The notes below the pieces were generated by a model that was not told the DNA's origin, did no database searches, and saw only the letters and a program-made list of their open reading frames with translations. This document shows, one piece after another, positions 1-64,000 of a stretch of 64,000 bases of DNA. A program made the translations under genes and the position numbers. Origin of the DNA: Candidatus Geothermarchaeota archaeon (GTDB lineage Archaea; Thermoproteota; Nitrososphaeria; Geothermarchaeales; JDFR-13). The stretch lies in NCBI GenBank assembly GCA_015523605.1, contig WAKC01000025.1, forward strand, positions 10,157 to 74,156, in the 5' to 3' direction. Numbering within the stretch: position 1 is the first letter of the stretch; every line of letters starts with the position of its first letter.

Positions 1-1
1 C

Positions 2-313
2 ATCCATATAGCCAGTACAAAAATACCGTTTAAATCGGTCGGTAAAGAGGCTATTGCCGATGTGCCAGAGATTGAGAAGGAGATAGAACTGGCCTTAAAA
101 ATCCTATTCAGGAGATTCCTGAAGTATAGAAGGAAGATTATTAAGAAGAAGGAGGTTGAGAAACGTCTTAAAATCTATGAGAGGTATATCCATTTAATCA
201 GCAAATTCTCTGGGAAACTGGCTGATAGAGAGCCAGCCGATGTTGAGAAGCTCCTAGAAAAGGTTAAGAGACGGTACGGAGTTAAGGAGAAGATAGAATC
301 TACATCCCTATGA
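2..313 (+). CDS. top6B: DNA topoisomerase VI subunit B, C-terminal fragment (5' end lies outside the window)
   Basis: The frame is open from the window edge. In-frame residues IHIASTKIPFKSVGKEAIADV precede the tracked ORF 62..313. This KIP(F/Y)KS.GKE..A motif followed by a basic helical tail matches the conserved Top6B C-terminus as I recall it. The gene converges on top6A. Confidence 0.8.
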   Translation: MHIASTKIPFKSVGKEAIADVPEIEKEIELALKILFRRFLKYRRKIIKKKEVEKRLKIYERYIHLISKFSGKLADREPADVEKLLEKVKRRYGVKEKIESTSL

Positions 314-1381
314 GAACATCTCCATCTTATCCTTGAGATACACATCTACGATATAGGTCAATCCATATCTACTAAAGGCCTCAAGCTCACTCTTCCTCTT
401 AAGCTTCCTAAACTTCTTCAACTCCCGACGCCAAGGATCATCTGAATACCTAGGATCCTTAAGAAGTTCATCCAGCCTCTTAAGGTCTCTCTCATTAAAC
501 GGATCCGTTGGGAGTTTATACTTCTCTATATCGGATGCCCATATTCCAATCCATTTGGCATCTGGAGTGTGAAGCTCCCTTACATGGGCAGAGTTTGCGG
601 AGCCATATACAATGACACCCGCTATATGTAGCCCCCACACATCACCATCTGTAAATATATAGACTGGTAGGCCCAACTCCTTATTCAATCTCCTGATGAG
701 ATATCTCGCAGCCCTTGGAGCCTGTCCAGAAGTACTTATCAATATCGCTTTATACTTCTCATAGACCTTCTCCTCTATAAACCTATTGAATATAGCGTCT
801 TTCTCGATGACGAAGACCCTCTCGGCACTGGTCTCAACAAACTCACATGTCTTGAGACTATGCCCAATCATCAACCCATCCGGATGGGTAAGTAGGTTGA
901 CCCTTCTACCCTCATAACCAGGAACTGTATATTCAATAGTCAAGTCACCAAATATAGCTGCTCTCTCAGCCGGTATTATATTGAAGTCCTCCCTTGGATA
1001 TCCAAGATACGCCTCTAAATCCATGATAAGCTCGTCAGACTCCTCCTGCTCCTCAAACTCCACGTTATACGCTTGGGATGAGTAGTAGACATCACGGAGT
1101 GTACTGGTCCTCCTCTGTAGCATAAGCTCCTTAGCGAATGAGGCTATCCATATAAACTGGGTAAATCTCCTGAGATGTGTATATACCGATGCACTCCTAC
1201 GCCTAACCTTATCCCCCAATATATAACCCCTCTCACTAGGGTCATACCTTATATTTGATACACTCCTACTTGGAATATCTATAACTGGAAACTCACCATT
1301 CTCTATAGATGTGAGGACATCCTCACCTAACATCTTAAGCCTATTCAACACATCACTTTTACGCTTGGATACCTTCGACAT
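308..1381 (-). CDS. top6A: DNA topoisomerase VI subunit A (Spo11 homologue)
   Basis: Shows a catalytic-Tyr region (TLRDVYYSSQAY) and Toprim motifs (VFVIEKDAIF, YIFTDGDVWG). The tracked ORF extends to 1444, but its first 21 codons are hydrophobic filler. The ATG at 1381 (MSKVSKRK) is the likelier start. Confidence 0.93.
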   Translation of the reverse strand: MSKVSKRKSDVLNRLKMLGEDVLTSIENGEFPVIDIPSRSVSNIRYDPSERGYILGDKVRRRSASVYTHLRRFTQFIWIASFAKELMLQRRTSTLRDVYYSSQAYNVEFEEQEESDELIMDLEAYLGYPREDFNIIPAERAAIFGDLTIEYTVPGYEGRRVNLLTHPDGLMIGHSLKTCEFVETSAERVFVIEKDAIFNRFIEEKVYEKYKAILISTSGQAPRAARYLIRRLNKELGLPVYIFTDGDVWGLHIAGVIVYGSANSAHVRELHTPDAKWIGIWASDIEKYKLPTDPFNERDLKRLDELLKDPRYSDDPWRRELKKFRKLKRKSELEAFSRYGLTYIVDVYLKDKMEMFS

Positions 1382-1474
1382 ACCTATCAAAATAAGGTAT
1401 GGACAGACATATAGTAAAGCTTTTAAGAAAAAACCGCTATACAATAATCCATAAACACCAGCAGGGTGGAAAAA

Positions 1475-1672
1475 ATGTCGAAGGAGATAGCGAGGACACC
1501 GCTACTGATAAAAACACTTGCCCTCTTATTACTCCTACTAGGGCTAATACTTATATACCTAACCGCAACATCCCCTGAATTACAGTTAAACCATAAATTA
1601 GTAGGATATATAGTAGGCCTACTATTAACAATAGTCCCAGGATTAATCCTGATATACAACGTAACCGAATAA
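1475..1672 (+). CDS. small membrane protein (2 predicted TM helices), unknown function
   Basis: The tracked ORF starts at GTG 1466 and an in-frame ATG lies at 1475. There are two hydrophobic stretches (LLIKTLALLLLLLGLILIYL and VGYIVGLLLTIVPGLILIY). Confidence 0.45.
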   Translation: MSKEIARTPLLIKTLALLLLLLGLILIYLTATSPELQLNHKLVGYIVGLLLTIVPGLILIYNVTE

Positions 1673-1691
1673 AACCAAAAATTTAAAAACC

Positions 1692-1699
1692 TTTAAATA
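1692..1699 (+). promoter_or_regulatory. TATA-box-like element upstream of tRNA-Asn
   Basis: The sequence tttaaata is centred about 24 nt upstream of the first tRNA nucleotide (1719). This spacing is typical of archaeal TATA-to-start distances. Confidence 0.4.
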
Positions 1700-1718
1700 A
1701 TAATGATATACCTTAGAA

Positions 1719-1821
1719 GCCGCCGTAGCTCAGCTGGAAGAGCACCGGGCTGTTAACCAGCCTAAAACCCCACGGGACAGATACCCGGGGGTCCCCGGTT
1801 CGAGTCCGGGCGGCGGCGCCA
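1719..1821 (+). tRNA. tRNA-Asn (anticodon GTT) with a 27-nt intron (about 1756..1782) and encoded CCA
   Basis: A hand-folded cloverleaf accounts for all 103 nt. Acceptor is gccgccg/cggcggc, D arm gctc-agctggaa-gagc, and anticodon stem ccggg/cccgg with loop ctGTTaa. T arm is cccgg-ttcgagt-ccggg, followed by discriminator g and cca. The 27 extra nt sit after position 37. Confidence 0.9.
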
Positions 1822-1887
1822 TTCTTTCTTAAATTCCATCCTACCTAAATACCTAGATTAAATTCCTGGTTTAGATAATATTTTTTG

Positions 1888-2106
1888 ATGATCAAGGTAT
1901 GGATCTCGAAAGATAAGGATATGATAGCTTTCTACACCGGGGATAAGTGTATAGATATCTTTCTAAAGGAGGAAAGCCTACCTAAGGATAAAGTTAAGAT
2001 TAAGTTCTTTATTGGGGAGAAGATGCTGGAGGAGAGAGTCATAGATACTGGTGAGATAGGGTCGTTAGATGAGTTTATAGAGTTTCTGAAGGGAGTTGAT
2101 GAGTGA
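1888..2106 (+). CDS. hypothetical small acidic protein
   Basis: ORF of 72-73 aa (TTG at 1885, ATG at 1888) with no recognisable motif. It lies just upstream of the ABC ATPase gene. Confidence 0.4.
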   Translation: MIKVWISKDKDMIAFYTGDKCIDIFLKEESLPKDKVKIKFFIGEKMLEERVIDTGEIGSLDEFIEFLKGVDE

Positions 2107-2166
2107 ATCATTCTATCCCCTACAAATATTTTTATAGGGGTTCAAGATTTATTGTAGTGGATACCA

Positions 2167-2874
2167 ATGAATAATGGAATCATCAGGCTCTCAAATGTCA
2201 CTAGGTATTACGAACTGGGGATATCGAGAATATACGCTCTGAAAAATATTGATTTAACGGTTGAAAAGGGAGAGTTTCTGATAGTATTGGGTCCAAGTGG
2301 CTCAGGTAAGACTACTCTACTAAATGTTATAGGGAGTATTGACAAGCCTAATGAAGGTAGTGTCATTGTCGACGGTATAGATCTGACTGCGTTAGATGAG
2401 GATGGTTTGATAGAATATAGAAGGAAGTATGTAGGCTTTATCTTCCAGTTCTTCAACTTGATACCCACATTGACTACCTATGAGAACGTGGCCTTGGCCG
2501 CGGAATTAGTAGATAATCCTATGGACCCCAAGGAGGTGCTTGAAGAAGTTGGTCTTGGGGATAAGCTTGATCATCTACCTAGCCAGTTAAGTGGTGGAGA
2601 GCAGCAAAGAGTAGCTATTGCAAGGGCCTTGGTGAAGGATCCACCTATACTTCTATGTGATGAGCCGACGGGTGAATTAGATTTTGAGACTGGAAGGAGG
2701 ATATTGAAGACTTTGAAGGAGGTTAATGAGAGACATGGGAAGACCATAGTCTTGGTTACGCATAACACACCCATATCTATGATTGGGGATAGGGTTATAA
2801 GGCTTAGGAGTGGGGAGATTGTCGACGAATATATTGTCGAGGAGAAGAAGGATCCCCTAGAGATTGTTTGGTGA
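2167..2874 (+). CDS. ABC transporter ATP-binding protein (MacB/LolD/FtsE-like)
   Basis: Contains Walker A GPSGSGKT, signature LSGGEQQR, Walker B LLCDEPT and H-loop VTHN. Confidence 0.92.
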   Translation: MNNGIIRLSNVTRYYELGISRIYALKNIDLTVEKGEFLIVLGPSGSGKTTLLNVIGSIDKPNEGSVIVDGIDLTALDEDGLIEYRRKYVGFIFQFFNLIPTLTTYENVALAAELVDNPMDPKEVLEEVGLGDKLDHLPSQLSGGEQQRVAIARALVKDPPILLCDEPTGELDFETGRRILKTLKEVNERHGKTIVLVTHNTPISMIGDRVIRLRSGEIVDEYIVEEKKDPLEIVW

Positions 2875-2878
2875 AATA

Positions 2879-5800
2879 ATGTCCATATTACGCAAGAAGC
2901 TCCTAAAAGACATTAAATTTAATAGGATTAAATTCATGGCAACAATAGTCATAGTGATATTTGGAGTCGCTTTTTACGTAGGTCTCTACTCGAGCTATCA
3001 AAACCTTAGATTCTCCATCGATAAAGTCTATTCAGACCTAAACTTTGCGGATATATGGATATCCATCGGCTATTCCGATGGAGAAGAGATAGATAAGAGG
3101 ATTGAAGGGGTAGATGGGATAGCGGACTATGAAAAGAGGCTCGTCATAGAGGCCCCTACATCGTTTGAGATTGATGGAGAAGAATTTATAACTGGGAGAT
3201 TGATCTCGATCCCGTTAGATGGAGAGACTGGGATAAATAAGTTGTTGATTAATAGGGGTAGATATCCTGAGAGACCGGATGAAATACTTGTTGAATATGG
3301 ATTTGCGAAGCATCATAACCTATCCATAGGCGACTCTGTATATATCAAGAATGGAGAGAATCTTCTAGAGCTGGAGATAGTTGGAGTAGCAATATCGCCT
3401 GAGTATCTCTGGCCTGCAAAGACGATATTAGAACATATGCCTGATGTATTGAGAAGATGGGGAGTATTTTACATACCTGAAGAAAAGCTTCAGGAGGCAT
3501 TTGGAATTAAGGGGCTATACAACAATGTTGTATTCAAGGTGGAGGAGGGAGCAGACCCCGAGACTCTAACCAATATATTGAAAGATAGGTTGGGGGATTT
3601 AGGTGTTAGTGAGGCCTTTACTAGGAGGGACCAGCCCAGTAACAATATAATATCCCTATCTGTAGATTCACTAACTACATTAGCAATAGCATTCCCAATA
3701 TTCTTCCTATCAGTCTCCTCAATAGCTACATATATGGTTCTAAGTAGAATTATAGCTATGCAGACGAGGCAGATAGGCCTTCTACAGGCCCTAGGATATA
3801 AGAAAAGGGCTATAATTATACACTATCTAGAATATTCCCTATTTATAGGTATTATTGGAGCTATATTGGGTATAATCCTGGGTGAACTAATTTCGATACC
3901 ATTGACAGATATATTCGCGTCACAGTTAAGCCTACCGTTAACTTTTAGAAGGGTATATCCAAGTCAAATAGCTCTGGGGTTTGGGATTAGCCTACTATTC
4001 ACATTATTCGCCGGGTTCCTATCATCGGTGAAAGCCGTTAAACTATCGCTTATAGAGGCGATGAGGTATACCGGTGTAGATATAAAGAGGATATACAGGA
4101 TTAGAAACGGATTTCTAGCAAAGATATTTAGGAAATCCATATGGAAACTCCCCTTTAGAAATATAAGTAGAAATCCCGTTAGAACAATCTTCACAATATT
4201 CGGTATTGCACTAGGCTTTACAATGATAGTCGTCCCTTACTCATTCAACGACTCGATGGACTACTCCATAGAAGACTATTTCGGCAGAGTCCAGATCTAC
4301 GACGTAAAGGCATACTTCTCAAAACCCTATAACATCTCAATAGTGGATGATGTGGCTGGATGGGATGGAGTTAGAAATGTAGAGCCTTATATCGAGCTCT
4401 ACCTAAGGATTGAGAATGATGGAGAGAGCTGGACGGTCCTAGTTAGAGGGCTAGAGTCCGATACCGAGCTATATAGAGTTGAACCGTTAGAAGGGAGAGG
4501 AGGGCTGAAGAGTGGAGCCCTACTATCCAAGGCATTCCTCTTCGCTTCTAACATTCAAGTTGGAGATGAGGTTACTATAGACATTAAACCGATTAAGAAA
4601 GTCTATTGGATCGAGATGAACAGGACATTTCAGGAGATATATAATGAGACCCTCAACCTAACGCTAAGCCTATCGATGGAAATATCTAATATGAGGGAGA
4701 CATACACCCGGATAAAAAATATGAGTGGGATGCTCGATGAAGCAATAGACGTCTTCTACGGACTACTGTATACATATGTAGAGAATTGGGATGCCACTGT
4801 GAGAAGAGAGTTGATAGAGGGTGGGGGCAACCTCACATTAGAAGAGTTAAATTTAATTGCATATAATGCGACCCAACCATACATTACATACTTGTTGGGG
4901 AGATACGGCTATAACGAGACTATCGTAACCTACTACCTTGGCCAATATATGTTCATATGGAACCAGAACATCTTGAATAACCCAAGCCTAATAAGAGATT
5001 ACAGCCAGGAGACTATCTATAGAGAAGCGGACAAAATCGTTGAGCAGATGGTGACAGAGGTTTCACAATATGGATATATTCCTAGCGAAATCGTTTCAAA
5101 ACTCAATAAAGAATTAGATATCAGAAACTGGAGGGACAGGTCTCTACGTATCCACATATCTTACAATATGATCCCACCTGAATATAGAGTGTATATTGAT
5201 ATTGAGACCTTCAAACAAATGGTGGTAGCAGGTGATTTTAGAGAGTTTATTAAGAGTATCATTATAGACAAGGGAGACTTCAATGTTAAATATCTTGATT
5301 ATATAGATATTCTTCTAGATACCGGAGACCCTGAATATACAGCGAGACTAATGTCGGATGATATAATTGCGGAGATAATATCTAGAAACCCACCTCCACC
5401 TGATCAATATAGCGTTGAAGTTATAGGATTTGCAAATGACCCTGCTGGACTCGCCCTATACATTGATATAGAGACTGCACAGAAGATATTCAGCCTTAGA
5501 AACATGACCATGGGGCTACTTATAGATGTTGATGAGAATTCTCAAGAGAAGGTGATAGATAGACTCTACAGTGAATATGACATCCTATTCATAGAAAACA
5601 GTGCCAATACAAGGAAGGACTGGGTGGAAATGTTAGGCCTATACTCGAATTTCGTCAACGCTATAATCGCTTTTGGATTAACTATATCAGCAGCAATAAT
5701 GTTCAACACTATAAACATAAATATTGAGGAGAGACGTAAGGAATACGCTACCATGAGGACATTAGGAGTTAGAATGAGAGAAATCTTTTGGATATTGACA

Positions 5801-6046
5801 ATAGAGAATATAGTTTTGATGGCGATAGGAATCATAATTGGTATACCAATATCTATATTCACTTCAAACTACCTACTTAACGTATTCAACAGTGAGTTCT
5901 TCGCCTTCGATCCCGTTATCTACAACCAGACATTTATCATAGCAACCATCCTCCTAGGCATAATTCTATATGTAACAATATGGTTAGGTGTCAAATCGAT
6001 AAAGATGATAGACCTACCGAGGGTAATCAAGGAGATATCCACATAA
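2879..6046 (+). CDS. ABC transporter permease with two FtsX/MacB-type modules and very large extracytoplasmic domains
   Basis: About 1055 aa. The layout is TM1 (aa 25-45), soluble region, three TMs (aa 270-400), TM (aa 440-460), a roughly 460-aa soluble region, then three C-terminal TMs. ATG 2879 follows the ATPase stop by 4 nt, while the tracked TTG 2864 overlaps it. Confidence 0.85.
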   Translation: MSILRKKLLKDIKFNRIKFMATIVIVIFGVAFYVGLYSSYQNLRFSIDKVYSDLNFADIWISIGYSDGEEIDKRIEGVDGIADYEKRLVIEAPTSFEIDGEEFITGRLISIPLDGETGINKLLINRGRYPERPDEILVEYGFAKHHNLSIGDSVYIKNGENLLELEIVGVAISPEYLWPAKTILEHMPDVLRRWGVFYIPEEKLQEAFGIKGLYNNVVFKVEEGADPETLTNILKDRLGDLGVSEAFTRRDQPSNNIISLSVDSLTTLAIAFPIFFLSVSSIATYMVLSRIIAMQTRQIGLLQALGYKKRAIIIHYLEYSLFIGIIGAILGIILGELISIPLTDIFASQLSLPLTFRRVYPSQIALGFGISLLFTLFAGFLSSVKAVKLSLIEAMRYTGVDIKRIYRIRNGFLAKIFRKSIWKLPFRNISRNPVRTIFTIFGIALGFTMIVVPYSFNDSMDYSIEDYFGRVQIYDVKAYFSKPYNISIVDDVAGWDGVRNVEPYIELYLRIENDGESWTVLVRGLESDTELYRVEPLEGRGGLKSGALLSKAFLFASNIQVGDEVTIDIKPIKKVYWIEMNRTFQEIYNETLNLTLSLSMEISNMRETYTRIKNMSGMLDEAIDVFYGLLYTYVENWDATVRRELIEGGGNLTLEELNLIAYNATQPYITYLLGRYGYNETIVTYYLGQYMFIWNQNILNNPSLIRDYSQETIYREADKIVEQMVTEVSQYGYIPSEIVSKLNKELDIRNWRDRSLRIHISYNMIPPEYRVYIDIETFKQMVVAGDFREFIKSIIIDKGDFNVKYLDYIDILLDTGDPEYTARLMSDDIIAEIISRNPPPPDQYSVEVIGFANDPAGLALYIDIETAQKIFSLRNMTMGLLIDVDENSQEKVIDRLYSEYDILFIENSANTRKDWVEMLGLYSNFVNAIIAFGLTISAAIMFNTININIEERRKEYATMRTLGVRMREIFWILTIENIVLMAIGIIIGIPISIFTSNYLLNVFNSEFFAFDPVIYNQTFIIATILLGIILYVTIWLGVKSIKMIDLPRVIKEIST

Positions 6047-6112
6047 TCCCCTACTATTTTAGGGGTTGTGCTATATCAATGTGTATATCCAAAAATTATT
6101 TTGTGAGGGACT

Positions 6113-6292
6113 ATGAGCAGTGTTGAGGAGAAGGTCTTAAAAGCGTTGGAGCAGGCAGGTAAACCATTGAGACCTGGTGAGATTGCCGAATTAGCCGGTC
6201 TAGATAAGAAGGAGGTTGATAAGGCCATTAAGAAGCTTAAAAAGGAGGGTAAGGTCACTTCACCAAAGAGGTGTTACTACTCACTCCCATAA
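6113..6292 (+). CDS. 59-aa stand-alone winged-helix DNA-binding protein (absent from the ORF track)
   Basis: An ATG..TAA ORF read directly from the sequence: MSSVEEKVLKALEQAGKPLRPGEIAELAGLDKKEVDKAIKKLKKEGKVTSPKRCYYSLP. The pattern is helix, turn, recognition helix, then a beta wing (G-K-V....YY). It falls just under the track's length cutoff. The tracked minus ORF 6076..6258 is its antisense shadow. Confidence 0.7.
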   Translation: MSSVEEKVLKALEQAGKPLRPGEIAELAGLDKKEVDKAIKKLKKEGKVTSPKRCYYSLP

Positions 6293-6297
6293 CCTCC

Positions 6298-6303
6298 TTT
6301 TTT
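6298..6303 (+). terminator. oligo-T run directly after the 59-aa wHTH gene
   Basis: The sequence cctcc-tttttt-atatat begins 6 nt after the TAA. Archaeal intrinsic termination typically uses T-runs. Confidence 0.35.
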
Positions 6304-6490
6304 ATATATATAGCTAATGATTCATCCTGTAATCCTACTTGTTTATACCGTCTAGGATTAGGTTTAAAGTAAATCATGTTATATATACGTGCTCTAAGGC
6401 ATTTATTAAGATAACTCACAAATATTTTCATATACCGAATAGGTAGTATCAAAAATATACAATGATTTTTAAATTGTGTGGGTGTCTTTA

Positions 6491-7543
6491 ATGGATAAAT
6501 TTGATGTGGCAGTCTTGGGTGCCGGTATATCCGGCTTAACCGCGGCCCACTTCTCCGTAAATGAAGGTTTTAAGACTGCATTAATAGATCCTAATATCCC
6601 CGGTAGGGAAGGGTCATACAACTCCGCCGGTATAATAACGAGACAGCTTTATACCAAGAGAGAGATTCTGCTTGCAATCGAGTCAATATCTATATTGGGG
6701 GAGATAATACCCGATATAGATGTCGTAACCTATGATAGGAAGTTTATAACGATTGAAGATGAGAAGACCGCCTTCCAAGACTATAGATTCTACCGTAAGA
6801 TATTCACGGATGTAGATATCTACTATTATGGAGAGCTTCCGGGAGACCTCTCAAGCATAAACCTCCATGTTAATGAGGCAATACTAATGTCATACAAGGA
6901 CTTGATGATAGATACTAGGGAGACCCTGAAGAAGATTTATGAGGGGATAGCTGGTAACAAAAACTTGAAGGAGTATAGGCTTAGGGCTGTAAAGATTTCT
7001 GAATATGAAGAGGAGGAGGGCTACACTATCTACCTCGATAATGGAGAGATGATAAAGAGTAAGAACGTGATTCTCGCCCTGGGTGCATGGAACAAATATT
7101 TTGTTGAGAAGAGTAAAATATACCTCCCGATATCCACATATGCATGTATAGCGGTTAGGTTTGAGGTGGACGGTTCTATACCAGTGAGTGGCTCCGACGA
7201 GATAAACTATCTATATTGGATGAAGGAGGGAGATAATAGAATAATCGCCGGGGAATATTACCAGTCGACACCGATTACAAGGCCGGAGAAAGTGAAGGAG
7301 ATAAACCTCGAGAATAGAGAGAAGAGTGTGATAAAGAGTCTAATGGATAGATTCAAAAATATAAAAGACCTTAGATTCATCGAATATGTAATCGGTCCCT
7401 GTAGCTTCCCAATAGGTAAGAGACCATTATATAAAGAGTTGATGAAGAACCTATTCCTAATTGACGGGTTAGGCGGTTATGGATTCACATTAGGACCGGC
7501 ATTAGCCAAGGAAACTATAGATTCAATCACGACACGGCTTTAA
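6491..7543 (+). CDS. FAD-dependent oxidoreductase (DAO/glycine-oxidase-like family)
   Basis: Has the N-terminal dinucleotide-binding motif DVAVLGAGISGLTAA, and its length fits the DAO family. ATG 6491 is preferred over the tracked GTG 6476. Confidence 0.7.
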   Translation: MDKFDVAVLGAGISGLTAAHFSVNEGFKTALIDPNIPGREGSYNSAGIITRQLYTKREILLAIESISILGEIIPDIDVVTYDRKFITIEDEKTAFQDYRFYRKIFTDVDIYYYGELPGDLSSINLHVNEAILMSYKDLMIDTRETLKKIYEGIAGNKNLKEYRLRAVKISEYEEEEGYTIYLDNGEMIKSKNVILALGAWNKYFVEKSKIYLPISTYACIAVRFEVDGSIPVSGSDEINYLYWMKEGDNRIIAGEYYQSTPITRPEKVKEINLENREKSVIKSLMDRFKNIKDLRFIEYVIGPCSFPIGKRPLYKELMKNLFLIDGLGGYGFTLGPALAKETIDSITTRL

Positions 7544-7642
7544 TAAAATCTAGATTCACTAAATAAGGAGTTAAAGCCTGTGTAAACACACCTAATTAGA
7601 TTTAAAAAGCTTTTAACAGACTTATAAATATATTTTGATGAG

Positions 7643-7736
7643 GCCCCGGTGGTGTAGCCAGGTCAAGCATACCGGCCTTTCGAGTCTCATTGAAGATAGC
7701 CGGTGAACCCGGGTTCAAATCCCGGCCGGGGCACCA
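7643..7736 (+). tRNA. tRNA-Glu (anticodon TTC) with a 15-nt intron (about 7683..7697) and encoded CCA
   Basis: Hand-folded structure. Acceptor is gccccgg/ccggggc and the anticodon stem ccggc/gccgg has loop ctTTCga. T arm is ccggg-ttcaaat-cccgg, followed by discriminator a and cca. The 15 extra nt (agtctcattgaagat) follow position 37. Confidence 0.88.
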
Positions 7737-7824
7737 AAATCATAATTTATCTTCATATGCGGTATAGCCATGTTTTAATGAATGTTAATCTATAGTCCAC
7801 ATTCTCAAATCGGAGGTAATGCGG

Positions 7825-8982
7825 TTATAGCTCAAAGTCCTCTATAATCCTATTTATAAGATCGTCGATATCATTTGAGATATAGTTTGAATAGTTTCTA
7901 AAGAAGGGGCTTACATCGGGCTCCGTAAAATATGTGTATACCTTCTTCATATGTGTGAAGCCATAGTTCATCTCACTGAGTACACCTGCCGATAATTTAC
8001 TTGTCGGGTAAAATACTATAACCATATCACTCTGGTCTATGAATCGATAGTCTCTATAGACGGTCGAGTCAATGATATAATCTTTAGCCTCCCTAATCTC
8101 CTTCACTGGAATCTCGACATCGAAGAGATCGATATAGACCTTCTCATCATCCTCCTTACCCTCTATGGAGTCTAGGAGGACATGGTCTTCTACCATTATA
8201 GGGTCGAATACGATAATATTATTCTTCCTCAATTTACTTAGGAACTCATTCTTCATCTTATTGAACTCCTCTCTATTCTCGACATGCGTCATTGGATAGC
8301 TTAGATATGCCCTACGTTTTCTAGGCTTCTCACCCCTCATTAGAGGGAGTTCAACATCATATAATAGGTCGTATAGTATGGTGGGATCTGGTTCCTTAAA
8401 ATCTATGTTGGAGGAGGGGATTATATAGAAGTGTTTATCCAGCATATCTGCAACCATCTTCGTTATAAACATCTCCTCATCCTGCCATATCAGAAGCTCC
8501 TTAATCGTCAACTTACCTCTCCAAGGATGTAACTCAGGGTCTTTATCAATCCGCCCTCTGATATTACCGACCGAATCTATAATGGTTATAAGAACGTCCG
8601 GAGCGACTTTAGTCAGATAGTAGTAGTCGAAGGCCGGCATCAAAACCTTCTTCCATCGAAAACTCATATGAAGACTTATATACAGGTCCTCATTGGAGTC
8701 GTCACCCCTAAACTTATCAATCCTATGTACGATACCCTCGAAGACTGTGGCCCTCAAGAAACGTAATGCAGTCTCATCCAAGTCAAGAATCTTATCACCA
8801 GGTATCTCCACTCTAAGGCTACTAGCCTTTGTAAACATCTCAGGGCCTACATCAATAATATCCACATTACGCCCCTTCCCACCGGCATACTCCCTAGTGG
8901 CATGTAGATATTTAGCCCTTCCAGAGCCGGTTATCCCTGTGCCTAAAACAATCATTGCAAAAATAAATTTATGGATGCCCAC
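7825..8982 (-). CDS. two-domain protein: N-terminal P-loop-like NTPase/kinase domain fused to a C-terminal nucleoside 2-deoxyribosyltransferase-like (NDT/Rcl-type) domain
   Basis: The N-terminus carries VLGTGITGSGRAKYL, a GxxxxGK[ST]-like loop with R in place of K. The C-terminal 150 aa contain AYLSYPM and then DQSDMVIVFYPTSKLSAGVLSEMNYGFTHMKKVY. That resembles the (Y/F)LAGP ... D.vv ... S.G...E.G.A pattern of NDT-like Rossmannoid domains. Confidence 0.5.
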   Translation of the reverse strand: MGIHKFIFAMIVLGTGITGSGRAKYLHATREYAGGKGRNVDIIDVGPEMFTKASSLRVEIPGDKILDLDETALRFLRATVFEGIVHRIDKFRGDDSNEDLYISLHMSFRWKKVLMPAFDYYYLTKVAPDVLITIIDSVGNIRGRIDKDPELHPWRGKLTIKELLIWQDEEMFITKMVADMLDKHFYIIPSSNIDFKEPDPTILYDLLYDVELPLMRGEKPRKRRAYLSYPMTHVENREEFNKMKNEFLSKLRKNNIIVFDPIMVEDHVLLDSIEGKEDDEKVYIDLFDVEIPVKEIREAKDYIIDSTVYRDYRFIDQSDMVIVFYPTSKLSAGVLSEMNYGFTHMKKVYTYFTEPDVSPFFRNYSNYISNDIDDLINRIIEDFEL

Positions 8983-8993
8983 CCTTAAAAGAG

Positions 8994-9620
8994 CTATTTA
9001 ACATACTTGTCCCAATCAATCTTAAGAATGACGTAGGTTAGGACAAAAGCCATAACTAATATAATGATAGATGCCCAGATACTCATCTCCTCCCCAATAT
9101 AACTCAATACAGCTTCATAGGAATAGTATCCAGCATACGCGATAAATACTGATAGAAGCGTCTTACCCAAGAAAGCCGCTATAAAGATCCGCTTAAGATC
9201 AATCTTTAGAATACCTAGTAATGGATATATCAAATCATCGGGTAGTGGCGTAACTGCAAATATAAATACTATTAGAAAGACCCCATAGGATTCAATGAGT
9301 CTACGTAGTTTTTCAACCCTCTGCCTATAATTTTCAGATAAGAGTCTTCTACCACCTCTACCTACAAAATATAGCCATAGCTCACCTAACGCGGCTCCCA
9401 ATCCAGAGGCCAACCCAATAAATGCAGGGTTAAACTGCTGTGTAGACCCAGCAAAATAGATTAGAATTAGATATGGGACGGGTAGAATGACTGTGAGAGT
9501 TGCTATAAAAGAGACTATAAAGAATCCTATGTATCCATATGTCGCGATGATTTCATTGAAGTTGAGGCCTAGGTCGAATCCTTGGATGAGAAGCAGATAT
9601 ATATAGTAAACGATATCCAT
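8994..9620 (-). CDS. DedA/VTT (SNARE-associated) family membrane protein
   Basis: Multi-TM protein with a DedA-type core (FFIVSFIATLTVILPVPYLILIYFAG ... TPLPDDLIYPLLGILKIDLKRIF). Confidence 0.75.
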   Translation of the reverse strand: MDIVYYIYLLLIQGFDLGLNFNEIIATYGYIGFFIVSFIATLTVILPVPYLILIYFAGSTQQFNPAFIGLASGLGAALGELWLYFVGRGGRRLLSENYRQRVEKLRRLIESYGVFLIVFIFAVTPLPDDLIYPLLGILKIDLKRIFIAAFLGKTLLSVFIAYAGYYSYEAVLSYIGEEMSIWASIIILVMAFVLTYVILKIDWDKYVK

Positions 9621-9621
9621 A

Positions 9622-10170
9622 TCATTCTACACCATATTCTTCAATGATTTTACTGACCTCCCTCAGAATCTCATCTAGAGTATCCTCATCCCTCTTCTTA
9701 CGCTTCTCCTCCTTCTTCTCCTCCTCCCTCTTCTCTTCCTTCTTCTCCTTCTTCGGGGGTTTCAACCGCCTCTCCAACTCAGAAATCCTACTCTCCAACT
9801 GCCTCCGCTTCTCCTCATACTCCTTAACAAGCCTCTCATACTCCTCTTTCAAAGACTCAAGCTCTGCATACTCCCTTAGAGATGCGAGTCTAGACTCGAT
9901 CTCATCCAATTCAGACTCAAATTTACTTACCAACGCATCCTTCAACTCCTCACTAATCTTCCCCTCCTCATACTGTTTATAGACGTTTAATATGGCGGTC
10001 TTAATAACCTCCCTTCTAAGCTCTAACTCCTTAACCTGGGAACGGTAGCTCACACCATGGGTTACAACGGAATTCTTAGGAGAAGGTGATGATGTCAATC
10101 TATAGCTTGAATATAACATAGCTATTGATGAAGCAAGTATCGTGGCTGGAATAATATACTCAACAACCAT
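9622..10170 (-). CDS. N-terminally membrane-anchored coiled-coil protein with a Lys/Glu-rich tail
   Basis: One N-terminal TM (IIPATILASSIAMLY) is followed by heptad-like E/K/L-rich sequence and the run KKEKKEEKREEEKKEEKRKKR. Its stop lies 1 nt from the DedA start. Confidence 0.6.
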   Translation of the reverse strand: MVVEYIIPATILASSIAMLYSSYRLTSSPSPKNSVVTHGVSYRSQVKELELRREVIKTAILNVYKQYEEGKISEELKDALVSKFESELDEIESRLASLREYAELESLKEEYERLVKEYEEKRRQLESRISELERRLKPPKKEKKEEKREEEKKEEKRKKRDEDTLDEILREVSKIIEEYGVE

Positions 10171-10206
10171 AATTAACCAAACTTAAAGATACACGGCAAT
10201 AGAATA

Positions 10207-10521
10207 TTAATTTTTTGTCTTATACCCCTTCCTATAGACATGCCCACATAACAGGCACTTCACCGCAACATGTTTATAGGGACGGCTTCTAACCCTATAA
10301 ACCGCGTTAACACCTGGAAGCAAAACCTCTTTACATTTTTTACAATAGAAAAGTTTAAGATGAGCGGGGAGTCTAGTACGAGTCTTCATAGAGATCCTCT
10401 TTAAAAGCTTAAGATATTTGATCCGATACTCCCTAGGAACGTCTGAATACAACATATAATTCAACTCTTTAAACAGTCTCTGGGCAACCTTCCTAGCCCT
10501 CCTAGAAACCATATCAAACAT
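10207..10521 (-). CDS. rnp4: RNase P protein component 4 (Rpp21/Rpr2)
   Basis: Basic helical N-terminus plus a C-terminal zinc ribbon (CKKC...18 aa...CLLCGH). At 104 aa it has the typical size. Confidence 0.85.
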   Translation of the reverse strand: MFDMVSRRARKVAQRLFKELNYMLYSDVPREYRIKYLKLLKRISMKTRTRLPAHLKLFYCKKCKEVLLPGVNAVYRVRSRPYKHVAVKCLLCGHVYRKGYKTKN

Positions 10522-10576
10522 AAATATTAGAGTCTAGACGATTAAATTACCATCAAAAACAAATATTCATCTTATA

Positions 10577-11230
10577 ATGAGTAGGATACGGATCGTCATT
10601 GCTGATGCACAGCTTGAAACAGTTCCTGAACAGCTCTGGAACGAAAACGCGGTAAAAAATGATTCTAAAAGGAGGAAGAGACATCCCAGTAAAATATTAC
10701 TGTATACGCCCATCCACTATACTGCTATGCTGAAACACGGTATAAATGTTAAAAGACGTGGAAGGCCGGATATAACCCAAGATATCCTAAAGGCAATTAT
10801 AAACCATCCTCTGAATAGGGAATTAGATATAGAGATCTACATCTATACAATCAATGGAGAACTTTTCTGGATAAGTAGTAAGACTAGGATCCCTCATAAC
10901 TACTACCAGTTTGAGGGATTGATGGTCCAACTCCTTAAAAAGGGTATGGTACCTCCAGATACCGGAGAATTTATGAAGAAGATGGATATAAATCTTGATG
11001 AACTGCTCAAGGGTGATGTATACCTTTTACATGAGGATGGGATAGACATCGACGAAACAACATTCCCCATGGATAGAACGTTAACATTCGTTATAGGGGG
11101 GTTTCAAGAAGGTGATTATAGCGAGAAATTCCATAGGATTAGAAATAGGATAAGCGTGTATAAGGAACCATTATATGCAGGAACCGCAGCTTGTATACTT
11201 CTCACAAGACTCTGGAGGATGACAAGATAG
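10577..11230 (+). CDS. nep1: rRNA small-subunit pseudouridine methyltransferase Nep1 (EMG1, SPOUT)
   Basis: Nep1-like N-terminus (IVIADAQLETVPEQL), an RGRPDITQDIL motif, and typical archaeal Nep1 length (217 aa). Confidence 0.8.
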   Translation: MSRIRIVIADAQLETVPEQLWNENAVKNDSKRRKRHPSKILLYTPIHYTAMLKHGINVKRRGRPDITQDILKAIINHPLNRELDIEIYIYTINGELFWISSKTRIPHNYYQFEGLMVQLLKKGMVPPDTGEFMKKMDINLDELLKGDVYLLHEDGIDIDETTFPMDRTLTFVIGGFQEGDYSEKFHRIRNRISVYKEPLYAGTAACILLTRLWRMTR

Positions 11231-11253
11231 GATAGACCGGAGAATGTAGTTAC

Positions 11254-11526
11254 TTACACAACACCACCAAGTAATATGTTAAACACTATCAATACAATTA
11301 GGATGATAATGGCTGAGACTCCGAGAATATCCCTCCTCCTAAACTGGTTGTGAAAGGCTATAATGAGGAGAGTAAGGGAAGGGAGATATATCAGATAAAC
11401 AACTTTAAAGATGTATTTAAGTGGGAGAACATCTTGTAGAGATACTAGTACAGCTACTATAGAGGATATAACTAGACTTATAAGTAGCATATATCTAACC
11501 ATCCTCCTATTAGATATAGAGTTCAC
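11254..11526 (-). CDS. small membrane protein (3 TM), unknown function
   Basis: The 90-aa ORF is strongly hydrophobic. It overlaps the stop of the TauE-like gene by 4 nt, which suggests translational coupling. Confidence 0.5.
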   Translation of the reverse strand: MNSISNRRMVRYMLLISLVISSIVAVLVSLQDVLPLKYIFKVVYLIYLPSLTLLIIAFHNQFRRRDILGVSAIIILIVLIVFNILLGGVV

Positions 11527-12287
11527 ATAGACACACCCTTCAAAACCATGATAAAGGCGAATAACATCATTACAATTGCGAATATCTTCCTAAGGATATA
11601 AGCCTCGGTCCTCAAGCTAACCCTACTCCCTAGTTGAGCCCCCAATACAGAGGCTAGAAAAGCTGAGCCTAGATATTGTATGTTTATCTTTCCAGCATTT
11701 AAATATATAAAGCTCCCTGTGAACGAAGTGATTGCAATCATATACTCACTAGTTCCAATCGCGATCTTCATAGGTACATCTAGATATAAGGTCATTATCG
11801 GTACCTTGAGAATCCCACCGCCAATACCCAGTAATCCAGATAAAAGACCCGCTATAAAGGAGGCTACAAAACCATTTAACATCTTTAACCTCCCAATTCT
11901 AGGGAGCCTCTCAATCTTCTCTTTAGATCCCCCTCTAAACATCACCAAACCAATATAAACAAGGGTAAAGCCAAACACTATGAATAACATTTTAGAAGGT
12001 GTGTATAGAGCGATATTAGCGCCTGCGATTGCCCCCAATACACTTGCAACCTCGAGGATCGATCCCAATTTAAAATCTACATTACCCTCAACAACATAAT
12101 TTAGTGATGCGGATGTGGAGACTCCAACTATTGATATGAGACTCAAACCAATGGCTTCATGTATGGGGAGGCCTAATAAGACACTGAGTAGAGGAACCAT
12201 TAAAAAGCCTCCTCCCAAACCTATTAACGATCCTAGAAAGGCCGATGAAAATATTATGATAAATATCCATACAATCACATCCAACAT
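11523..12287 (-). CDS. TauE/SafE (DUF81) family anion/sulfite exporter-like permease
   Basis: Seven to eight TM helices with the duplicated glycine motif GLGGGFLMVPLL and GIGGGILKVPIM. Confidence 0.8.
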   Translation of the reverse strand: MLDVIVWIFIIIFSSAFLGSLIGLGGGFLMVPLLSVLLGLPIHEAIGLSLISIVGVSTSASLNYVVEGNVDFKLGSILEVASVLGAIAGANIALYTPSKMLFIVFGFTLVYIGLVMFRGGSKEKIERLPRIGRLKMLNGFVASFIAGLLSGLLGIGGGILKVPIMTLYLDVPMKIAIGTSEYMIAITSFTGSFIYLNAGKINIQYLGSAFLASVLGAQLGSRVSLRTEAYILRKIFAIVMMLFAFIMVLKGVSM

Positions 12288-12332
12288 TATGAAATATGGA
12301 TAGTATACATGAGAATAAATATTGAGATGTTT

Positions 12333-12409
12333 TGGTGCGGCCGCCGGGATTCGAACCCGGGACCTCCGGCTTGGAAGGCCGGCATCCTACCAGGCTAGAC
12401 TACGGCCGC
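12333..12409 (-). tRNA. tRNA-Gly (anticodon TCC), no intron, encoded CCA
   Basis: The reverse complement reads gcggccg ta gtct agcctggtaggat ... ccggc ctTCCaa gccgg ... cccgg gttcgaatcccgg cggccgc a cca, which folds as a cloverleaf. Confidence 0.9.
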
Positions 12410-12484
12410 ATAGGCTGTAGAATGCATTATCTATTATTCATAGGATAGATTAAAAAGTTTTATAAAAAATTTGTGGAGAATAGG

Positions 12485-12730
12485 TTATAACTTCCTAACC
12501 AAGACTTTATAGGATGTGGGGGACTCCTTCCAATACCTCAAAACCTCATACCCAAACTTATCCCCCATATTTCTGATTGCAAACCATGCATCGGCGCTAG
12601 AGGTCACTATCAAGATCTCTTCACCAGGACTAAATCCGGATAACTTCTCCCTAAATATCTCTATAGAGGGTTTTGTACAGTCCTCCTCTTCCAATACCCT
12701 CTGTAGGTCAATCACGTTTCTAGTCATCAT
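12485..12730 (-). CDS. TusA/SirA-like small sulfur-carrier protein
   Basis: 81 aa, with a Cys near the N-terminus in the context EDCTKPS (TusA consensus is CPxP). Size and pattern are TusA-like. Its start overlaps the rhodanese stop by 4 nt. Confidence 0.55.
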   Translation of the reverse strand: MMTRNVIDLQRVLEEEDCTKPSIEIFREKLSGFSPGEEILIVTSSADAWFAIRNMGDKFGYEVLRYWKESPTSYKVLVRKL

Positions 12731-13563
12731 ACCTCAGTCTCTATTGGAGCACCCACCATATTACCCCATTCACTCCATGATCCATCATAGACCCTAATCT
12801 TCTTATAGCCTAGGAGATGGTGCAAGACGAAATATGTAAATGCTGCTCTCTCACCTATTCTACAGTATACAATGATATTTTTATCGGGGGTTACACCCAA
12901 TTCCTCATATAGCCTTCGAATTTCATCGAGGGGTTTTAAAGTTCCATCCTCATTCACTGCCTTAGCCCAGGGGATATTTACAGCACCGGGTATGTGACCA
13001 CCTCTCTGCGCAGCCTCATTAGGATACTCTGGAGGCGCCGTCACCTCCCCTTTATACTCAGCCGGGCTCCTAACATCCACCAAGACTACATTAGGGTCTC
13101 TAAGATGTTTCATAACATCTATAAACGTCGCCCTCTTAGTCATATCCACCTTAACCACTTTATAGTTAGTTGGAGAGATCTTAGGAACCTCTTTAGTCAT
13201 AGGGTATCCAAGGTCTATCCACTTATTTCTACCGCCATTCAATATCTTGACATTCTCATGACCATAGAGGTCAAATATCCATAAGGCAAAGGCTGCAAAC
13301 CAATTGTTATAGTCCCCATATAATATAACTAGATCGTCATTTGAGATGCCGAGTCTAGACATTAGCCTCTCAAATCCTTCAGGGTCTATTATATCCCTCT
13401 CGGGATATTTATTCAAATCCTTCTTCCAATCAATAAGTAGGGCGCCTGGGATATGGCCAAGTTCATAGGCTGTACTAGGGTCATAATCAACCTCAACCAC
13501 CTTTATACCCTCACTTCCCAAGATTTCCTTTAGCTCCTCTGGCTGGATAACCTTTGTAGACAT
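12727..13563 (-). CDS. thiosulfate sulfurtransferase (tandem rhodanese domains)
   Basis: Two rhodanese repeats with the catalytic loop CRIGERA in the C-terminal one. The tracked ORF extends to 13587, but the ATG at 13563 (MSTKVIQPEEL) is the likelier start. Confidence 0.85.
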   Translation of the reverse strand: MSTKVIQPEELKEILGSEGIKVVEVDYDPSTAYELGHIPGALLIDWKKDLNKYPERDIIDPEGFERLMSRLGISNDDLVILYGDYNNWFAAFALWIFDLYGHENVKILNGGRNKWIDLGYPMTKEVPKISPTNYKVVKVDMTKRATFIDVMKHLRDPNVVLVDVRSPAEYKGEVTAPPEYPNEAAQRGGHIPGAVNIPWAKAVNEDGTLKPLDEIRRLYEELGVTPDKNIIVYCRIGERAAFTYFVLHHLLGYKKIRVYDGSWSEWGNMVGAPIETEV

Positions 13564-13644
13564 ATCAGATCCCTCTAAATATAACACTGTTATAGATGAA
13601 GTTATAAGAGATTAGTTATATTCTCTCAGAGTGATATAAACATT

Positions 13645-14235
13645 TTGGATATGAAGATTATATCATTTATACACCGCGGCATATTCAACAACAAAGTTTT
13701 CGACTCTATAGTGGCGCAGGCAGTCTCTAGAAGAATAGATAAGATCGTGATAAACACAGCCGATTTACTAGATAAAATGATTTTAAATAAGGTTCTTGAC
13801 CTCCAAACTACGTATAGAGACTTGGATATAATTGTTAAGGAGAGTGTCAGGGAGGATTTTCTAGGGGGTATACTATCCACACTCCAGCTCTTTGAAAAGG
13901 GAGACTTCCTAGTTATAGATATGGACTGCAATATAGATCATATAGATTTAGACAGGTTTTTCACCTATCCAGATGCCTTAGGAGTGTCTAAGAAGGTTAG
14001 ATGTGAATACTCATACTCATTCGACCTCGACGATGAGGGAAACATCATTAACGTACATACTGGATTGAGAGATGAATACATTTTCAGCGGTATCGCCAAG
14101 TTAGGAGACGGTTTTATCGATACTCTACGTAGACTCCTAATCCTATACTACAATCCTGAATACATAAAATTTGAGAATCTGATAACCAGCTATCTCCGGA
14201 GGGGTGGAACAATTAAAGCTGTCTATATAGATTAG
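13645..14235 (+). CDS. hypothetical protein, possibly a degenerate nucleotidyltransferase-fold protein
   Basis: The order of elements (IDKIVINT ... GGILSTLQLFEKGDFLVIDMD ... IFSGIAKLG) resembles sugar-nucleotidyltransferases. The N-terminal G-rich NTP loop is missing. Confidence 0.3.
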   Translation: MDMKIISFIHRGIFNNKVFDSIVAQAVSRRIDKIVINTADLLDKMILNKVLDLQTTYRDLDIIVKESVREDFLGGILSTLQLFEKGDFLVIDMDCNIDHIDLDRFFTYPDALGVSKKVRCEYSYSFDLDDEGNIINVHTGLRDEYIFSGIAKLGDGFIDTLRRLLILYYNPEYIKFENLITSYLRRGGTIKAVYID

Positions 14236-14238
14236 AAC

Positions 14239-15291
14239 CTACTCAAGAAGTATATTTGCAGAGTCTTTCTTCCATCCAAATGTAACTGTATCTCCAGTAT
14301 CTGGAAGTGGCTCAGCGAGTCTAAACGGTCTAAAGACTATAAATCTCTTGCCGTCCACCTCGATATGAAACTCTACATACGACCCCTTGAATATTTTGAG
14401 TAATACCTTTCCATAGTATACATTATCAACCCCCTCTACATTACCTATGTAGATATGCTCAGGCCTCACGGCTATCGTAACCTTACTACCATCATTCAAC
14501 TTGACATCTTCGGGGAGTTGGATAACCCCAATCTCACTATCTACCTTCCCACCGCTGTAGGTCCCTTCAATTAGATTTATAGCTTCACCGATGAAACGGG
14601 CTACAAAAGTATTCTTGGGATGTAGATATATCTCCTCGGGAGAGCCTATCTGCATAATACGTCCATCCTTCATAACGGCTATTCTATCCGACATCACCAT
14701 AGCCTCTCCCTGGTCATGAGTTACATAGATGAATGTAGTTCCAACCTCATGGTGTATACGTTTAAGCTCCACCATCATCTCCTGCCTAATCTTCAGGTCA
14801 AGCGCTCCAAGAGGCTCATCAAGGAGTAGTACCTTAGGCTCTATAACTAGAGCCCTGGCAAGGGCGACTCTCTGCCTCTGACCACCACTCAACTGGTTTG
14901 GATATCTATTCTCCATTCCAGGCAACCTGACAATCTCGAGGATCTCCCTAACCTTCCTCTTAATCTCATCCTCAGGAACTTTCCTCATCCTGAGGCCGAA
15001 TGCAATATTATCATATACATTCATATGGGGAAAGAGTGCTAATGTCTGGAAAACCATTCCAATACCCCGTTTATGTGTCGGTACATATGTTACATCCTGG
15101 CCATGCAGCTTCACAACCCCAGAGTCGGGCCTCTCAAGCCCAGCTATAATCCTTAGAGTAGTAGTTTTACCACATCCACTTGGACCCAATAGACTAAAGA
15201 ACTCACCCTCCCTTATCCTAAGAGATACGTTATTGACGGCGACTACATCACCAAAACGTTTAGTAATATTTTCGAGCTCGACGGCATACAT
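14239..15291 (-). CDS. ABC transporter ATP-binding protein, MalK/PotA-type with C-terminal regulatory (TOBE-like) domain
   Basis: Contains Walker A GPSGCGKT, signature LSGGQRQR, Walker B LLLDEPL and H-loop VTHD, with about 110 extra C-terminal residues. No adjacent permease or binding-protein gene is present. Confidence 0.9.
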   Translation of the reverse strand: MYAVELENITKRFGDVVAVNNVSLRIREGEFFSLLGPSGCGKTTTLRIIAGLERPDSGVVKLHGQDVTYVPTHKRGIGMVFQTLALFPHMNVYDNIAFGLRMRKVPEDEIKRKVREILEIVRLPGMENRYPNQLSGGQRQRVALARALVIEPKVLLLDEPLGALDLKIRQEMMVELKRIHHEVGTTFIYVTHDQGEAMVMSDRIAVMKDGRIMQIGSPEEIYLHPKNTFVARFIGEAINLIEGTYSGGKVDSEIGVIQLPEDVKLNDGSKVTIAVRPEHIYIGNVEGVDNVYYGKVLLKIFKGSYVEFHIEVDGKRFIVFRPFRLAEPLPDTGDTVTFGWKKDSANILLE

Positions 15292-15351
15292 ATCTATACA
15301 CCGTGCCCTGTATACACACGAATAATAATAATTTCTATGGTTAAGCCTAGT

Positions 15352-16230
15352 TTATATTTTAAATGCATATATACCCAATAGACCTCTCACTATCTCCACT
15401 TTAAACCCAGCATTCTTGAGACGCCTAGCAACACCCTTAACAATATCCTTCCCACGTCTATGCCCCGGATTACCTACATAATGGTATAGCCTTCCACCAG
15501 GACGGATTACTCGATAGAGCATCCTATAGAAATCTAGGCTATAGAGTTCACCAGCCCTCGCCATCCTCGGAGGATCATGGATTACAATATCGAAGAAGTT
15601 TCTAGGGAGATCACCCACCAATTCATATGCATCCCCAAGCAAGATAGGGATTTCTGATAGTTCCCTACTCCAGGGATTGTATTTTGCAAGGTCCAAAACG
15701 TTCCTGTCCTTCTCTATCGTCAAGACCTCAGCCCCTCTATTTAGACTATGGATAGCGGTATATCCAAGGCCTGTACAGACATCCAACACTTTGTGACCCT
15801 CTCTAACATTTACCAACTCAACTTTTTGACCGGCATCTTCCCAGGGGGTAACTTCGACTACTCTATGCATCTTAATACCACTTATCTCGATAGTGGGAGC
15901 CTCATACATAGCAACTGGATACAACTTATAGTATATGTCATCTCTGAAGAAGGCTAGATCTCCATATCTACCCTCCCTAAGTATATATATCCTATCATAC
16001 CTGAAATCATCTATGAGGACATTAAGATCATATGTGAATTTATCAATCTTCAAGACGCCTTCAGAGACGTCTACATATGTGAAACTCCTTCCAAGGTCTA
16101 GAGATATTTTTATAGTGCCCTCTCTATATCTCAGGTCGTCTAACAACCATTTCGTAACCACTGGTATCTCGAAATACTGATAGAGATACCTATCGAATGA
16201 AGATGCAATGTCCTCGACCACCCTCATCAA
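15352..16230 (-). CDS. class I SAM-dependent methyltransferase (archaeal type, DPPR motif)
   Basis: The C-terminal half has motif I VLDVCTGLGYTAI and motif IV IHDPPR. The N-terminal 130 aa are uncharacterised. Confidence 0.7.
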   Translation of the reverse strand: MMRVVEDIASSFDRYLYQYFEIPVVTKWLLDDLRYREGTIKISLDLGRSFTYVDVSEGVLKIDKFTYDLNVLIDDFRYDRIYILREGRYGDLAFFRDDIYYKLYPVAMYEAPTIEISGIKMHRVVEVTPWEDAGQKVELVNVREGHKVLDVCTGLGYTAIHSLNRGAEVLTIEKDRNVLDLAKYNPWSRELSEIPILLGDAYELVGDLPRNFFDIVIHDPPRMARAGELYSLDFYRMLYRVIRPGGRLYHYVGNPGHRRGKDIVKGVARRLKNAGFKVEIVRGLLGIYAFKI

Positions 16231-16276
16231 TTAAGATTAAGATAAATCTTATCACTGAAAAATATTTTTGGTAAGT

Positions 16277-17668
16277 ATGAGGAGTGGAACCCTACGACTC
16301 TACGATACAAGGACTGGAGAGAAGAAGGCGGTTAAACCGTTGAGAAACGATAATATAATAAGGATATATATATGTGGACCTACAGTTTATGATTATAGCC
16401 ATATAGGCCATTTCAAGACCTTCATAACATATGATAGCCTAGTCAGGTTACTCAAATACCTCGGATATGACGTTATCCACGTCGTCAATATAACCGACAT
16501 TGATGATAAGATCATCAATAGAGCGAATGAGGAAGGAGTCACATATAGGGATATCAGCGAGAAATATACGGAGGACTTCCTATCCATATGGAAGAGGCTT
16601 AATATGCTTCCACCCTATGCACTACCAAGAGCTACATATCATATACGCGACATGATTAACATCATTGAAAAGCTAATTAGAGAGGGATATGCATATCCTG
16701 CAGATGGAAACGTCTACTTCTCCGTATCAAAGTTTAAGGGATATGGTGAGATAAGTAAGCAGAAGATAGAGGAGTTGATACGTGGCTACAGAGTTGAAGA
16801 AGGACCTGGTAAAAAGGATAAACTAGACTTTGCATTATGGAAGAGATCTAAAGAGGGGGAGCCATCATGGAAGAGTCCATGGGGAGAGGGTAGGCCTGGA
16901 TGGCATATAGAATGTACTGCTATGAGCAGCAGATTCCTGGATCCCCCCTTCGAGATACATGGTGGCGGTGAAGATCTAAAGTTCCCACATCATGAGAATG
17001 AAAGAGCCCAGACCAATGCATATATAGGGGGTGAAGCGGTCTATATCTGGATGCATGTAGGAATACTAAAGTTTGCCAGGGAAAAAATGTCGAAATCCCT
17101 AGGTAACATAATTACTATGAAGGAGATGCTAAAGGAATTCTCTCCAGACCTAATTAGGCTCATAATCCTCTCAACCCATTATAGGAAACAACTTGAATAT
17201 AGTGATGACAAGGTGGAGGAGGCTAGGAATGTACTTAGAAGGATAAAGAGGGTATACAAAAAACTATTGGATTACAGGGAGTATAGGGATATGGGAGAAT
17301 TGGATATAGATGGCTATAGAGAGAGGTTTATTGAGGAACTCCTAGACGACTTCAACACGGCATCCGCATTGAATATATTCATGTCATTCATTGATAGACT
17401 TGAGAGTTCAATAGACAATAACAAATTATCTAGGGAAGATGTGACAAATGCATTGGCACTCATTGAAGAATTTAAATATATCTATGGATTGACCCTTGAG
17501 GATGAGGCTAGACTTGATGAGGAACTTCTCAAGTTGATTGTCGATGTTAGGGGTGAACTGAGGAGGAGGAAGATATATGAAGTGGCTGATATGATAAGAG
17601 ATAGGCTCAGGGAGATGGGGATAGTCTTGGAAGATGTGGGTGACAAGACTATTTACTATCGGATTTAA
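16277..17668 (+). CDS. cysS: cysteinyl-tRNA synthetase
   Basis: Carries the class I signatures HIGH (SHIGHFKT) and KMSKS, plus [11 protein letters not shown] 16277 is preferred over the tracked TTG 16268. Confidence 0.95.
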
Positions 17669-18597
17669 TATCCAGCATCCATCAACGCTCTAACCACGAA
17701 CGGAAGTATAGTCGTTACATCTCCCCATATACTCACATGATTGGCATACTTCCCAACCTTGTTCCACGTAACAGCTTCAGAAAGTCTCGCACCAGATAAG
17801 CTACCGTCATACTCCAATGCAGTTGTAATCTGTAGGGCATAGTCAAGCCCCTCTCTAAACTGGTTCCACCATATAAGATGATGTTTCGAAATCCCTCCTC
17901 CAATAATTATTCCACCAGTATATTTAGCATCATAGACATAGTCTGAAAGGAGTTTCTCATCCTTGAAGAGATCTAGCTTAAAATCTCTGTTAAACTGTTG
18001 AAAGACCCAAATCTGATAGCCGACCGCACCATCATATATACCTGGTATAACAATTTTAATATCGTTCCTAGCAGCCCAAGTCAATATACTCGAGTCAGAA
18101 TCTATGAAACGGCCGAGTTCATAACACAATTCATATGTAGAAAGCTCCTTTACACCCCTCTCCTTCAGATTATTTAGGAAAGCCCTCATCTTCTCCTGAA
18201 TAATACCACCATAATTCTCAAAGGGTATCAATACATTACCAAGTCTATGCACTTCAGAATCCTTAAGCCTAACATCATCCATCCTAAACTCACCCACATA
18301 ATAGTCCTTATAAGTTCGTGCAAGGTCGTGATCAAGAGTTCCACATGTCGTTATAATAACATCTACCCATCGCCTCTTAACAATCTCCCTAATCACTCCT
18401 CTAAGACCTGTGGCTATAATATCTGCAGGGAAACTCATAAAAATCGTTGTCTCCCCACGCTTCTCCAACATCTCCTTCCAGATTCTATATGCAAGCCCTA
18501 CATAACGCCCCATAAACCCCCCGGAATCTATAAGTTGACACATCAAATCTCTAAATGTCTTAACCTTATTCAAATCAATATCTTTAACTACATCCAT
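17665..18597 (-). CDS. dys: deoxyhypusine synthase
   Basis: 310 aa with DHS-type motifs (TCGTLDHD, IIGGGISKHH). It overlaps the cysS stop convergently by 4 nt. Confidence 0.9.
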   Translation of the reverse strand: MDVVKDIDLNKVKTFRDLMCQLIDSGGFMGRYVGLAYRIWKEMLEKRGETTIFMSFPADIIATGLRGVIREIVKRRWVDVIITTCGTLDHDLARTYKDYYVGEFRMDDVRLKDSEVHRLGNVLIPFENYGGIIQEKMRAFLNNLKERGVKELSTYELCYELGRFIDSDSSILTWAARNDIKIVIPGIYDGAVGYQIWVFQQFNRDFKLDLFKDEKLLSDYVYDAKYTGGIIIGGGISKHHLIWWNQFREGLDYALQITTALEYDGSLSGARLSEAVTWNKVGKYANHVSIWGDVTTILPFVVRALMDAGY

Positions 18598-18670
18598 CTC
18601 GTAACACCTACAACGCTAAAACATGCCTTATTAATTAGATATTGCATATGGCTTGGGAAAAAGGTTTAAA

Positions 18671-19789
18671 CTATATAATTGTATATGCCTTATTCAATTT
18701 AGTCAATACCCTGGCTCCAGACTTATCAACGTAAACCATATCCTCTATACGGACGCCACCCAACCCATGTATATAGATACCCGGTTCAACGGTTAATACC
18801 ATACCCTCCTCAACAACAGTATCATCAGTCTTGGATAGACGTGGGGGTTCGTGAACCTCGAGACCTATTCCATGCCCAGTAGAATGAATAAAATATTTAC
18901 CGTAACCAGCATCCTCGATAATCTTACGTGCCACTGCATCGACCTCAGATGTCTTCACACCCGGCTCTACAGCCTCAACCGCAGCTACCTGAGCCTCCAA
19001 AACAATCTCATAAATCTTCTTAAGCTCATTCTTAGGCTCTCCAAGAAATACAGTCCTAGTCTCATCACCGAAATAACCGTTTATAGATGCGACGAAATCG
19101 AAGGTTATCGGATCTCCCTCTTCAAGCTTCTTATTTGAGGCTCTCCAATGTGGATTAGCCGAGTTAAGACCACTGGCGACGATTAGAAAGTCAAATACAC
19201 GGTCAGCACCGTATTTAAACATCTCACATTTGACTGTATCCGCAATCTCCTTCTCGGTGACACCCTCTTTAGAGATGGTTATAGCCTTATGAATCCCGAA
19301 GTCAACAAGCTCACCGGATTTAACCATAATATCCAACTCAAACCTAGTCTTAATCTTCCTAGCCCTCCAAAGATATTCAGTAGCATCAACCACTTCTCTA
19401 CCTAGGGCTTCAGATATCTGCATGTATTGTCTGTGAGTCACCTTATCATATGGAATTCCTACCCTACCCTCTGTTAAGACCTTGGATAATGCATCATATA
19501 GGTTTTCCCCCCTTACAGTCTCATAGCCTCCATCATACTCCGTCTGGGGCCTTAGATACACATAAATATTATCTAACCAGGTAACTTGAGAAGCTCTTTC
19601 AGCCTCCATTATATTTACCAACCCATTTACAGTACCCTCTTTCACATCCAGAAACACGAGGGAATAGTCTATCGTGTTCCCAGCTAAATACTTTATATTG
19701 ATATCGTCAAGGACAACTAGATAATCTATCCCCGCCTCCTCAAGAATCCCAGACAACTTTTTAATCCTCTCGATATCCCTCCTTACCAA
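18671..19789 (-). CDS. M24-family Xaa-Pro aminopeptidase/dipeptidase
   Basis: Pita-bread motifs FDFVASINGYFGDETRT and HSTGHGIGLEVHEPP ... VEPGIY ... RIEDMV. The start codon appears to be TTG. Confidence 0.88.
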   Translation of the reverse strand: MVRRDIERIKKLSGILEEAGIDYLVVLDDINIKYLAGNTIDYSLVFLDVKEGTVNGLVNIMEAERASQVTWLDNIYVYLRPQTEYDGGYETVRGENLYDALSKVLTEGRVGIPYDKVTHRQYMQISEALGREVVDATEYLWRARKIKTRFELDIMVKSGELVDFGIHKAITISKEGVTEKEIADTVKCEMFKYGADRVFDFLIVASGLNSANPHWRASNKKLEEGDPITFDFVASINGYFGDETRTVFLGEPKNELKKIYEIVLEAQVAAVEAVEPGVKTSEVDAVARKIIEDAGYGKYFIHSTGHGIGLEVHEPPRLSKTDDTVVEEGMVLTVEPGIYIHGLGGVRIEDMVYVDKSGARVLTKLNKAYTII

Positions 19790-19841
19790 GTAGGATCACC
19801 CTCTAAAATTATATCTTGACAATACATCCTTAATTATTTAC

Positions 19842-20165
19842 ATGCAACTCAGGAATCTACAGAAGAATATCTATGATATGTATATCCATCACGATAGGAA
19901 GAGGGGAGTAGATAAGACCTTAGATTGGTTATTAACAGAAGTCTATGAATTATATGTGGCCGTAAAAGAGGGTGGAGACGTGAGTGCTGAGGCATCAGAC
20001 GTCTTAGCCTGGCTTCTAAGCCTATGTAACCTATTGAACATCGATTTGGAGAGGGAGTTTATCAATAAATATGGCGATAAATGCCCGAAATGTGGTTGGA
20101 ATCCCTGTAAATGCGGGTATAGGGAATATCCCAATAAAAAGGTTAGGATAACTAGAACCCAGTAG
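19842..20165 (+). CDS. MazG-like nucleotide pyrophosphohydrolase domain protein with C-terminal Cys cluster
   Basis: Four-helix MazG pattern (LLTEVYELYVAVKE ... EASDVLAWLLSLCNLLNIDLE), followed by CPKCGWNPCKC. Confidence 0.65.
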   Translation: MQLRNLQKNIYDMYIHHDRKRGVDKTLDWLLTEVYELYVAVKEGGDVSAEASDVLAWLLSLCNLLNIDLEREFINKYGDKCPKCGWNPCKCGYREYPNKKVRITRTQ

Positions 20166-21531
20166 TTACTTCAACATCTTTTAATGCGACGAATCCGACT
20201 TTACTTGGTATCCATACATCCCATGGCTGGACCCACTCCTCAGCTTTAGAGGCAAACATAACCTTCGATACAAGGTCTCTGATTGTTAGAGAGAGTCTGG
20301 CACCTGTAAAGCCTCCCTTAACCTTACCATTATCAATATAGAACCCTACATCCCTCTGTAATGTGGACATCGTACCCAGACGGAAGTTTGCAAATCTAGT
20401 ATACCAGACATTAGATATGTATATACCTTCATCCAACTCCTTAAACACCTCCTCTGGATCTGTATTAACCGGCGACTTGACCTCAAACACCAAGGGATAT
20501 GGGAACGGCGATATAATCCCAGCATGACCATTCGATTCCCTATCAAGTTTCTTTGCGGTTAAAGTATTTAGGGCAAGGTCGTTAAACACTCCATCAACAA
20601 AATACTCTGTCTTACCGGTTTCAACACCTTCTTCATCAAAACATGTAGCGTCTAGAGATCCCTCCATCCTAGGATTGTCATATACATATACATCCTTAGA
20701 GGCTATCTCCTCACCTAATAATCCTGATAAGGAGGACATATTCCTTATGTAGGAGTATCCTGAGAGCATGTAACCAAGATAGTTCACCAGATTTGCATAG
20801 GATTGTGGGGAAAATACTACGTTGTAGATACCCTCATCAACAGGTGTTACATATTCCACCATACCTAACATATTGTCAATATTATCTAGCAAGTTTGGTA
20901 CATCTTCTGGCTTCAGATTAACACCTACCTTAACATCTGTATAACTCACCTCTTTATCCTTAAAACCACGTACCCTCACTAGGAAATCTGAGTTCTTCAT
21001 CTCCCCCCTCACACCATATGAAGTCACAATAAAATGTTTCTCCGCTTCAGCTGAGAATATACCGCTTAACCGTTTGGCATTCCTACCCTCGTAGGATAAT
21101 AGATTCTCTACGAATTTGAGATGTATATCTTCATTAAACACTTCATCCGAAAAGGTATTTGGTATAAGTTCATAATAGTCTCTCGAAATGTCTGGAGGAG
21201 TATATCTCTCCTCAGTAGGAGTACTTACCTCATAGAGCTTCCTAAGCTCCTCCACAACATCATTAACCTCCCGAGTAGATACATTGGTTATCTTCTGAGT
21301 TAGATATTTATCACCCTTGGCTACAAAGACCTCAATAAAGTCTGAAAACATCGTCTTCACAAGATCGAGCTTAGTATTAGAGAATCGATAACGAGTGGCA
21401 TATTGGATATACCCGTTTAAAATCACTGTTTCGAAGTATTCAGACAACTTCTTATTAAGTTTATCCAGATACTCCTCAAGATATATACCCTCAAAACTCT
21501 TTCTTATCATCTCACCCTCCATATTAATCAC
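20152..21531 (-). CDS. pmbA: PmbA/TldE-family metalloprotease partner
   Basis: Has PmbA_TldD family length and C-terminal pattern but no HExxxH. It overlaps tldD by 8 nt. Confidence 0.8.
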   Translation of the reverse strand: MINMEGEMIRKSFEGIYLEEYLDKLNKKLSEYFETVILNGYIQYATRYRFSNTKLDLVKTMFSDFIEVFVAKGDKYLTQKITNVSTREVNDVVEELRKLYEVSTPTEERYTPPDISRDYYELIPNTFSDEVFNEDIHLKFVENLLSYEGRNAKRLSGIFSAEAEKHFIVTSYGVRGEMKNSDFLVRVRGFKDKEVSYTDVKVGVNLKPEDVPNLLDNIDNMLGMVEYVTPVDEGIYNVVFSPQSYANLVNYLGYMLSGYSYIRNMSSLSGLLGEEIASKDVYVYDNPRMEGSLDATCFDEEGVETGKTEYFVDGVFNDLALNTLTAKKLDRESNGHAGIISPFPYPLVFEVKSPVNTDPEEVFKELDEGIYISNVWYTRFANFRLGTMSTLQRDVGFYIDNGKVKGGFTGARLSLTIRDLVSKVMFASKAEEWVQPWDVWIPSKVGFVALKDVEVTTGF

Positions 21532-22975
21532 CCCTCCTCCTAATCTTGATACCTTTCAGTAATAGGTCTGGCCCACCCATACTCACAGGCATCGGCTGCA
21601 TCGGATCACCTTTTCCACATGTTCCTGGGTGTAGCCTAACTATGTTAGACCTAGCAGCTAGACTCCCCAGAATCTCCCGAGTCGTCGACTCCAGGACAGG
21701 ATATTTTATTGGGACACCTATCTCCCCATTCTCTATCAGATATGCCTCAAACCCTGTATATCTCTGGTTAATCCTTCTATCATCAATATTCCATTCAGTA
21801 TAATCAACTATATAGATACCATGCCCAGCTTCTTCAAGAAGCTCCTCTAGAGACATGTTACCCTCCTCAAAATATGTGATACCCATTCTAATCAGGGGTT
21901 CGTGATAGAAATTAGCAGCCCTAGAAGCACCATTACTCTTCATATCTATCTTGGAACCTACAAACCTATTAACGAGAAAGGAGTTTACGAATCCATCCTT
22001 GATTAATATACGCTTCTCAACCTTAACACCATCATCGTCGTAGATATAGAATCCATATTCCCCTTCCAATAGAGGATTATCCACAACATAAACTTCTTTA
22101 GAACCTATTCTACTATTTATGGACCCATAATCTAGGTATGACTCACCCGCCTGACCACCCTCCATACCCAGGATCCTATCAAGTTCAAAAGGATGGCCGA
22201 CTGCCTCGTGAGCTATAATACCAGCGATCTCGCTGCCGACGACAACGTTAAGCCTGTCCCTTGGAGAGGGGATAGCCTTAGTCAATATATTCTCCATTGC
22301 CTTGACACGTCTCATAACTTCTCCCAAGACAAAGTCGAAATCCAGATATTCCAAACCGGTTGAAGACCCTAGTGAAACGGTCTTAGAGATATACTCTCCA
22401 TTCTTACCTGTCAACGAGATAAATAATATAAGTCTAGGGATCCTGGAACGCACCCTAACCCTATCGGAAGATATAAAATACTTATTTTCAACCCTATACA
22501 TCAGAGAATAATGTCTATTTACTAGATCAACCTTACTCGAATCTTTAACGTGTTTATCCAGATCCTTGACAAGTGAAACTACCTCGTCAATATTATCTTT
22601 AAAGGGGATGTCCTCCCGAACTGTATACTCTACATCAGCCTCAACAATGGGATGCAACTCATATTTCTGATAGGCCTCTCCCAACTTCTCAGATATTGCT
22701 CTGGCGCGGCGCAACATGGAATCAAGTGTCTGATCAACCATCTCCCTACTTGGTAGATTAGGAGAGGAATATATTACAATACCTCTAGAGAAGATTCTCA
22801 AACCTAAACCCTCATCCTGACTATACTCATACGATACAAGCTCACCATTATTGAATATAAGCCTATAAACCTCATTACTATGTACCCTAGCATCTATATA
22901 TTCTAACTCAGGCCCACCACCATATTCAACCGCATAATCGGCAAGCCTGATAAAATCGCTTCCCATCCGCAACAC
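21524..22975 (-). CDS. tldD: TldD-family zinc metalloprotease
   Basis: The HEAVGH motif sits in the TldD position, and the gene is paired with pmbA immediately downstream. Confidence 0.85.
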   Translation of the reverse strand: MLRMGSDFIRLADYAVEYGGGPELEYIDARVHSNEVYRLIFNNGELVSYEYSQDEGLGLRIFSRGIVIYSSPNLPSREMVDQTLDSMLRRARAISEKLGEAYQKYELHPIVEADVEYTVREDIPFKDNIDEVVSLVKDLDKHVKDSSKVDLVNRHYSLMYRVENKYFISSDRVRVRSRIPRLILFISLTGKNGEYISKTVSLGSSTGLEYLDFDFVLGEVMRRVKAMENILTKAIPSPRDRLNVVVGSEIAGIIAHEAVGHPFELDRILGMEGGQAGESYLDYGSINSRIGSKEVYVVDNPLLEGEYGFYIYDDDGVKVEKRILIKDGFVNSFLVNRFVGSKIDMKSNGASRAANFYHEPLIRMGITYFEEGNMSLEELLEEAGHGIYIVDYTEWNIDDRRINQRYTGFEAYLIENGEIGVPIKYPVLESTTREILGSLAARSNIVRLHPGTCGKGDPMQPMPVSMGGPDLLLKGIKIRRRGD

Positions 22976-23026
22976 CTACATCAAAAATATATAGGCTAAA
23001 GAAGTTGATATTAACAGATAATTAAA

Positions 23027-23488
23027 ATGACTGTCGAGAAGATAATCGACGCCATCACCTCACAAAGAGAGACAAAATACTCAAACAAGCTATACACAGG
23101 AGTTCTAGAGAAGATAGCAAGGAGATACTCCTCCGAGCTTATAGATAACTACTTAATAAAAATTGATAGAGTATATCTCGGGAAAAATAATTTTATCAGG
23201 ATTAGAGGGTCAAAAGCTGTCTTTAAAACATGGAACATAGAAACCGCATTCAAAATAAGGAATCTACTACATTCATCGGGCTATAAAAACTCGAAGGTGA
23301 AACCTAGGGGGGACTATTACCTCGTGATTGCCGAAGCTCCCGATAATATACTACTCTCTAATTATTTCATAGATAAGTTGAGAAAGGGAGACGAATATTT
23401 TATTAGGTTAATATCAAAATTTCTAAAAGACATTTTTCTGAGAAACATAAAACGAATAAAATTGCTATTAAAAAATACAAAATTTTAA
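23027..23488 (+). CDS. hypothetical basic protein
   Basis: A 153-aa ORF, K/I/R-rich, with no motif recognised. Confidence 0.4.
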   Translation: MTVEKIIDAITSQRETKYSNKLYTGVLEKIARRYSSELIDNYLIKIDRVYLGKNNFIRIRGSKAVFKTWNIETAFKIRNLLHSSGYKNSKVKPRGDYYLVIAEAPDNILLSNYFIDKLRKGDEYFIRLISKFLKDIFLRNIKRIKLLLKNTKF

Positions 23489-23529
23489 AAATCAGAAAAA
23501 TATCCAGATATATAACGGGGTGATAGAAG

Positions 23530-24060
23530 ATGAGGTTCGAAGATGAATTTTTCGATGAGATTGATAGGCTGTTCAAGGAGGAGATGAGGAGGATTAGAAA
23601 ACTGATAACAGAGCTTACAAGGATAAGAGTGAATGATCTGAAGGAACTTGAGAGGAGGGGAGAGCCCATAGTATTCGGATTCTCATATAGATGGCACAGT
23701 GGTATGGAGAAGCCTGAGATAAAGTTCTTCGGAAATGTAAAGCCTCAGCAACCATTCGGTGTAAAAGTGGATGACACAGTTACACCTGTATACGACATTA
23801 TTGATAGGGGGGATCACTACGAAATAATAATTGAATTGGCTGGTGCAAGGAAGGAGGATATAAATATTGAGATGAAGGATAGGACACTACATATCACAGC
23901 AAATACGAAGTATAAGAAGTATAAGCATAGCATTACACTGCCAGCGGACGCCTCAACAACTGATGTCAAGGCGAAGCTAAACAATGGCATACTAGTAGTT
24001 ACGTTGAAGAAGAAGGTAGACGGAGGAGCCAAGAAAATCCAGGTAGAGGAGGAGGATTAA
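23530..24060 (+). CDS. small heat-shock protein (Hsp20/alpha-crystallin domain)
   Basis: The C-terminal ACD pattern reads DIIDRGDHYEIIIELAGARKEDINIEMKDRTLHI ... KAKLNNGILVVTLKK. Confidence 0.88.
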   Translation: MRFEDEFFDEIDRLFKEEMRRIRKLITELTRIRVNDLKELERRGEPIVFGFSYRWHSGMEKPEIKFFGNVKPQQPFGVKVDDTVTPVYDIIDRGDHYEIIIELAGARKEDINIEMKDRTLHITANTKYKKYKHSITLPADASTTDVKAKLNNGILVVTLKKKVDGGAKKIQVEEED

Positions 24061-24620
24061 GGCTTAAACCATTTAAACAACACATACCTTATTTTTTTAC
24101 CATCCACAATTGCATATATAAATCTCTTCCTAACAGATGTTGCTAGTCTACCTGCCCTAACAAGCTCATCCCCACTTACCTTACTACCCGCTTTTATAAC
24201 ATCTACTAGGAAGGGGGCATGCTCCAAACCCGGTCCCTTCCGATATACTGCAAAATCTACACCAAACTTAAGCCCCGAAATAACAACAAATCCCCTATCC
24301 CTCAGATCCTTATAAACGAGATATCGAAGGTCGAAATCCACATAGTTTTTACGTGCAACATTCAACAGATCATCCCTAGACAACTCACTACCATTATCAT
24401 ATACCTTTAGAATGCCCTTCTCCATCAGATATAAAGCTTCTAAAAGATCTAGAATAAGGGGCTTATCAAAATCGGGTTCTCTCGGTTTAGCTATACCCAG
24501 AGGTTTACCATAGAAGCCGAGAGACCACAACTCCCTGGAATCTTCAATATCAGGAATAAATACCCTATTACCTACCAACACACCCTTGAATATTTTATCC
24601 ATCAGAATGCACCTATCCAA
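24057..24620 (-). CDS. endA: tRNA-splicing endonuclease subunit (catalytic-type)
   Basis: Shows the EndA C-terminal catalytic domain pattern (YLVYKDLRDRGFVV ... GLKFGVDFAVYRKGPGLEHAPFLVDV). The likely start is the ATG at 24602 (MDKIFKG). Confidence 0.85.
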   Translation of the reverse strand: MDRCILMDKIFKGVLVGNRVFIPDIEDSRELWSLGFYGKPLGIAKPREPDFDKPLILDLLEALYLMEKGILKVYDNGSELSRDDLLNVARKNYVDFDLRYLVYKDLRDRGFVVISGLKFGVDFAVYRKGPGLEHAPFLVDVIKAGSKVSGDELVRAGRLATSVRKRFIYAIVDGKKIRYVLFKWFKP

Positions 24621-24638
24621 TTCGAATCTAATTCTATT

Positions 24639-25286
24639 CTAGAGTAGATGGAGACTCAATAGAATATCACTTACCTTCTTCAACATATCAGCGGCAGTCT
24701 CAAGCCTATTTACAATATCCAGCCACATAATAATCTTTACACTATCCTTCTCCCTATTGAACATCTCAATCAGGGCCTTTCTATGAATAACATCTATCTC
24801 CTCCTCAATCTCACCGATACGTTCAATCGCGCTGGGCAAGGAATTTGGGTTATACCCTAGGAAATATATTGCCTCCCTAAATGCCTCAACCTCCTTATAT
24901 AACCCATTCACAATCTTTCTTATCCATTCAAGAGACCATTTAGGAAGAGAGTTCATATCTAGATTCGCAAGTCTAAAGGCTGCACCATCCATCTCATCCA
25001 CTAGATCGCCGACCAAGGTGATCAACTCATATAGAATGTAGACACTATCGCCTAGAAAGACTTTATACCTGACAATATCATTAACAATACTTTTCTGGAA
25101 TGTATAGATGGAATAGTCAAGCTCCCTTAATGAATTATATGTTTCACCCAATACCTCTGTATTGCCGGATACTAGATTCTCGGTCAGCTTCACAACTCCA
25201 GCACTCATATCCATAACTTTACTTGACAATTCTTGAAGACTAGAAACAATTTGTCTGAATGCCTCCATCTGAGAATCTCTATACAT
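24639..25286 (-). CDS. all-helical protein, possibly DUF47/PhoU-like
   Basis: 215 aa with a predicted helical-bundle composition and a size matching DUF47. No adjacent phosphate transporter is present, so the call is weak. Confidence 0.3.
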   Translation of the reverse strand: MYRDSQMEAFRQIVSSLQELSSKVMDMSAGVVKLTENLVSGNTEVLGETYNSLRELDYSIYTFQKSIVNDIVRYKVFLGDSVYILYELITLVGDLVDEMDGAAFRLANLDMNSLPKWSLEWIRKIVNGLYKEVEAFREAIYFLGYNPNSLPSAIERIGEIEEEIDVIHRKALIEMFNREKDSVKIIMWLDIVNRLETAADMLKKVSDILLSLHLL

Positions 25287-25338
25287 TTCTCAAACCCCTC
25301 AATAACAAAATAATATTATATTGAATATTAATTCCCCC

Positions 25339-26259
25339 TTAATACATCCGCAGGATATTAAGGACCAATAATGGAAGGTAAGAGACTGCATACCTCTTAC
25401 AAATAGTCCTTCTAAGAACTATGTATGTGACTGGATCAACCGTAGAGATGATATAAGCTGTATATGGAAGATGGACATCTAAATATGCCTTGAATAACTG
25501 GGTATAGCCTTCATATAATGGTGCAAATCCAAATCCATATCTATCGCTGGACAACGTCACATGAAACTGGGGTATTAACGTGATATATCGGCTCAAGGAG
25601 ATGAGTTCCCTCCTGTAGAACCTGTAGACACTATTAAGCAAATTAATCTTTAGAACCCCTGTTTTTAAAGGATATACATCACGACGTGTTAGAATGTCGT
25701 TTACCAATTTAGAAGGTGTATCTACTACAAGTCTTACCGTCCTACCAACCATCTCATAAGTATACCTATCCAATACAATTATATCGTCAATCCCCTTAGA
25801 CAAAAGCTTCTTCCAGAAAACCCTCCTCAACTCTCTAAATCCATTTATAGATGCATAAAGATACATCTCTGGAAAACCATTGTATATCGAGATACCCACC
25901 TCAAAACCCAGGTTTTTTAGTCTATCCACTAGGTTGTCAACCATATTTGATAATCCATCAATGCCATATAACACCTTAGGGAGGAGGATATGCTTTACAC
26001 CCTCCTCGACAACCTCAATATCAAATACTCCATCATATTCAAGTACCTCCCTCCAACAACCCTTCATAAATTCATATAAAGATTTACATAGACCACATAG
26101 GTCACACCATTCTACACTCTTTCTATATAAGTCTCGGGATATGACACCCTCCTCAAACAATGTTTTATACGTATAGATCCCCCTAGGGCTTAGAATGCCC
26201 GACTTAAACCTATATAATGGACAATCAACTGAGTACCTGACAAGAGACTCTCTATCCAT
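25339..26259 (-). CDS. uncharacterised protein with N-terminal Cys motifs (possible degenerate Fe-S binding)
   Basis: The N-terminus has DCP...35 aa...CDLCGLCKSLYEFMKGC (Cx2Cx2Cx10C). The remainder is unrecognised. It overlaps the upstream gene by 8 nt. Confidence 0.45.
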   Translation of the reverse strand: MDRESLVRYSVDCPLYRFKSGILSPRGIYTYKTLFEEGVISRDLYRKSVEWCDLCGLCKSLYEFMKGCWREVLEYDGVFDIEVVEEGVKHILLPKVLYGIDGLSNMVDNLVDRLKNLGFEVGISIYNGFPEMYLYASINGFRELRRVFWKKLLSKGIDDIIVLDRYTYEMVGRTVRLVVDTPSKLVNDILTRRDVYPLKTGVLKINLLNSVYRFYRRELISLSRYITLIPQFHVTLSSDRYGFGFAPLYEGYTQLFKAYLDVHLPYTAYIISTVDPVTYIVLRRTICKRYAVSYLPLLVLNILRMY

Positions 26260-27145
26260 AGTATCTAGACCTCCTTATCAATCTACTTAACTGGGAACCA
26301 TCTACTCCCAACGAGATATTGGATGGATGGTGAACAAATAGAATTCCATCAAGACCCTCCCCTCCATATTCACCAAGGTAATAGTCGCCACCTACATGCT
26401 TGACGATAGGGATATCATCAATTGATAGGCTAGATAGCCTAACCGTCTTAAGCCTATTTCTAGAAAGGATACGATATAGAACCTCCTTAAGAGAGCTATA
26501 TTCCACTCTATCATATACTAGGGATACTAGGAAATAAGATGCTCGACCCTCAATTACAGAGAAGGGATTCTTTATCTCCTCCCTCAATTTTAGAATATAT
26601 TCTGCCTCACTCTTTGTAACTCTAGCGATTAGGAGTGATGGATTTATATTCTTTATAGGTTTAGGTCTATCAAAATGGATATCAACTATTATACGGCCAT
26701 CCACCTCATCTAGAGAGGTGTATACCTTTCCATCTCTATTAGAATAAACATGAAGCTTAATATTGCCGTGATCCAAGCCATAAAAGACTGGATAACCTTG
26801 AACCAATAAGCCGCCAATACTTTCCAACGGGTTTGGGGGATAAAACGTTGAAAGAATTCTTCTATGCCTACTCATCGACCTTATCATCTTGAGGTAGGAA
26901 GCCCCAGAATATATCTTTACATATCTACTATCCAACCATCTAATCAGATCATAATTAGAGAACGAGAGTATACACTCTATTCTATCCCGTTCATCATGGA
27001 AGAGCCCTAGTCCATAACCCAAGGGATAAACATCTTTACAACCCTCAACCCTCTTAAAAGAACCATCAAATGCAATCCAATTTTCAACTTGAACCGTTTT
27101 ACCGTTTTGAAGGGTCAGATGAATTGGGAAACTGGATGACGTCAT
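26252..27145 (-). CDS. uncharacterised protein
   Basis: A 297-aa ORF with normal amino-acid composition and no motif recognised. It is translationally coupled to 25339..26259. Confidence 0.5.
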   Translation of the reverse strand: MTSSSFPIHLTLQNGKTVQVENWIAFDGSFKRVEGCKDVYPLGYGLGLFHDERDRIECILSFSNYDLIRWLDSRYVKIYSGASYLKMIRSMSRHRRILSTFYPPNPLESIGGLLVQGYPVFYGLDHGNIKLHVYSNRDGKVYTSLDEVDGRIIVDIHFDRPKPIKNINPSLLIARVTKSEAEYILKLREEIKNPFSVIEGRASYFLVSLVYDRVEYSSLKEVLYRILSRNRLKTVRLSSLSIDDIPIVKHVGGDYYLGEYGGEGLDGILFVHHPSNISLGVDGSQLSRLIRRSRYYG

Positions 27146-27183
27146 CCTCCTACAGAAAATTTTTAATTTTATCTAAGTTATAA

Positions 27184-28548
27184 TTGGAAAATGGGTGTTG
27201 GGAAATGGCGATAAGACCCCTGGATGGAAAATTCGAGAGGATAGGGTTCCACACCCATATCAGGGGATTGGGGGTCAGAAATGGAAAGGCAGAATTTATG
27301 GCCGATGGTATGGTAGGTCAGGTTAAGGCGAGGGAAGCCGCCTACATAGTTGTACAAATGATCAAAAAGGGTAAGATGGCTGGTAGAGCCATTCTACTGG
27401 CAGGCCCACCCGGTACAGGTAAGACTGCTATAGCCCTTGCTATAGCCAAGGAACTAGGTAAAGATGTCCCATTCATCTCGTTGAGCGGAAGTGAGATATA
27501 CTCTACAGAACTAAAGAAGACTGAGATCCTGATGAGAGCTATTAGAAGAGCTATCGGTGTTAGAATTAAAGAGATAAGAGAAGTTATAGAGGGTGAAGTA
27601 AAGAAGATAGAATATAAGATGTCTCCGCACCCATATAATCCGTATCAGCAGATACCCGAAAGCGTTACAATTACCCTTGCAACCGACCAGGAAGAGAGGA
27701 GATTCTCCGCAGGAACCGACGTAGCCATGGCATTCCTGCAGCAGAATATTAGAGAGGGAGATATAGTCCTCATAGATAGAGAGACAGGTAGAACTACAAA
27801 ACTAGGAAGGTCAAAGAATGCACCCAAATCTTTCGATATAGAAGGCGAGGTATATATAGACCCACCGAAGGGTCCAATAATAAAAGAAAGGGAATTCATA
27901 TACACACTCTCACTCCACGACCTAGACCTCAGCAGAGCCAGGAGAGGAGAAAGCGTCCTCTCACTCTTCTTCGGAGGAGAGAGGGAAGAAATAACAAATG
28001 AGATTAGGCAGGAGGTAGATGAGATAGTTAAAAAATGGATAGAAGAGGGGAGAGCCGAGATAATACCTGGAGTTCTATTCATAGACGAGATTCACATGTT
28101 GGATATAGAGGCCTTTGCCTTCCTAAACAGAGCCTTAGAGAGTGAGATGGCACCCATAATAATATTCGCTTCAAATAGAGGAATAACCAAGATAAGAGGA
28201 ACCGAAATTGAGTCTCCACATGGAATACCAATCGATTTTCTAGACAGGATATTAATAATCAGTACAGACCCATATACAGAGAAGGAGATAAGGGAGATTT
28301 TGAAGCTTAAGATTAAGGAGGAGAATATCGAAATAGAGGATGACGCCTTCGAAGAACTAGTTAAACTCGGTGTTGAAAACAGTTTAAGATACTCACTAAT
28401 ACTACTGGGACCCTTAAAGGAGATTGCAGAGTTAAATGGAAACGACAAGATTAAGAAGGAAGACGTGGATAGAGCCGCTAAACTATTCCTAGACTACAGG
28501 AAATCCGCTGAGATAGTAAAGAAATATGAGAAGCTCTTCCTAGTATAG
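27184..28548 (+). CDS. TIP49/RuvB-like (Pontin/Reptin-type) AAA+ ATPase
   Basis: Contains HTHIRGLG, Walker A GPPGTGKTAIALAIAKELG..VPF, then an insertion of about 130 aa (domain II-like) before Walker B VLFIDEIHMLD. This architecture is specific to RuvBL1/2. Confidence 0.9.
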   Translation: MENGCWEMAIRPLDGKFERIGFHTHIRGLGVRNGKAEFMADGMVGQVKAREAAYIVVQMIKKGKMAGRAILLAGPPGTGKTAIALAIAKELGKDVPFISLSGSEIYSTELKKTEILMRAIRRAIGVRIKEIREVIEGEVKKIEYKMSPHPYNPYQQIPESVTITLATDQEERRFSAGTDVAMAFLQQNIREGDIVLIDRETGRTTKLGRSKNAPKSFDIEGEVYIDPPKGPIIKEREFIYTLSLHDLDLSRARRGESVLSLFFGGEREEITNEIRQEVDEIVKKWIEEGRAEIIPGVLFIDEIHMLDIEAFAFLNRALESEMAPIIIFASNRGITKIRGTEIESPHGIPIDFLDRILIISTDPYTEKEIREILKLKIKEENIEIEDDAFEELVKLGVENSLRYSLILLGPLKEIAELNGNDKIKKEDVDRAAKLFLDYRKSAEIVKKYEKLFLV

Positions 28549-28595
28549 AGACCCATAACTCTTTATTTTATCTCTCTCCACACAAAATTCTTTAA

Positions 28596-29366
28596 ATGAT
28601 GACTGAGACCGTGAATCTTGGAGACTATATTCTTCTATATAGTTTGACGAAAAACAGGAAATGGTTGGTAAAAGTTGAGGAGAGAAAATTCTCTACTGAC
28701 CTGGGTGTCGTAGATCTAAAAGAGACAATCGGGAAAAAATATGGGGAATATGTATATACCTCTAAAAATATAAAACTCAAGATTGTAAAACCCGCCCCAT
28801 ATGACTATATCATGAATAGCGAGAGGCCAACCCAGATTGTATATCCAAAGGATATAGGATATCTACTTCTTAGACTAGGTGTCGAGCCGAATTCAAAGAT
28901 ATTGGAGGTTGGCACGGGGAGTGGTGGTCTTACAACGGGGTTTGCATGGTTCCTATCTGAAGAAGGTGAGATCAAAACTTATGAGAAACGGAGGGAGTTT
29001 ATGGAGGTTGCAAAAAGAAATGTCATGAGGATAAAGCCTAGATGTAAAATAACATTTTTGAATCAAGACTTTATGGAAGCTGAGGTAGAAGAAGAATATT
29101 ACGACCTTGCATTTGTAGATATGGATAGCCCATGGACCATTATAGATAAGGTCTATAGAAGTCTAAAACCCTCTGGAAGAGCCGGATTTCTACTGCCAAC
29201 CTATAACCAAGTTGATAAGCTATCCACAAAGATAAACAAGTATTTTCTAGATATAGAGGCTATAGAGGTGTTTATTAGGAGAATAAGGATGAAAAAGGGG
29301 ATGGTTAGACCTGAGTTCCAGATGATCGGCTATACTGCAGTCGTCGTCACTGGAATAAAGTATTAA
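28596..29366 (+). CDS. trmI: tRNA (adenine-N1)-methyltransferase TrmI (Gcd14 family)
   Basis: Has the N-terminal beta domain, RPTQIVYPKD, SAM motif ILEVGTGSGGLT, and FVDMDSPW. Confidence 0.88.
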   Translation: MMTETVNLGDYILLYSLTKNRKWLVKVEERKFSTDLGVVDLKETIGKKYGEYVYTSKNIKLKIVKPAPYDYIMNSERPTQIVYPKDIGYLLLRLGVEPNSKILEVGTGSGGLTTGFAWFLSEEGEIKTYEKRREFMEVAKRNVMRIKPRCKITFLNQDFMEAEVEEEYYDLAFVDMDSPWTIIDKVYRSLKPSGRAGFLLPTYNQVDKLSTKINKYFLDIEAIEVFIRRIRMKKGMVRPEFQMIGYTAVVVTGIKY

Positions 29367-29372
29367 AGGTGG

Positions 29373-29741
29373 TTATCCACCCAAGATCAATATGGCAATA
29401 ATCAATCCGTAGATAGCTACACCCTCTCCTAGACCAGCCAATATAAGGACCCATACTGAAAGCTCGGGCCTCTCAACAAGGGCGGCGCTACCTGCACTGG
29501 TAGCTCCATACAATGCAACACCGGCTCCAATAGTAGACCCTGCCACAGCCAATCCAGCACCTAGGTATTTAAGCCCTGTATCAGCGGCTGCAGCTGCATC
29601 TCCAGTGCCAGGCTCAGCGGCATATGCAATGGATATGAAGCCCCCAATCACCACTAATGCGATAGCCAGGTTGAACAGTATACTCCCTATAAATGCCTTC
29701 TTTGGATTGCCCACCAGCCTTTTCATCAGATTCGTCAACAT
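29373..29741 (-). CDS. atpK: A-type ATP synthase subunit K (proteolipid c) with an N-terminal extension
   Basis: A Gly/Ala-rich hairpin (GAGLAVAGSTIGAGVALYG ... LAGLGEGVAIYGL) carrying the conserved carboxylate Glu. An extra N-terminal TM and an AAEPGTGDAAAAAD linker precede it. Confidence 0.88.
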   Translation of the reverse strand: MLTNLMKRLVGNPKKAFIGSILFNLAIALVVIGGFISIAYAAEPGTGDAAAAADTGLKYLGAGLAVAGSTIGAGVALYGATSAGSAALVERPELSVWVLILAGLGEGVAIYGLIIAILILGG

Positions 29742-29823
29742 GGTTAATCACCATATTTGGATTAATAATATGATATTAAGATTATTCACTATTAAAAGGT
29801 TATAAGGGGAGATATATAGAGAG

Positions 29824-31764
29824 TCATAGTCTTAAAGGTCTGAAGAGTCTCCCCTCGTTCCTATAGAACTTTGTAGAGAATTCATAGTACAATAGCCTTA
29901 TTGATTGGATACCTGCGGCAAAGCCCTCGATGACGATGGCGATTGTGTTGAATAGGATGTAGGATGGTAGGAAGCCTACAAGCCCTGTAAATACTAGTGC
30001 CGCTTCACCTAATGCTCCGTGGGCAATTGCGAAGGCTCCAAGCCTAATATATGATACTGAGTTTGTCAGGTACGTAATGAACATCTCTATAAACTCCTGA
30101 AGACCCTCAACAAGAGTGATTGGCAGGGGCTTACCCTCCTTATGCATTATATTCTCAATCGTCGGCTTTAGATAAACTAGCACTAAGAGGAATATCTCGA
30201 GCATCGTCAAGGGGAATAGGTCTTCCCTTACAAAGACTGCTAGGGACATGCCACCTGTTATAAAGTTTATAGCCAGGTATATACCCACTAGGTAGTATAT
30301 CAGACCTACTAATCCCTTCCAACTAAGTACTGCCTCGAAATACTCTCCATTCTTCAAGTCGACTATGATGTTAAGTATAAGCCCTATAACAAGCTGTATC
30401 AATCCGAAGATAATAGCTATAATGCTAATCTCTATAGTACTCTTAATAGGTTTTATCCACATCGGAGTCATGGAAAGTAGGAATGACTCACCATATAAGA
30501 ATCCAAAGATTATTGCCATCGTACCAGCAGACATAAGCATGAAACCAAGGTTATTAATCGCCCTATACGAAAGACCTAGTAGAGGCTTCTTCAGCTTATA
30601 TAGAATGACACCAAGGGACATGAGGATTATACCGCCACCTACATCACCAAACATCATTCCATACATCAGCAGGAACAGTCCAGTGAAGATAGGGGTAGGA
30701 TCAAACTCGAAGTAGTTGGGGGCACCTCTCTTCCTAGTCAACAGTTCAAATCTTTTTAAGGGACCTGGATTCTTGAGATAGGTTGGTGGATGATCCTCTT
30801 CATGTGGATATTCATATTCGACATAGAACTTCTCACCTACTATCTCCCTAACACCCTTAACTAGCTCGTCATATTTCTCGTCTAGAACCCATCCCTTAAA
30901 TATAGCTAGATTCTTTGTGAATACCAGGGATGAATAGACCTCCTTATAGAACCTGAAGAACTGTCTATACTTCTCCACCTCTTTATTAAACTTTTTAAGC
31001 TCCTTATGTAATTCCCTCGCCTCCTTAGAAATCTCCTCCAACTCCTTATCGATTTGTTTCAAGACCTCGGATGCGTCACCTTTAAACTCCTCTGGAAAAC
31101 GGATCTCCTCAAAATTAAGGACAGATAAATAGTTAAGGATCTCATCCCGATCCTCTATACTACCAGCCAAAATAATAAAGTAGTCTTTCCTAATACCTTC
31201 AAAGACATTAATCACGACATTATAAGGCTTCAGATAATCTTTTAGTAGGGGTAGATTCTGAACTGGAAGGAGACCGGCTCGAATAAATATATGTGTAAAA
31301 TCTCCCATGATATCAACGGGGATATTATATTTTGCAAAGAGCTGGACATAAACCTTTATATCTTTAAGGAATGTAAATCTTCTAGAGATTCTATCAACCT
31401 CAGCCGTATAATTTGTGAGCTTCTCCTCCAACTCCTGAACAACCCTAGAAACCTCATCCTTATTCAACACTACAGTCTCCACATCCTCTTTTAACGTAAA
31501 TGCCTCCCTCAAACGCTCCCCAAAACTCTTCTTCACCTCCTCCTCATCACCAATAAGGGAAGATACGCTGTCAACCAGGACTTTGGCCCTATCAAGTATA
31601 CGTTCATATCTCATAGCTGTATTTACTTCCTCTCTAGTTGATGTTTCCAATGCATGGCCAATAAGCTCTACACTCTTTAGACTAGCAATATACTTGGACA
31701 CAGCCTCTTCAAACTCCATAGGCACAGCCAAATAAAACTTCCTAAGCTTCGCCGGTCTGAGCAT
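29824..31764 (-). CDS. atpI: A-type ATP synthase subunit I (stator a-subunit)
   Basis: 646 aa, with a soluble coiled-coil N-terminal half and a polytopic C-terminal half ending in the conserved YIRLGAFAIAHG-type Arg helix (SYIRLGAFAIAHGAL). Confidence 0.9.
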   Translation of the reverse strand: MLRPAKLRKFYLAVPMEFEEAVSKYIASLKSVELIGHALETSTREEVNTAMRYERILDRAKVLVDSVSSLIGDEEEVKKSFGERLREAFTLKEDVETVVLNKDEVSRVVQELEEKLTNYTAEVDRISRRFTFLKDIKVYVQLFAKYNIPVDIMGDFTHIFIRAGLLPVQNLPLLKDYLKPYNVVINVFEGIRKDYFIILAGSIEDRDEILNYLSVLNFEEIRFPEEFKGDASEVLKQIDKELEEISKEARELHKELKKFNKEVEKYRQFFRFYKEVYSSLVFTKNLAIFKGWVLDEKYDELVKGVREIVGEKFYVEYEYPHEEDHPPTYLKNPGPLKRFELLTRKRGAPNYFEFDPTPIFTGLFLLMYGMMFGDVGGGIILMSLGVILYKLKKPLLGLSYRAINNLGFMLMSAGTMAIIFGFLYGESFLLSMTPMWIKPIKSTIEISIIAIIFGLIQLVIGLILNIIVDLKNGEYFEAVLSWKGLVGLIYYLVGIYLAINFITGGMSLAVFVREDLFPLTMLEIFLLVLVYLKPTIENIMHKEGKPLPITLVEGLQEFIEMFITYLTNSVSYIRLGAFAIAHGALGEAALVFTGLVGFLPSYILFNTIAIVIEGFAAGIQSIRLLYYEFSTKFYRNEGRLFRPLRL

Positions 31765-31868
31765 AACTATCCCACCTTGTGCCTCGTATGAAAAGAGGTT
31801 TATATATGACTTATATTAAAACACAATTTATATATTTAACAACTAAACAGAAAGGGTGACCGCCAGAG

Positions 31869-32426
31869 ATGGATAAGAGAGATATAGGAATATTGATGAT
31901 ACTCGGTTCATACATATTTCTCCTAGCGAGGACTGTGATGCTATATATGGAGGGGGTCACAAATCTATTAACGCTCTATAGGGATATAGGTAGCGACCCC
32001 ATACTCTTCTATGTAAATCTTGTTCTATATCTCTTTGGGGCATATCTACTCATTGGAAATGCTAGTCACGATGTTAGAGACCTCCTTATAAACATACTCT
32101 TCTTCGTAATACCCTTTACAACACTGATCTTCATAATATTCTATCTATGGATAGTAGGAGGGGCCAAGGGACTCCTACTATTATATGGAACAGCCCAATT
32201 CCCATTATACCATATCTTCCTACTGATAACAGTAGGCATTATAACGGTAATTAGAAGGAAGGATTTAGATCTCAAGAGGTTAAGTTATGCACTACCCTTC
32301 ATCCTAGTGATGGCCGCCTACGCAGCTGTTAGGGTCTTCCTAGGGATATATGCATTTATGGTCTTAATATTCCTAGTAATAGTAGGAGTTCTAACAGTAT
32401 TCCTGACTAAGAAATATATGAAATAG
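31869..32426 (+). CDS. polytopic membrane protein, unknown function
   Basis: 185 aa with 5-6 hydrophobic helices. It lies on the strand opposite both flanking ATP synthase gene blocks. Confidence 0.5.
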   Translation: MDKRDIGILMILGSYIFLLARTVMLYMEGVTNLLTLYRDIGSDPILFYVNLVLYLFGAYLLIGNASHDVRDLLINILFFVIPFTTLIFIIFYLWIVGGAKGLLLLYGTAQFPLYHIFLLITVGIITVIRRKDLDLKRLSYALPFILVMAAYAAVRVFLGIYAFMVLIFLVIVGVLTVFLTKKYMK

Positions 32427-32438
32427 AGATTTAGGGGA

Positions 32439-33473
32439 TTAATATAACTCTATCTGCTCAGGGTCTATACCCAGTTCTTTAGCTGTAGCTATCTGTATTA
32501 AATTCATGTACTCATACTCTACTGAGTATAGATACCAGAGTACATATGCCATGTCCAGTGGATGCCTCTTCGACAGATCTATATGGAAACTTCTAAATCC
32601 TTTTAAGACACCTCTATATAGGTCGTTGACACTCCTTCTCTCGACTGCATCCTCAATATATTTAACAAGCCATCTGTATCGAGATCTTAAGATTATGTTA
32701 AGCGCGACATCCTCTCTAGATCTGAGGAGGTCATTTATGAAGTCTACGGGGACGCTTAGATTCCTAGCTATCAGACCGGAGTACCTCTCGAATATGATTA
32801 GTGGAGCCTCTAAAAACTTCATACCAAAGATGTAGTATGCAAATTTAGAGAAGTATTCATTCCTAAGTATATCTGTAACTCTCTTGTTAGATGGAAGGCT
32901 ATTGGCTGCTTCTAGAAGCTTGGAGAAGTAGACCGCCTCAACAGCAAGCTCCACAGGTAGTGTACTATTAATAGACTTCGCCATTGGGATTGCTTCCTGA
33001 GCACCCCTATACATCGTAGGAGCCAAATGATATGCAACATCGTCTATCGAAGCAACATTTACAAGCTCCTGAAAGTTCAGAACGGTATACCCCCTTGGAA
33101 TGGGTATTAAATCGTCTAGAGTGATATCCCTCCCTCTAAGTTTTGCTCTCAACACTCTCCTAAGGTTTTCAACCTCCAATCTCTTAATATAGCTCATCAT
33201 AAAATCTCTAAACTTACCCGATGAAATCTTTGTGAAATAAATTAGCCTATCTACATATACCTTGGAAAATATTTTGTTTAACGTTGCAGCATCTACTTTT
33301 CCCCGCTCCAAAGTCGATAATGACTGTACATAATCGTCCTTGGTAAGCAGATCGATAAATGCTTGGAGATCCTTTGTCTTTTTAAGGGAGTCTAACTCAT
33401 CATATTTCAGCAGCCTAGTTGCTAATCCATGTGCTCTGCTAACTATAAAAATATATGATGCAGACTTCAACAT
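32439..33473 (-). CDS. atpC: A-type ATP synthase subunit C (V-type d homologue)
   Basis: 344 aa, all-helical, positioned directly after atpD. The repeat pattern with RVLRAKLRG and conserved YL..VEYE motifs is typical of subunit C. Confidence 0.8.
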   Translation of the reverse strand: MLKSASYIFIVSRAHGLATRLLKYDELDSLKKTKDLQAFIDLLTKDDYVQSLSTLERGKVDAATLNKIFSKVYVDRLIYFTKISSGKFRDFMMSYIKRLEVENLRRVLRAKLRGRDITLDDLIPIPRGYTVLNFQELVNVASIDDVAYHLAPTMYRGAQEAIPMAKSINSTLPVELAVEAVYFSKLLEAANSLPSNKRVTDILRNEYFSKFAYYIFGMKFLEAPLIIFERYSGLIARNLSVPVDFINDLLRSREDVALNIILRSRYRWLVKYIEDAVERRSVNDLYRGVLKGFRSFHIDLSKRHPLDMAYVLWYLYSVEYEYMNLIQIATAKELGIDPEQIELY

Positions 33474-33479
33474 CCCAAC

Positions 33480-34082
33480 CTACCCCTTCTTATCAACTAT
33501 AAACTTGGTACGCACGAATTCGGATAACTCCTCCTCCATAATCCGTTCCTCGATGTATCTAATAAGGTCTTGATAAGAAGGAATTATAATTTTCTGGAGT
33601 GCGTTAACCTTCCTCGCTGTATTCATAAGGTCATATGCCAATGCCTCAATCTTATTTTCTATAATTGCTACTTCAAGCATCTCCATGAAGACTTTATAAA
33701 ACTCATTTGCAACTTCCTTCACAACCAAGTTCGGTATAGACTCTACACTAGGAGGCTCCACTATCTCTACATCATATTCCTCAATACCCATTACTAGATG
33801 CCTATGAAGCCTAGTCTTCATCTTAGAGACAACCATAGAGGCTGAGGTGAATTCCTCATGCCCTACATTTACCAGGGCCTTGACAAACTTCGTATACGTC
33901 TCCATAATCTTCTTCTCTGCCTCCTCCCTCTTACCTAATTGACCCAGATATTTATTAAGCTCACTTGCGACCTTATCACGCTTCATCTCAAGAATCTCAG
34001 TACTCTTCTTAATAAATTGGAGTTGTTTCCTAGCCTCTAGTAATGCGCCTCTGCTGGCTGATACACCCATTATAGAACTCAT
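33480..34082 (-). CDS. atpD: A-type ATP synthase subunit D (central stalk)
   Basis: 200 aa with long N- and C-terminal helices ([27 protein letters not shown] ... ALQKIIIP). It overlaps atpB by 4 nt. Confidence 0.85.
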
Positions 34083-35506
34083 TTCTGGATACCCTCGTAT
34101 GCAGCCTTAGCCTTATAGTAATACTTCTCTATCGTGGACTCTCTAACACGTGTAAGCTCTTCGGGTGGAAGGACACTTAAGACCTCCCAGCCAATGTCTA
34201 GAGTCTCTTCAATCGTCCTGTTTTCATATTCACCCTGGTTAATAAAACGTCTCTCAAAGAGATCAGCAAACTTTAGGAATAATCTCTCCCTATCACTTAA
34301 TCCCATCTCACCAACAATTCTGGCCAAGTCCCTAGCCTTTACACCCCTGGAATAGGCATCATATAACTGGTCACTAAGCTCTTTATGATCATCTCTAGTC
34401 TTACCAGGCCCGATACCACTCCTCATAAGCCTACTCAGACTTGGGAGAACGTTGATAGGTGGATATATACCTCTGGAGTGGAGGTCCTTGCTAAGTATAA
34501 TCTGTCCCTCGGTGATATAGCCAGTTAGATCCGGGATTGGATGTCTCTTGTCTCCACCTGGCATTGTAAGAATAGGCATCTGTGTTAGACTACCCTTCTT
34601 ACCTCTTACAATACCCGCTCGCTCATAGATTGTGGCTAAATCGCTATACATATAACCTGGATATCCACCTCTGCCCGGCACCTCCTCCCTCGCCGCACTG
34701 ATCTCTCTAAGGGCTTCACAATAATTTGTCATGTCAGTTAATATCGCAAGTACATGGTAGTCGAGTTCAAAAGCGAGATACTCGGCGATTGTTAATGCAA
34801 TCCTAGGAGTAATTAACCTCTCGATGGCTGGGTCGTCCGCCAAATTTAATATAACTACACTCCTATCTATAGCTCCCGACTCTCTAAACTGTGAGATGAA
34901 GTAGCTAGCCTCATCATGCTTTAAACCCATTGCTGCGAACACTAGGGCGAAACTCTCCTCTTCACCCAGTATAGTTGCTTGTCTCGCAATCTGAGCAGCT
35001 ACTCTATTGTGAGGTAGTCCAGACTCGGAGAAGATAGGCAGCTTTTGCCCTCTAACGAGGGATAGCATCCCATCAATAGCTGAAATACCGGTCTGGATAA
35101 AGTCATTGGGATATTCTCTCGCTCTTGGATTGATGGGAAATCCATTGATATCCCTTGTATCCTTCGATGAAATCTTGGGTAGACCATCTATAGGCTCGAA
35201 CCTACCATTGAACATTCTACCAACTACATCAGGTGATACGGGAATCTCAAATGTTGATCCTGTAAACTTAACTATCGAATCATGCTGAAGTCCAGATTCA
35301 TCACCAAATACCTGGGCAATAACGTAATCTCTACTCACCTCAATAACTCTTCCCAGGCGATCTATACCATCTGGAGCCCTTATACGGATAATTTCATCGA
35401 ATACAACTCCCGGTATCGGGTCAAGTACTACAAGAGAGCCCCTTATCTCACGGATCCCTCTGTATATCTTCCCATACAAATCAGATATCTTTACAGGAAT
35501 ACCCAT
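34079..35506 (-). CDS. atpB: A-type ATP synthase subunit B (non-catalytic)
   Basis: High-identity A/V-type B motifs ([30 protein letters not shown]) with no canonical P-loop Lys. Confidence 0.95.
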
Positions 35507-35518
35507 TCAAACCACCTC

Positions 35519-37339
35519 CTAAAACGATATCGAGACTCTATACTCCTCCGCTATGGAGGAGAGAGCCTCCCTAATCTCATTTAATAGATCCACTATAGCA
35601 TCAAACTTCCTCTCATCTAGCTTGGCCCTCTTAATCCTACTAACTATCGGTGACTCAATTATCCTGTCTATAGGCACATTCTCCCTAACAAGTTTCTCAG
35701 CTAATCTATGGAAATCTATAATCGCCTTCAAAATAAGTATTGAACGCTCAGGCTCTGAATATGAATCTACAGGATCGAATGCATTCTGTCTTAACAGACC
35801 CTCCTTAATAAGCTCGTTAGTAAGAAGTAGAAGCCTCTGATCATCTGGTAAGGCCTTCTCACCTATAATCTTAGCTATAGACTCTACCTCACTAGCGTTT
35901 GTCAAGATATTCATAGCCTCCACTCTATAACTGGGATATTCCTCCTTAACATTTGGCCATACATCCTTTAGCCTAGGATTGTTCTCAACAGCCTTTTCCA
36001 CATACCCACCTATTATAGCTTCTGCATAAAGACTATAGCTTTTCAGCCAATGTATTGATGGGAAGTGTCGACTATATGCTAGATCGGCATCTAAAGCCCA
36101 GAATACACCTGTAAATCTAAGTGTATGTGTAGTAACAGGCTCGTTAAAATCACCACCAGGCGGGGACACCGCTCCAACAACAGTTACAGATCCTATTCTC
36201 TCAGGCCTACCCAATACCTTAACCCTTCCAGCTCTTTCATAGAACTCTGCTATCTTATCCGGTAGATAAGCTGGGAATCCCCTCTCTACAGGCATCTCAC
36301 CTAGCCTACCAGAAATCTCTCTAATAGCCTCAGCCCATCTAGAGGTTGAATCAGCCATGAGAGATACATCATAACCCATATCTCTATAATACTCGGCGAT
36401 TGTAATACCTATGTATACACTGGCCTCTCTAGCCGAGACTGGCATGTTACTTGTATTTGCAATTAGAACGGTTCTCTCCATAAGGGGTCTACCAGACCTT
36501 GGGTCCTGAAGCTCTGGGAATTCTGTAAGGACTTCAGCCATCTCATTACCCCTCTCACCACATCCAATGTATACCACGACATCTGTATCGCTCCACTTAG
36601 CAAGCTGATGGAGGGTTACAGTCTTACCCGTTCCGAATCCGCCTGGTATACAGGCTGCTCCACCCTTGGCTACTGGGAAGAGTACGTCTATAACCCTCTG
36701 GCCAGTAATCAATGGTGTGGTGAGCGGGAGCCTACCACCTGGCTGGACAGGCCTAGCTATCTTAACCGGCCATTCATGATACATATATAGATTCTTCTCT
36801 TCACCATTAACCTCTACAACGCCTATCGGCTCTTCTATCTTAAATTCTCCCTCATATATCTCCTTCAACACACCGCTCATATTAGGGGGTATCATAATCT
36901 TATGGACAAGATATTCCGTTTCCTTCACCTCACCAACTATATCTCCAGGGCCAACCTCTATCCCAGCCTCTACAGTGGGCTTAAACTCCCATTTTATATC
37001 TCTCGGTAACATATAGGCCTTGATACCTCTAGAGATAAACGGACCACTCAGTTTAATCAGGTCCTCCAGAGGCCTACCAATACCATCAAAGATATTCATG
37101 AGAAGTCCAGGACCCAACTCAGCCACCAACTTCTTACCAGTTCCAAAGACGGGGTCTCCCACCCTTAGCCCACTAGTAGGCTCGTATACCTGGGCAGCAA
37201 AATCTTCCTCAAATACACGAATTACCTCTCCAATAAGCCTATCCTCACCAATCTCTACAACCTCACCAACCTCAATATCTGGGATACCCCTTCCAAATAC
37301 AACTGTTCCACTTACCTTTACAATCTCACCCTGCCTCAT
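35519..37339 (-). CDS. atpA: A-type ATP synthase subunit A (catalytic)
   Basis: Has the P-loop PGGFGTGKTV, the non-homologous insert typical of A subunits, and GERGNEM, MADSTSRWAEALREISGRL-like motifs. Confidence 0.96.
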   Translation of the reverse strand: MRQGEIVKVSGTVVFGRGIPDIEVGEVVEIGEDRLIGEVIRVFEEDFAAQVYEPTSGLRVGDPVFGTGKKLVAELGPGLLMNIFDGIGRPLEDLIKLSGPFISRGIKAYMLPRDIKWEFKPTVEAGIEVGPGDIVGEVKETEYLVHKIMIPPNMSGVLKEIYEGEFKIEEPIGVVEVNGEEKNLYMYHEWPVKIARPVQPGGRLPLTTPLITGQRVIDVLFPVAKGGAACIPGGFGTGKTVTLHQLAKWSDTDVVVYIGCGERGNEMAEVLTEFPELQDPRSGRPLMERTVLIANTSNMPVSAREASVYIGITIAEYYRDMGYDVSLMADSTSRWAEAIREISGRLGEMPVERGFPAYLPDKIAEFYERAGRVKVLGRPERIGSVTVVGAVSPPGGDFNEPVTTHTLRFTGVFWALDADLAYSRHFPSIHWLKSYSLYAEAIIGGYVEKAVENNPRLKDVWPNVKEEYPSYRVEAMNILTNASEVESIAKIIGEKALPDDQRLLLLTNELIKEGLLRQNAFDPVDSYSEPERSILILKAIIDFHRLAEKLVRENVPIDRIIESPIVSRIKRAKLDERKFDAIVDLLNEIREALSSIAEEYRVSISF

Positions 37340-37959
37340 TCAACACCACCTCTAAGAATATTCAAAATCTCATCTAGACGCTCCTCAAAGAGGGAGTTCA
37401 ACCTCCCATCGAAGGTCGATACATAGAAGACCTTCTCATCAACATCGGAGACTATAACGCCTCCCAAAAAGTTCTCACCTGAATCCTCAAACACAAGCTT
37501 CACCTTCTTACCAAACAGCTTAGATACCTTTTCAGAGATTTTCTTTGAATTCTCTTTAAAGAAGTCTGCGTCTGAAGATGAATATAATACCTTTGCCTCA
37601 ACAAGATTCAGGTCCTTAAGACCCTCAACGATATATTTGGAGATAATATCAATATATTCATCACTATTCTTGATATTCTTAATCCTCTCGAGAGACTTCT
37701 CCCTAACTTCATCAAGAAGCTTCATAATCTGTTCATAAACCATCCTCTTACCCTCCAACCTCTTAACCGCTACAGCAACCTCCTTCTTATTCCTAAGTTC
37801 AGATTCTATCTGGGCACGCTTCCTCTCTATAATCCTAAGAGCCCTTTCATTAGCCTCTTCGAGAATCTTCTGAGCCTCCGCCTTCGCCTCACTGATTATC
37901 CTCTCTTTCTCCTTCTCAGCCGACGAGATAATCTCCTTTTTCAATGCTTCAATACTCAT
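37336..37959 (-). CDS. atpE: A-type ATP synthase subunit E (peripheral stalk)
   Basis: 207 aa with an N-terminal long E/K/A-rich helix and a C-terminal globular domain. It overlaps atpA by 4 nt. Confidence 0.8.
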   Translation of the reverse strand: MSIEALKKEIISSAEKEKERIISEAKAEAQKILEEANERALRIIERKRAQIESELRNKKEVAVAVKRLEGKRMVYEQIMKLLDEVREKSLERIKNIKNSDEYIDIISKYIVEGLKDLNLVEAKVLYSSSDADFFKENSKKISEKVSKLFGKKVKLVFEDSGENFLGGVIVSDVDEKVFYVSTFDGRLNSLFEERLDEILNILRGGVE

Positions 37960-38255
37960 CCAACCACCTCCTTCACAACAAATTCTATAGCCTTGTCAAG
38001 ATATTCTAAACCAGTATCATACACCTTCTTAGCCTCCTCCTTATAACTCTCCTCCAACTTACTAAGCTCTTCATCCAACTCTCTCTTAACCTTCTCCTCT
38101 AACTCTGGAAAACGAGCTTCCTCGGCCTTACGAACAGCCTCTTCAGCCTCTCTTCTAGCCTCATCAACTATCTTCCTAGCCTCCTCCCTCGCAGCCTCTA
38201 TAATCCTCTCAGCCTCCCTCTCTATCTCAAGCAACTTATTCAATTCCTCAGACAT
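37956..38255 (-). CDS. atpH: A-type ATP synthase subunit H (V-type G-like peripheral stalk)
   Basis: 99 aa of E/A/K/R-rich single long helix. Its position between atpF and atpE, with a 4-nt overlap, supports the call. Confidence 0.7.
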   Translation of the reverse strand: MSEELNKLLEIEREAERIIEAAREEARKIVDEARREAEEAVRKAEEARFPELEEKVKRELDEELSKLEESYKEEAKKVYDTGLEYLDKAIEFVVKEVVG

Positions 38256-38262
38256 AATAAGA

Positions 38263-38589
38263 TCACCCCTTCAACTGAAGCCTAACACCAACCGCCTGAC
38301 TAACAAGATTATATAGATCTTCCACCCTCTTCCCCACAGCACCCTCCAATGTGGGGATCACCATTAGGATGGGGCGGTTGGTACCCTCCTTCTTAAACTT
38401 TACACGTCTCGAGCTTAGCTCGATATACATATCCTCCGTCAAGACGAGGACGTCTACATCATCGTCAGAGACTAGAGAACGCACCTTCTTCTCTGCATCT
38501 ATTACATCAAAAGTTGGTATCGCCTCTACACCTATAGCCTCCATTAACATACCTATATATCTATTTCCGACAAATACTATCCGCCCCAA
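38263..38589 (-). CDS. atpF: A-type ATP synthase subunit F
   Basis: 108 aa with an (I/V)xxxG....xGF-like N-terminus (RIVFVGNRYIGMLMEAIGV) and DVLVLTEDM. The start appears to be TTG. Confidence 0.8.
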   Translation of the reverse strand: MGRIVFVGNRYIGMLMEAIGVEAIPTFDVIDAEKKVRSLVSDDDVDVLVLTEDMYIELSSRRVKFKKEGTNRPILMVIPTLEGAVGKRVEDLYNLVSQAVGVRLQLKG

Positions 38590-38655
38590 CCCTATTCACC
38601 TATACTACATTCAAATTATTGGATTAAAAATATAATATAAATCAAACAATATAGA

Positions 38656-39249
38656 ATGAATTACTTTATGTTGGGAAGATTGGTTGACACTGTTCTAAAG
38701 CTACGGAAATATATCGCAATAGCATCTACACTGATATCCTTAGGCCTATTCATCTACTATATCGGGAGGTCATTACTGGGTTTAGATCCTCTATATCCTT
38801 TCGGGGAGAATATGGTATCCATCGAGATAGTTTTCATACCCAATGTTATCTTTATGAAACCCATAACAATTGCAGTCATATTTGGATATCTAGCTGTGTT
38901 GACAACCCTATCACACATTGGGGACTATGCTGTTGAAAGATGGAGTGAAAAAGAGTTCTTCATAATTGAAATATTTACAGGAATGCTGATGTTTATCTCC
39001 GGATATGAGATTCTATTTAACTTTACATTATGGTCTGCGATGATAGCCTCAATAACAACTTCTGGGACTGTAAACGGTAATATAGACCTGTTGTATAATG
39101 TATTCCCAAATCCAGATACTCCTTGGAATATAGTCTTCGCAACAAAAATATTTTATTTAATGTTCCTCTCATCTATAACATCATTCTATTATGTAAATAG
39201 ATGGAAACTACTCAAGAGAGAAATAAAAGGCGACAAACAGGAGAAATAG
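38656..39249 (+). CDS. polytopic membrane protein, unknown function
   Basis: 197 aa with 5 hydrophobic segments and a basic C-terminal tail. Confidence 0.5.
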   Translation: MNYFMLGRLVDTVLKLRKYIAIASTLISLGLFIYYIGRSLLGLDPLYPFGENMVSIEIVFIPNVIFMKPITIAVIFGYLAVLTTLSHIGDYAVERWSEKEFFIIEIFTGMLMFISGYEILFNFTLWSAMIASITTSGTVNGNIDLLYNVFPNPDTPWNIVFATKIFYLMFLSSITSFYYVNRWKLLKREIKGDKQEK

Positions 39250-39519
39250 AGATGTGGCGCTTAGAAATCTAATCTGGAGTGATGTAGGGATCAGCAATAC
39301 AAAGAGGTGGGTGAAGAACAGAAGGGATAGAGAGGCGGGTAAGAGACTCGACAACTTATTTTTAAATCCACCCATAATACCCAGTGAAGCAACTAGTCCA
39401 AAGAAGCCTATCAAAAGTAGGTAGAGGCTTGTACTCGTGGATCCATAGTATAACACTATTAAGGAGGGTACCAATAGGCATATACCCGCCACAATCTGTT
39501 TCGATTTAAGCGACGCCAT
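39208..39519 (-). CDS. small membrane protein, unknown function
   Basis: The tracked ORF runs to 39696 and would overlap the agmatinase gene. The internal ATG at 39519 (MASLKSKQIVAG...) gives a 103-aa, 3-TM protein with no overlap. Confidence 0.4.
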   Translation of the reverse strand: MASLKSKQIVAGICLLVPSLIVLYYGSTSTSLYLLLIGFFGLVASLGIMGGFKNKLSSLLPASLSLLFFTHLFVLLIPTSLQIRFLSATSLFLLFVAFYFSLE

Positions 39520-39584
39520 TACAACCACCTTCTTATTATATATCTCATTACAGTTTATATCATCATACAACGAAAAATAAAAGT

Positions 39585-40415
39585 ATGGTACTATCAAAAC
39601 TGCCAATACATAGATGTAACACCCTATCAACGATTGATGAATTAACAGATGCAGAGATAGTTTTATTGGGAATTCCATTATATGACGGAAGACCATATAA
39701 ATTCATATCACCCTCTAACCTCCTTAGAATACATACACACATAGTTGAAAGCAATTTATATGGTCATAAGGGATATACAGACTCTCTCAAGATATATGAC
39801 TTGGGAGACATAACCTCAGCCTCCTATAAACATCTAGAGATTGACCTCCAGACAATAATACATCAAATTAATAAAGAGTATGGAGAGAAGAGGTATATCT
39901 TCATTGGAGGAGACCATACCATAACATACTTCACAGTAAGAAACCTGGATTTAGATACTCTCGTTATATTGGATGCCCATTTAGATCTGAAAGAGAGTTA
40001 TCAACATAGGAAGTTTAATCATGCAACTATATTTAGAAGACTCTTGGAAGTGGATGAAAATCTAAAGCTCCTATATTATGGCGTGAGAGGATATGATGAG
40101 GAAGAGATGTTATTCGTAAAAGAGAAGGGAAATATTCATCTTCTTGAGAACATTGAGGATATAGAGCTCTATGATCTGGGAAAGACATATATATCTATTG
40201 ACTTAGATGTATACGACCCTAGTCTCATCAGACAGATCGAGTATCCAGAGCCACATGGAATAGCCTTGGAAGATGTAGCAAAGCTTCTTGAAACTATATC
40301 ATCCCATTCGCAGATAGCCTCTCTCGATATAGTTGAGTATCTACCCACCCAGATAGACAGGTCGGAAATAAATCTTATCCTTAGAACCTTGTATCAAGCT
40401 GCATCTCAAATGTAG
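39585..40415 (+). CDS. speB: ureohydrolase family protein, agmatinase-like
   Basis: Carries the Mn-ligand motifs GGDHTITY, DAHLDL and SIDLDVYDPS. Confidence 0.85.
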   Translation: MVLSKLPIHRCNTLSTIDELTDAEIVLLGIPLYDGRPYKFISPSNLLRIHTHIVESNLYGHKGYTDSLKIYDLGDITSASYKHLEIDLQTIIHQINKEYGEKRYIFIGGDHTITYFTVRNLDLDTLVILDAHLDLKESYQHRKFNHATIFRRLLEVDENLKLLYYGVRGYDEEEMLFVKEKGNIHLLENIEDIELYDLGKTYISIDLDVYDPSLIRQIEYPEPHGIALEDVAKLLETISSHSQIASLDIVEYLPTQIDRSEINLILRTLYQAASQM

Positions 40416-40461
40416 AAATGCATATAGCCTGAGAAAGCCTATATATTACGATTAGAAAGGT

Positions 40462-43146
40462 ATGACACTAGACCGATTTATTAAGCAAAGTAATAAGACA
40501 AAAAAGAAAGATGAATATAGAGAAGATTCTATAAATAAAAATAGAGTATCTAAACAGATAGAGGTTGAAACATCTTCAAATAATTCCTCAAATGAAGAAG
40601 GTAGAGATAGAGAAATACCAGATAATTTGGAGACAAGATTTGAAGACAATGTATACATGCTTGTATCCGCTAATTACAGCTCTTCAGATAACAAACCGTA
40701 TCTCCTCTTTTATGACGTTAAAAACCATCGAATAATAAAGTGGATGGACATAACCGACCACCATCCATATGCCTATTCAAAGGAACCTTTAGAAAAGCTT
40801 GAAAGGCTACCTCTCATCATAGAACGTATGAACAAACAACAGATATTGGGACTCCGAACCGAAGAAAAGATAGATCCTCTGTCTGATAGAAAGATTACAG
40901 TTACTAAGATAATAGTCAGAGATCCACTTATCATAGGTGGTAGAGCGGACTCTTTAAGGGAGCAGATTAAACTGTGGGAGGCCGATATCAAGTATTATGT
41001 AAATTATATAATGGATTTAGGTTTAGAAGTCGGGTCATACTACTTCTTCGACGCAGACGGGATACCCCGTCGATACATAATCCAGCCATCTAAAGAGATT
41101 AGAGAGGCGATGGAGAAACTCAATGAAGAGGAGAGGAAGTGGCTTGAGAGACTCGCAGAACCAGTAGTAGATTTTAAAAGGATAGCCTTAGACATAGAAG
41201 TATATAATCCAAGAGGTGTAATGCCACAACCAGAAAACCCTGAACACCCCATATTCATTGTCTCACTATGCGGATCAGACGGGGTAAAAAGAGTCCTTGT
41301 ATATGATCTAAGGGGGGATATGCCTAAGGAGGGTATCAAGAGCGATAAATTCGAGGTTGAGGTTTTTGAAAATGAGATAGAATTGATAAAGAGAACATTA
41401 GATATAATACGTGAATACCCGATTCTAATTACCTTCAACGGAGATACATTCGATTTGCCATATATCCTAGCTAGATCCTTGAAACTCGGATTTAAGGAGA
41501 TTAGAGATTATATTGAAAGAGGGAGGAATGAGATACGGATAACATGGGGAATACACATTGACCTATACAAGTTCTTTAAGAACGTGTCGATAAAGACATA
41601 TGCCTTCTCAGGAGCATACGATATTATCAGTTTAGACTCGATAGCAAGGGCCTTGCTAAATAGGGGTAAGATGGAGACGCCTGGACATTTCGACGATATG
41701 TCTATGGAAGAGATAATCGAATATGGCTTTACAGACGCTGAGTTAACACTCGAACTTACACAATTCAATGACAACCTAGTAATGAGATTAATCACTATTA
41801 TAGCACGGATATCCAATATGACTCTGGATGATGTTACAAGACTATCTGTTTCAAACTGGATTAGAAATAGAATGTTCTACCTACATAGAAGCAAAAAATA
41901 TCTAATACCGAGGTCAGATGAGATAAGGGAAAAGAAATGGGGTAGACATTTCCAGCCAGTAACTAAAGGAAAGAAGTACGTCGGAGCATTGGTTATAGAT
42001 CCTAAACCAGGGGTTCACTTCAATGTAGTTGTTGTTGACTTTGCAAGCCTATATCCCTCCATCCTAAAGGAGTATAACATCTCCTATGAGACTGTTAACT
42101 GTCCCCATGAGGAGTGTAGAAACAATCTGGTCCCAGAGACTACCACCTGGATCTGCACAAGGAAGAGAGGTTTGATAAGTGAATTTGCAGGTATAATTAG
42201 AGATATAAGGGTGAATGTATTCAAGAAGCTAAGTAAAGATAAAACTATATCGAAAGATAGGAGGGAATTCTATGGAGTAATCCAAAGAGCTTTGAAAGTC
42301 ATTATAAACGCTCTCTATGGCGTTATTGGTGCAGACACCTTCCAATTCTATTATCTACCAGCTGCTGAGGCGGTAACAGCATATGGTAGATACGTAATTA
42401 AAAAGGCTATTGAAAAGGCTGAAGAGCTTGGCCTAGAGGTCATCTACGGAGATACGGACAGTCTGTTCATAAAGAATCCTGATATGGATAAGTTGGAGTT
42501 ACTAATTGAGAGCATAAGGAAAGAGTATAGACTACAGTTAGAGGTGGACAAGATATATAAATATGCTGTATTAAGCAGTCGAAAGAAGAACTACTTCGGT
42601 CTAACATCTGAAGGTATAATCGATATAAAGGGTTTAATGGGTAAGAAAAGCAATACACCACCCTTCATTAGAGAAGTCTTTTACAGAATTTTGGATAAAT
42701 TGAGGACTGTAGAGAATATTGAACAGTTTAAAATGGTTAGGAAAGACATTATAGAAATAATTAGAGATGCAGAGACTAAACTCATAAATAAAGAGGTTCC
42801 ACTAGAAGAGTTAGTAATTACGGTCACCCTATCAAAATACACCGACCAATATACAAAGACAACCCCTCAACACGTGAAAGCAGCTAGAAAACTTGAGAGA
42901 GCATTTGGGATTAAGCTACAACCGGGGCACATGATAAGAATAGTTAAAACCAGAAACAATGACGGAGTTGCTCCAATAGAGCTTGTAAAATCTATAGACC
43001 AGATAGATAGCAAAAAATATATCGAGCTGTTACACTCAACTCTGGAGCAGATCTTAGAAGTTCTAGATATTAAGGTTAATAAGGGGAAAAAGGTTGTAAT
43101 GGTAGACGAGCGTAAAGTGAGTCTAGATAAGTTCTTCAAATTCTAA
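40462..43146 (+). CDS. polB: family-B DNA polymerase (crenarchaeal PolB1/Dpo1-like), no intein
   Basis: Contains Exo I IALDIEV, Pol A VVDFASLYPSI, Pol B KVIINALYGVIG and Pol C YGDTDSLF. A low-complexity N-terminal extension of about 60 aa is present. Confidence 0.95.
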   Translation: MTLDRFIKQSNKTKKKDEYREDSINKNRVSKQIEVETSSNNSSNEEGRDREIPDNLETRFEDNVYMLVSANYSSSDNKPYLLFYDVKNHRIIKWMDITDHHPYAYSKEPLEKLERLPLIIERMNKQQILGLRTEEKIDPLSDRKITVTKIIVRDPLIIGGRADSLREQIKLWEADIKYYVNYIMDLGLEVGSYYFFDADGIPRRYIIQPSKEIREAMEKLNEEERKWLERLAEPVVDFKRIALDIEVYNPRGVMPQPENPEHPIFIVSLCGSDGVKRVLVYDLRGDMPKEGIKSDKFEVEVFENEIELIKRTLDIIREYPILITFNGDTFDLPYILARSLKLGFKEIRDYIERGRNEIRITWGIHIDLYKFFKNVSIKTYAFSGAYDIISLDSIARALLNRGKMETPGHFDDMSMEEIIEYGFTDAELTLELTQFNDNLVMRLITIIARISNMTLDDVTRLSVSNWIRNRMFYLHRSKKYLIPRSDEIREKKWGRHFQPVTKGKKYVGALVIDPKPGVHFNVVVVDFASLYPSILKEYNISYETVNCPHEECRNNLVPETTTWICTRKRGLISEFAGIIRDIRVNVFKKLSKDKTISKDRREFYGVIQRALKVIINALYGVIGADTFQFYYLPAAEAVTAYGRYVIKKAIEKAEELGLEVIYGDTDSLFIKNPDMDKLELLIESIRKEYRLQLEVDKIYKYAVLSSRKKNYFGLTSEGIIDIKGLMGKKSNTPPFIREVFYRILDKLRTVENIEQFKMVRKDIIEIIRDAETKLINKEVPLEELVITVTLSKYTDQYTKTTPQHVKAARKLERAFGIKLQPGHMIRIVKTRNNDGVAPIELVKSIDQIDSKKYIELLHSTLEQILEVLDIKVNKGKKVVMVDERKVSLDKFFKF

Positions 43147-43147
43147 G

Positions 43148-44554
43148 CTATACGAAGCTGGCTCTCTTCGACAGGAATTTATCAATGTATAGACGTTCTT
43201 TCGGATATCCAGCCAATTCCTTCTCAAGAAGTCCAATAAATTCCTCGATAGTGAGAACTAGGTTTTCCCCATCTCTAGTCCTCACACTCAATTTCTCCTC
43301 AGCTACCTCTTTATCCCCAATAACCACTATATATGGTATCCAGAAGGATTCGGCGTCCTTGATCTTCCTACCAACCGTGGCATCCCTGTCATCTATATCG
43401 ACCCGTATCATCTTCGACTCCAAGTTCTCAAGAACTTTTATAGCATAATCTAGGTTCCTCTCAAGGTTTACCGGTATTATTCTGACCTGAATGGGGGATA
43501 GCCAAGTTGGGAGTCTAGGTTTTATACCTCTACGCTCCATCTTAGCGGCTTCCTCTAAAAACTCGAATAGAAAACGCTCTAGACTTCCATGTATAGCCGT
43601 ATGGAGAATGACCGGATGCTTCTTAGAACCGTCTTCATCCACATATGTAATGTTAAATCGCTCTCCATTACCCACATCTATCTGGACAGTCGCGGTTTCA
43701 ACCGGCCGACCCGTAGAGTCAATATAGTGAAATTCTACATTCAACACCCAATAATATTTTCCGCTCTCAACAGTATGTATGAGAACCGGCTTCCCTTCCA
43801 ATTCAACTAGAGACTTTATAAATTCAAAATTATTTTTTAGAAACTCGGGATCTATGTTATACAGACTATAGTATTCCCATCCAAACTTTCGTCCCTCATC
43901 AAGAATCAACTTATACAACCTGTAGAACTCCTCCTTCGCCATTTCTATGTCTTTCGTGAGTACATGCATATCAGGCATGAAAAATCTTCTAACCCTAGTA
44001 AGCCCAGTCAATTCACCCCTCTGCTCATATCTATAGCTATCAGCCAACTCAAACACTCTTAAAGGCAAGTCCTTATAAGAAATATATTTTCTACTAAGCA
44101 TCGCAAATTGACCGAAACAAGCGGCATATCTCAATACAAATTCACGTTTCCCCGGCTTGACTTTATACATCCTCTGGCCAAAGAGAGAAGCATGTTTCTT
44201 GATTGGAGGACTACCTAAGTCATACATGATAGACGTTACAACTGGATAAGCACCGAGATTAAGGACAACATTAGTGGAATACCTCTTTAACAAGTCGATC
44301 ATCAAAGCCCCATTAGGAAGGTAGGATAGATGACCAGCATCACTAAGAGGCTCGTTATCGGCAATCCTCAGCTTCGTTAAATATCTGATATGTGGCGACT
44401 CCTCCCTTGCAACTGACTTGGAGAATACCTCTCTATCTAGAAGCCTCTGGAAATTATCATCTCCACCATCAAACTCGTCTGCAAAATAGAGTTTCCCATC
44501 GAAATCCAGGACGTAAAATTCGTTTTCAAAGACATCGGAAAGGCTGATAGACAT
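43148..44554 (-). CDS. thrS: threonyl-tRNA synthetase, catalytic form lacking the N-terminal editing domain (ThrRS-cat type)
   Basis: Class II core (SYRYEQRGELTGLTRVRRFFMPDMH) plus a C-terminal anticodon-binding domain (IQVRIIPV ... IPYIVVIGDKE). It is about 468 aa, versus roughly 620 aa for full-length archaeal ThrRS. ATG 44554 is preceded by GGAGGTG. Confidence 0.88.
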   Translation of the reverse strand: MSISLSDVFENEFYVLDFDGKLYFADEFDGGDDNFQRLLDREVFSKSVAREESPHIRYLTKLRIADNEPLSDAGHLSYLPNGALMIDLLKRYSTNVVLNLGAYPVVTSIMYDLGSPPIKKHASLFGQRMYKVKPGKREFVLRYAACFGQFAMLSRKYISYKDLPLRVFELADSYRYEQRGELTGLTRVRRFFMPDMHVLTKDIEMAKEEFYRLYKLILDEGRKFGWEYYSLYNIDPEFLKNNFEFIKSLVELEGKPVLIHTVESGKYYWVLNVEFHYIDSTGRPVETATVQIDVGNGERFNITYVDEDGSKKHPVILHTAIHGSLERFLFEFLEEAAKMERRGIKPRLPTWLSPIQVRIIPVNLERNLDYAIKVLENLESKMIRVDIDDRDATVGRKIKDAESFWIPYIVVIGDKEVAEEKLSVRTRDGENLVLTIEEFIGLLEKELAGYPKERLYIDKFLSKRASFV

Positions 44555-44751
44555 CAGCCCCACCTCCACCTCTCTAACTTCCTCTCCCTCTTAGTAGCCT
44601 TCTTATACTCCTTCCAATGCTTTTTACAGAGCTTGACCCTCCTCTTACCAGTCAATTGACCGCCAAAGACCTTAGATGCATCTTCGAAAGAGAGGGATTT
44701 GTAGCCCGGCTCCCCACAATCTTTTATACTACATACTTCTTTGCTAGACAA
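44554..44751 (-). CDS. 65-aa basic protein with CX4C...CX2H putative zinc site
   Basis: The sequence is MSSKEVCSIKDCGEPG...VKLCKKHWKEYKKATKRERKLERWRWG. Its stop overlaps the thrS ATG in the arrangement TGATG. Confidence 0.55.
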   Translation of the reverse strand: MSSKEVCSIKDCGEPGYKSLSFEDASKVFGGQLTGKRRVKLCKKHWKEYKKATKRERKLERWRWG

Positions 44752-44872
44752 GAATGTCCACCTAAATCATATTTTAGTACCTCTCTTGAAATAAAGGTTA
44801 TGAAGGTTCTCTTCAAGCCTAAAGAGTGACAAGCTCTAAACATTCATAATCATTCGGATAGGATATTTTAAA

Positions 44873-45472
44873 ATGAGAAGGATGTTAAACAAGCTGAGGA
44901 AGAAAATATCGAAATATAATGAATTTTCAGCTCAAAAGATTGAAAAAACTGGTTTGTCTCCCTCCACTATTACCTTACTTGGGTTCATAACTACTATATC
45001 CTCTATAATACCCCTCATATATTTTCCTGAGCCCTTGAAATATCTCCTATTTATAGCGGTAATCCTGCTGGCCGGATACATGGATATGTTAGATGGAGCG
45101 CTAGCAAGATATACAGGACAAGTATCTAAAAAAGGTGCATTTACAGATTCTACTCTAGATAGGATAACCGATACCGTTATAGTTATTTATCTCTATATAG
45201 GAGGGATAACGTATAACACGCTTCTATTGATACTTCTTGTATCTACATCTATCCTAATATCTTATGTAAGAGCCAGGGCCGAGGCTCTAGGCCTTAATAT
45301 GCAAGGGATAGGCTTAATGGAGAGAGCAGAGAGGATATTGTTCATCCTATCTGCAATATTGGTTGGAAAAATTCTTAACCTCATAGATATAGACATCCTA
45401 CTTTGGGTACTTGTAATCCTAAACATAATAACAATAGTACAGAGAATATCATATACACTTAAGAACATGTAA
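44873..45472 (+). CDS. CDP-alcohol phosphatidyltransferase family protein (archaeal lipid head-group synthase)
   Basis: The signature D-G-x2-A-R-x8-G-x3-D-x3-D is present as DMLDGALARYTGQVSKKGAFTDSTLDRITD, and the protein has 5-6 TMs. Confidence 0.88.
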   Translation: MRRMLNKLRKKISKYNEFSAQKIEKTGLSPSTITLLGFITTISSIIPLIYFPEPLKYLLFIAVILLAGYMDMLDGALARYTGQVSKKGAFTDSTLDRITDTVIVIYLYIGGITYNTLLLILLVSTSILISYVRARAEALGLNMQGIGLMERAERILFILSAILVGKILNLIDIDILLWVLVILNIITIVQRISYTLKNM

Positions 45473-46874
45473 ATTGGAAAATTCTTTTAGTCTCACCTAA
45501 AGCCCTGAAACTAAGTTTATCTACTTTTATGACCACAGGCATATCTGAAACGACATTACCCAGTATCAAACACGACCCCCGATTTATATCCTTAACTATC
45601 GACTTCACAGTATCCGTATCAACAGCTGAGATCCGCGAAAGCACCTCAAGATCCTTATCATTAAGGAATCTGAAGATGAAAATATTATCAAGTTGCCGGA
45701 AAATCATATGCCCAAGAGAATCTGGTTGGTTAGTTATAAATATCATAAACAATCCGAAATGCCTCATCCTCGTAACTACATCCTCCCAATAGGTATCCCT
45801 GACATATAGATGTGCCTCTTCTGCGAATAAGAAGAATGGTGGGATCACATTCTTCTCAAGTAGTTTAGAGAGTTTACTTAAAAGGATCTCCACTAAGATC
45901 TTCTTCTCTACCGATGATAAATCCCTAAGATTTATTATATAGCCCTTCACTCCATCCCTGAACATATTATTTAGGTCTAATGTAGTGCTCTCCCCGATAA
46001 AACGACATGACTTTAGTGCATTCAACCTATGTATGATAGCATCTTTCACCATCAAGTTTTTGATGTATAGATTAGTGATTCTATCAAGTAGATCCAAAGT
46101 TATTTTTTCGTTTCTATTCCTGGCTATGTCCCATACCTCTCCAAATAGATTTACAGATACACTAGGGAGACCTAATATATTGGTAAACACGTTGATTAAA
46201 GTCTCCTTACCAAGATATTCGATGTCGAATATGAAGTTTTTACCTGGTTCTAGAACAATGATGCCGTCCTCTTCAGAAAGGCCTAGATACTCACTATTTA
46301 TATCCAGTATTATAAATCTCGCTCCAAGCTTCGAAAAATGATATGCAAGAAGCTTTGCAAGATGAGATTTTCCACTCCCCTTCATTCCTGTGATCAGAGT
46401 TAGTGAACCGTCGAGATGGAAAGCATCCACAATAAACTCATTCCCAGACATATCCCTTCCCAGTCTAACGGGATACATAACCTCGCCTCGGACCATATTC
46501 AAAAGTTGGTTTGGGGAGATCCTATAAATTTCAGAGGAAAGTCTAGATGGGAGATCATCAATGAAATTTATAAGTTTACCATTTTTAACTGCACCACGGA
46601 TTTTACATTTTAATATTTTGATATCATTGATCAGTGATGTTACCCTATCATACTTGCCTCCTCCATCTATGTAGATACTATCTCTAAACAACCCCTCTCT
46701 TATCACATCCTCCAGTAGGCCAGGTACTTCGATATATTCGAAATCAATAACCTGCACAATAAGACCTAGCTCCTTTGATTCGTCCATAATCATTAGATAG
46801 TCTCCTTTATGCACTGTTTCGCCAGGATATGCTACAACCTCTATAAGCTCTCCATCCTTTCTAAAAAGTTTCAT
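45459..46874 (-). CDS. HerA/FtsK-superfamily ATPase (DUF87-type, HerA paralogue)
   Basis: Shows an N-terminal HAS-barrel-like region (GELIEVVAYPGETVHKGDYLMIMD...GLIVQVIDFE), Walker A ITGMKGSGKSHL and Walker B FFLFAEEAHLY. ATG 46874 is preceded by GGAGGG, and the tracked GTG start is at 46883. Confidence 0.8.
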   Translation of the reverse strand: MKLFRKDGELIEVVAYPGETVHKGDYLMIMDESKELGLIVQVIDFEYIEVPGLLEDVIREGLFRDSIYIDGGGKYDRVTSLINDIKILKCKIRGAVKNGKLINFIDDLPSRLSSEIYRISPNQLLNMVRGEVMYPVRLGRDMSGNEFIVDAFHLDGSLTLITGMKGSGKSHLAKLLAYHFSKLGARFIILDINSEYLGLSEEDGIIVLEPGKNFIFDIEYLGKETLINVFTNILGLPSVSVNLFGEVWDIARNRNEKITLDLLDRITNLYIKNLMVKDAIIHRLNALKSCRFIGESTTLDLNNMFRDGVKGYIINLRDLSSVEKKILVEILLSKLSKLLEKNVIPPFFLFAEEAHLYVRDTYWEDVVTRMRHFGLFMIFITNQPDSLGHMIFRQLDNIFIFRFLNDKDLEVLSRISAVDTDTVKSIVKDINRGSCLILGNVVSDMPVVIKVDKLSFRALGETKRIFQFTCS

Positions 46875-47865
46875 GCATACCACCCTCCAGAGGACCTATA
46901 ACTGCTGATCTATGAGTAATCGAGGATTTAATAGAGCCACCCATCTCCATAATTACTCTATAGAGACCCAAAACATCCCTATACTTCAATTTAGATACTG
47001 TGTGGGCCTCAATCAATACACTAGGATAACCGAATCCATTCGATGGAAGGGAATAAATAACATTGAGATATGATGAAGGAGTATTACTCGAAATATCTAC
47101 TCTAAACGGCATGCCACTCTTAACGTTAAAATACCCTACAAAAGTCGAAGAAATATGATTCAACCTATCAACCTTAACAAAACCATCAACCCCAAACTTC
47201 TTTAGATAAATCATGGTCTCAAAATACTTCTTTATTAATCTACTCCTCTTAGACACCCCCACAATTCCTACTGAATTCTGGTGCAACGCGCCTAAAAGTT
47301 CATTATAAAGATGCCTTCTTAATATGGGCGATTCTATCGCGCCATCAATGAGGAGGATATCATACCCTCCATAATTTACCAATTCATTTAAAATGTTGAA
47401 CTCATAAATCGTCACAAGAATCTTTTTAGCTATATATGTATCATAGATAGATGAGAATAGACTGTTCAAACCTAGTCTTACATATCTATGTAGATATTTT
47501 ACGACCTCCGGAGTGTAATAGACGAGTGTTGGCCCATACACCTTAATAGAGTAACTATCGTCTCCAGCATCGAATACTACAGCTGCACCCCTGACAGCGT
47601 AGAGGATTCCTTTTACCGATTCGGCTATAGGAATAATAGAGGTATCTATCCCTACCACCTTAATATTATTTACATCGACCTTCTCAAGTTTCATAACGTC
47701 TAAATCGATCTCAACATCAATAGAATTCACATCGAAGAGTGGGAAATACGACATCAACCTCCTGGGCAACCGCGTAATAAACTCGCTCTTTCTCACATAA
47801 TCTAAGGAGAGCTCTGCAACCTCGTCAAACGTTGGAAGGCGTTCTTTAGTTTTTTGAAATTTCAT
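46861..47865 (-). CDS. NurA-domain nuclease-like protein
   Basis: Motifs occur in NurA order: VVGIDTS, YEFNILNE, ILLIDGAI, VGVSKRS and GYPSVLIEAH. Its 3' end overlaps the HerA-like start by 14 nt. Confidence 0.7.
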   Translation of the reverse strand: MKFQKTKERLPTFDEVAELSLDYVRKSEFITRLPRRLMSYFPLFDVNSIDVEIDLDVMKLEKVDVNNIKVVGIDTSIIPIAESVKGILYAVRGAAVVFDAGDDSYSIKVYGPTLVYYTPEVVKYLHRYVRLGLNSLFSSIYDTYIAKKILVTIYEFNILNELVNYGGYDILLIDGAIESPILRRHLYNELLGALHQNSVGIVGVSKRSRLIKKYFETMIYLKKFGVDGFVKVDRLNHISSTFVGYFNVKSGMPFRVDISSNTPSSYLNVIYSLPSNGFGYPSVLIEAHTVSKLKYRDVLGLYRVIMEMGGSIKSSITHRSAVIGPLEGGMHETF

Positions 47866-47895
47866 AACTCTTCATGAATATTATTGAACAATACT

Positions 47896-47908
47896 GATAT
47901 TTAAATAT
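47896..47908. promoter_or_regulatory. palindromic TATA-like element (atatttaaatat) shared by divergent genes
   Basis: A perfect 12-bp palindrome lies in the 68-bp spacer. It is about 31 nt from the NurA-like ATG (47865) and about 27 nt from the plus-strand ATG (47934). Coordinates may be off by 1 nt. Confidence 0.45.
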
Positions 47909-47933
47909 TTCTTTTGACAAATTTTATGTTAGG

Positions 47934-48323
47934 ATGAGTGGTGAAGATAATATTAAAGTGAGGATGAGGGTTGGGGATATGGAACTAGAGATTGAGGGGC
48001 CACCTGAGAAGATTTCCCATGTTATTTCCCAGATAATGGGTAATGTGGGAGTTTCTACAGAGAAGAAGGAAGTGGATAAAATTCCGGGAAAGTCTTGTAA
48101 AGAGATTATAGAGGACTTATGGAGAGAGGGTTGGTTTTCACAGGAGAGAAGATTAGCAGATGTATATAGGGAATTGACTGTGAGAGGATATAATTTTGAC
48201 AAGAGCGCCATATCACATGCATTATCAGCTCTAACTAAAGAGGGTATATTAAGGAGGGTTGGTAGGGAAAGGAAGTACAGGTATATCCAAAAATATCCAT
48301 ATAAGCAGGTGGTTCGAGATTAA
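47934..48323 (+). CDS. two-module protein: N-terminal short beta-beta-alpha module plus C-terminal winged helix (paralogue 1 of 3)
   Basis: The N-terminus is IKVRMRVGDMELEIEGPPEKISHVISQI. The C-terminus GWFSQERRLADVYRELTVRGYNFDKSAISHALSALTKEGILRRVGRERKYRYI follows an H2-turn-H3-wing pattern. Confidence 0.65.
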   Translation: MSGEDNIKVRMRVGDMELEIEGPPEKISHVISQIMGNVGVSTEKKEVDKIPGKSCKEIIEDLWREGWFSQERRLADVYRELTVRGYNFDKSAISHALSALTKEGILRRVGRERKYRYIQKYPYKQVVRD

Positions 48324-48330
48324 AAACGGG

Positions 48331-48816
48331 CTAACTCAATTTATTCATGACATATAGTAGACCTCTAACTGTAATCCTGTATTTCGTATGTTTATTTTCA
48401 CGCATTTTTTCAATGTATCCCTGACTTCTTAATTCACTCAGTCTGGAGGACACTGACTTTTGAGAGGAAGAAAGTATTTTTGAGAGTTCATCTAGGGTTG
48501 ATGCGTCACTCTCTCTATGTCCAGCATCGTATAATATCTTCATCAGCGACAGAGTAACTAATATTTTAAGATGCATCGATAGGGAAGAGGCCTTCTCCAT
48601 TAAGTAAATACTTCCATCGTTTGTGGTTTTTATATATTCAGATATAACCTCCGAAAGTTCTAGGTAATCTGGATCTTGGAAGAGTTTCACTGCTACATCA
48701 AAGCCTGGGATGTTACGGTTTAACCATTCAAAGACCTTTTTCGAGACTTCTTTTGGGCTACCTCTAAACTCAACCTCAAGACCCTCATATTTAATACGTA
48801 CTTCTAAGTCCTTCAA
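48331..48816 (-). CDS. two-module protein, paralogue 3 (divergent) of the same family; MarR-like wHTH at the C-terminus
   Basis: The N-terminus is LEVRIKYEGLEVEFRGSPKEVSKKVFEWL and the C-terminus is STLDELSKILSSSQKSVSSRLSELRSQGYIEKMRENKHTKYRIT. The TTG start immediately follows the TAG of the upstream paralogue. Confidence 0.6.
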   Translation of the reverse strand: MKDLEVRIKYEGLEVEFRGSPKEVSKKVFEWLNRNIPGFDVAVKLFQDPDYLELSEVISEYIKTTNDGSIYLMEKASSLSMHLKILVTLSLMKILYDAGHRESDASTLDELSKILSSSQKSVSSRLSELRSQGYIEKMRENKHTKYRITVRGLLYVMNKLS

Positions 48817-49281
48817 CTACTTCTCACCTATCACTGGCGTAGATGTTACATACTTGAATACTCCATCCTTACCTTTAATTCTTCTTAAAACACCTTTTTC
48901 AACCATCCTCTTGAGGGTGACGGCTATAGTGCTTTTGGGATAGTATAGACCAAACATAGTAAGTGTGTCCATAACCTCACGAAGACTTCTAGGGGTCCTT
49001 CCCCATCCACTATAAAACATTTTATTAAGGATATCCGCTAGACTGTCGGAAGATGATATCTTTATATTGGGAATATCATCATAGGATGCTTCATCAACGG
49101 CTTTCTTCGTTTCTTCTTTAGATTCGACTAATTCTTTGGAGGGAGATATATGTTGCGACACTTGGAATCTATCCAAGATCTTATTAAGAAATTCTTCAAC
49201 AACCTCTTTTTCACCTGTAATTTCAAGCTCTAAAGACCTATTACCATATTTATAAACTAGTTTAAGAGATACGTTACTCAT
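48817..49281 (-). CDS. two-module protein, paralogue 2 of the same family
   Basis: The N-terminus is LKLVYKYGNRSLELEITGEKEVVEEFLNKIL and the C-terminus is GWGRTPRSLREVMDTLTMFGLYYPKSTIAVTLKRMVEKGVLRRIKGKDGVFKYV. Its ATG overlaps the gatE stop by 8 nt. Confidence 0.65.
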   Translation of the reverse strand: MSNVSLKLVYKYGNRSLELEITGEKEVVEEFLNKILDRFQVSQHISPSKELVESKEETKKAVDEASYDDIPNIKISSSDSLADILNKMFYSGWGRTPRSLREVMDTLTMFGLYYPKSTIAVTLKRMVEKGVLRRIKGKDGVFKYVTSTPVIGEK

Positions 49282-51169
49282 TAATCAACTCCTCCACAAT
49301 ATTAACTACAATCTTTGCGTCTATTAAGCCTCTATATCTCTCCATAGCTATACCGATTAACCTTTTCTTCCTAATATTCGGCGGTAAACTTGAAATGTCG
49401 CTCCTTTGGTTTAACACCTCCCTCAAATAATTCTTCACCTCTTCCACCGACACCTTCTCAGATTTATATTTTTCGATGGACTCCTCGACGGATATACCTT
49501 TGCATACATTTTTAAGAATCTCTTCTATAGATTCTTTAACTATATCTCCATCGCTCAATGCTTTGAAAATTTTCTGGAATACTTCCTCATTGATCTTAGA
49601 GATGTCATATCCTTCCCTCTCTAAAGCTTTGGGGATACTTACTAGTACATGATAGATATATCCACTACCCACCATCTCACCATATTCTTCAAACAATTTT
49701 ATGAAGAGGTCTACCAAATCACTATCCAGAAGCTCTTCTGCCATATCATTCGATAACCCAAACCTCTCTCTCAACATGGAGAGAGTCTCCTCAGGCTCTA
49801 CAATTCTTATCTTAGAAACGTTTTTAAGCAACTCTTGGTCTACCACTATAGGTGGGATATCCGTCTCAGGATACATCCTAGCCATACCTGGCCTCGGACG
49901 CATATAGTAGGTTTTACCGTCTTCAGTGGCACCTCTCGTTTCATAGGGCACTCCTGCGAAGGCTTCCACGATTCTTTCTATTATTTTATCACGTATCAAT
50001 GGGAGTTGATCATCATTGAATAATCCAATCATGATAAACGCATCTCTATCACTCAGATTTAAGAGAGACCCCACTTTATCAACCTCATTTATGGAGATCC
50101 CGTAATTAGGAAGTTCATCGCTATGGAAGAGTCCTGTTATCCCCGTCCAGAATCTAATTCTCTCTAGGATCTCCCTCGCAAAAGTTTTATCTACGATTTT
50201 ATATCCTAGAAATCCTTTGAACCCGGAGATTTTTAGAGCATAGAAACGCCCCCCTCGATTCAAGATACGTCTAACAATTCTTGACTGTGAAGTAGCTAAT
50301 GCCTCTGAGACATCCATAAAATCTGAAACCTCAAGGGAATCGGGTGTTAACCCTGATTTAATAAGTAAATCTTTTAATTCAAGTAATTTAACATGGCGAT
50401 TAAATTCATAATCGACTACCTTCCCAAGGGTATCTAGCTTCTGAATCCCCTTAATCTCAACAATAGTGCCATTCATGATGGATATATTAACATCTTGTCT
50501 TACGCTTCCAAGTCCTGGCCTTTTATAACCTGTGGATCTGACTAGTCGACCGATATACTGAGCAACTTTAACGGCCTCCTCTGGAGAATTAATATCTGGT
50601 GCTGTGGCAACCTCTATAAGGGGAATACCCAGTCTATCCAGGCTATAAACTACTTTATCTTGCTTTCTATCAATAAGTCTAGCTGCTTCTTCCTCCACTG
50701 TAATTGTTTGTACCCCATATTTCTTACCATCCAGTGAGAAACTACCATCATAAGCTACTACAGCTGTACGCTGGAATCCAGTGGTGTTAGAACCATCTAC
50801 AACGATTTTCCTCATAAACTGGATCTCATCAACTATCTTCATATCGAAGAATTTTGCAAGCCTTATAGCAACTTCTATTGACTTTATATCTGGATAGTGA
50901 GGTGGCTCTTCATCTGTCTCCACTAGACAAGTGCTATTGGGAGGAGCGATATACTCGATTATAAGGCCCTTCTCAAACTCAAATAGTGCGGCGGGATCTA
51001 TCTGACCGAGCTCACTCTGTGTAGGACGTAGTCTACGTATTAATCTAATACCTTCTGGTGATTCAGAAAACTCTGGTGGACACTTGCAGAAGAGCTTCCT
51101 ACCTGTATCGAGTTGAAAGTGTATCTCGAGACCGACTTTTAAACCATATTCTTCGTATATGTTCATCAT
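49274..51169 (-). CDS. gatE: Glu-tRNA(Gln) amidotransferase subunit E
   Basis: 631 aa with a GatB/E-like core (GLEIHFQL, CKCPPEF, SLVRQDVNIS-like GSVRQDVNIS) and the archaeal insertion domain. It overlaps gatD by 4 nt. Confidence 0.93.
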   Translation of the reverse strand: MMNIYEEYGLKVGLEIHFQLDTGRKLFCKCPPEFSESPEGIRLIRRLRPTQSELGQIDPAALFEFEKGLIIEYIAPPNSTCLVETDEEPPHYPDIKSIEVAIRLAKFFDMKIVDEIQFMRKIVVDGSNTTGFQRTAVVAYDGSFSLDGKKYGVQTITVEEEAARLIDRKQDKVVYSLDRLGIPLIEVATAPDINSPEEAVKVAQYIGRLVRSTGYKRPGLGSVRQDVNISIMNGTIVEIKGIQKLDTLGKVVDYEFNRHVKLLELKDLLIKSGLTPDSLEVSDFMDVSEALATSQSRIVRRILNRGGRFYALKISGFKGFLGYKIVDKTFAREILERIRFWTGITGLFHSDELPNYGISINEVDKVGSLLNLSDRDAFIMIGLFNDDQLPLIRDKIIERIVEAFAGVPYETRGATEDGKTYYMRPRPGMARMYPETDIPPIVVDQELLKNVSKIRIVEPEETLSMLRERFGLSNDMAEELLDSDLVDLFIKLFEEYGEMVGSGYIYHVLVSIPKALEREGYDISKINEEVFQKIFKALSDGDIVKESIEEILKNVCKGISVEESIEKYKSEKVSVEEVKNYLREVLNQRSDISSLPPNIRKKRLIGIAMERYRGLIDAKIVVNIVEELINE

Positions 51170-52485
51170 CTCGACCTCACAAAGCTCCTCGGAATAATCT
51201 CATTTGCAATGTTTACAGGCATCAACTCGGCCAGGGCATCCTCTCCATAATTTCCTATTACCCAGCTAGCCTTAACATATGCAGTCTCAGACAACATATT
51301 CTCCAAGGGAATTACACCTATTTTCAAAAGTTCTCTGCCAGTATCATACACATTGAGATTTACACGACCCCAGATACATTGAGACGTCATAAAGACCTGA
51401 ATACCAGATCTAATTACATCCTTCAAGACACTAATAACCTTATCTGAAACATGCCCCAGACCCGTCCCCTCAACCACAATCGCTTTATAGTCATTCATAA
51501 AGAACTTGAATATCTCGGGTGACATCCCAGGATAAAACTTGATAAGAGCCACCCTCTTAGAAAATAAGGGTTTAAAATCCAGGGTATCCTCACCACGCCT
51601 CTTTAATGTCAACTCTTCTATAAAATCTTCATAAAGTATTTCAGAGTAGTTTCTAATATACGCGATTGGGGGTACATCGATTGATTGAAATGCAGATCTA
51701 ATGCTTGTATGGTTCTTCCTCACTCTAGTACCTATATGGACAGCGACCAAGTCGTCCGAGGAGGAGTGATGCATAGCCACATAAACCCCAGAATATCTGA
51801 AATTACCAGCTAGATACAATGCTGATAGTAGATTCATGGCCGCATCAGAGCTCGGCCTATCACTGGACCTCTGTGAACCCACTAATATCACAGGTATTCC
51901 AATACCTTTTAGAGCAAAGCTTAAAGCTGCACTTGTATATCCAAGCGTATCCGTACCATGAAGAACTACTATACCATCCCATCTCTCCCTATATGCTTGG
52001 AAGACTTTTTCAGTAATATACTTCCAATCATCTTGGGTTAGATGTTCACTATATTTACTCATTATAATCTCGGTATCAATATCCGCGATATCGAGAACTT
52101 CCGGAATAATATCTATAAGTTCATCTGGATCAACAGCGGATCTCACCCCACCAGTTCTATAATCGACTTTACTAAGTATCGTTCCACCGACAGCTAATAT
52201 CTTAACCCTGGGTAGATCAGATCTTCTACCGCGTCTCTTCCTAATGACTTGGGGAATGCTACTTTCTTCATGATACTCGGCCTTCTCAATCCTACTGATT
52301 TTTGAGATGTGAATTCCTATATTATAACCGCTCTTAAGCTTTAGAATTACCGTCTCTTCATGGGAAAACATGTGTTTCGGCATTAATACACCCTGAAGTT
52401 TAGATCCATCAACCAAATGGATAACCACATAATCTCCATATTTAACTCCAAATTTTTCTAGAAAAAGCTCAGCTAAAGTCTTCAT
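51166..52485 (-). CDS. gatD: Glu-tRNA(Gln) amidotransferase subunit D (asparaginase-like)
   Basis: Carries asparaginase-type motifs GGTILSK and VLHGTDTLGYTSAALSF. Its 439-aa length is typical of GatD. Confidence 0.93.
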   Translation of the reverse strand: MKTLAELFLEKFGVKYGDYVVIHLVDGSKLQGVLMPKHMFSHEETVILKLKSGYNIGIHISKISRIEKAEYHEESSIPQVIRKRRGRRSDLPRVKILAVGGTILSKVDYRTGGVRSAVDPDELIDIIPEVLDIADIDTEIIMSKYSEHLTQDDWKYITEKVFQAYRERWDGIVVLHGTDTLGYTSAALSFALKGIGIPVILVGSQRSSDRPSSDAAMNLLSALYLAGNFRYSGVYVAMHHSSSDDLVAVHIGTRVRKNHTSIRSAFQSIDVPPIAYIRNYSEILYEDFIEELTLKRRGEDTLDFKPLFSKRVALIKFYPGMSPEIFKFFMNDYKAIVVEGTGLGHVSDKVISVLKDVIRSGIQVFMTSQCIWGRVNLNVYDTGRELLKIGVIPLENMLSETAYVKASWVIGNYGEDALAELMPVNIANEIIPRSFVRSR

Positions 52486-52538
52486 TCTAAAATCATATTA
52501 CGGATTTAAGAATATAATTACGTTCTATCGATAATTCT

Positions 52539-54146
52539 TCACCTGATAAACTTACTTACATATGGACCATCACGTCTATATCCTAAGCGATAGTAATATT
52601 CACGAACTCCCACACCACTGATAACTACAATCTTCTCTCCACCCATGGAAGAAGCTATCTCCTCAGCCTTATGCATAAGCAAGGATCCGATACCTCTATG
52701 TTGCCATGAGTGTACAAGCTCTGACGCCCCGATTGGAAGGCTTCTTCCATATACATGAAGCTCTCTAACTAGGAAGGTCTCACTTGATATTATCTCTGGC
52801 CGCCAAGCCTTTGATGATGGTTTTCTAAGCCTTACGAATCCTAAAATCAAATCGTTAATCGGATCTTCAACGCTTATGAAGAATTCTAACCCACCATTCG
52901 CGTTGTATGTCCTCATCATAATTACGGGTTCAACAGCGTCTATACCTTTCTTAACTATGTTATGCCCAACTTCTCTACATCTTATGCATCTACATTTTAG
53001 TTTATGTTCATCCATAACTTTGTGGACAAGCTGCCTGAGATTCGGCTTTTTAACACCAGCCACAACCTCGGTCGACGGAATATCTCTATTAACCCTCATA
53101 ATCCTGTTCCAGGGAGGGATGAACGTAGACTTTGCTATCATAATAAGATTTAACGCTTCCTCTGTTTCCAAGGGTTTATATTTTCCTTGCTTCCACAATT
53201 TTATGAGGCCAGTATGCTCTAGGACCAGAGTAGGATATATCTTTAGATGGTCAGGTAGATAATTCTCACTGGTAAACACTTTCTCAAACACCTGAAGATC
53301 CTCCTTAACAGATGTTAATGGGAGACCGGGCATGAGATGGTATGTCACTTTGAAACCTGCATCTTTAAGAAGAGTTGTAGCTTCAATAACATCGTTTAGA
53401 TCGTGTCCTCTATTCACGAATTTGTAGACATTATTATAAAGGGTTTGGACGCCGAGTTCGACTCTTGTGCCTCCATGTTCAAGCATCCAGTTGATATCCT
53501 CCTCTTTGGATGCATCTGGTTTAGTTTCGAAGGCGAGACCTACAATTCTATATCTACTTCTCTCCGCTTTTACAAGGTCATCGGGGAATTTCTTGGGAGG
53601 TTCTCCGATAAAAAATTCAAAGAGTCTTCTCATATAGGATTCTCGATACCATTCAGGAGCTTGATTAAAAGTCCCTCCTTGAATGACTATATCTACTTTA
53701 TCAGTGTAATGGCCCATAGCCTCCAACTGTCTAATTCGGCTCTCGATTTGTTTATATGGGTCGAACTGGAAGTTTATACCTCTCATGGCACTGGGTTCCC
53801 TACCAGTATAGGATATCGGTGCTCCTGGAAAGTGTGGACAATATATGCATCTACCATGAGGACATTCGAATGGGGCTGTCATCACGGCTAAAATCACGAT
53901 TCCAGAGATGCTTCTAACAGGTTTCATTAATAGGGCATCTCTTACCTCCTGAGAATCTATATATTTAAGAATATCTGCATTTGATGGAGTATAACCAAGT
54001 CTAAACTTTTTTGCGGCTTCAAGCTTCACCCTTTGTACATCATCTCTATTTATAGACCCCCTTGCTTGTAGAATGGAGAGTAGACTCTCCTCTATATGTC
54101 TAGCTACCATCTCTAACACATTCTCTTCAATGGTCTCTCTAGACAT
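52539..54146 (-). CDS. elp3: Elp3-type radical-SAM/acetyltransferase (tRNA U34 modification)
   Basis: Radical-SAM cluster motif CPHGRCIYCP plus a C-terminal GNAT motif QHRGIGSLLMHKAEEIA. Confidence 0.92.
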   Translation of the reverse strand: MSRETIEENVLEMVARHIEESLLSILQARGSINRDDVQRVKLEAAKKFRLGYTPSNADILKYIDSQEVRDALLMKPVRSISGIVILAVMTAPFECPHGRCIYCPHFPGAPISYTGREPSAMRGINFQFDPYKQIESRIRQLEAMGHYTDKVDIVIQGGTFNQAPEWYRESYMRRLFEFFIGEPPKKFPDDLVKAERSRYRIVGLAFETKPDASKEEDINWMLEHGGTRVELGVQTLYNNVYKFVNRGHDLNDVIEATTLLKDAGFKVTYHLMPGLPLTSVKEDLQVFEKVFTSENYLPDHLKIYPTLVLEHTGLIKLWKQGKYKPLETEEALNLIMIAKSTFIPPWNRIMRVNRDIPSTEVVAGVKKPNLRQLVHKVMDEHKLKCRCIRCREVGHNIVKKGIDAVEPVIMMRTYNANGGLEFFISVEDPINDLILGFVRLRKPSSKAWRPEIISSETFLVRELHVYGRSLPIGASELVHSWQHRGIGSLLMHKAEEIASSMGGEKIVVISGVGVREYYYRLGYRRDGPYVSKFIR

Positions 54147-54249
54147 TTTTCTTAAATACCTCCATCTAAATATGCAAAATAGGATAATAATAAAAAGTGT
54201 TATCGTATGGTATTATAGTCTAGGATATAGAGCGATGGAATTTCTTAGG

Positions 54250-54699
54250 TCAGATCTTAAGATAAGGAGATACTTTATTTGAAAAAAGGTTTTTTATAGG
54301 GATATCTACTCTCCTCTGGATACATGAAATATGGTGGTATTCGTCGTTAATTCTTATCATATGACGAGTACTTTTAGGCGGTAGCTTCTTATTACTTAAA
54401 CCAGCTCTAATCACATCTTCTTTGCTATATCTCTTTCCCTCTCCCCAACTTTCAACTATGATGTCTGGGGAAGTATAATCTACATATACTGTGGGTACAT
54501 ACTGACAGCCAATTAACTTCAACACCGTGACTCTATGATTACCATCTAATACTACATTAGTCCCTCTATCTGCGACTATAGGATGTTCAATAACACCTTT
54601 CTGCACAATATCCCTGAATAACTTGGCTAGATTATCTAGGTCTGTATATTCGTGAAGATGTAGCTTATCTATATCTACCAGTATTACCTCATAATCCAT
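54250..54699 (-). CDS. ParB/sulfiredoxin-fold domain protein (candidate free-serine kinase relative)
   Basis: 149 aa with the ParB/Srx core HPIVADRGTNVVLDGNHRVTVLKLIG. It begins 13 nt downstream of the OPSS-type gene on the same strand. Confidence 0.5.
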   Translation of the reverse strand: MDYEVILVDIDKLHLHEYTDLDNLAKLFRDIVQKGVIEHPIVADRGTNVVLDGNHRVTVLKLIGCQYVPTVYVDYTSPDIIVESWGEGKRYSKEDVIRAGLSNKKLPPKSTRHMIRINDEYHHISCIQRRVDIPIKNLFSNKVSPYLKI

Positions 54700-54712
54700 A
54701 GCAGGACACCCA

Positions 54713-55888
54713 TTATCTGACTTTTAAACTTTTAAGTACCGTCTCATCATCTGTGGTGAATCCATTCTTTATCATCCACTCATCACTATAAAACCTAGTT
54801 AAATAATTTCTACCCGTATCTGGTAGAATCACTACTACCGTCTTTCCAGATAATCCATTATCAACAATATATTTAATGGCGCCGTAGAGTGCTGAGCCTG
54901 AAGAGCCTCCAATAAGTAGCCCTTCAGTTTTAGCAGTGAATCTCGCCATTGAGAATGAGCTCTGATCATCGACCACAACAACATCATCGATTAATTCTAG
55001 ATCTATAGTCTCTGGTAGGATATCCTCACCAATACCTTCCACCTTATACGCCTTCACAAACTTCATGGCCTCTTCCAGAGAAAGCCCTCTTTTTATATGG
55101 TGATAGACACTTCCTACAGGATCTATTCCTACTACTCTGATAGAGGGATTCTTAGATTTAAGATATTTTGATGCTCCTGAGATTGTACCGCCGGTACCCA
55201 TACCTGCGACGAATATATCCACCTCTCCATTCGTTTGATACCATATTTCCGGTCCAGTAGTCTCAAAATGTGCCTTTGGATTAGCTGGATTAAAATATTG
55301 GTTTGGTATATACGCATACCCATTACCTCTAGGTTTTATATCCAGCAACTCCTTCAAGACCGATGTATCCTCCCGATTTATTGCAGATTGGATGTAATCT
55401 AGAAAGTCTCTTAATTCTCGATCATCTATAGGCCGCTCTAAAGACGATATATAATTTCTTATAGCCTCTGCAACTTTATAGTAAGAGAGTGGGTTGTGTG
55501 GAGGAACTTCTGTAGGGGTTCTTATGACATAGCCTCCATAAGCTTTAAGAATTAATTCCTTTTCCATACTCATTTTTCTAGGCATTGTGAATACCGTTCT
55601 AAAACCATAAATCCTTGATACTATAGCTAAACCTATCCCTGTATTACCGGATGTAGGTTCAATAATTACTCCGCCCGGCTTTATAACACCTTTCTCCATA
55701 GCATCTCTCAACATGTATAGCCCTATCCTATCTTTCACACTTCCCCCCGGATTATAGAATTCTAGCTTCGCATATAGCTTACATTCTATGCCAAAGAAAT
55801 CTTCAATACGCCGTAACCTAAGTAGAGGAGTGGCACCAATAAGCCCTAAAACAGATTCAAATACATTTAAATAGAGGGTTTTTGACAT
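54713..55888 (-). CDS. PLP-dependent cysteine synthase family enzyme, long archaeal O-phosphoserine sulfhydrylase-like form
   Basis: Has the PLP-Lys motif GGSVKDR, TSGNTGIGLA and GMGTGGTISG. Its 391-aa length matches the long OPSS-type enzymes rather than the roughly 310-aa CysK. Confidence 0.85.
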   Translation of the reverse strand: MSKTLYLNVFESVLGLIGATPLLRLRRIEDFFGIECKLYAKLEFYNPGGSVKDRIGLYMLRDAMEKGVIKPGGVIIEPTSGNTGIGLAIVSRIYGFRTVFTMPRKMSMEKELILKAYGGYVIRTPTEVPPHNPLSYYKVAEAIRNYISSLERPIDDRELRDFLDYIQSAINREDTSVLKELLDIKPRGNGYAYIPNQYFNPANPKAHFETTGPEIWYQTNGEVDIFVAGMGTGGTISGASKYLKSKNPSIRVVGIDPVGSVYHHIKRGLSLEEAMKFVKAYKVEGIGEDILPETIDLELIDDVVVVDDQSSFSMARFTAKTEGLLIGGSSGSALYGAIKYIVDNGLSGKTVVVILPDTGRNYLTRFYSDEWMIKNGFTTDDETVLKSLKVR

Positions 55889-56194
55889 CCCGACATCCGG
55901 ATCACCATTCAGATGAATTATAACGATGTTATAAAACTAAGAATATAAATAACCATGGAAATTCACAATAGATGTATATATGTTTATCTTGTAATGAGAG
56001 AAGGGTTAGATATCCAACCGTCAAACTAGAAAATAATTTTGTTTAAAGAGGCTTATTGCGATTATATTAAGAGCGTGACTTACAATTGTAAATATGTGGT
56101 TTGCATTTCATTTACATCAGTAAATCCCAATCATGTTTACACGCCAGTAGATAACGGAATTTGAAGGTACATTCAAATAACCCCTATGACACAA

Positions 56195-56800
56195 TCAGAA
56201 CTTTATGTCATACATTACTTCAAATAGCCTTACTAAATCATTTTCTAGAGCGCGGTCTACACCTATCAGATATCTAATTAATTCTTCACCTCCAAAGTAA
56301 AAGGTTACTCTGTTAAAAGGTGCTTCACTCTCATACGTGTGTCTCTTGATCCCTACTCTCTTCCTTATTAAATTTTCTATATGTCTAGCAAAATCTTCTT
56401 TCCATTCTTGCCAAACCATATACTCATAGTCCATTTTAGATAGTGATTCCTTTAATCTAAATCTGATGGTAGATACTTCCTTGTATCTCTTTGAAACAAC
56501 TGAATTCACAAAGTCTATATACAAACTTCTAATTCTCTCATTGTGATAGGGAAATGGCTGAGTCAATTCCCAGTCATATTTCTTCCTTTCCATGTAGTAC
56601 CTATTAATCTCTAGTTTTTCCCGTAGTACAATTTCAACAGTATTAAACTGGAAACAATGCACAAACTCATGAAGAATAAATACCACTTCCTCAAGATCTT
56701 GAATGGCCTTAAAACCAACTACACATGTAATTTTAAAATTATTTTCTTTTAATGGGAAGGCAGAGAGAATATTATCATGCAGGTAATTGGGTCTTACCAT
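56195..56800 (-). CDS. hypothetical protein with an HExxH motif (putative zinc metallopeptidase)
   Basis: 201 aa with VVFILHEFVHCFQ. No TM or signal peptide is apparent, and the gene sits in an AT-rich neighbourhood. Confidence 0.45.
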   Translation of the reverse strand: MVRPNYLHDNILSAFPLKENNFKITCVVGFKAIQDLEEVVFILHEFVHCFQFNTVEIVLREKLEINRYYMERKKYDWELTQPFPYHNERIRSLYIDFVNSVVSKRYKEVSTIRFRLKESLSKMDYEYMVWQEWKEDFARHIENLIRKRVGIKRHTYESEAPFNRVTFYFGGEELIRYLIGVDRALENDLVRLFEVMYDIKF

Positions 56801-56996
56801 ACTTTTCTAAGGTGATAACTATTCCCTGACGGCTCATAGAGATACACATGTTTTTCATCTACAGTTGCTATGGGTTGTAAGGTTTGAAGAGAGGGATGTA
56901 GGTCTCTAACTTTTAACCATAAAGATAAAAATTCTCAAAGTTAAAATGCATTTCAATAAATCAAATAATAAAGGGAAGGAGATATAGTTTTCTAGT

Positions 56997-57164
56997 TTAT
57001 ATTCTTGGTCTAAATTGTCCTGGGGGCCTCCCTAATATTATTCTCTTCCTAAAATTACTTCTGTTACGTTTCTTTGGGTTAGTTGGAGGTCTAGGTTTAC
57101 CCTCTAGTTTCGGAGTTAGAGATCTAACCTTACCAGCTTTTGTAAGGCTTCCATGGGTACCCAC
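56997..57164 (-). CDS. rps30e: ribosomal protein eS30 (S30e), absent from the ORF track
   Basis: A 55-aa ORF read on the minus strand: (GTG)M-GTHGSLTKAGKVRSLTPKLEGKPRPPTNPKKRNRSNFRKRIILGRPPGQFRPRI. HGSLTKAGKVR..TPK is the eS30 signature. GGAGGTGAT lies 6 nt upstream of the GTG. Confidence 0.8.
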   Translation of the reverse strand: MGTHGSLTKAGKVRSLTPKLEGKPRPPTNPKKRNRSNFRKRIILGRPPGQFRPRI

Positions 57165-57352
57165 TACTCAATCACCTCCACATTCTAATTAGATATTAAG
57201 AACTGGTTTCTATATATATTTATCATACTTCAATAGATACATATAACGAACATGTTTCCATTATGTAGCCATCTAAATATAACTTTTTCACATAAATACA
57301 TTCACCAATCACTACCTCCTTAAAAGCATCAATATCCCCCTTTTAATGAGAA

Positions 57353-58066
57353 ATGATTTGGACGGAGATAGGTGATTTTTCTTCTTCAGGATTAAACGAG
57401 ATATGCTTGAGAGACGATCTAATTTTAAAGACTATCAAACTTATTTACAAATACTGTGAGGAAACCGTTAGAGTCCATCTTACAACAGAGAGCAATTTCC
57501 TGACTGTGGAGGGGCTCTCTAGAGACAGGGTTTCTCTAGCCAGGTTTATTTATAGATTGCCCTTCCAATTAACTAGAAACATATGCTATTCGATAGACTT
57601 GGATGAAGACCTTGTAGATAGTCATCTCCGTGTATATAAGGATCGAATAGAGTCCGATTTACCCATAGAAAGATGTAATTCAGATTATAGAATTAACTTA
57701 GCCGATATAGATAAAGAACTAAAAATTACTTTGAGAATCGTTCCAAATGAATTTGTAAAGATGCTAAGATTATTACGTAATAAGACTTATATACTCCAAT
57801 TGAAGGTAGAAGGTTACCGTGTCTATCTCAATTACTCCGATGAAGGTAGAAATTGGATAGAAATTTCTAGATATGTACGACCACTAAGGAACATTAACAC
57901 CCAATCAAAGTATCCCATGAAATGGGTTGCTAGAGCCTTCTTCACATTCCCATTCAACACCTATGTTGACGTGCGTATGGCGGAATCGAGGCCTATGAAG
58001 ATCATCTTTATTGATAGTCCTAAAAAGAAGTTGTATGTATATATAGCTCCTTTAGTGGATGAATAA
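57353..58066 (+). CDS. divergent PCNA-like sliding-clamp protein
   Basis: 237 aa, which is PCNA-sized. The N-terminus LILKTIKLIYKYCEETVRVHLTTESNFLTVEGLSRDRVSLARFIY fits the clamp N-domain pattern. The C-terminus YPMKWVARAFFTFPFNTYVDVRMAESRPMKIIFI....KLYVYIAPLVDE fits Y..yL...k......V.l......P.k......g.l.f.iAPr. Confidence 0.55.
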   Translation: MIWTEIGDFSSSGLNEICLRDDLILKTIKLIYKYCEETVRVHLTTESNFLTVEGLSRDRVSLARFIYRLPFQLTRNICYSIDLDEDLVDSHLRVYKDRIESDLPIERCNSDYRINLADIDKELKITLRIVPNEFVKMLRLLRNKTYILQLKVEGYRVYLNYSDEGRNWIEISRYVRPLRNINTQSKYPMKWVARAFFTFPFNTYVDVRMAESRPMKIIFIDSPKKKLYVYIAPLVDE

Positions 58067-58083
58067 AAAGATCATGTTTACTG

Positions 58084-58752
58084 TTACTCTGGATGGTCAT
58101 GAGTTAACATATATAGAAAACCTGTTATCCCCTTTACCTCAACTAGCTCTCTGAGTCTGATGATAAACGTATCATAGCTTTCATGCCCCACATATAGAAT
58201 AGCATATCCAGTTGCCTCCTGCTCATGCTTTCTAACGTTTCTAATCAAAATCACTGGGATTAGTAGGATATAGATTATAGATGGGATGAAACCTAGAAAT
58301 ATTGGTATTACGACAGATAGTGATATGAGGACGATTCCTAGCAAAACATGTTTCGCCATATGATTATACATTATATGTCCCATCTCATGCGCAAGCAACG
58401 CTTTTTTGCAATTCTCATCCATTTTAGCCAAAGCATCCCTATTTAGCACAATAAACTTCAGCTTCGGTAGAAAACCTACAGACATTCCCGCGTAATTGGC
58501 CGGGATACTCCTTAGAAAGACCGGTGTTCTTCTCCCATACCATGAAGTCCTATTGGTATATTCTTCAGTATATTCATCCCTCAACAGGACCAACATGGGC
58601 TCGACTACTCCCAGGAGTAGTACCATTAAGATTATACTTAATCCTATTATCAAAATAGTTAGTGGGGGTTTAGAAAGAATTAAGTTGAATGCAATATAGA
58701 TGAACACACCTGTATAGAGTCCTGCATATATCATCAGTTTTCTTGGGTTCAT
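58084..58752 (-). CDS. membrane zinc metalloprotease, M48/HtpX-like
   Basis: Has N-terminal and central TMs and the motif LLAHEMGHIMYNH. Its ATG overlaps the stop of the upstream permease gene (ATGA). Confidence 0.65.
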   Translation of the reverse strand: MNPRKLMIYAGLYTGVFIYIAFNLILSKPPLTILIIGLSIILMVLLLGVVEPMLVLLRDEYTEEYTNRTSWYGRRTPVFLRSIPANYAGMSVGFLPKLKFIVLNRDALAKMDENCKKALLAHEMGHIMYNHMAKHVLLGIVLISLSVVIPIFLGFIPSIIYILLIPVILIRNVRKHEQEATGYAILYVGHESYDTFIIRLRELVEVKGITGFLYMLTHDHPE

Positions 58753-60266
58753 CTCCTTCTTAGCCTTGGATTCACTATTTCATCTAGTGTGAATCCAATA
58801 AATATAAATGCCATACACAGTAAAATAATTCCTGCAATTGGAGGCATAACCCACCACCATGCACCCTTTAATATAGCAGCTCCAGCTTGAGCCTCCTGTA
58901 TCATCATACCCCACGAAGTCGTTGTCGGGTCTCCAAGGCCAAGAAGACTTATTCCAGCCTCAGTTAAAATCGCACCTGGAATTATAACTGTTATGTAGTA
59001 TACAAGTAATGGAGCCATCTGGGGCAGTATATACCTGAACATTATATATGCGTCAGAAGCTCCAATTACTTTAATTGACTCTACAAAGGGTCTCTCCCTT
59101 AGAGATAATGTCCACGCCCGTATTTGCCTTGCCAAACCAGTCCAGCTAAATATAGCAATCAAAGCGATAATTGCAAATAAGCTTGGCCTTCTCAACATCA
59201 TAGTAACAAGAAGAATTATGGGCAACACTGGTAGGATGTAAATTATGTCAAATATCGAGATGAGTAATCTATCAGTGACCCCTCCTTTGTACCCAGCAAT
59301 CATGCCTAGTGGAATAGCTATAAATAAGACTATTATAGCTACCAAGATACCTACAGCTAGTGATACCCTCGAACCCCATACAAATTGTGACCATACATCA
59401 CGGCCTAGATAGTCTGTTCCAAGCAGTCCGTATACCATTCCTTTTGCTTCGAGATTTATCGGTTGTAGGTACACCTCCATCTTACGCTCTCTTCCAGGCT
59501 CTCCTCCATAATCATTAATAGTTAAAGCCAATGTTACTCTATACCTACCTGGACCTCTAAATACTCGCTCAGCTAAATTGTCAAATGTAGTCAAATTGTT
59601 TAATTGCAATACCTCAACATTTGTTGAATATATCGTCAAGGGATTCTCCATATATGAGATATTACCGAAAAATGTCGAGTCATATAGGATGAATTGTTTC
59701 TTTCCTACCTTGGATATATACATAGTAAGTTTAGCTTCCAATCCATCATTTGCAATATAGTCATATTCGTAGAAGTTCTGTATCTGCAACCTAATCCTGT
59801 AGATAAAGGTCTTAAGAGTTTCATATGGATATTCAAATGTATATTCAGCCATGAATGTAAAGTTTCCTTCAGCGTCTGTTGGATTTAAATATCTGATTAT
59901 AAAAGCATTTTCATCCATATCCTTGGATACCTCAGCATATTCCTTTAAACTTCCTAAACTCTCTACTTTCCATTCACCAATATCCATACCATAAAATGTT
60001 GTCTTAGGGAGATTTGCGTATTGTCTCGAAATCAAGCTATACCATTCTGGAGGGGCAAATGGTTCGGCGAGATATGTATCGGAAACTGGGTCATGCGGAG
60101 CTATTACAGGAGCTGAGAGAGCCAAACCCACGAATAGTATCATGACGATTAGACCAAAGACTCCGATCTTCCGTTTCATATAACGACGTATAAAGTCCTT
60201 TGTTGACTGGATAATGAGTTGTCTTCTCCTCCTTGCGACCTCAGATCGAGAGAAGATGAAGCTCAT
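58749..60266 (-). CDS. peptide/nickel-type ABC transporter permease (DppC/OppC-like) with a roughly 240-aa extracytoplasmic insertion
   Basis: The C-terminal 210 aa form a typical DppC core (YLGRDVWSQFVWGSRVSL ... EAA-loop region VIGASDAYIMFRYILPQ). TM1 at aa 34-56 is followed by a long soluble segment before TM2. Confidence 0.85.
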   Translation of the reverse strand: MSFIFSRSEVARRRRQLIIQSTKDFIRRYMKRKIGVFGLIVMILFVGLALSAPVIAPHDPVSDTYLAEPFAPPEWYSLISRQYANLPKTTFYGMDIGEWKVESLGSLKEYAEVSKDMDENAFIIRYLNPTDAEGNFTFMAEYTFEYPYETLKTFIYRIRLQIQNFYEYDYIANDGLEAKLTMYISKVGKKQFILYDSTFFGNISYMENPLTIYSTNVEVLQLNNLTTFDNLAERVFRGPGRYRVTLALTINDYGGEPGRERKMEVYLQPINLEAKGMVYGLLGTDYLGRDVWSQFVWGSRVSLAVGILVAIIVLFIAIPLGMIAGYKGGVTDRLLISIFDIIYILPVLPIILLVTMMLRRPSLFAIIALIAIFSWTGLARQIRAWTLSLRERPFVESIKVIGASDAYIMFRYILPQMAPLLVYYITVIIPGAILTEAGISLLGLGDPTTTSWGMMIQEAQAGAAILKGAWWWVMPPIAGIILLCMAFIFIGFTLDEIVNPRLRRR

Positions 60267-61345
60267 CTAAGCCTCACCCTTGGATCAAGAATTATAAGTA
60301 TCAAATCCGCTACATAGAGGCTGATGGAGATTAGAACCGCATAGATGAATATTATCGCCTGGATTGCTGGATAATCGTTCTGAAGTATGGCATCCCATAG
60401 ATATAGACCCATTCCATAATAGCTGAACACAGTTTCAACTAGGATACCTCCTGTAAATACACCTGGGATGGCGAAGGCGAGACTAGTTAGGACTGGTGGA
60501 ACTACATTTATAAATACATGTTTTCTCATAATCTCTTGCTCGTTAAGACCTTTAGCCTTAGCCGTTAAAATATAGTCCTGACCCAACTCAGAAACCGTTA
60601 ACTGTCTTATGTAGTATGCCCAGCTACCAAACCCTGCCACTACAATAGAGATTATTGGCAGAGAAAGTACCCAAAGATACTCAAGTGTAATTATTGGTAT
60701 CCCAAACTGGATAAATCCTAAATTGATTTCAAATACTGGTAGCCTAGGTGGTGTATATGGCGGTAGGGGGAATATAGTCGTATCCCATAGATACTTGGGA
60801 AGATATGCCAGTGCGATTATAAGTAGAATACCTAGTAGCCAACCCGGCATTATATATGACCATATACTCACACTCATAATGAGTGTCTCAATGTTCTTAC
60901 CTCTCTTGCTTGCAGAGTACCAACCTAGGAATAGACCGATGAGTGTTATGAGGATTAGGGCTGGAATATTAAGTGCTAAAGTATTTGGAAGTCGTTCCAT
61001 TATTTCTTCTATTATATATTTCCTTGTCAAGAAGCTATATCCAAAGTTTAGTGTGAATAGGCTTATCATGTATCTTATGAATTGGTCTGGAAATAATGGG
61101 TCGTCGAGACCATAGCTCTCTTTGAAAGAATTTATTATGTCCTGCAATGCGTCAATCTCTCCTGGGTTTAACTGTGCCTGTAGGTATATTAGGAATGGAT
61201 CTTCACCGAAGATCATTATTGGAAAGACCCTCATTATTAGGAAGAGAAGTATTGTGGTAACGACTACAATGACAATTCGGTCTATAGCTCTCTTTATGAG
61301 GGCGTATTTCAGACTAGTCAAATTAAGACACCCTCTGAGAGACAA
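60263..61345 (-). CDS. peptide/nickel-type ABC transporter permease (DppB/OppB-like)
   Basis: DppB-type N-terminus (LKYALIKRAIDRIVIVV) and an EAA region (DYILTAKAKGLNEQEIMRKHVFINV). It overlaps the dppC-like gene by 4 nt. The true start may lie downstream of 61345. Confidence 0.85.
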   Translation of the reverse strand: MSLRGCLNLTSLKYALIKRAIDRIVIVVVTTILLFLIMRVFPIMIFGEDPFLIYLQAQLNPGEIDALQDIINSFKESYGLDDPLFPDQFIRYMISLFTLNFGYSFLTRKYIIEEIMERLPNTLALNIPALILITLIGLFLGWYSASKRGKNIETLIMSVSIWSYIMPGWLLGILLIIALAYLPKYLWDTTIFPLPPYTPPRLPVFEINLGFIQFGIPIITLEYLWVLSLPIISIVVAGFGSWAYYIRQLTVSELGQDYILTAKAKGLNEQEIMRKHVFINVVPPVLTSLAFAIPGVFTGGILVETVFSYYGMGLYLWDAILQNDYPAIQAIIFIYAVLISISLYVADLILIILDPRVRLR

Positions 61346-61463
61346 TTATAAAATAATTACTCCTAGAAAATCTTTAAAATTTTATAATTGGATACTTCAT
61401 AGGTGTAGTATAAGATATTTATATAATCGATGACAAAAAAAGAGGAGGAGGGGTTAAAAAAAG

Positions 61464-63833
61464 TTAGGATGCAAGTCTTCTAGCGACGAGGAAGCTGAGT
61501 ACGACAACTAGTACAACAGTTATTATAGGCATCGTCACTATCTGTGATACGCCGACAACACCCTCTGTTGGGAGTTCAACAGGTTCTGGTAGAGATGGCT
61601 TCTCAGGTAGTGTTATACCTTCACCTACTGCTGGCCCTTCTGTAGGTGGCTGTGTAATCTCTGGAGGTGGAGGTACTCCCTTCGGATATACCTGTATTTC
61701 GAATGGGAATGAAGCTCTTAAGGTACCATACTTTAATGGAATTTCTACTCTAATGTTTAGTGTGTAGTCTCCAGGAGCTAGGTTTGGTATTGAACCTGTG
61801 AATACTCCACCGCCTTGATGATCAAGTCTTACTGATGAAGATACCGGGCCGGATAACTCTGCAATAACTGTTGCGTTAGTAGCTGGTTCTCTATGATGAT
61901 CAAGGACTGTAAACTGGAGGTCTAGACTACTACCCTCCTCTAGAAGTGAGGGTACTTCACCATCAAGGACTGGCAACTTCTCCTCTGGTAGTGAATAGAA
62001 CTCTGGATACCACTTATAGATTATCTCTCTTCCGGGGATGTAATCGTCAAGCACAAAGATTCCGTTACCAACTAGTGCCGTAAGCTCTGGATTCGCTGGG
62101 TGAGGTGTCTGACCTAAATCACCGAATGGATTGGAAAGCTTAGATATGATGTGTGCCGGTAGTGGTCTGAGGAATAGTAGAGATATGAGGTTATACCAGC
62201 TCTTACCCTTTAGATATAAGGATACTGTGTACAAATCTTCAACTTCTATCTTATATAACTGTCTTACATAAGCTGTGTAGTATCTAAGTGTCCTCCACTC
62301 TTTACCGGCAACTTCGATAGTGAATTTAATATCATATGCGGTGAACTCTGTACCGTCATGCCACTTTACTCCTCTTCTCAGGAATAATGTTATCTTGGTA
62401 CCCGGCTCACCCTCAATATCTACATCCTCAACCTTCCATCCAGTAATTAGAAGCTTCACCGAGTTATTCAGATCATAGATGTTATTCGGATTTGGCGTTA
62501 TCAACCACTGATAAATCTTGTTTAAAGCTGCGCTTTCATCAGCCCAGTTATATGTCATTGGATTCAATACTCTAATATTGAATATCGCCTGCTTTATCTC
62601 ACCACCAACTATAGGTGTGCCAGTGCCTGGATCCTCAAGAGCCATCTCAGCATAAGAGACCCAGCTTATTCCTACAGGGACTGTGTTTGGTGGAGCATAG
62701 TCTAGGACTATGTTCTTAACCTTACCTGATACGGCCGTGTAGGATATTCTACTATATGTAGGTACCCATGGAATAATCTCTTGAGTCAATATCTCCTGAG
62801 CCCTCCAGAGGGCTCTCTTAGCTTCCTCCATGTCACTTGTGAACATAAACTGATCAAGTACTTGATCAAGCTCTGGATGTCTTACACCCCATCTATTCCA
62901 ACCCTCTGGTTTCCCATCTACCCATCTGTCTTCACTGCTGTGCCAGAAGTAATAGACATAGGTTGGATACATACCTAGCAGCCATCCCATGATATACGCC
63001 TGGAAATTCCTTGAATATACAGCTACTGAATATGCTGCTGGCGTCACGAACTTAGGTGTTATCTTTATACCTACCTGCTTCGCATTTTCAATTAACATAT
63101 TGAGTATCTCTACATATACTGGGGACCTCTCCTCTGGGAAGGTCATTATCTCTATCTCTAGAACCCTTGTTTCACCAGCTCCTGGATACCCTTCTGGAAC
63201 TGTATATACACGGTATTCACTGCCGTCTGGCCAAACATATCCAGCCTCATCTAGAATCTGATTTGCCTTTTCAATACTAAATGGATATAATATTTCATAG
63301 TCTACCTTAGACTTATCTGGATGTACCCAGTCACCATACATGGAGGGGACTATTGTAGTTGTCTTTATAGCGTGTCCCTTAAGATTTGGCCCGTTAATTA
63401 TCCTATCCCTATCAAATAGGTGGGCCAATGCCTTTCTTATGTTTATATCACTTAGAACGTTGTAAGGAGCATTTGGATCTTCGGGATTTCCGATCCTATC
63501 CCTAACATTCATCTGGAGAACTCCTAGGGTGGTATAATCTATAGTTCTATATACTTCTCCACCCCATTCAGCAATAGGTTTACTCTGCATTATTCTGTCT
63601 AGATCCTTCGGTAGAACACCTACTATATCTATTTCTCCAGCCTCAAAGGCCAAAATCCTTAGGCTATAATCACCTATGAACGTATATCTCATACCATCCA
63701 ATCTAGGACCTTTATAGACATACTGCTCAGTCTGCGCAACGGCTTCTGGAGGAGCTACCTGGACGAATACTGGCATTAATAATAGAGCTATCAGTACGGT
63801 AAATAGAAACCTCGTAACGATAGAGTTAGGCAT
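61464..63833 (-). CDS. family-5 (DppA/OppA-like) extracellular solute-binding protein with a C-terminal Pro/Thr linker and TM anchor
   Basis: The elements are a signal/anchor (FLFTVLIALLLMPVFV), an SBP-5 core, an Ig-like segment, then PPPPEITQPPTEGP...PEPVELPTEG and a terminal TM (IITVVLVVVLSFLVA). ATG 63833 with an upstream GAGGTG is preferred over the tracked GTG 63845. Confidence 0.85.
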   Translation of the reverse strand: MPNSIVTRFLFTVLIALLLMPVFVQVAPPEAVAQTEQYVYKGPRLDGMRYTFIGDYSLRILAFEAGEIDIVGVLPKDLDRIMQSKPIAEWGGEVYRTIDYTTLGVLQMNVRDRIGNPEDPNAPYNVLSDINIRKALAHLFDRDRIINGPNLKGHAIKTTTIVPSMYGDWVHPDKSKVDYEILYPFSIEKANQILDEAGYVWPDGSEYRVYTVPEGYPGAGETRVLEIEIMTFPEERSPVYVEILNMLIENAKQVGIKITPKFVTPAAYSVAVYSRNFQAYIMGWLLGMYPTYVYYFWHSSEDRWVDGKPEGWNRWGVRHPELDQVLDQFMFTSDMEEAKRALWRAQEILTQEIIPWVPTYSRISYTAVSGKVKNIVLDYAPPNTVPVGISWVSYAEMALEDPGTGTPIVGGEIKQAIFNIRVLNPMTYNWADESAALNKIYQWLITPNPNNIYDLNNSVKLLITGWKVEDVDIEGEPGTKITLFLRRGVKWHDGTEFTAYDIKFTIEVAGKEWRTLRYYTAYVRQLYKIEVEDLYTVSLYLKGKSWYNLISLLFLRPLPAHIISKLSNPFGDLGQTPHPANPELTALVGNGIFVLDDYIPGREIIYKWYPEFYSLPEEKLPVLDGEVPSLLEEGSSLDLQFTVLDHHREPATNATVIAELSGPVSSSVRLDHQGGGVFTGSIPNLAPGDYTLNIRVEIPLKYGTLRASFPFEIQVYPKGVPPPPEITQPPTEGPAVGEGITLPEKPSLPEPVELPTEGVVGVSQIVTMPIITVVLVVVLSFLVARRLAS

Positions 63834-64000
63834 GCCTCCGCACACCTCAAATGAAATGGTATCAAATATAATTTTTTGGTATCGTCAATTATAAATCTTA
63901 CATCAGCGATATGATTAAATAATATCTTGGTAGAAAGGTTATTCTAAATATATCGTCTTTTGGTTAAATATAATTAAAATATAGTATAACTAAATACATT

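Follow-up and report, generated by a model that had tools for sequence, protein, structure and literature searches.

What small winged-helix (wHTH) proteins do beside a pair of DNA-processing enzymes is the question raised by a locus in a 64,000-nucleotide stretch of contig WAKC01000025.1 from a Candidatus Geothermarchaeota archaeon (the window), where a HerA-like ATPase and a NurA-like nuclease are accompanied by three such proteins, here P3, P4 and P5. By lineage the organism is Geothermarchaeota-like (GTDB Nitrososphaeria) and does not belong to the classical Thermoprotei. A preliminary description had proposed a five-gene module here. All five genes were present in the ORF list and their geometry was as described there: the reading frames of nurA and herA overlap, P3 runs divergently from nurA, and P4 and P5 converge on P3.

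The HerA-NurA pair and its conservation

The herA-like gene (45459..46883, minus strand) encodes a P-loop ATPase of the hexameric-translocase type, with 474 aa when read from a GTG. Translation probably begins instead at the ATG at 46874, which would yield a protein of 471 aa, the length seen in cluster P0011, and leave a nurA/herA overlap of 14 nt. The family call was confirmed by a Pfam DUF87 match (8.7e-12), and the Walker A (G-x-K-G-S-G-K-S) and Walker B (A-E-E-A-H) motifs were invariant in 56 homologues. The family profile aligned end to end with Sulfolobus HerA 4d2i (E 2e-15), and the AF2 model (pLDDT 87) had 4d2i_B as its top Foldseek match (E 3.4e-23, TM 0.75/0.77), at an identity of about 15%. 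The NCBIfam score of the protein was 36.8 bits against the equivalog cut-off of 800 bits. The window ATPase is thus genuinely of the HerA type, with a fold matching Sulfolobus HerA.

The nurA-like gene (46861..47865, minus strand, 334 aa), which overlaps the start of herA, exceeded the Pfam NurA cut-off of 21 bits with 24.4 bits, as the preliminary family call had anticipated. Its family profile matched Sulfolobus NurA 2ygk at E 1.2e-6, the GYP..L..AH motif included, and residues D74, E155, D174 and H288 were invariant or nearly so in 91 sequences, so that the nuclease is of the NurA type with an intact D-E-D-H site. The biochemical activity of the pair is extrapolated, because both proteins are highly diverged from the characterised enzymes.

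When the pair was compared with canonical archaeal HerA-NurA (Sulfolobus solfataricus HerA 4d2i and NurA 2ygk, Thermococcus kodakarensis HerA-NurA 9x1m), the overlapping two-gene arrangement, the length of HerA, its domain order (N-terminal barrel, then RecA-like core) and intact Walker motifs, its top structural and profile match, and the catalytic residues and motif of NurA were alike. In contrast, the pair described here is very highly divergent in sequence and lies outside any mre11-rad50 operon, and across the loci between one and five small wHTH genes dedicated to it are found beside it, together with a conserved candidate operator; to our knowledge, neither such genes nor such an operator are associated with canonical HerA-NurA. 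Neither Mre11 nor Rad50 was found among the window ORFs of at least 250 aa scanned against Pfam, in agreement with the preliminary description, nor was Rad50 among the four ORFs of at least 650 aa.

We compared 91 related loci of Geothermarchaeota, Nitrososphaerales, Conexivisphaerales and Bathyarchaeia. The gene nurA was located directly upstream of herA in 90 of the 91, the small-protein family was present in 84, and P3 was divergent from nurA in 66 of 81, with a median gap of 68 bp. The module is kept across the four lineages while the outer flanks differ, gatDE, ELP3, ProRS, PolB and A-ATPase genes being recurrent neighbours. The proposed five-gene module is therefore supported and conserved, but the triplication of the small gene is not fixed, since the co-directional copies vary from 0 to 4 across lineages. 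The idea of a second, paralogous pair existing next to a canonical HerA-NurA became doubtful with Ca. Nitrosocaldus cavascurensis, whose sole annotated NurA (NCAV_1103) adjoins the HerA NCAV_1104 in a similar neighbourhood, with mre11/rad50 located elsewhere; the locus may thus hold the only HerA/NurA pair of the genome.

The small winged-helix proteins

In the AF2 model of P3 (47934..48323, plus strand, 129 aa), the 'D' family, a disordered linker joins an N-terminal module of a beta-hairpin and a helix to a winged helix at the C terminus. The best Foldseek matches of its C-terminal half were the HOP2 winged-helix domain and DNA-binding regulators of the MarR, Fur and ArsR types, all weak (E about 0.01). 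Its family comprised 1764 clusters, and all the listed matches were 'hypothetical protein' or unnamed. P3 is the most conserved of the small partners, its identity to the Bathyarchaeia and Nitrososphaerales orthologues (37-39%) being as high as that of HerA and far above that of NurA.

P4 (48331..48816, minus strand, 161 aa) carries the N-terminal module of the D family (family-level hhalign E 1.3e-5) together with a MarR/ArsR-like winged helix that differs from that of P3 and P5; its family is conserved across lineages. P5 (48817..49281, minus strand, 154 aa) is a full-length paralogue of P3 (BLASTP 2e-12). The proposal of three paralogues thus held along the full length for P3 and P5, while in P4 the common part is only the N-terminal module of about 35 residues, a beta-beta-alpha unit found in all three proteins. 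P5 just reached the Pfam Penicillinase_R cut-off (22.7 against 22.6 bits), whereas P3 and P4 stayed below the cut-off of every curated family, P4 with weak matches to many wHTH families.

The preliminary description did not mention an 8-nt overlap of P5 with the gatE stop (ATGAGTAA), nor that the P4 start directly follows the P5 stop; P5 and P4 are translationally coupled to gatE in the window. The housekeeping genes gatE (49274-51169) and gatD (51166-52485), identified as ORFs and by Pfam labels on orthologous loci, together span 49274..52485 on the minus strand, and this overlap and abutment imply that gatD-gatE-P5-P4 is a single operon in the window.

The control region shared by P3 and nurA

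The 68 bp between P3 and nurA (47866..47933) form a divergent control region, in which direct reading of the sequence showed a palindromic TATA-like box, ATATTTAAATAT, at 47897-47908 and, a short way before the ATG of nurA, an operator-like element at 47871-47890 whose minus-strand sequence is TGTTCAATAATATTCATGAA. In nine Geothermarchaeota-type loci the TATA box and the TTCAATA and TTCATGAA blocks were invariant and the flanks variable, and the TGTTCAATAATATTCATGAA element occurred once in the window even when up to 3 mismatches were allowed. The other lineages had, in the same place, arrays of TGnnCA at 9-bp spacing. The window repeat is degenerate, with one canonical hexamer and a one-mismatch copy at a spacing of 10 bp, and the clade of the window has a derived version of these operator-like repeats, TTCAATA…TTCATGAA.

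Several counts tied the arrays to the P3/nurA junction. TTGnnCAA was 33-fold enriched in 44 unique intergenic regions, the hexamer spacing was exactly 9 bp in 48 of 67 cases, and all the triple TGnnCA arrays in 1.5 Mb (25/25) were located at this junction, against a chance expectation of 0.08. The arrays abut TATA-like boxes and are also present where P3 is the sole small gene. Where the P3 gene is divergent, 57 of 60 junctions carried them, compared with one of nine where no such gene is present, a difference whose Fisher p (1.7e-7) overstates independence, because the 8 loci without a divergent gene may represent few independent losses; the single array without such a gene proved to belong to a masked P3 gene. 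Regulation by the wHTH proteins, as had been suggested, is supported by this conserved array co-varying with the divergent P3 gene. Most likely, at least one small wHTH protein controls nurA-herA through the conserved candidate operator in the shared promoter, although P4 or some different factor could be what binds the arrays, and they could also belong to the P3 promoter itself.

This arrangement resembles that of divergent autoregulators of the MarR/ArsR/BlaI type, in which a small winged-helix protein lies head to head with its putative target operon and palindromic or tandem candidate operators overlap or abut promoter elements; the Penicillinase_R score of P5 is a further likeness. The small proteins differ from that type in the sub-threshold scores of P3 and P4, in the additional conserved N-terminal module, in an unusually deep conservation across classes with several paralogues per locus, and in having no evident ligand-binding domain.

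Regulators, adaptors or neighbours

We consider, with a probability of about 60%, that the locus encodes the HerA-NurA DNA-end-processing machine of the Nitrososphaeria/Bathyarchaeia branch, provided with dedicated wHTH regulators that are perhaps also adaptors. A ring-type DNA translocase, HerA, would be coupled to the DEDH nuclease NurA and, by analogy with the Sulfolobus, Pyrococcus and Thermococcus complexes, would unwind and resect DNA ends. P3 would bind palindromic or tandem repeats beside the shared TATA box and so autoregulate P3 and nurA-herA. We infer both the sign of this regulation and the targets of P3, which would be TGTTCAATAATATTCATGAA in the window and, in most lineages, TGnnCA repeated every 9 bp. 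P4 and P5, which have the N-terminal module in common with P3 and are expressed from the gatDE operon in this genome, probably interact either with P3 itself or with the partner that P3 has.

That the small proteins serve chiefly as subunits or adaptors of HerA-NurA, the N-terminal module docking on HerA or NurA and the winged helices delivering or orienting the translocase-nuclease on DNA, with binding to their own promoter as a secondary autoregulatory use, is possible but rather unlikely. The possession of one N-terminal module by all three proteins is consistent with it, as is the conservation of P3 at the level of HerA, which is more than one would usually expect of a regulator acting only locally. 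Rosetta-stone fusions also point this way: in P0309, P0310 and P0328 a HerA/FtsK-like P-loop ATPase continues into a coiled coil and ends in a P3-type wHTH (P0309 against P3, BLASTP 2e-20, 44% identity). Together with the P4-like genes inside the nurA-herA operon of Bathyarchaeia loci without a divergent gene, these fusions suggest that the small proteins do more than control transcription and act physically with the ATPase. However, the three fusions are unrelated proteins in virus- or plasmid-like contexts, with a different ATPase that has no HAS barrel, and the P3-type wHTH behaves as a general DNA-binding module, because in P0324 and P0389 it is joined to N-terminal domains that are unrelated. 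The FtsK gamma domain and the C-terminal wHTH of Streptomyces plasmid TraB are parts of sequence-guided translocases of the FtsK-HerA superfamily, and the association of a winged-helix recognition module with such an ATPase (covalent in the three fusions) and the candidate target of short 6-8-bp repeats recall them. In contrast to them, the wHTH in the window belongs to a free-standing protein that has an N-terminal module of its own, no homology of the small proteins to the FtsK gamma domain was detected, and the candidate motif occurs in 1.5 Mb only at the promoter of the module, neither dispersed like KOPS guide sequences nor forming a clt-like transfer locus.

It is improbable that P5 and P4 belong functionally to gatDE or to tRNA metabolism, the proximity of nurA-herA being inherited synteny that means nothing for function. 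The coupling of P5 to gatE and of P4 to P5 would favour this, as would the position of gatE, which precedes the small genes in 45 of 65 loci whose upstream flank covers at least 4 kb (gaps often of -32 to +26 nt) and the tRNA-related neighbours ELP3 and ProRS. The linkage to gatDE is nevertheless frequent rather than constant, and the small proteins track NurA-HerA instead of gatDE: they remain beside the pair in loci whose flanks have no gatDE (e.g. L019, L024, L027, L052, L073, L075, L079, L080; a P4-like gene in the last five, within a flank of ~7-10 kb) or have it downstream of herA, with the P4-like gene upstream of nurA (L070, L087). P4-like genes also form one operon with nurA-herA (L037, L056, L062, L078), and P5 and P4 are tied to P3 by full-length paralogy and by the N-terminal module, respectively.

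The conflict-system flavour of the preliminary description, that is, an anti-phage system on a HerA chassis with NurA as effector and the wHTH proteins as sensors or regulators, is very improbable: in PADLOC the ATPase scores best against mad8 (1.6e-17) and next against several anti-phage HerA models, and the Foldseek scores of anti-phage HerA complexes are close to those of canonical HerA, but these likenesses to Sir2-HerA/Nezha, DUF4297-HerA and MADS mad8 reflect the common HerA fold, Sulfolobus HerA, a DNA-repair protein, is the nearest structure, NurA has no PADLOC match, the module contains no Sir2 or DUF4297 effector, no tRNA lies near it, no integrase or other mobile-element gene was found among the Pfam labels of the flanking genes, the base composition is unremarkable, and the module is near-universal in four archaeal lineages, in conserved synteny with housekeeping genes of the chromosomal core and not in an island.

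The HerA-NurA machine with dedicated regulators is therefore the reading that we retain, with P3 as a candidate autoregulator and/or HerA adaptor. The module is a real, anciently conserved archaeal gene set, and its small wHTH proteins are a family that was undescribed and unnamed until now.

The HerA-NurA gene pair and its surroundings

All five open reading frames (ORFs) claimed in the preliminary description were found where it had placed them, namely the HerA-like (45459-46883) and NurA-like (46861-47865) genes on the minus strand, P3 (47934-48323) on the plus strand, and P4 (48331-48816) and P5 (48817-49281) on the minus strand, the last three encoding small winged helix-turn-helix (wHTH) proteins of 129, 161 and 154 aa, respectively. 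The nurA and herA ORFs overlap, P3 lies head-to-head with nurA over 68 bp, and P4 and P5 are directed towards P3. The true start of the HerA-like gene is probably the ATG at 46874 and not the GTG at 46883; the database HerA cluster has 471 aa, M4 is conserved among the homologues, and this start leaves a nurA/herA overlap of 14 nt instead of 23. Two other junctions had not been remarked upon before: the ATG of P5 overlaps the gatE stop codon (ATGAGTAA; 49274-49281), and the TTG start of P4 is found immediately 3' of the TAG stop of P5 (48814-48819). These junctions indicated that gatD-gatE-P5-P4 form one transcription and translation unit, the P5 and P4 genes being, as judged from the position of their codons, translationally coupled to the Glu-tRNA(Gln) amidotransferase operon.

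Base composition and GC content were uniform through the region. The housekeeping genes of the window include those for Topo VI subunit A (308-1444), A-type ATP synthase subunits (29824-37339), a family B DNA polymerase (40462-43146) and an Opp-type ABC transporter (58749-63845), as well as tRNA-Gly(TCC) (12333-12409), the only tRNA of the window, located 33 kb from the module. A 385-aa ORF (7825-8982, minus strand) had no Pfam match at E 1e-5 or better. Directly upstream of ProRS we observed a 65-aa Cys/Lys-rich ORF (44554-44751, minus strand) with CxxC and CxxH motifs and a very basic C-terminus, and counterparts of 64-66 aa occupied the same position in three related loci (L004, L007 and L009). 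The closest relatives of the window were metagenome-assembled genomes (MAGs) labelled Geothermarchaeota, 'Thermoprotei archaeon SZUA-1514' and uncultured Nitrososphaeria, and it is not from a classical member of the Thermoprotei.

The HerA-like protein matched Pfam DUF87 with 46 bits (cut-off 23.2) and many HerA models in part. In its AF2 model (pLDDT 87), strands occupied residues 4-50 and 89-122 of the N-terminal part. The best Foldseek match of this model was Sulfolobus HerA (4d2i_B, E 3.4e-23, TM 0.75/0.77), with the T. kodakarensis HerA-NurA complex second, and the family profile was collinear with residues 32-470 of Sulfolobus HerA 4d2i (E 2e-15). As in HerA, the architecture consisted of an N-terminal beta-barrel, a RecA-like core and a C-terminal region. 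The Walker A (G166-K168-G171-K172-S173) and Walker B (A354-E355-E356-A357-H358) residues, together with further motifs, were invariant in 56 homologous sequences. The NurA-like protein matched Pfam NurA with 24.4 bits (cut-off 21) over profile positions 2-253 of 254, and its family profile matched Sulfolobus NurA 2ygk (E 1.2e-6) through the GYP..L..AH motif. Residues D74, E155, D174 and H288, which correspond to the conserved acidic and histidine residues of the RNase H-like catalytic site, did not vary among 24 diverse sequences, and in 91 sequences their conservation was 96-98%; H288 aligned with the AH of that motif. Both proteins are thus true, although strongly diverged, members of their families. 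The HerA-like protein fell far short of the NCBIfam equivalogs for the HerA of double-strand break repair (NF040937, 36.8 bits, cut-off 800; NF040819, 21.7 bits, cut-off 970), and on sequence the window protein belongs to a distinct, divergent HerA subfamily.

In the canonical operon of thermophiles, mre11, rad50, herA and nurA are found together, whereas the pair in the window was not clustered with mre11 or rad50. Their absence, already noted in the preliminary description, was confirmed among the ORFs of at least 250 aa scanned with Pfam, ten additional large ORFs included, none of the four ORFs of at least 650 aa being Rad50, and neither gene appeared in the flanks displayed for related loci. 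The supplementary gene table of PMC5797428 gives, for Ca. Nitrosocaldus cavascurensis, a single NurA (NCAV_1103) beside a HerA (NCAV_1104), close to atpF (NCAV_1107), a second and lone HerA (NCAV_1723), and mre11/rad50 (NCAV_1257/1258) about 150 genes away from the NurA-HerA pair. The proximity to atpF resembles the synteny of the window with its A-ATPase genes, and this table suggests that these archaea have the pair as their standard HerA-NurA, with no coupling to mre11-rad50, and not as an extra paralogue. In thermophilic archaea HerA-NurA is considered essential (Grogan 2015, cited by PMC5797428).

Small wHTH genes accompanying nurA-herA

The module was compared in 91 loci, obtained by exact-protein look-ups and by a HerA-like alignment scan of one genome per species, whose ORFs were called and then classified with iterated HMMs. 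The nurA gene was directly upstream of herA in 90 of the 91 loci, members of the small-protein families were present in 84, and 66 of 81 loci had a small gene divergent from nurA (median gap, 68 bp). One seeming exception without small genes, L088, had a P3-like N-terminus broken by masked Ns. The order gatD-gatE-P5-P4-(P3 on the opposite strand)-nurA-herA recurred in Geothermarchaeota-like, Nitrososphaeria, Conexivisphaerales and Bathyarchaeia genomes with different outer flanks, and is probably ancestral. Nitrososphaera keeps P4 and P3, some Nitrososphaeria keep P3 alone, and some Bathyarchaeia lack the divergent gene but carry two to four P4-like genes that run in the direction of nurA-herA. 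Identity between the window and Bathyarchaeia or Nitrososphaerales was 37-39% for P3, 40% for HerA, 40-41% for GatE and 25-30% for NurA, P4 and P5.

Some individual loci deserve a comment. In a Conexivisphaerales MAG (L011, 6455-6832) the P3 gene was split into ORFs of 64 and 59 aa, by a frameshift or a sequencing error, with the operator described below and the remainder of the module intact. A contig labelled as a Krumholzibacteriaceae bacterium MAG (L040, DATKLC010000078.1) bore the archaeal P3-NurA-HerA module together with the archaeal operator, and is probably mis-binned. On a Nitrososphaera-type contig (L092, 1-7506) the module was beside a P-II gene, and a few kb further it was followed by genes for Hel308/Hjm, MCM and a GINS-like protein (Sld5), which makes this a neighbourhood of replication and repair genes; consistent with this arrangement, P-II (NVIE_013340) of N. 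viennensis is three locus-tag steps from the P3 homologue NVIE_013310. Across classes, the recurrent neighbours of the module were ELP3, gatDE and ProRS, all tRNA-related, and we know of no functional link between them and the wHTH genes.

The three small proteins had been described as paralogues, which was correct for P3 and P5 (BLASTP 2e-12 over full length), but P4 shared with them only its N-terminal ~35 residues (hhalign at the family level, E 1.3e-5, 37 columns). Its wHTH was of a different, MarR/ArsR-like type, and P4 had matches to many wHTH models at 1e-3 to 1e-4. P3 was modelled by AF2 with an N-terminal beta-hairpin and helix of low confidence (residues 7-36, pLDDT 50-58) and, beyond a disordered linker, a winged helix made up of three helices and a two-stranded wing (residues 55-119, pLDDT 71-81). 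Searches of Pfam, NCBIfam, PADLOC, PHROGs and PDB with the small proteins gave generic wHTH matches below threshold, and no curated family claims P3 or P4: the best Pfam match of P3 was MCM_C (25.7 bits, cut-off 27), all those of P4 were below cut-off, and P5 was borderline for Penicillinase_R (22.7 bits, cut-off 22.6). Foldseek likewise recovered for P3 only weak, generic winged-helix matches (E about 0.01), with HOP2-WH first and then MarR, Fur and ArsR regulators. P3 was not assigned to the Hop2/Mnd1 (TBPIP) recombination mediators, in which the wHTH precedes long heterodimer-forming coiled coils, because the likeness to HOP2 (2mh2, E 9e-3, TM 0.81 on target; HMM match 4y66_B, E 0.13) was confined to the wHTH; no coiled coil was predicted in P3. 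By profile search the P3 family comprised 1764 clusters at 90% identity, including N. viennensis NVIE_013310 and Ca. N. evergladensis NTE_02726, and all the matches listed were 'hypothetical' or unnamed, without a Pfam domain.

A candidate operator between P3 and nurA

TGnnCA hexamers, frequently extended to TTGnnCAA, occur between P3 and nurA with a 33-fold enrichment over the whole loci, and 48 of 67 spacings between hexamers were exactly 9 bp. Triple arrays were found 25 times in 1.5 Mb (loci plus window), always at the P3/nurA junction (25/25), when 0.08 were expected by chance. Of the double arrays, 112 were at the junction and 42 lay outside it, when chance would give about 22 in all, and a regulon search of the loci found none of the latter in a clearly intergenic, promoter-like position. 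The double array makes up a palindrome, TTGTTGnnCA-nnn-TGnnCAACAA, abutting a TATA-like box, and two palindrome units occurred in many loci, including loci with P3 as the sole small gene. Arrays were present at 57 of the 60 unique junctions with a divergent P3 gene against one of nine without it (Fisher p = 1.7e-7, a value to be read in the light of P3 losses that are few and phylogenetically clustered), the single array-bearing junction scored as lacking the gene being that of L088. On these grounds a candidate operator exists in the P3/nurA promoter and co-varies with the P3 gene.

The clade of the window has a derived layout, with ATATTTAAATAT (47897-47908) followed by TGTTCAATAATATTCATGAA (47871-47890), which ends 5 nt before the nurA ATG. 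The TATA, TTCAATA and TTCATGAA blocks were invariant in nine Geothermarchaeota-type loci, with drifting flanks, and no second copy of the palindromic element was found within the window. In the standard archaeal promoter the TATA box precedes the start site by about 26 nt; from this geometry we infer that the palindromic TATA could serve both P3 and nurA, in which case the element would cover the nurA start site.

Regulator, adaptor or guide

We propose, with a probability of about 0.6, a divergent HerA-NurA DNA-end-processing machine controlled by the dedicated and deeply conserved wHTH protein P3, which would bind the repeats in the promoter that it shares with nurA-herA, while P4 and P5 would be co-regulators or partners by way of the N-terminal module that the three proteins share. 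A winged-helix fold and a candidate operator in the shared promoter are features that P3 has in common with the MarR, ArsR and BlaI-like regulators.

The main rival, which we entertain as a tentative possibility and which is compatible with control by P3, is that the small proteins are physical adaptors of HerA-NurA. The N-terminal module common to P3, P4 and P5, the P4-like genes inside the nurA-herA operon of Bathyarchaeia and the unusually high conservation of P3 favour this role, as do the fusions of the P3-type wHTH to HerA/FtsK-like ATPases; against it, a dispersed target motif was not found. The fusions were recovered when 1.84 billion representative sequences were searched in full by HMMER for the P3 family. 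Each of three mutually divergent proteins, P0309, P0310 and P0328 (genes at L093 8001-9500, L095 1640-3079 and L096 5684-7336), begins with a HerA/FtsK-like P-loop ATPase that lacks the N-terminal barrel, continues with a coiled coil and has at its C-terminus a wHTH of the P3 type, the TCK…LW.EGWF signature included. P0309 matched the P3 of the window at 2e-20 with 44% identity, P0310 matched DUF87 (9.6e-10) and CedD (1.6e-11), and both of them, as well as the window HerA, matched phrog_2666, a HerA-like 'terminase large subunit' family. All three are encoded on virus- or plasmid-like contigs that are rich in ORFans and bear HNH and DNA methylase genes, and may be ATPases of packaging or transfer that carry their own domain for DNA recognition. 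The P3-type wHTH was also joined to unrelated N-terminal domains (P0324 and P0389), and a pattern scan of IMG/VR with the P3 family gave no match.

It is unlikely, in our estimation, that the small proteins go beyond regulation and recognise DNA as detachable subunits of a HerA-NurA translocase-nuclease guided by sequence or structure. The N-terminal beta-beta-alpha modules would then assemble on the HerA barrel or on NurA, and the winged helices would load or orient HerA-NurA by analogy with FtsK, which is loaded and oriented by its gamma domain, and with TraB, for which a C-terminal wHTH does the same. The P3-type wHTH is joined to a motor of the FtsK-HerA superfamily in P0309, P0310 and P0328, whereas it is a separate protein in the window; and the recognition motif of FtsK and TraB is dispersed or located in the transfer locus, whereas here, in 1.5 Mb, triple arrays occurred only at the module's own promoter. 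If this were true, Nitrososphaeria and Bathyarchaeia would own a device for targeted DNA processing or segregation that is not known from other archaea, and their viruses or plasmids would have adopted the principle by attaching this wHTH to a HerA-like ATPase of their own.

A role of the small proteins related to gatDE is very improbable. Among the 65 loci whose flank covered 4 kb or more, 45 had gatE upstream, but it was missing from the flanks of others or, in L070 and L087, downstream of herA, and these loci keep the small genes beside NurA-HerA; the small proteins therefore follow NurA-HerA and do not track gatDE, as they would have to for the refutation named in the preliminary description. 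Equally improbable is a defence system, the conflict role once suggested, since PADLOC recognised only the HerA fold (HerA and mad8 models for the ATPase, no match for the NurA-like protein), the defence effector partner of Sir2-HerA, DUF4297-HerA and MADS is missing (no Sir2 or DUF4297 among the neighbours), and the module is core, with the same synteny in Geothermarchaeota, Nitrososphaerales, Conexivisphaerales and Bathyarchaeia and with uniform GC.

HerA-NurA itself is already known. A paper describing the module was not found, the papers on ammonia oxidisers just listing 'HerA-NurA' among recombination genes, and the literature searched mentioned neither the constant association of this subfamily with an unnamed wHTH family nor the candidate operator nor the fusions. 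To our knowledge HerA-NurA has no dedicated regulator, and our literature searches found none. Annotation of the pair is corrected to a distinct HerA/NurA subfamily uncoupled from mre11-rad50. The P3 family emerges as the constant companion of divergent HerA-NurA across ammonia-oxidising and related archaea, including the cultured Nitrososphaera viennensis, with a precisely defined predicted operator of TGnnCA repeats at 9-bp spacing beside a TATA box. Together, the family, the operator and the fusions make the control of recombination or repair genes in these abundant archaea testable by DNA-binding and pull-down experiments, and raise the possibility of a guided translocase-nuclease.

Follow-up and report, generated by a model that had tools for sequence, protein, structure and literature searches.

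The protein family described here finds its best sequence and fold matches among DNA-binding repressors (ArsR/SmtB, MarR, BlaI and Fur types). The repressors of the ArsR/SmtB group (SmtB, CzrA, BigR and SqrR) typically bind palindromes and act locally, and AspA of the Sulfolobus plasmid pNOB8 (4rs8) is a small archaeal ArsR-like winged-helix protein that also binds a palindrome. BlaI, of the BlaI/MecI/CopY group (Penicillinase_R, PF03965), has its winged helix at the N-terminus and a helical domain for dimerisation at the C-terminus, and its partner is a sensor protease of the BlaR type. A winged helix coupled to a translocase of the FtsK/HerA superfamily is found in FtsK, of which the gamma domain reads KOPS. 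In the canonical HerA-NurA system, a DUF87/HerA-type ATPase and a NurA-domain protein are encoded in an overlapping operon; we found no paper describing a winged-helix partner of HerA-NurA, nor any on the three proteins or the operator motif reported below.

Within the window, that is, the whole 64-kb stretch of DNA analysed, three reading frames (A, B and C) were located exactly where the first-pass annotation had placed them, and the N-terminal strings quoted there were found in them (Table 1). In existing annotations, such proteins appear only as 'hypothetical' or 'predicted transcriptional regulator'. The family is carried by ecologically dominant archaea (ammonia oxidisers and Bathyarchaeia), and no Pfam or NCBIfam model is available for it. 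New features are an N-terminal module without a name, the constant association with a second HerA-NurA-like pair that is itself unstudied, and deeply conserved operator-like sites, which together offer an entry point to transcription control in poorly tractable lineages and possibly to their DNA-damage responses.

Table 1. Positions of the genes, protein segments and promoter elements of the locus (numbering of the window)
Feature	Position (nt)	Strand	Size or residues	Basis
herA2, HerA-like ATPase gene	45459..46883	-		Pfam DUF87/HerA central domain E=9e-12
nurA2, NurA-like nuclease gene	46861..47865	-		Pfam NurA 24.4 bits vs 21 cut-off; divergent from A
Operator-like array	47852..47892	.		invariant blocks in alignment A9; between TATA box and nurA2 start
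TGAAATTTCA	47855-47864	.		contains/overlaps nurA2 start codon 47863-47865
Divergent nurA2/A intergenic promoter region	47866..47933	.		sequence read directly
Palindrome TTCATGAA	47871-47878	.		invariant block, alignment A9
TTGAAC	47884-47889	.		part of operator-like array
Palindromic TATA box ATATTTAAATAT	47897-47908	.		sequence read directly
Gene A	47934..48323	+	129 aa	ORF list
A N-module	47949-48041	+	aa 6-36	AF2 secondary structure
A basic winged helix	48087-48299	+	aa 52-122	AF2, pI 9.8
Gene B	48331..48816	-	161 aa, TTG start	ORF list
B ArsR-like winged helix + C-terminal helix	48334-48525	-	aa 98-161	AF2, Foldseek
B insert	48526-48711	-	aa 36-97	AF2
B N-module	48712-48810	-	aa 3-35	AF2
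Gene C	48817..49281	-	154 aa	ORF list
C winged helix	48832-49056	-	aa 76-150	sequence; Penicillinase_R match
C acidic linker		-	aa 39-75	inferred from sequence alone
C N-module	49168-49269	-	aa 5-38	sequence, paralogy with A
gatE	49274-51169	-		upstream of C and B; Pfam labels of orthologues
gatD	51166-52485	-		upstream of C and B; Pfam labels of orthologues

As judged from their alignments, A, B and C are paralogues of one archaeal family. A and C are paralogous over the full length (BLASTP E=2e-12, 27% identity; hhalign 98-98.8%, E=2e-13 to 9e-17), and the pattern GW..R.L..V...L...G....KS.I...L......G.LRR........Y, attributed earlier to two members, is seen in the A/C alignments. B is a far more divergent member; pairwise BLAST gave only a 23-residue N-terminal match with A (E=0.004) and no match with C. 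Where pairwise BLAST is weak, however, the family profiles support the homology of B to A and C. The hhalign comparison of A and B using narrow family alignments covered the N-terminal 27 columns (E=4e-6, 87% probability), in support of the significance of the N-terminal similarity, while that using broad family alignments covered both the N-module and the winged helix for B and C (E=1.5e-6, 90%) as well as for A and B (E=1.8e-5, 78%). The common architecture first read from the letters, an N-terminal pattern followed by a C-terminal winged helix in all three proteins, is thus borne out by profile-profile comparison.

An exhaustive HMMER search yielded 1202 clusters at 50% identity, and orthologues of A were detected by genome scan in at least 382 species-level genomes; together these overturned the tiny, Geothermarchaeota-only family of 10-12 clusters suggested by a word-indexed search. 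A, B and C each constitute an orthologous group of their own across Nitrososphaeria (including the ammonia oxidisers) and Bathyarchaeia. Since each paralogue has its own orthologues in two classes, a recent local triplication is ruled out, and what had been called a triplicated family is a set of three ancient orthologous groups. Among the Pfam, NCBIfam, PHROG and PDB families, none covers A, B and C.

The N-termini of A, B and C all follow the hairpin pattern h-K/R-h-K/R-h..G..E-h-E-h-(E/G), then an amphipathic helix. The strict N-module pattern was detected in 223 of 351 family members, compared with 4 of 351 shuffled controls. AlphaFold2 predicts a beta-hairpin plus a helix for the N-termini of both A (E8-12, E17-21, H24-36) and B (E4-10, E13-19, H21-35). 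The N-terminal parts are acidic (pI about 5; 4.9 for A) and the winged-helix parts basic (pI 9.8-10; 9.8 for A). The model confidence of the module is low in A (53-68) and high in B, where a large, conserved and confidently predicted insert comes next; low confidence for the module alone in A and high confidence in B fit a module that needs a partner surface, and the N-module may be an oligomerisation element. In agreement with the first reading, the module has no named domain: it had no match in Pfam, NCBIfam, PHROGs, PADLOC and PDB sequences, nor by Foldseek against PDB and BFVD. When PDB was searched with sequence profiles, nothing significant emerged for the B family, for A+C or for the N-module by itself; the N-module came closest to de novo designed proteins of the beta-hairpin-helix kind and to the final beta-alpha of a KH domain (E=0.25). 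In some family members, a zinc-type module (CxxC...HxxC) is present in place of the N-module.

An acidic or Ser-rich linker, claimed for all three proteins, follows the module in A (residues 39-51, predicted to be disordered with pLDDT below 50) and, by sequence, in C, but not in B, in which a highly conserved 60-residue helical, winged-helix-like insert (pLDDT 85-94) is located directly after the module. The C-terminal winged helix was recovered in each of the three as a basic, ArsR-like domain, and AlphaFold2 predicts it in A and in B (mean pLDDT of the B model, 87). The basic winged helix carries a recognition helix of the form (K/Q)(S/T)x(I/V)(S/A)xxL in the A/B/C family, with the ArsR-type pattern (S/D)(Q/K)(K/S)(S/A)(V/I)S..L (DKSAISHAL in A). 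The stretches LWREGWF, DKSAISH and YRYIQKxP are near-invariant in A, as is Cys55, and His95 is invariant. In the C-terminal half of B, which superposes on BigR, SqrR and CzrA (TM 0.46-0.66 target-normalised, E about 3e-3), the elements are H81-97, H108-115, H122-131, a wing of two strands and H150-160. Foldseek of AlphaFold models, as proposed at the outset, was carried out for A and B against PDB and for B against BFVD; only generic winged-helix repressors were retrieved (E≥1.7e-3), and the N-terminal half of B had no match in PDB or BFVD, the ArsR/SmtB, MarR and AspA matches covering its C-terminal half only. Named-domain searches (Pfam, NCBIfam, PHROGs and PADLOC) likewise gave only sub-threshold, generic winged-helix matches, except for a borderline match of C to Penicillinase_R.

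Of the described systems, ArsR/SmtB gave the top sequence and fold matches of B and A and has the same core winged-helix fold, a recognition helix of the pattern SQxxVSxxLxxL and an extra C-terminal helix that is also present in B; the model of A has no helix after the wing. The scores of B (HTH_5, PF01022, 19.2 against 22 bits; NF033788, 21.7 against 55) and of A (NF033788, 14.6 against 55) are below the cut-offs, and C gave no match. A and C appear to lack the alpha1/alpha5 dimerisation helices of ArsR/SmtB, none of the metal or redox ligand sets of that family is present, and an unrelated beta-beta-alpha module and linker come before the winged helix. Among Pfam models, Penicillinase_R comes closest to the winged helix of the A/C type (22.7 bits for C against a cut-off of 22.6; 9 of 30 A-type members matching at E<0.01), and BlaI and MecI are among the Foldseek matches. 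However, the match of C is confined to profile positions 13-62 of 115 and does not amount to full-length membership; the domain order of BlaI is the reverse of that in C, which has nothing after the winged helix, and no BlaR-type partner is present here. AspA is the top Foldseek PDB match of B (TM 0.73 target-normalised), but with an E-value that is not significant (2.7e-3) and for the C-terminal half only, and no ParA/ParB neighbours were found. A also approaches the C-terminal winged helix of MCM (PF21100; 25.7 against 27 bits, with 3 of 30 A-type members matching), although A is free-standing and falls outside that family.

Divergently from A are aligned nurA2 (NurA-like nuclease) and herA2 (HerA-like ATPase, with the Walker A sequence GMKGSGKS), the start of herA2 overlapping the end of nurA2. 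This divergent arrangement was conserved in all 63 loci of Nitrososphaeria and Bathyarchaeia; herA2 was located within 2.5 kb of A in every one of them, and nurA2 adjoined A in at least 52. In sequence, the pair beside A is distinct from canonical HerA-NurA, being a distant paralogue with the same overlapping organisation (herA2 scored 36.8 bits against NCBIfam HerA_Thermprot, the cut-off of which is 800). In one Bathyarchaeota genome (L045), a canonical NurA-HerA-Mre11-like cluster lies right beside the A-linked pair, and the A-linked nurA2 is distinct from the NurA of that cluster. Neither Mre11 nor Rad50 is seen beside the nurA2-herA2 pair, and the search of the 64-kb window for canonical HerA and NurA gave no relative; judged by orthology and Mre11-Rad50 linkage, the pair does not belong to the canonical end-resection system. 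In PADLOC, HerA2 matched mad8 (62 bits) and several defence HerA models, all partially, and there were no defence-specific matches for NurA2, A, B and C. In both classes the locus keeps its place among syntenic housekeeping genes, evidence against a defence island; with even GC content as well, an origin from a mobile element or defence island is unlikely.

The intergenic region between nurA2 and A contains a palindromic TATA box, ATATTTAAATAT, from which the predicted transcription starts lie about 26 nt downstream on either side, and TATTTAAA is invariant in nine related loci. On the nurA2 side of this box lies an operator-like array, of which the TTCATGAA and TTGAA blocks are invariant in Geothermarchaeales. 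TTCATGAA and the bipartite motif occur once each in 64 kb; the operator sequence profile gave 41.8 bits at the array, and its next best score in the window, 11.7 bits, belongs to a weak partial match (44911-44929, E=0.015), the only other one detected. Equivalent palindromes of TTGNNCAA were found upstream of A in 68 of 79 loci, at a density of 15.4 per kb compared with 0.35 per kb in other parts of the loci (about 1 Mb), an enrichment of about 45-fold; these are counts from related loci and not independent events. In Bathyarchaeia, a perfect 12-bp inverted repeat, TTGCGCATCTTG-NN-CAAGATGCGCAA, is located directly after the TATA box. The motif is conserved at the DNA level, since it lies outside the A reading frame in two loci (L074 and L037). 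The recognition helix of A varies together with the type of operator, D(R/K)SAI being associated with AT-core sites and D(R/K)TAV with TTGYGCAW sites, a co-variation that is confounded by phylogeny.

Such deeply conserved palindromic sites, unique in the window and positioned at a shared promoter, suggest that A may be a local repressor or autoregulator. For A, the evidence does not favour the view of the first-pass annotation, which preferred a hetero-oligomeric assembly to a single repressor: the promoter of A, shared with the nurA-herA-like operon, holds the operator-like sites. Our best explanation, given tentatively and at somewhat less than an even chance, is that A, B and C are ArsR-like winged-helix regulators oligomerising via the N-module, with A autoregulating the nurA2-herA2 locus and with B and C forming a heteromer. 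The most likely role of A would be that of a local regulator dedicated to its own gene and to the nurA2-herA2 operon divergent from it. An A oligomer, joined by N-modules, would bind the palindromic TTCATGAA/TTGAAC half-site array, and the equivalent sites in other lineages would be the TTGCGCAA-type palindromes. Since the array is placed after the shared palindromic TATA box and before the transcription start, binding of A would block the recruitment of RNA polymerase. Coupled translation of a gatDE-C-B transcript would yield B and C together, and the two would probably act, as a heteromer of similar kind, on targets of their own. The palindromes could also be bound by a factor other than A. 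The degree of conservation of A, unusual in a local regulator, hints at an extra protein-protein role.

The invariable linkage between A and herA2-nurA2, maintained over very long evolutionary distances, also agrees with a different role, in which A (possibly with B and C via the shared N-modules) would be a physical DNA-targeting or loading subunit of HerA2-NurA2, similar to FtsK gamma, and the palindromes would be incidental or autoregulatory. We regard this as unlikely, though it deserves serious consideration. The helix-1 motif of A, LWxEGWF, is strongly conserved even though it does not face DNA, and in three Rosetta-stone-like fusion proteins (P0103, P0165 and P0166) a P-loop ATPase is combined with a predicted coiled coil and, at the C-terminus, a winged helix of the A type. 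These fusions to HerA/FtsK-type ATPases, which parallel the arrangement of FtsK, point to a physical and not purely regulatory link. The fused ATPases, however, match DUF87/HerA in P0103 and P0166 only, and are distant relatives of HerA2 (BLASTP E about 1e-3) that resemble phage packaging ATPases (phrog_2666) and are not orthologues. As to the context of the fusions, scans of viral contigs and phage tblastn found nothing, and the one find of a metagenome scan was a relative of 27% identity, from a phage-like bacterial locus of high GC content (L088). The FtsK gamma domain is the best BFVD fold match of B, at a level that is not significant (E=1.7e-3, rmsd 13.9), and in the window the winged helix is a separate protein; the likeness is one of analogy only. 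By contrast, the combination of divergent orientation and operator-like palindromes, classically that of a regulator, favours A as a local regulator.

By the same analogy, several winged-helix units could read one DNA site, and three paralogues with a common module would suit such a multi-winged-helix reader. In its fullest form, A, B and C would build, through their N-modules, a reader that physically loads or directs HerA2-NurA2 onto specific DNA, making a DNA-processing machine of five components, so far undescribed, across Nitrososphaeria (ammonia oxidisers included) and Bathyarchaeia that resembles a trans-acting FtsK gamma/KOPS system; this we consider improbable. If A, B and C were physical partners of HerA2-NurA2, they would represent a new accessory layer on an archaeal helicase-nuclease system. 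Against the participation of B and C, both are missing from the neighbourhood of A in about half of the loci (B and C were near A in 31 of 59), and this occurrence of A without adjacent B and C weakens a three-way A-B-C assembly.

The gatD, gatE, C and B genes (gatD and gatE at 49274..52485; all on the minus strand) probably form one operon, because their reading frames overlap or abut in the window (the start codon of C overlaps the 3' end of gatE by 8 nt, and its stop codon abuts the start codon of B) and because the order recurs in 30 of the 33 loci having B or C near A in Nitrososphaeria and Bathyarchaeia. Neither this operon nor the invariant link of A to the nurA2-herA2 pair figured in the first-pass annotation. 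The same order would be expected if C and B were partners of GatDE, for instance accessory winged-helix factors that bind tRNA or RNA in Gln-tRNA formation, with A alone tied to DNA repair. This is very improbable: gatDE is not adjoining in three loci (L030, L056 and L084), in which B and C are still located within a few kb of A, several lineages have a separate spacer, about 60 to 130 nt long or more, in front of C, and the recognition helices of B and C are of the DNA-binding ArsR type. Moreover, archaeal operons often combine unrelated housekeeping genes. B and C are almost never separated from each other (together in 31 of 32 cases), and in many lineages the two genes adjoin directly or share 1-4 nt. 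This almost constant adjacency and translational coupling fits a B-C pair as proposed above.

No operator-like motif was detected upstream of C or of gatD, and a shared operator for the C-B or gatD promoters was accordingly rejected. This result, together with the occurrence of A without B and C nearby, agrees with A, B and C being independent one-component regulators, of which the N-module would sense or bind a ligand (for example, redox via the Cys of A) and the clustering would reflect inherited gene order and no shared function. The near-invariant Cys55 and the invariant His95 would suit such a sensor, and the exchange for a zinc-type module marks the N-terminus as an exchangeable accessory. 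We nevertheless consider this rather unlikely, as the 30-residue beta-beta-alpha unit, with its conserved hydrophobic face and salt-bridged K/R-E strands, offers no obvious ligand pocket, while B and C are translationally coupled and stay close to A even where gatDE is not adjacent.

At the convergent junction of A and B (48321..48333), seven nt separate the stop codon of A (48321-48323) from that of B (48331-48333). A T5 run (CCCGTTTTTAA) is located on the minus strand directly past the stop codon of B, and resembles an archaeal oligo-T terminator, as which it may function.

The feature corresponds exactly to three small winged-helix ORFs, A, B and C, each with an N-terminal beta-beta-alpha module (N-module), within a region of even GC content. 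C starts 8 nt within the 3' end of gatE, the start codon of B is the next base past the stop codon of C, and A and B are convergent with a gap of 7 nt. The A-linked genes for a HerA-like ATPase and a NurA-like nuclease are here named herA2 and nurA2. As listed, the herA2 ORF begins at a GTG (MVCMKLF...), with a 23-nt overlap with the nurA2 stop (window 46861-46883); the ATG three codons further in (MKLFRKDG...) is the likelier start. With either start, the overlap implies coupled translation.

Genes and candidate promoter elements around A, B and C (window positions)
Feature	Position	Strand	Description
A	47934-48323	+	ORF, 129 aa
B	48331-48816	-	ORF, 161 aa, TTG start
C	48817-49281	-	ORF, 154 aa
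gatE	49274-51169	-	preceded by gatD
gatD	51166-52485	-	upstream of gatE
nurA2	46861-47865	-	NurA-like gene, divergent from A; ATG at 47865
herA2	45459-46883	-	HerA-like ATPase gene, overlaps nurA2
Palindromic TATA box ATATTTAAATAT	47897-47908		nurA2/A intergenic; upstream-sequence comparison
Invariant block TTCATGAA	47871-47878		alignment A9, Geothermarchaeales
Invariant block (A)TTGAA	47884-47888		alignment A9, Geothermarchaeales

Sequence comparison unambiguously indicates that A and C are paralogues over the whole length (BLASTP E=2e-12; hhalign E=2e-13 for narrow family alignments and, for broad ones, 8.6e-17 at 98.8% probability). B is much more divergent, its pairwise match to A being limited to the first 23 residues (E=0.004) and its pairwise comparison with C giving no match. 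Profiles recovered B as a member of the A/C family, judging from the match of A and B over the N-terminal 27 columns (E=4e-6, 87% probability) and from broad alignments that span the N-module through the winged helix (B-C, E=1.5e-6 at 90%; A-B, E=1.8e-5 at 78%). The strict N-module pattern (hydrophobic residues alternating with basic ones, a turn at Gly, h-E-h-E/D and finally a helix) was present in 223 of 351 family proteins vs 4 of 351 shuffled versions. The N-terminal similarity of the three ORFs noticed in the first-pass annotation is thus borne out, and its description of the feature, which is real, was largely right.

In the AlphaFold2 models, which are monomers of A and B, the N-terminus forms a hairpin and a helix both in B (E4-10, E13-19, H21-35; mean pLDDT 87) and in A (E8-12, E17-21, H24-36; pLDDT 53-68). 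The variable linker described earlier after this module is found in A, where residues 39-51 are predicted to be disordered and the winged helix comes next (H55-64, H74-83, H90-102, wing E106-109/E116-119), but not in B. Instead, B carries a strongly conserved, well-predicted 60-residue insert (H39-47, H51-58, E62-64, E70-72, H74-78), which in the model looks like a degenerate second winged helix, and then an ArsR-like winged helix with an additional C-terminal helix. The C-terminal winged helix, also claimed earlier, is present in the models of A and B; in C it matches Penicillinase_R at 22.7 bits vs a 22.6-bit cut-off. The pI is 9.8-10.0 (net +5 to +7) in the basic winged-helix parts and ~5 in the acidic N-terminal parts. 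In the A-type proteins P0090, P0101, P0111, P0116 and P0118 from outside the window, a CxxC-(17-22 residues)-HxxC motif and a helix replace the N-module. This unit is probably a zinc-stabilised equivalent, and the swap is consistent with the N-module as a small, self-contained unit of beta-beta-alpha type. Among A-type proteins, Cys55 of A (window 48096-48098), at the start of the first winged-helix-domain helix, is a near-invariant single Cys, and His95 (48216-48218) is invariant in the recognition helix; the two could be a metal or redox switch.

Pfam, NCBIfam, PHROGs and PADLOC gave the family no named domain. The matches were to generic winged helices, covered the C-terminal parts only and were below threshold (A, MCM_C, 25.7 bits vs cut-off 27; B, HTH_5/ArsR, 19.2 vs 22), except for the borderline Penicillinase_R match of C, which also covers the winged helix only. 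PDB sequence-profile searches found nothing significant for the family, and an N-module-only profile search retrieved only non-significant hits, to designed hairpin-helix proteins and to a terminal beta-alpha from a KH domain. Foldseek of the A and B models returned generic winged-helix repressors only (ArsR/SmtB, MarR, Fur, BlaI/MecI, pNOB8 AspA and similar; E at least 2.7e-3), covering just the winged helix, and a BFVD fold search with the B model gave a similar picture, the top match being the FtsK gamma domain (E=1.7e-3). Public annotations read 'hypothetical protein' or 'predicted transcriptional regulator', and no relevant paper on these proteins was found in the literature. The N-module, not recognised earlier as a named domain, thus remains without one in all of these database and Foldseek searches; with this new N-terminal module, the family represents a variant of winged-helix regulators that has not been described.

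A word-indexed search retrieved just 10-12 clusters per protein, labelled Geothermarchaeota. By exhaustive HMMER search with an A+C profile, the family was delimited to 1202 clusters at 50% identity (E<=1e-3), 213 of them with E<=1e-10; the top 149 include 71 A-type and 78 C-type clusters, most of 130-170 aa with the N-module. When one genome per GTDB species was scanned with two peptides, A-type genes were detected in 382 genomes, the best 80 of which belong to Bathyarchaeia and Nitrososphaeria (Geothermarchaeales, Conexivisphaerales, Nitrososphaerales, Nitrosopumilales and Nitrosomirales). The proposed triplication holds in that the three are paralogues; this distribution implies that it is ancient, and A, B and C are distinct orthologous groups.

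ORFs were called in every fetched locus and classified by family HMMs and phmmer. A HerA-like gene was located on the divergent side of A (<=2.5 kb) in all 63 loci with enough flank, and a NurA-like gene was detected between them in 52 of the 63, the others retaining about 1 kb of space there. Downstream of A, 31 of 59 loci have both B and C within 4.6 kb; the two are almost never separated. The order gatD-gatE-C-B / A / nurA-herA is kept in the most distant Geothermarchaeales relatives. gatE is beside B/C in 30 loci, and in three loci (L030, L056, L084) B and C are near A without gatDE; a GatDE/tRNA-linked role for C and B seems highly improbable. The A-linked pair differs from the canonical end-resection pair, its HerA-like protein scoring 37 bits on HerA_Thermprot vs a cut-off of 800. 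In a Bathyarchaeota B24_G1 locus (L045, 1-4200), canonical NurA (484 aa, 55 bits), canonical HerA (543 aa, DUF87 130 bits) and an Mre11-like phosphoesterase directly adjoin the HerA2/NurA2 pair, so that two HerA-NurA systems coexist side by side in that genome; no canonical HerA or NurA copy was found within the 64-kb window. The family thus combines a wide presence in Nitrososphaeria and Bathyarchaeia with a fixed tie to a second HerA-NurA-like system.

Three family hits from outside the window (P0103, P0165 and P0166) combine a P-loop ATPase with a long predicted coiled coil and, at the C-terminus, an A-type winged helix (signature LWxEGxF ... YxYxQKxPP). Matches to DUF87/HerA and to phrog_2666 'terminase large subunit' were obtained for P0103 and P0166, which resemble HerA/FtsK-type packaging ATPases and are related to HerA2 only distantly; P0165 has no match in Pfam or PHROG. 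By analogy with the FtsK gamma domain, A, perhaps with B and C, might be a physical DNA-targeting subunit of HerA2-NurA2. These fusions, the invariant linkage of A to herA2-nurA2 and the fact that residues not facing DNA are unusually strongly conserved argue for this main alternative, which we consider rather unlikely. Separately, a high-GC phage-like bacterial locus (L088, metagenome contig Ga0207702_10000115) encodes at 9818-11536 a 572-aa ATPase, 27% identical to P0165, that terminates in a winged-helix-like segment (GFF...GFLTREG); its neighbours include large ORFs resembling RecA-, SbcD/SbcC- and terminase-type proteins, as judged by eye without a domain scan.

The 110 nt upstream of A were compared in the window and 80 loci. 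A (ATG 47934) and nurA2 each have a predicted transcription start about 26 nt downstream of the TATA box, and conserved palindromes lie on either side of the box. The sequence immediately after the TATA box in Bathyarchaeia is TTGCGCATCTTG-NN-CAAGATGCGCAA, a perfect 12-bp inverted repeat. Ammonia oxidisers have TTGCGCAAC(A/T)TG..CAA..CAACAA after the box on the A side, and their nurA2 start, on the opposite side, lies within TTGTTCATGTTGAACAAT. The Geothermarchaeales, the window among them, share an invariant TGAA..TTCAT block in which the nurA2 ATG lies. The motif shares the reading frame of A in some lineages; in locus L037 it is out of frame, and in L074 an in-frame stop comes after it, which indicates conservation at the DNA level. 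The density of TTGNNCAA is 15.4 per kb upstream of A (68 of 79 loci) vs 0.35 per kb in the other ~1 Mb, and TTG[CT]GCA[AT] is ~90-fold enriched upstream of A, both counts being inflated by kinship of the loci, which span two classes. Neither TTCATGAA nor the bipartite TTCATGAA-N5-TTGAA occurs more than once in the 64-kb window, where a sequence-only element profile scored 41.8 bits on the site it was trained on (47852-47892) and <=11.7 bits elsewhere. No operator-like motif was found before C or gatD. The recognition helix of A appears to track operator type, D(R/K)SAI occurring where the sites are TTCATGAA or AT-core and D(R/K)TAV where they are TTGYGCAW, a suggestive and phylogenetically confounded correlation.

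The best-supported reading, still somewhat short of probable, is that A, B and C bind DNA as ArsR-like winged-helix proteins and that the N-module lets them oligomerise; such DNA- and partner-binding readings rest on sequence, context and predicted monomers. A would regulate the bidirectional nurA2-herA2/A promoter locally, probably as a repressor and autoregulator, acting via the array of palindromes located between TATA box and transcription start. B and C are co-translated and probably pair. The earlier proposal of a hetero-oligomeric assembly rather than a repressor may hold, and for A it is less likely than local regulation. That the three are independent sensor-regulators is more doubtful than the HerA2-NurA2 subunit reading. 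The regulator, subunit, sensor and GatDE readings are not mutually exclusive.

The sole other partial match to the operator profile (window 44911-44929, minus strand, 11.7 bits, E=0.015, TGAA..TTCA-type), 38 nt within the CDP-alcohol phosphatidyltransferase gene abutting herA2, is probably due to chance. In L015 (7975-8012), L038, L037 and other ammonia-oxidiser loci, gene callers begin A at an ATG within the TATAAATG box, giving N-termini MLRNL... or MLLNM... (e.g. proteins P0039 and P0045). Since this ATG is out of frame or followed by a stop in several lineages, the extensions are probably promoter/operator DNA and not protein, with less certainty in L015, which has no other ATG for A. Two further tRNAs were detected by Rfam, at window 1719-1818 (+, 57.9 bits, 100 nt) and 7643-7733 (+, 53.9 bits, 91 nt), and are absent from the ARAGORN output; their lengths suggest intron-containing archaeal tRNAs.
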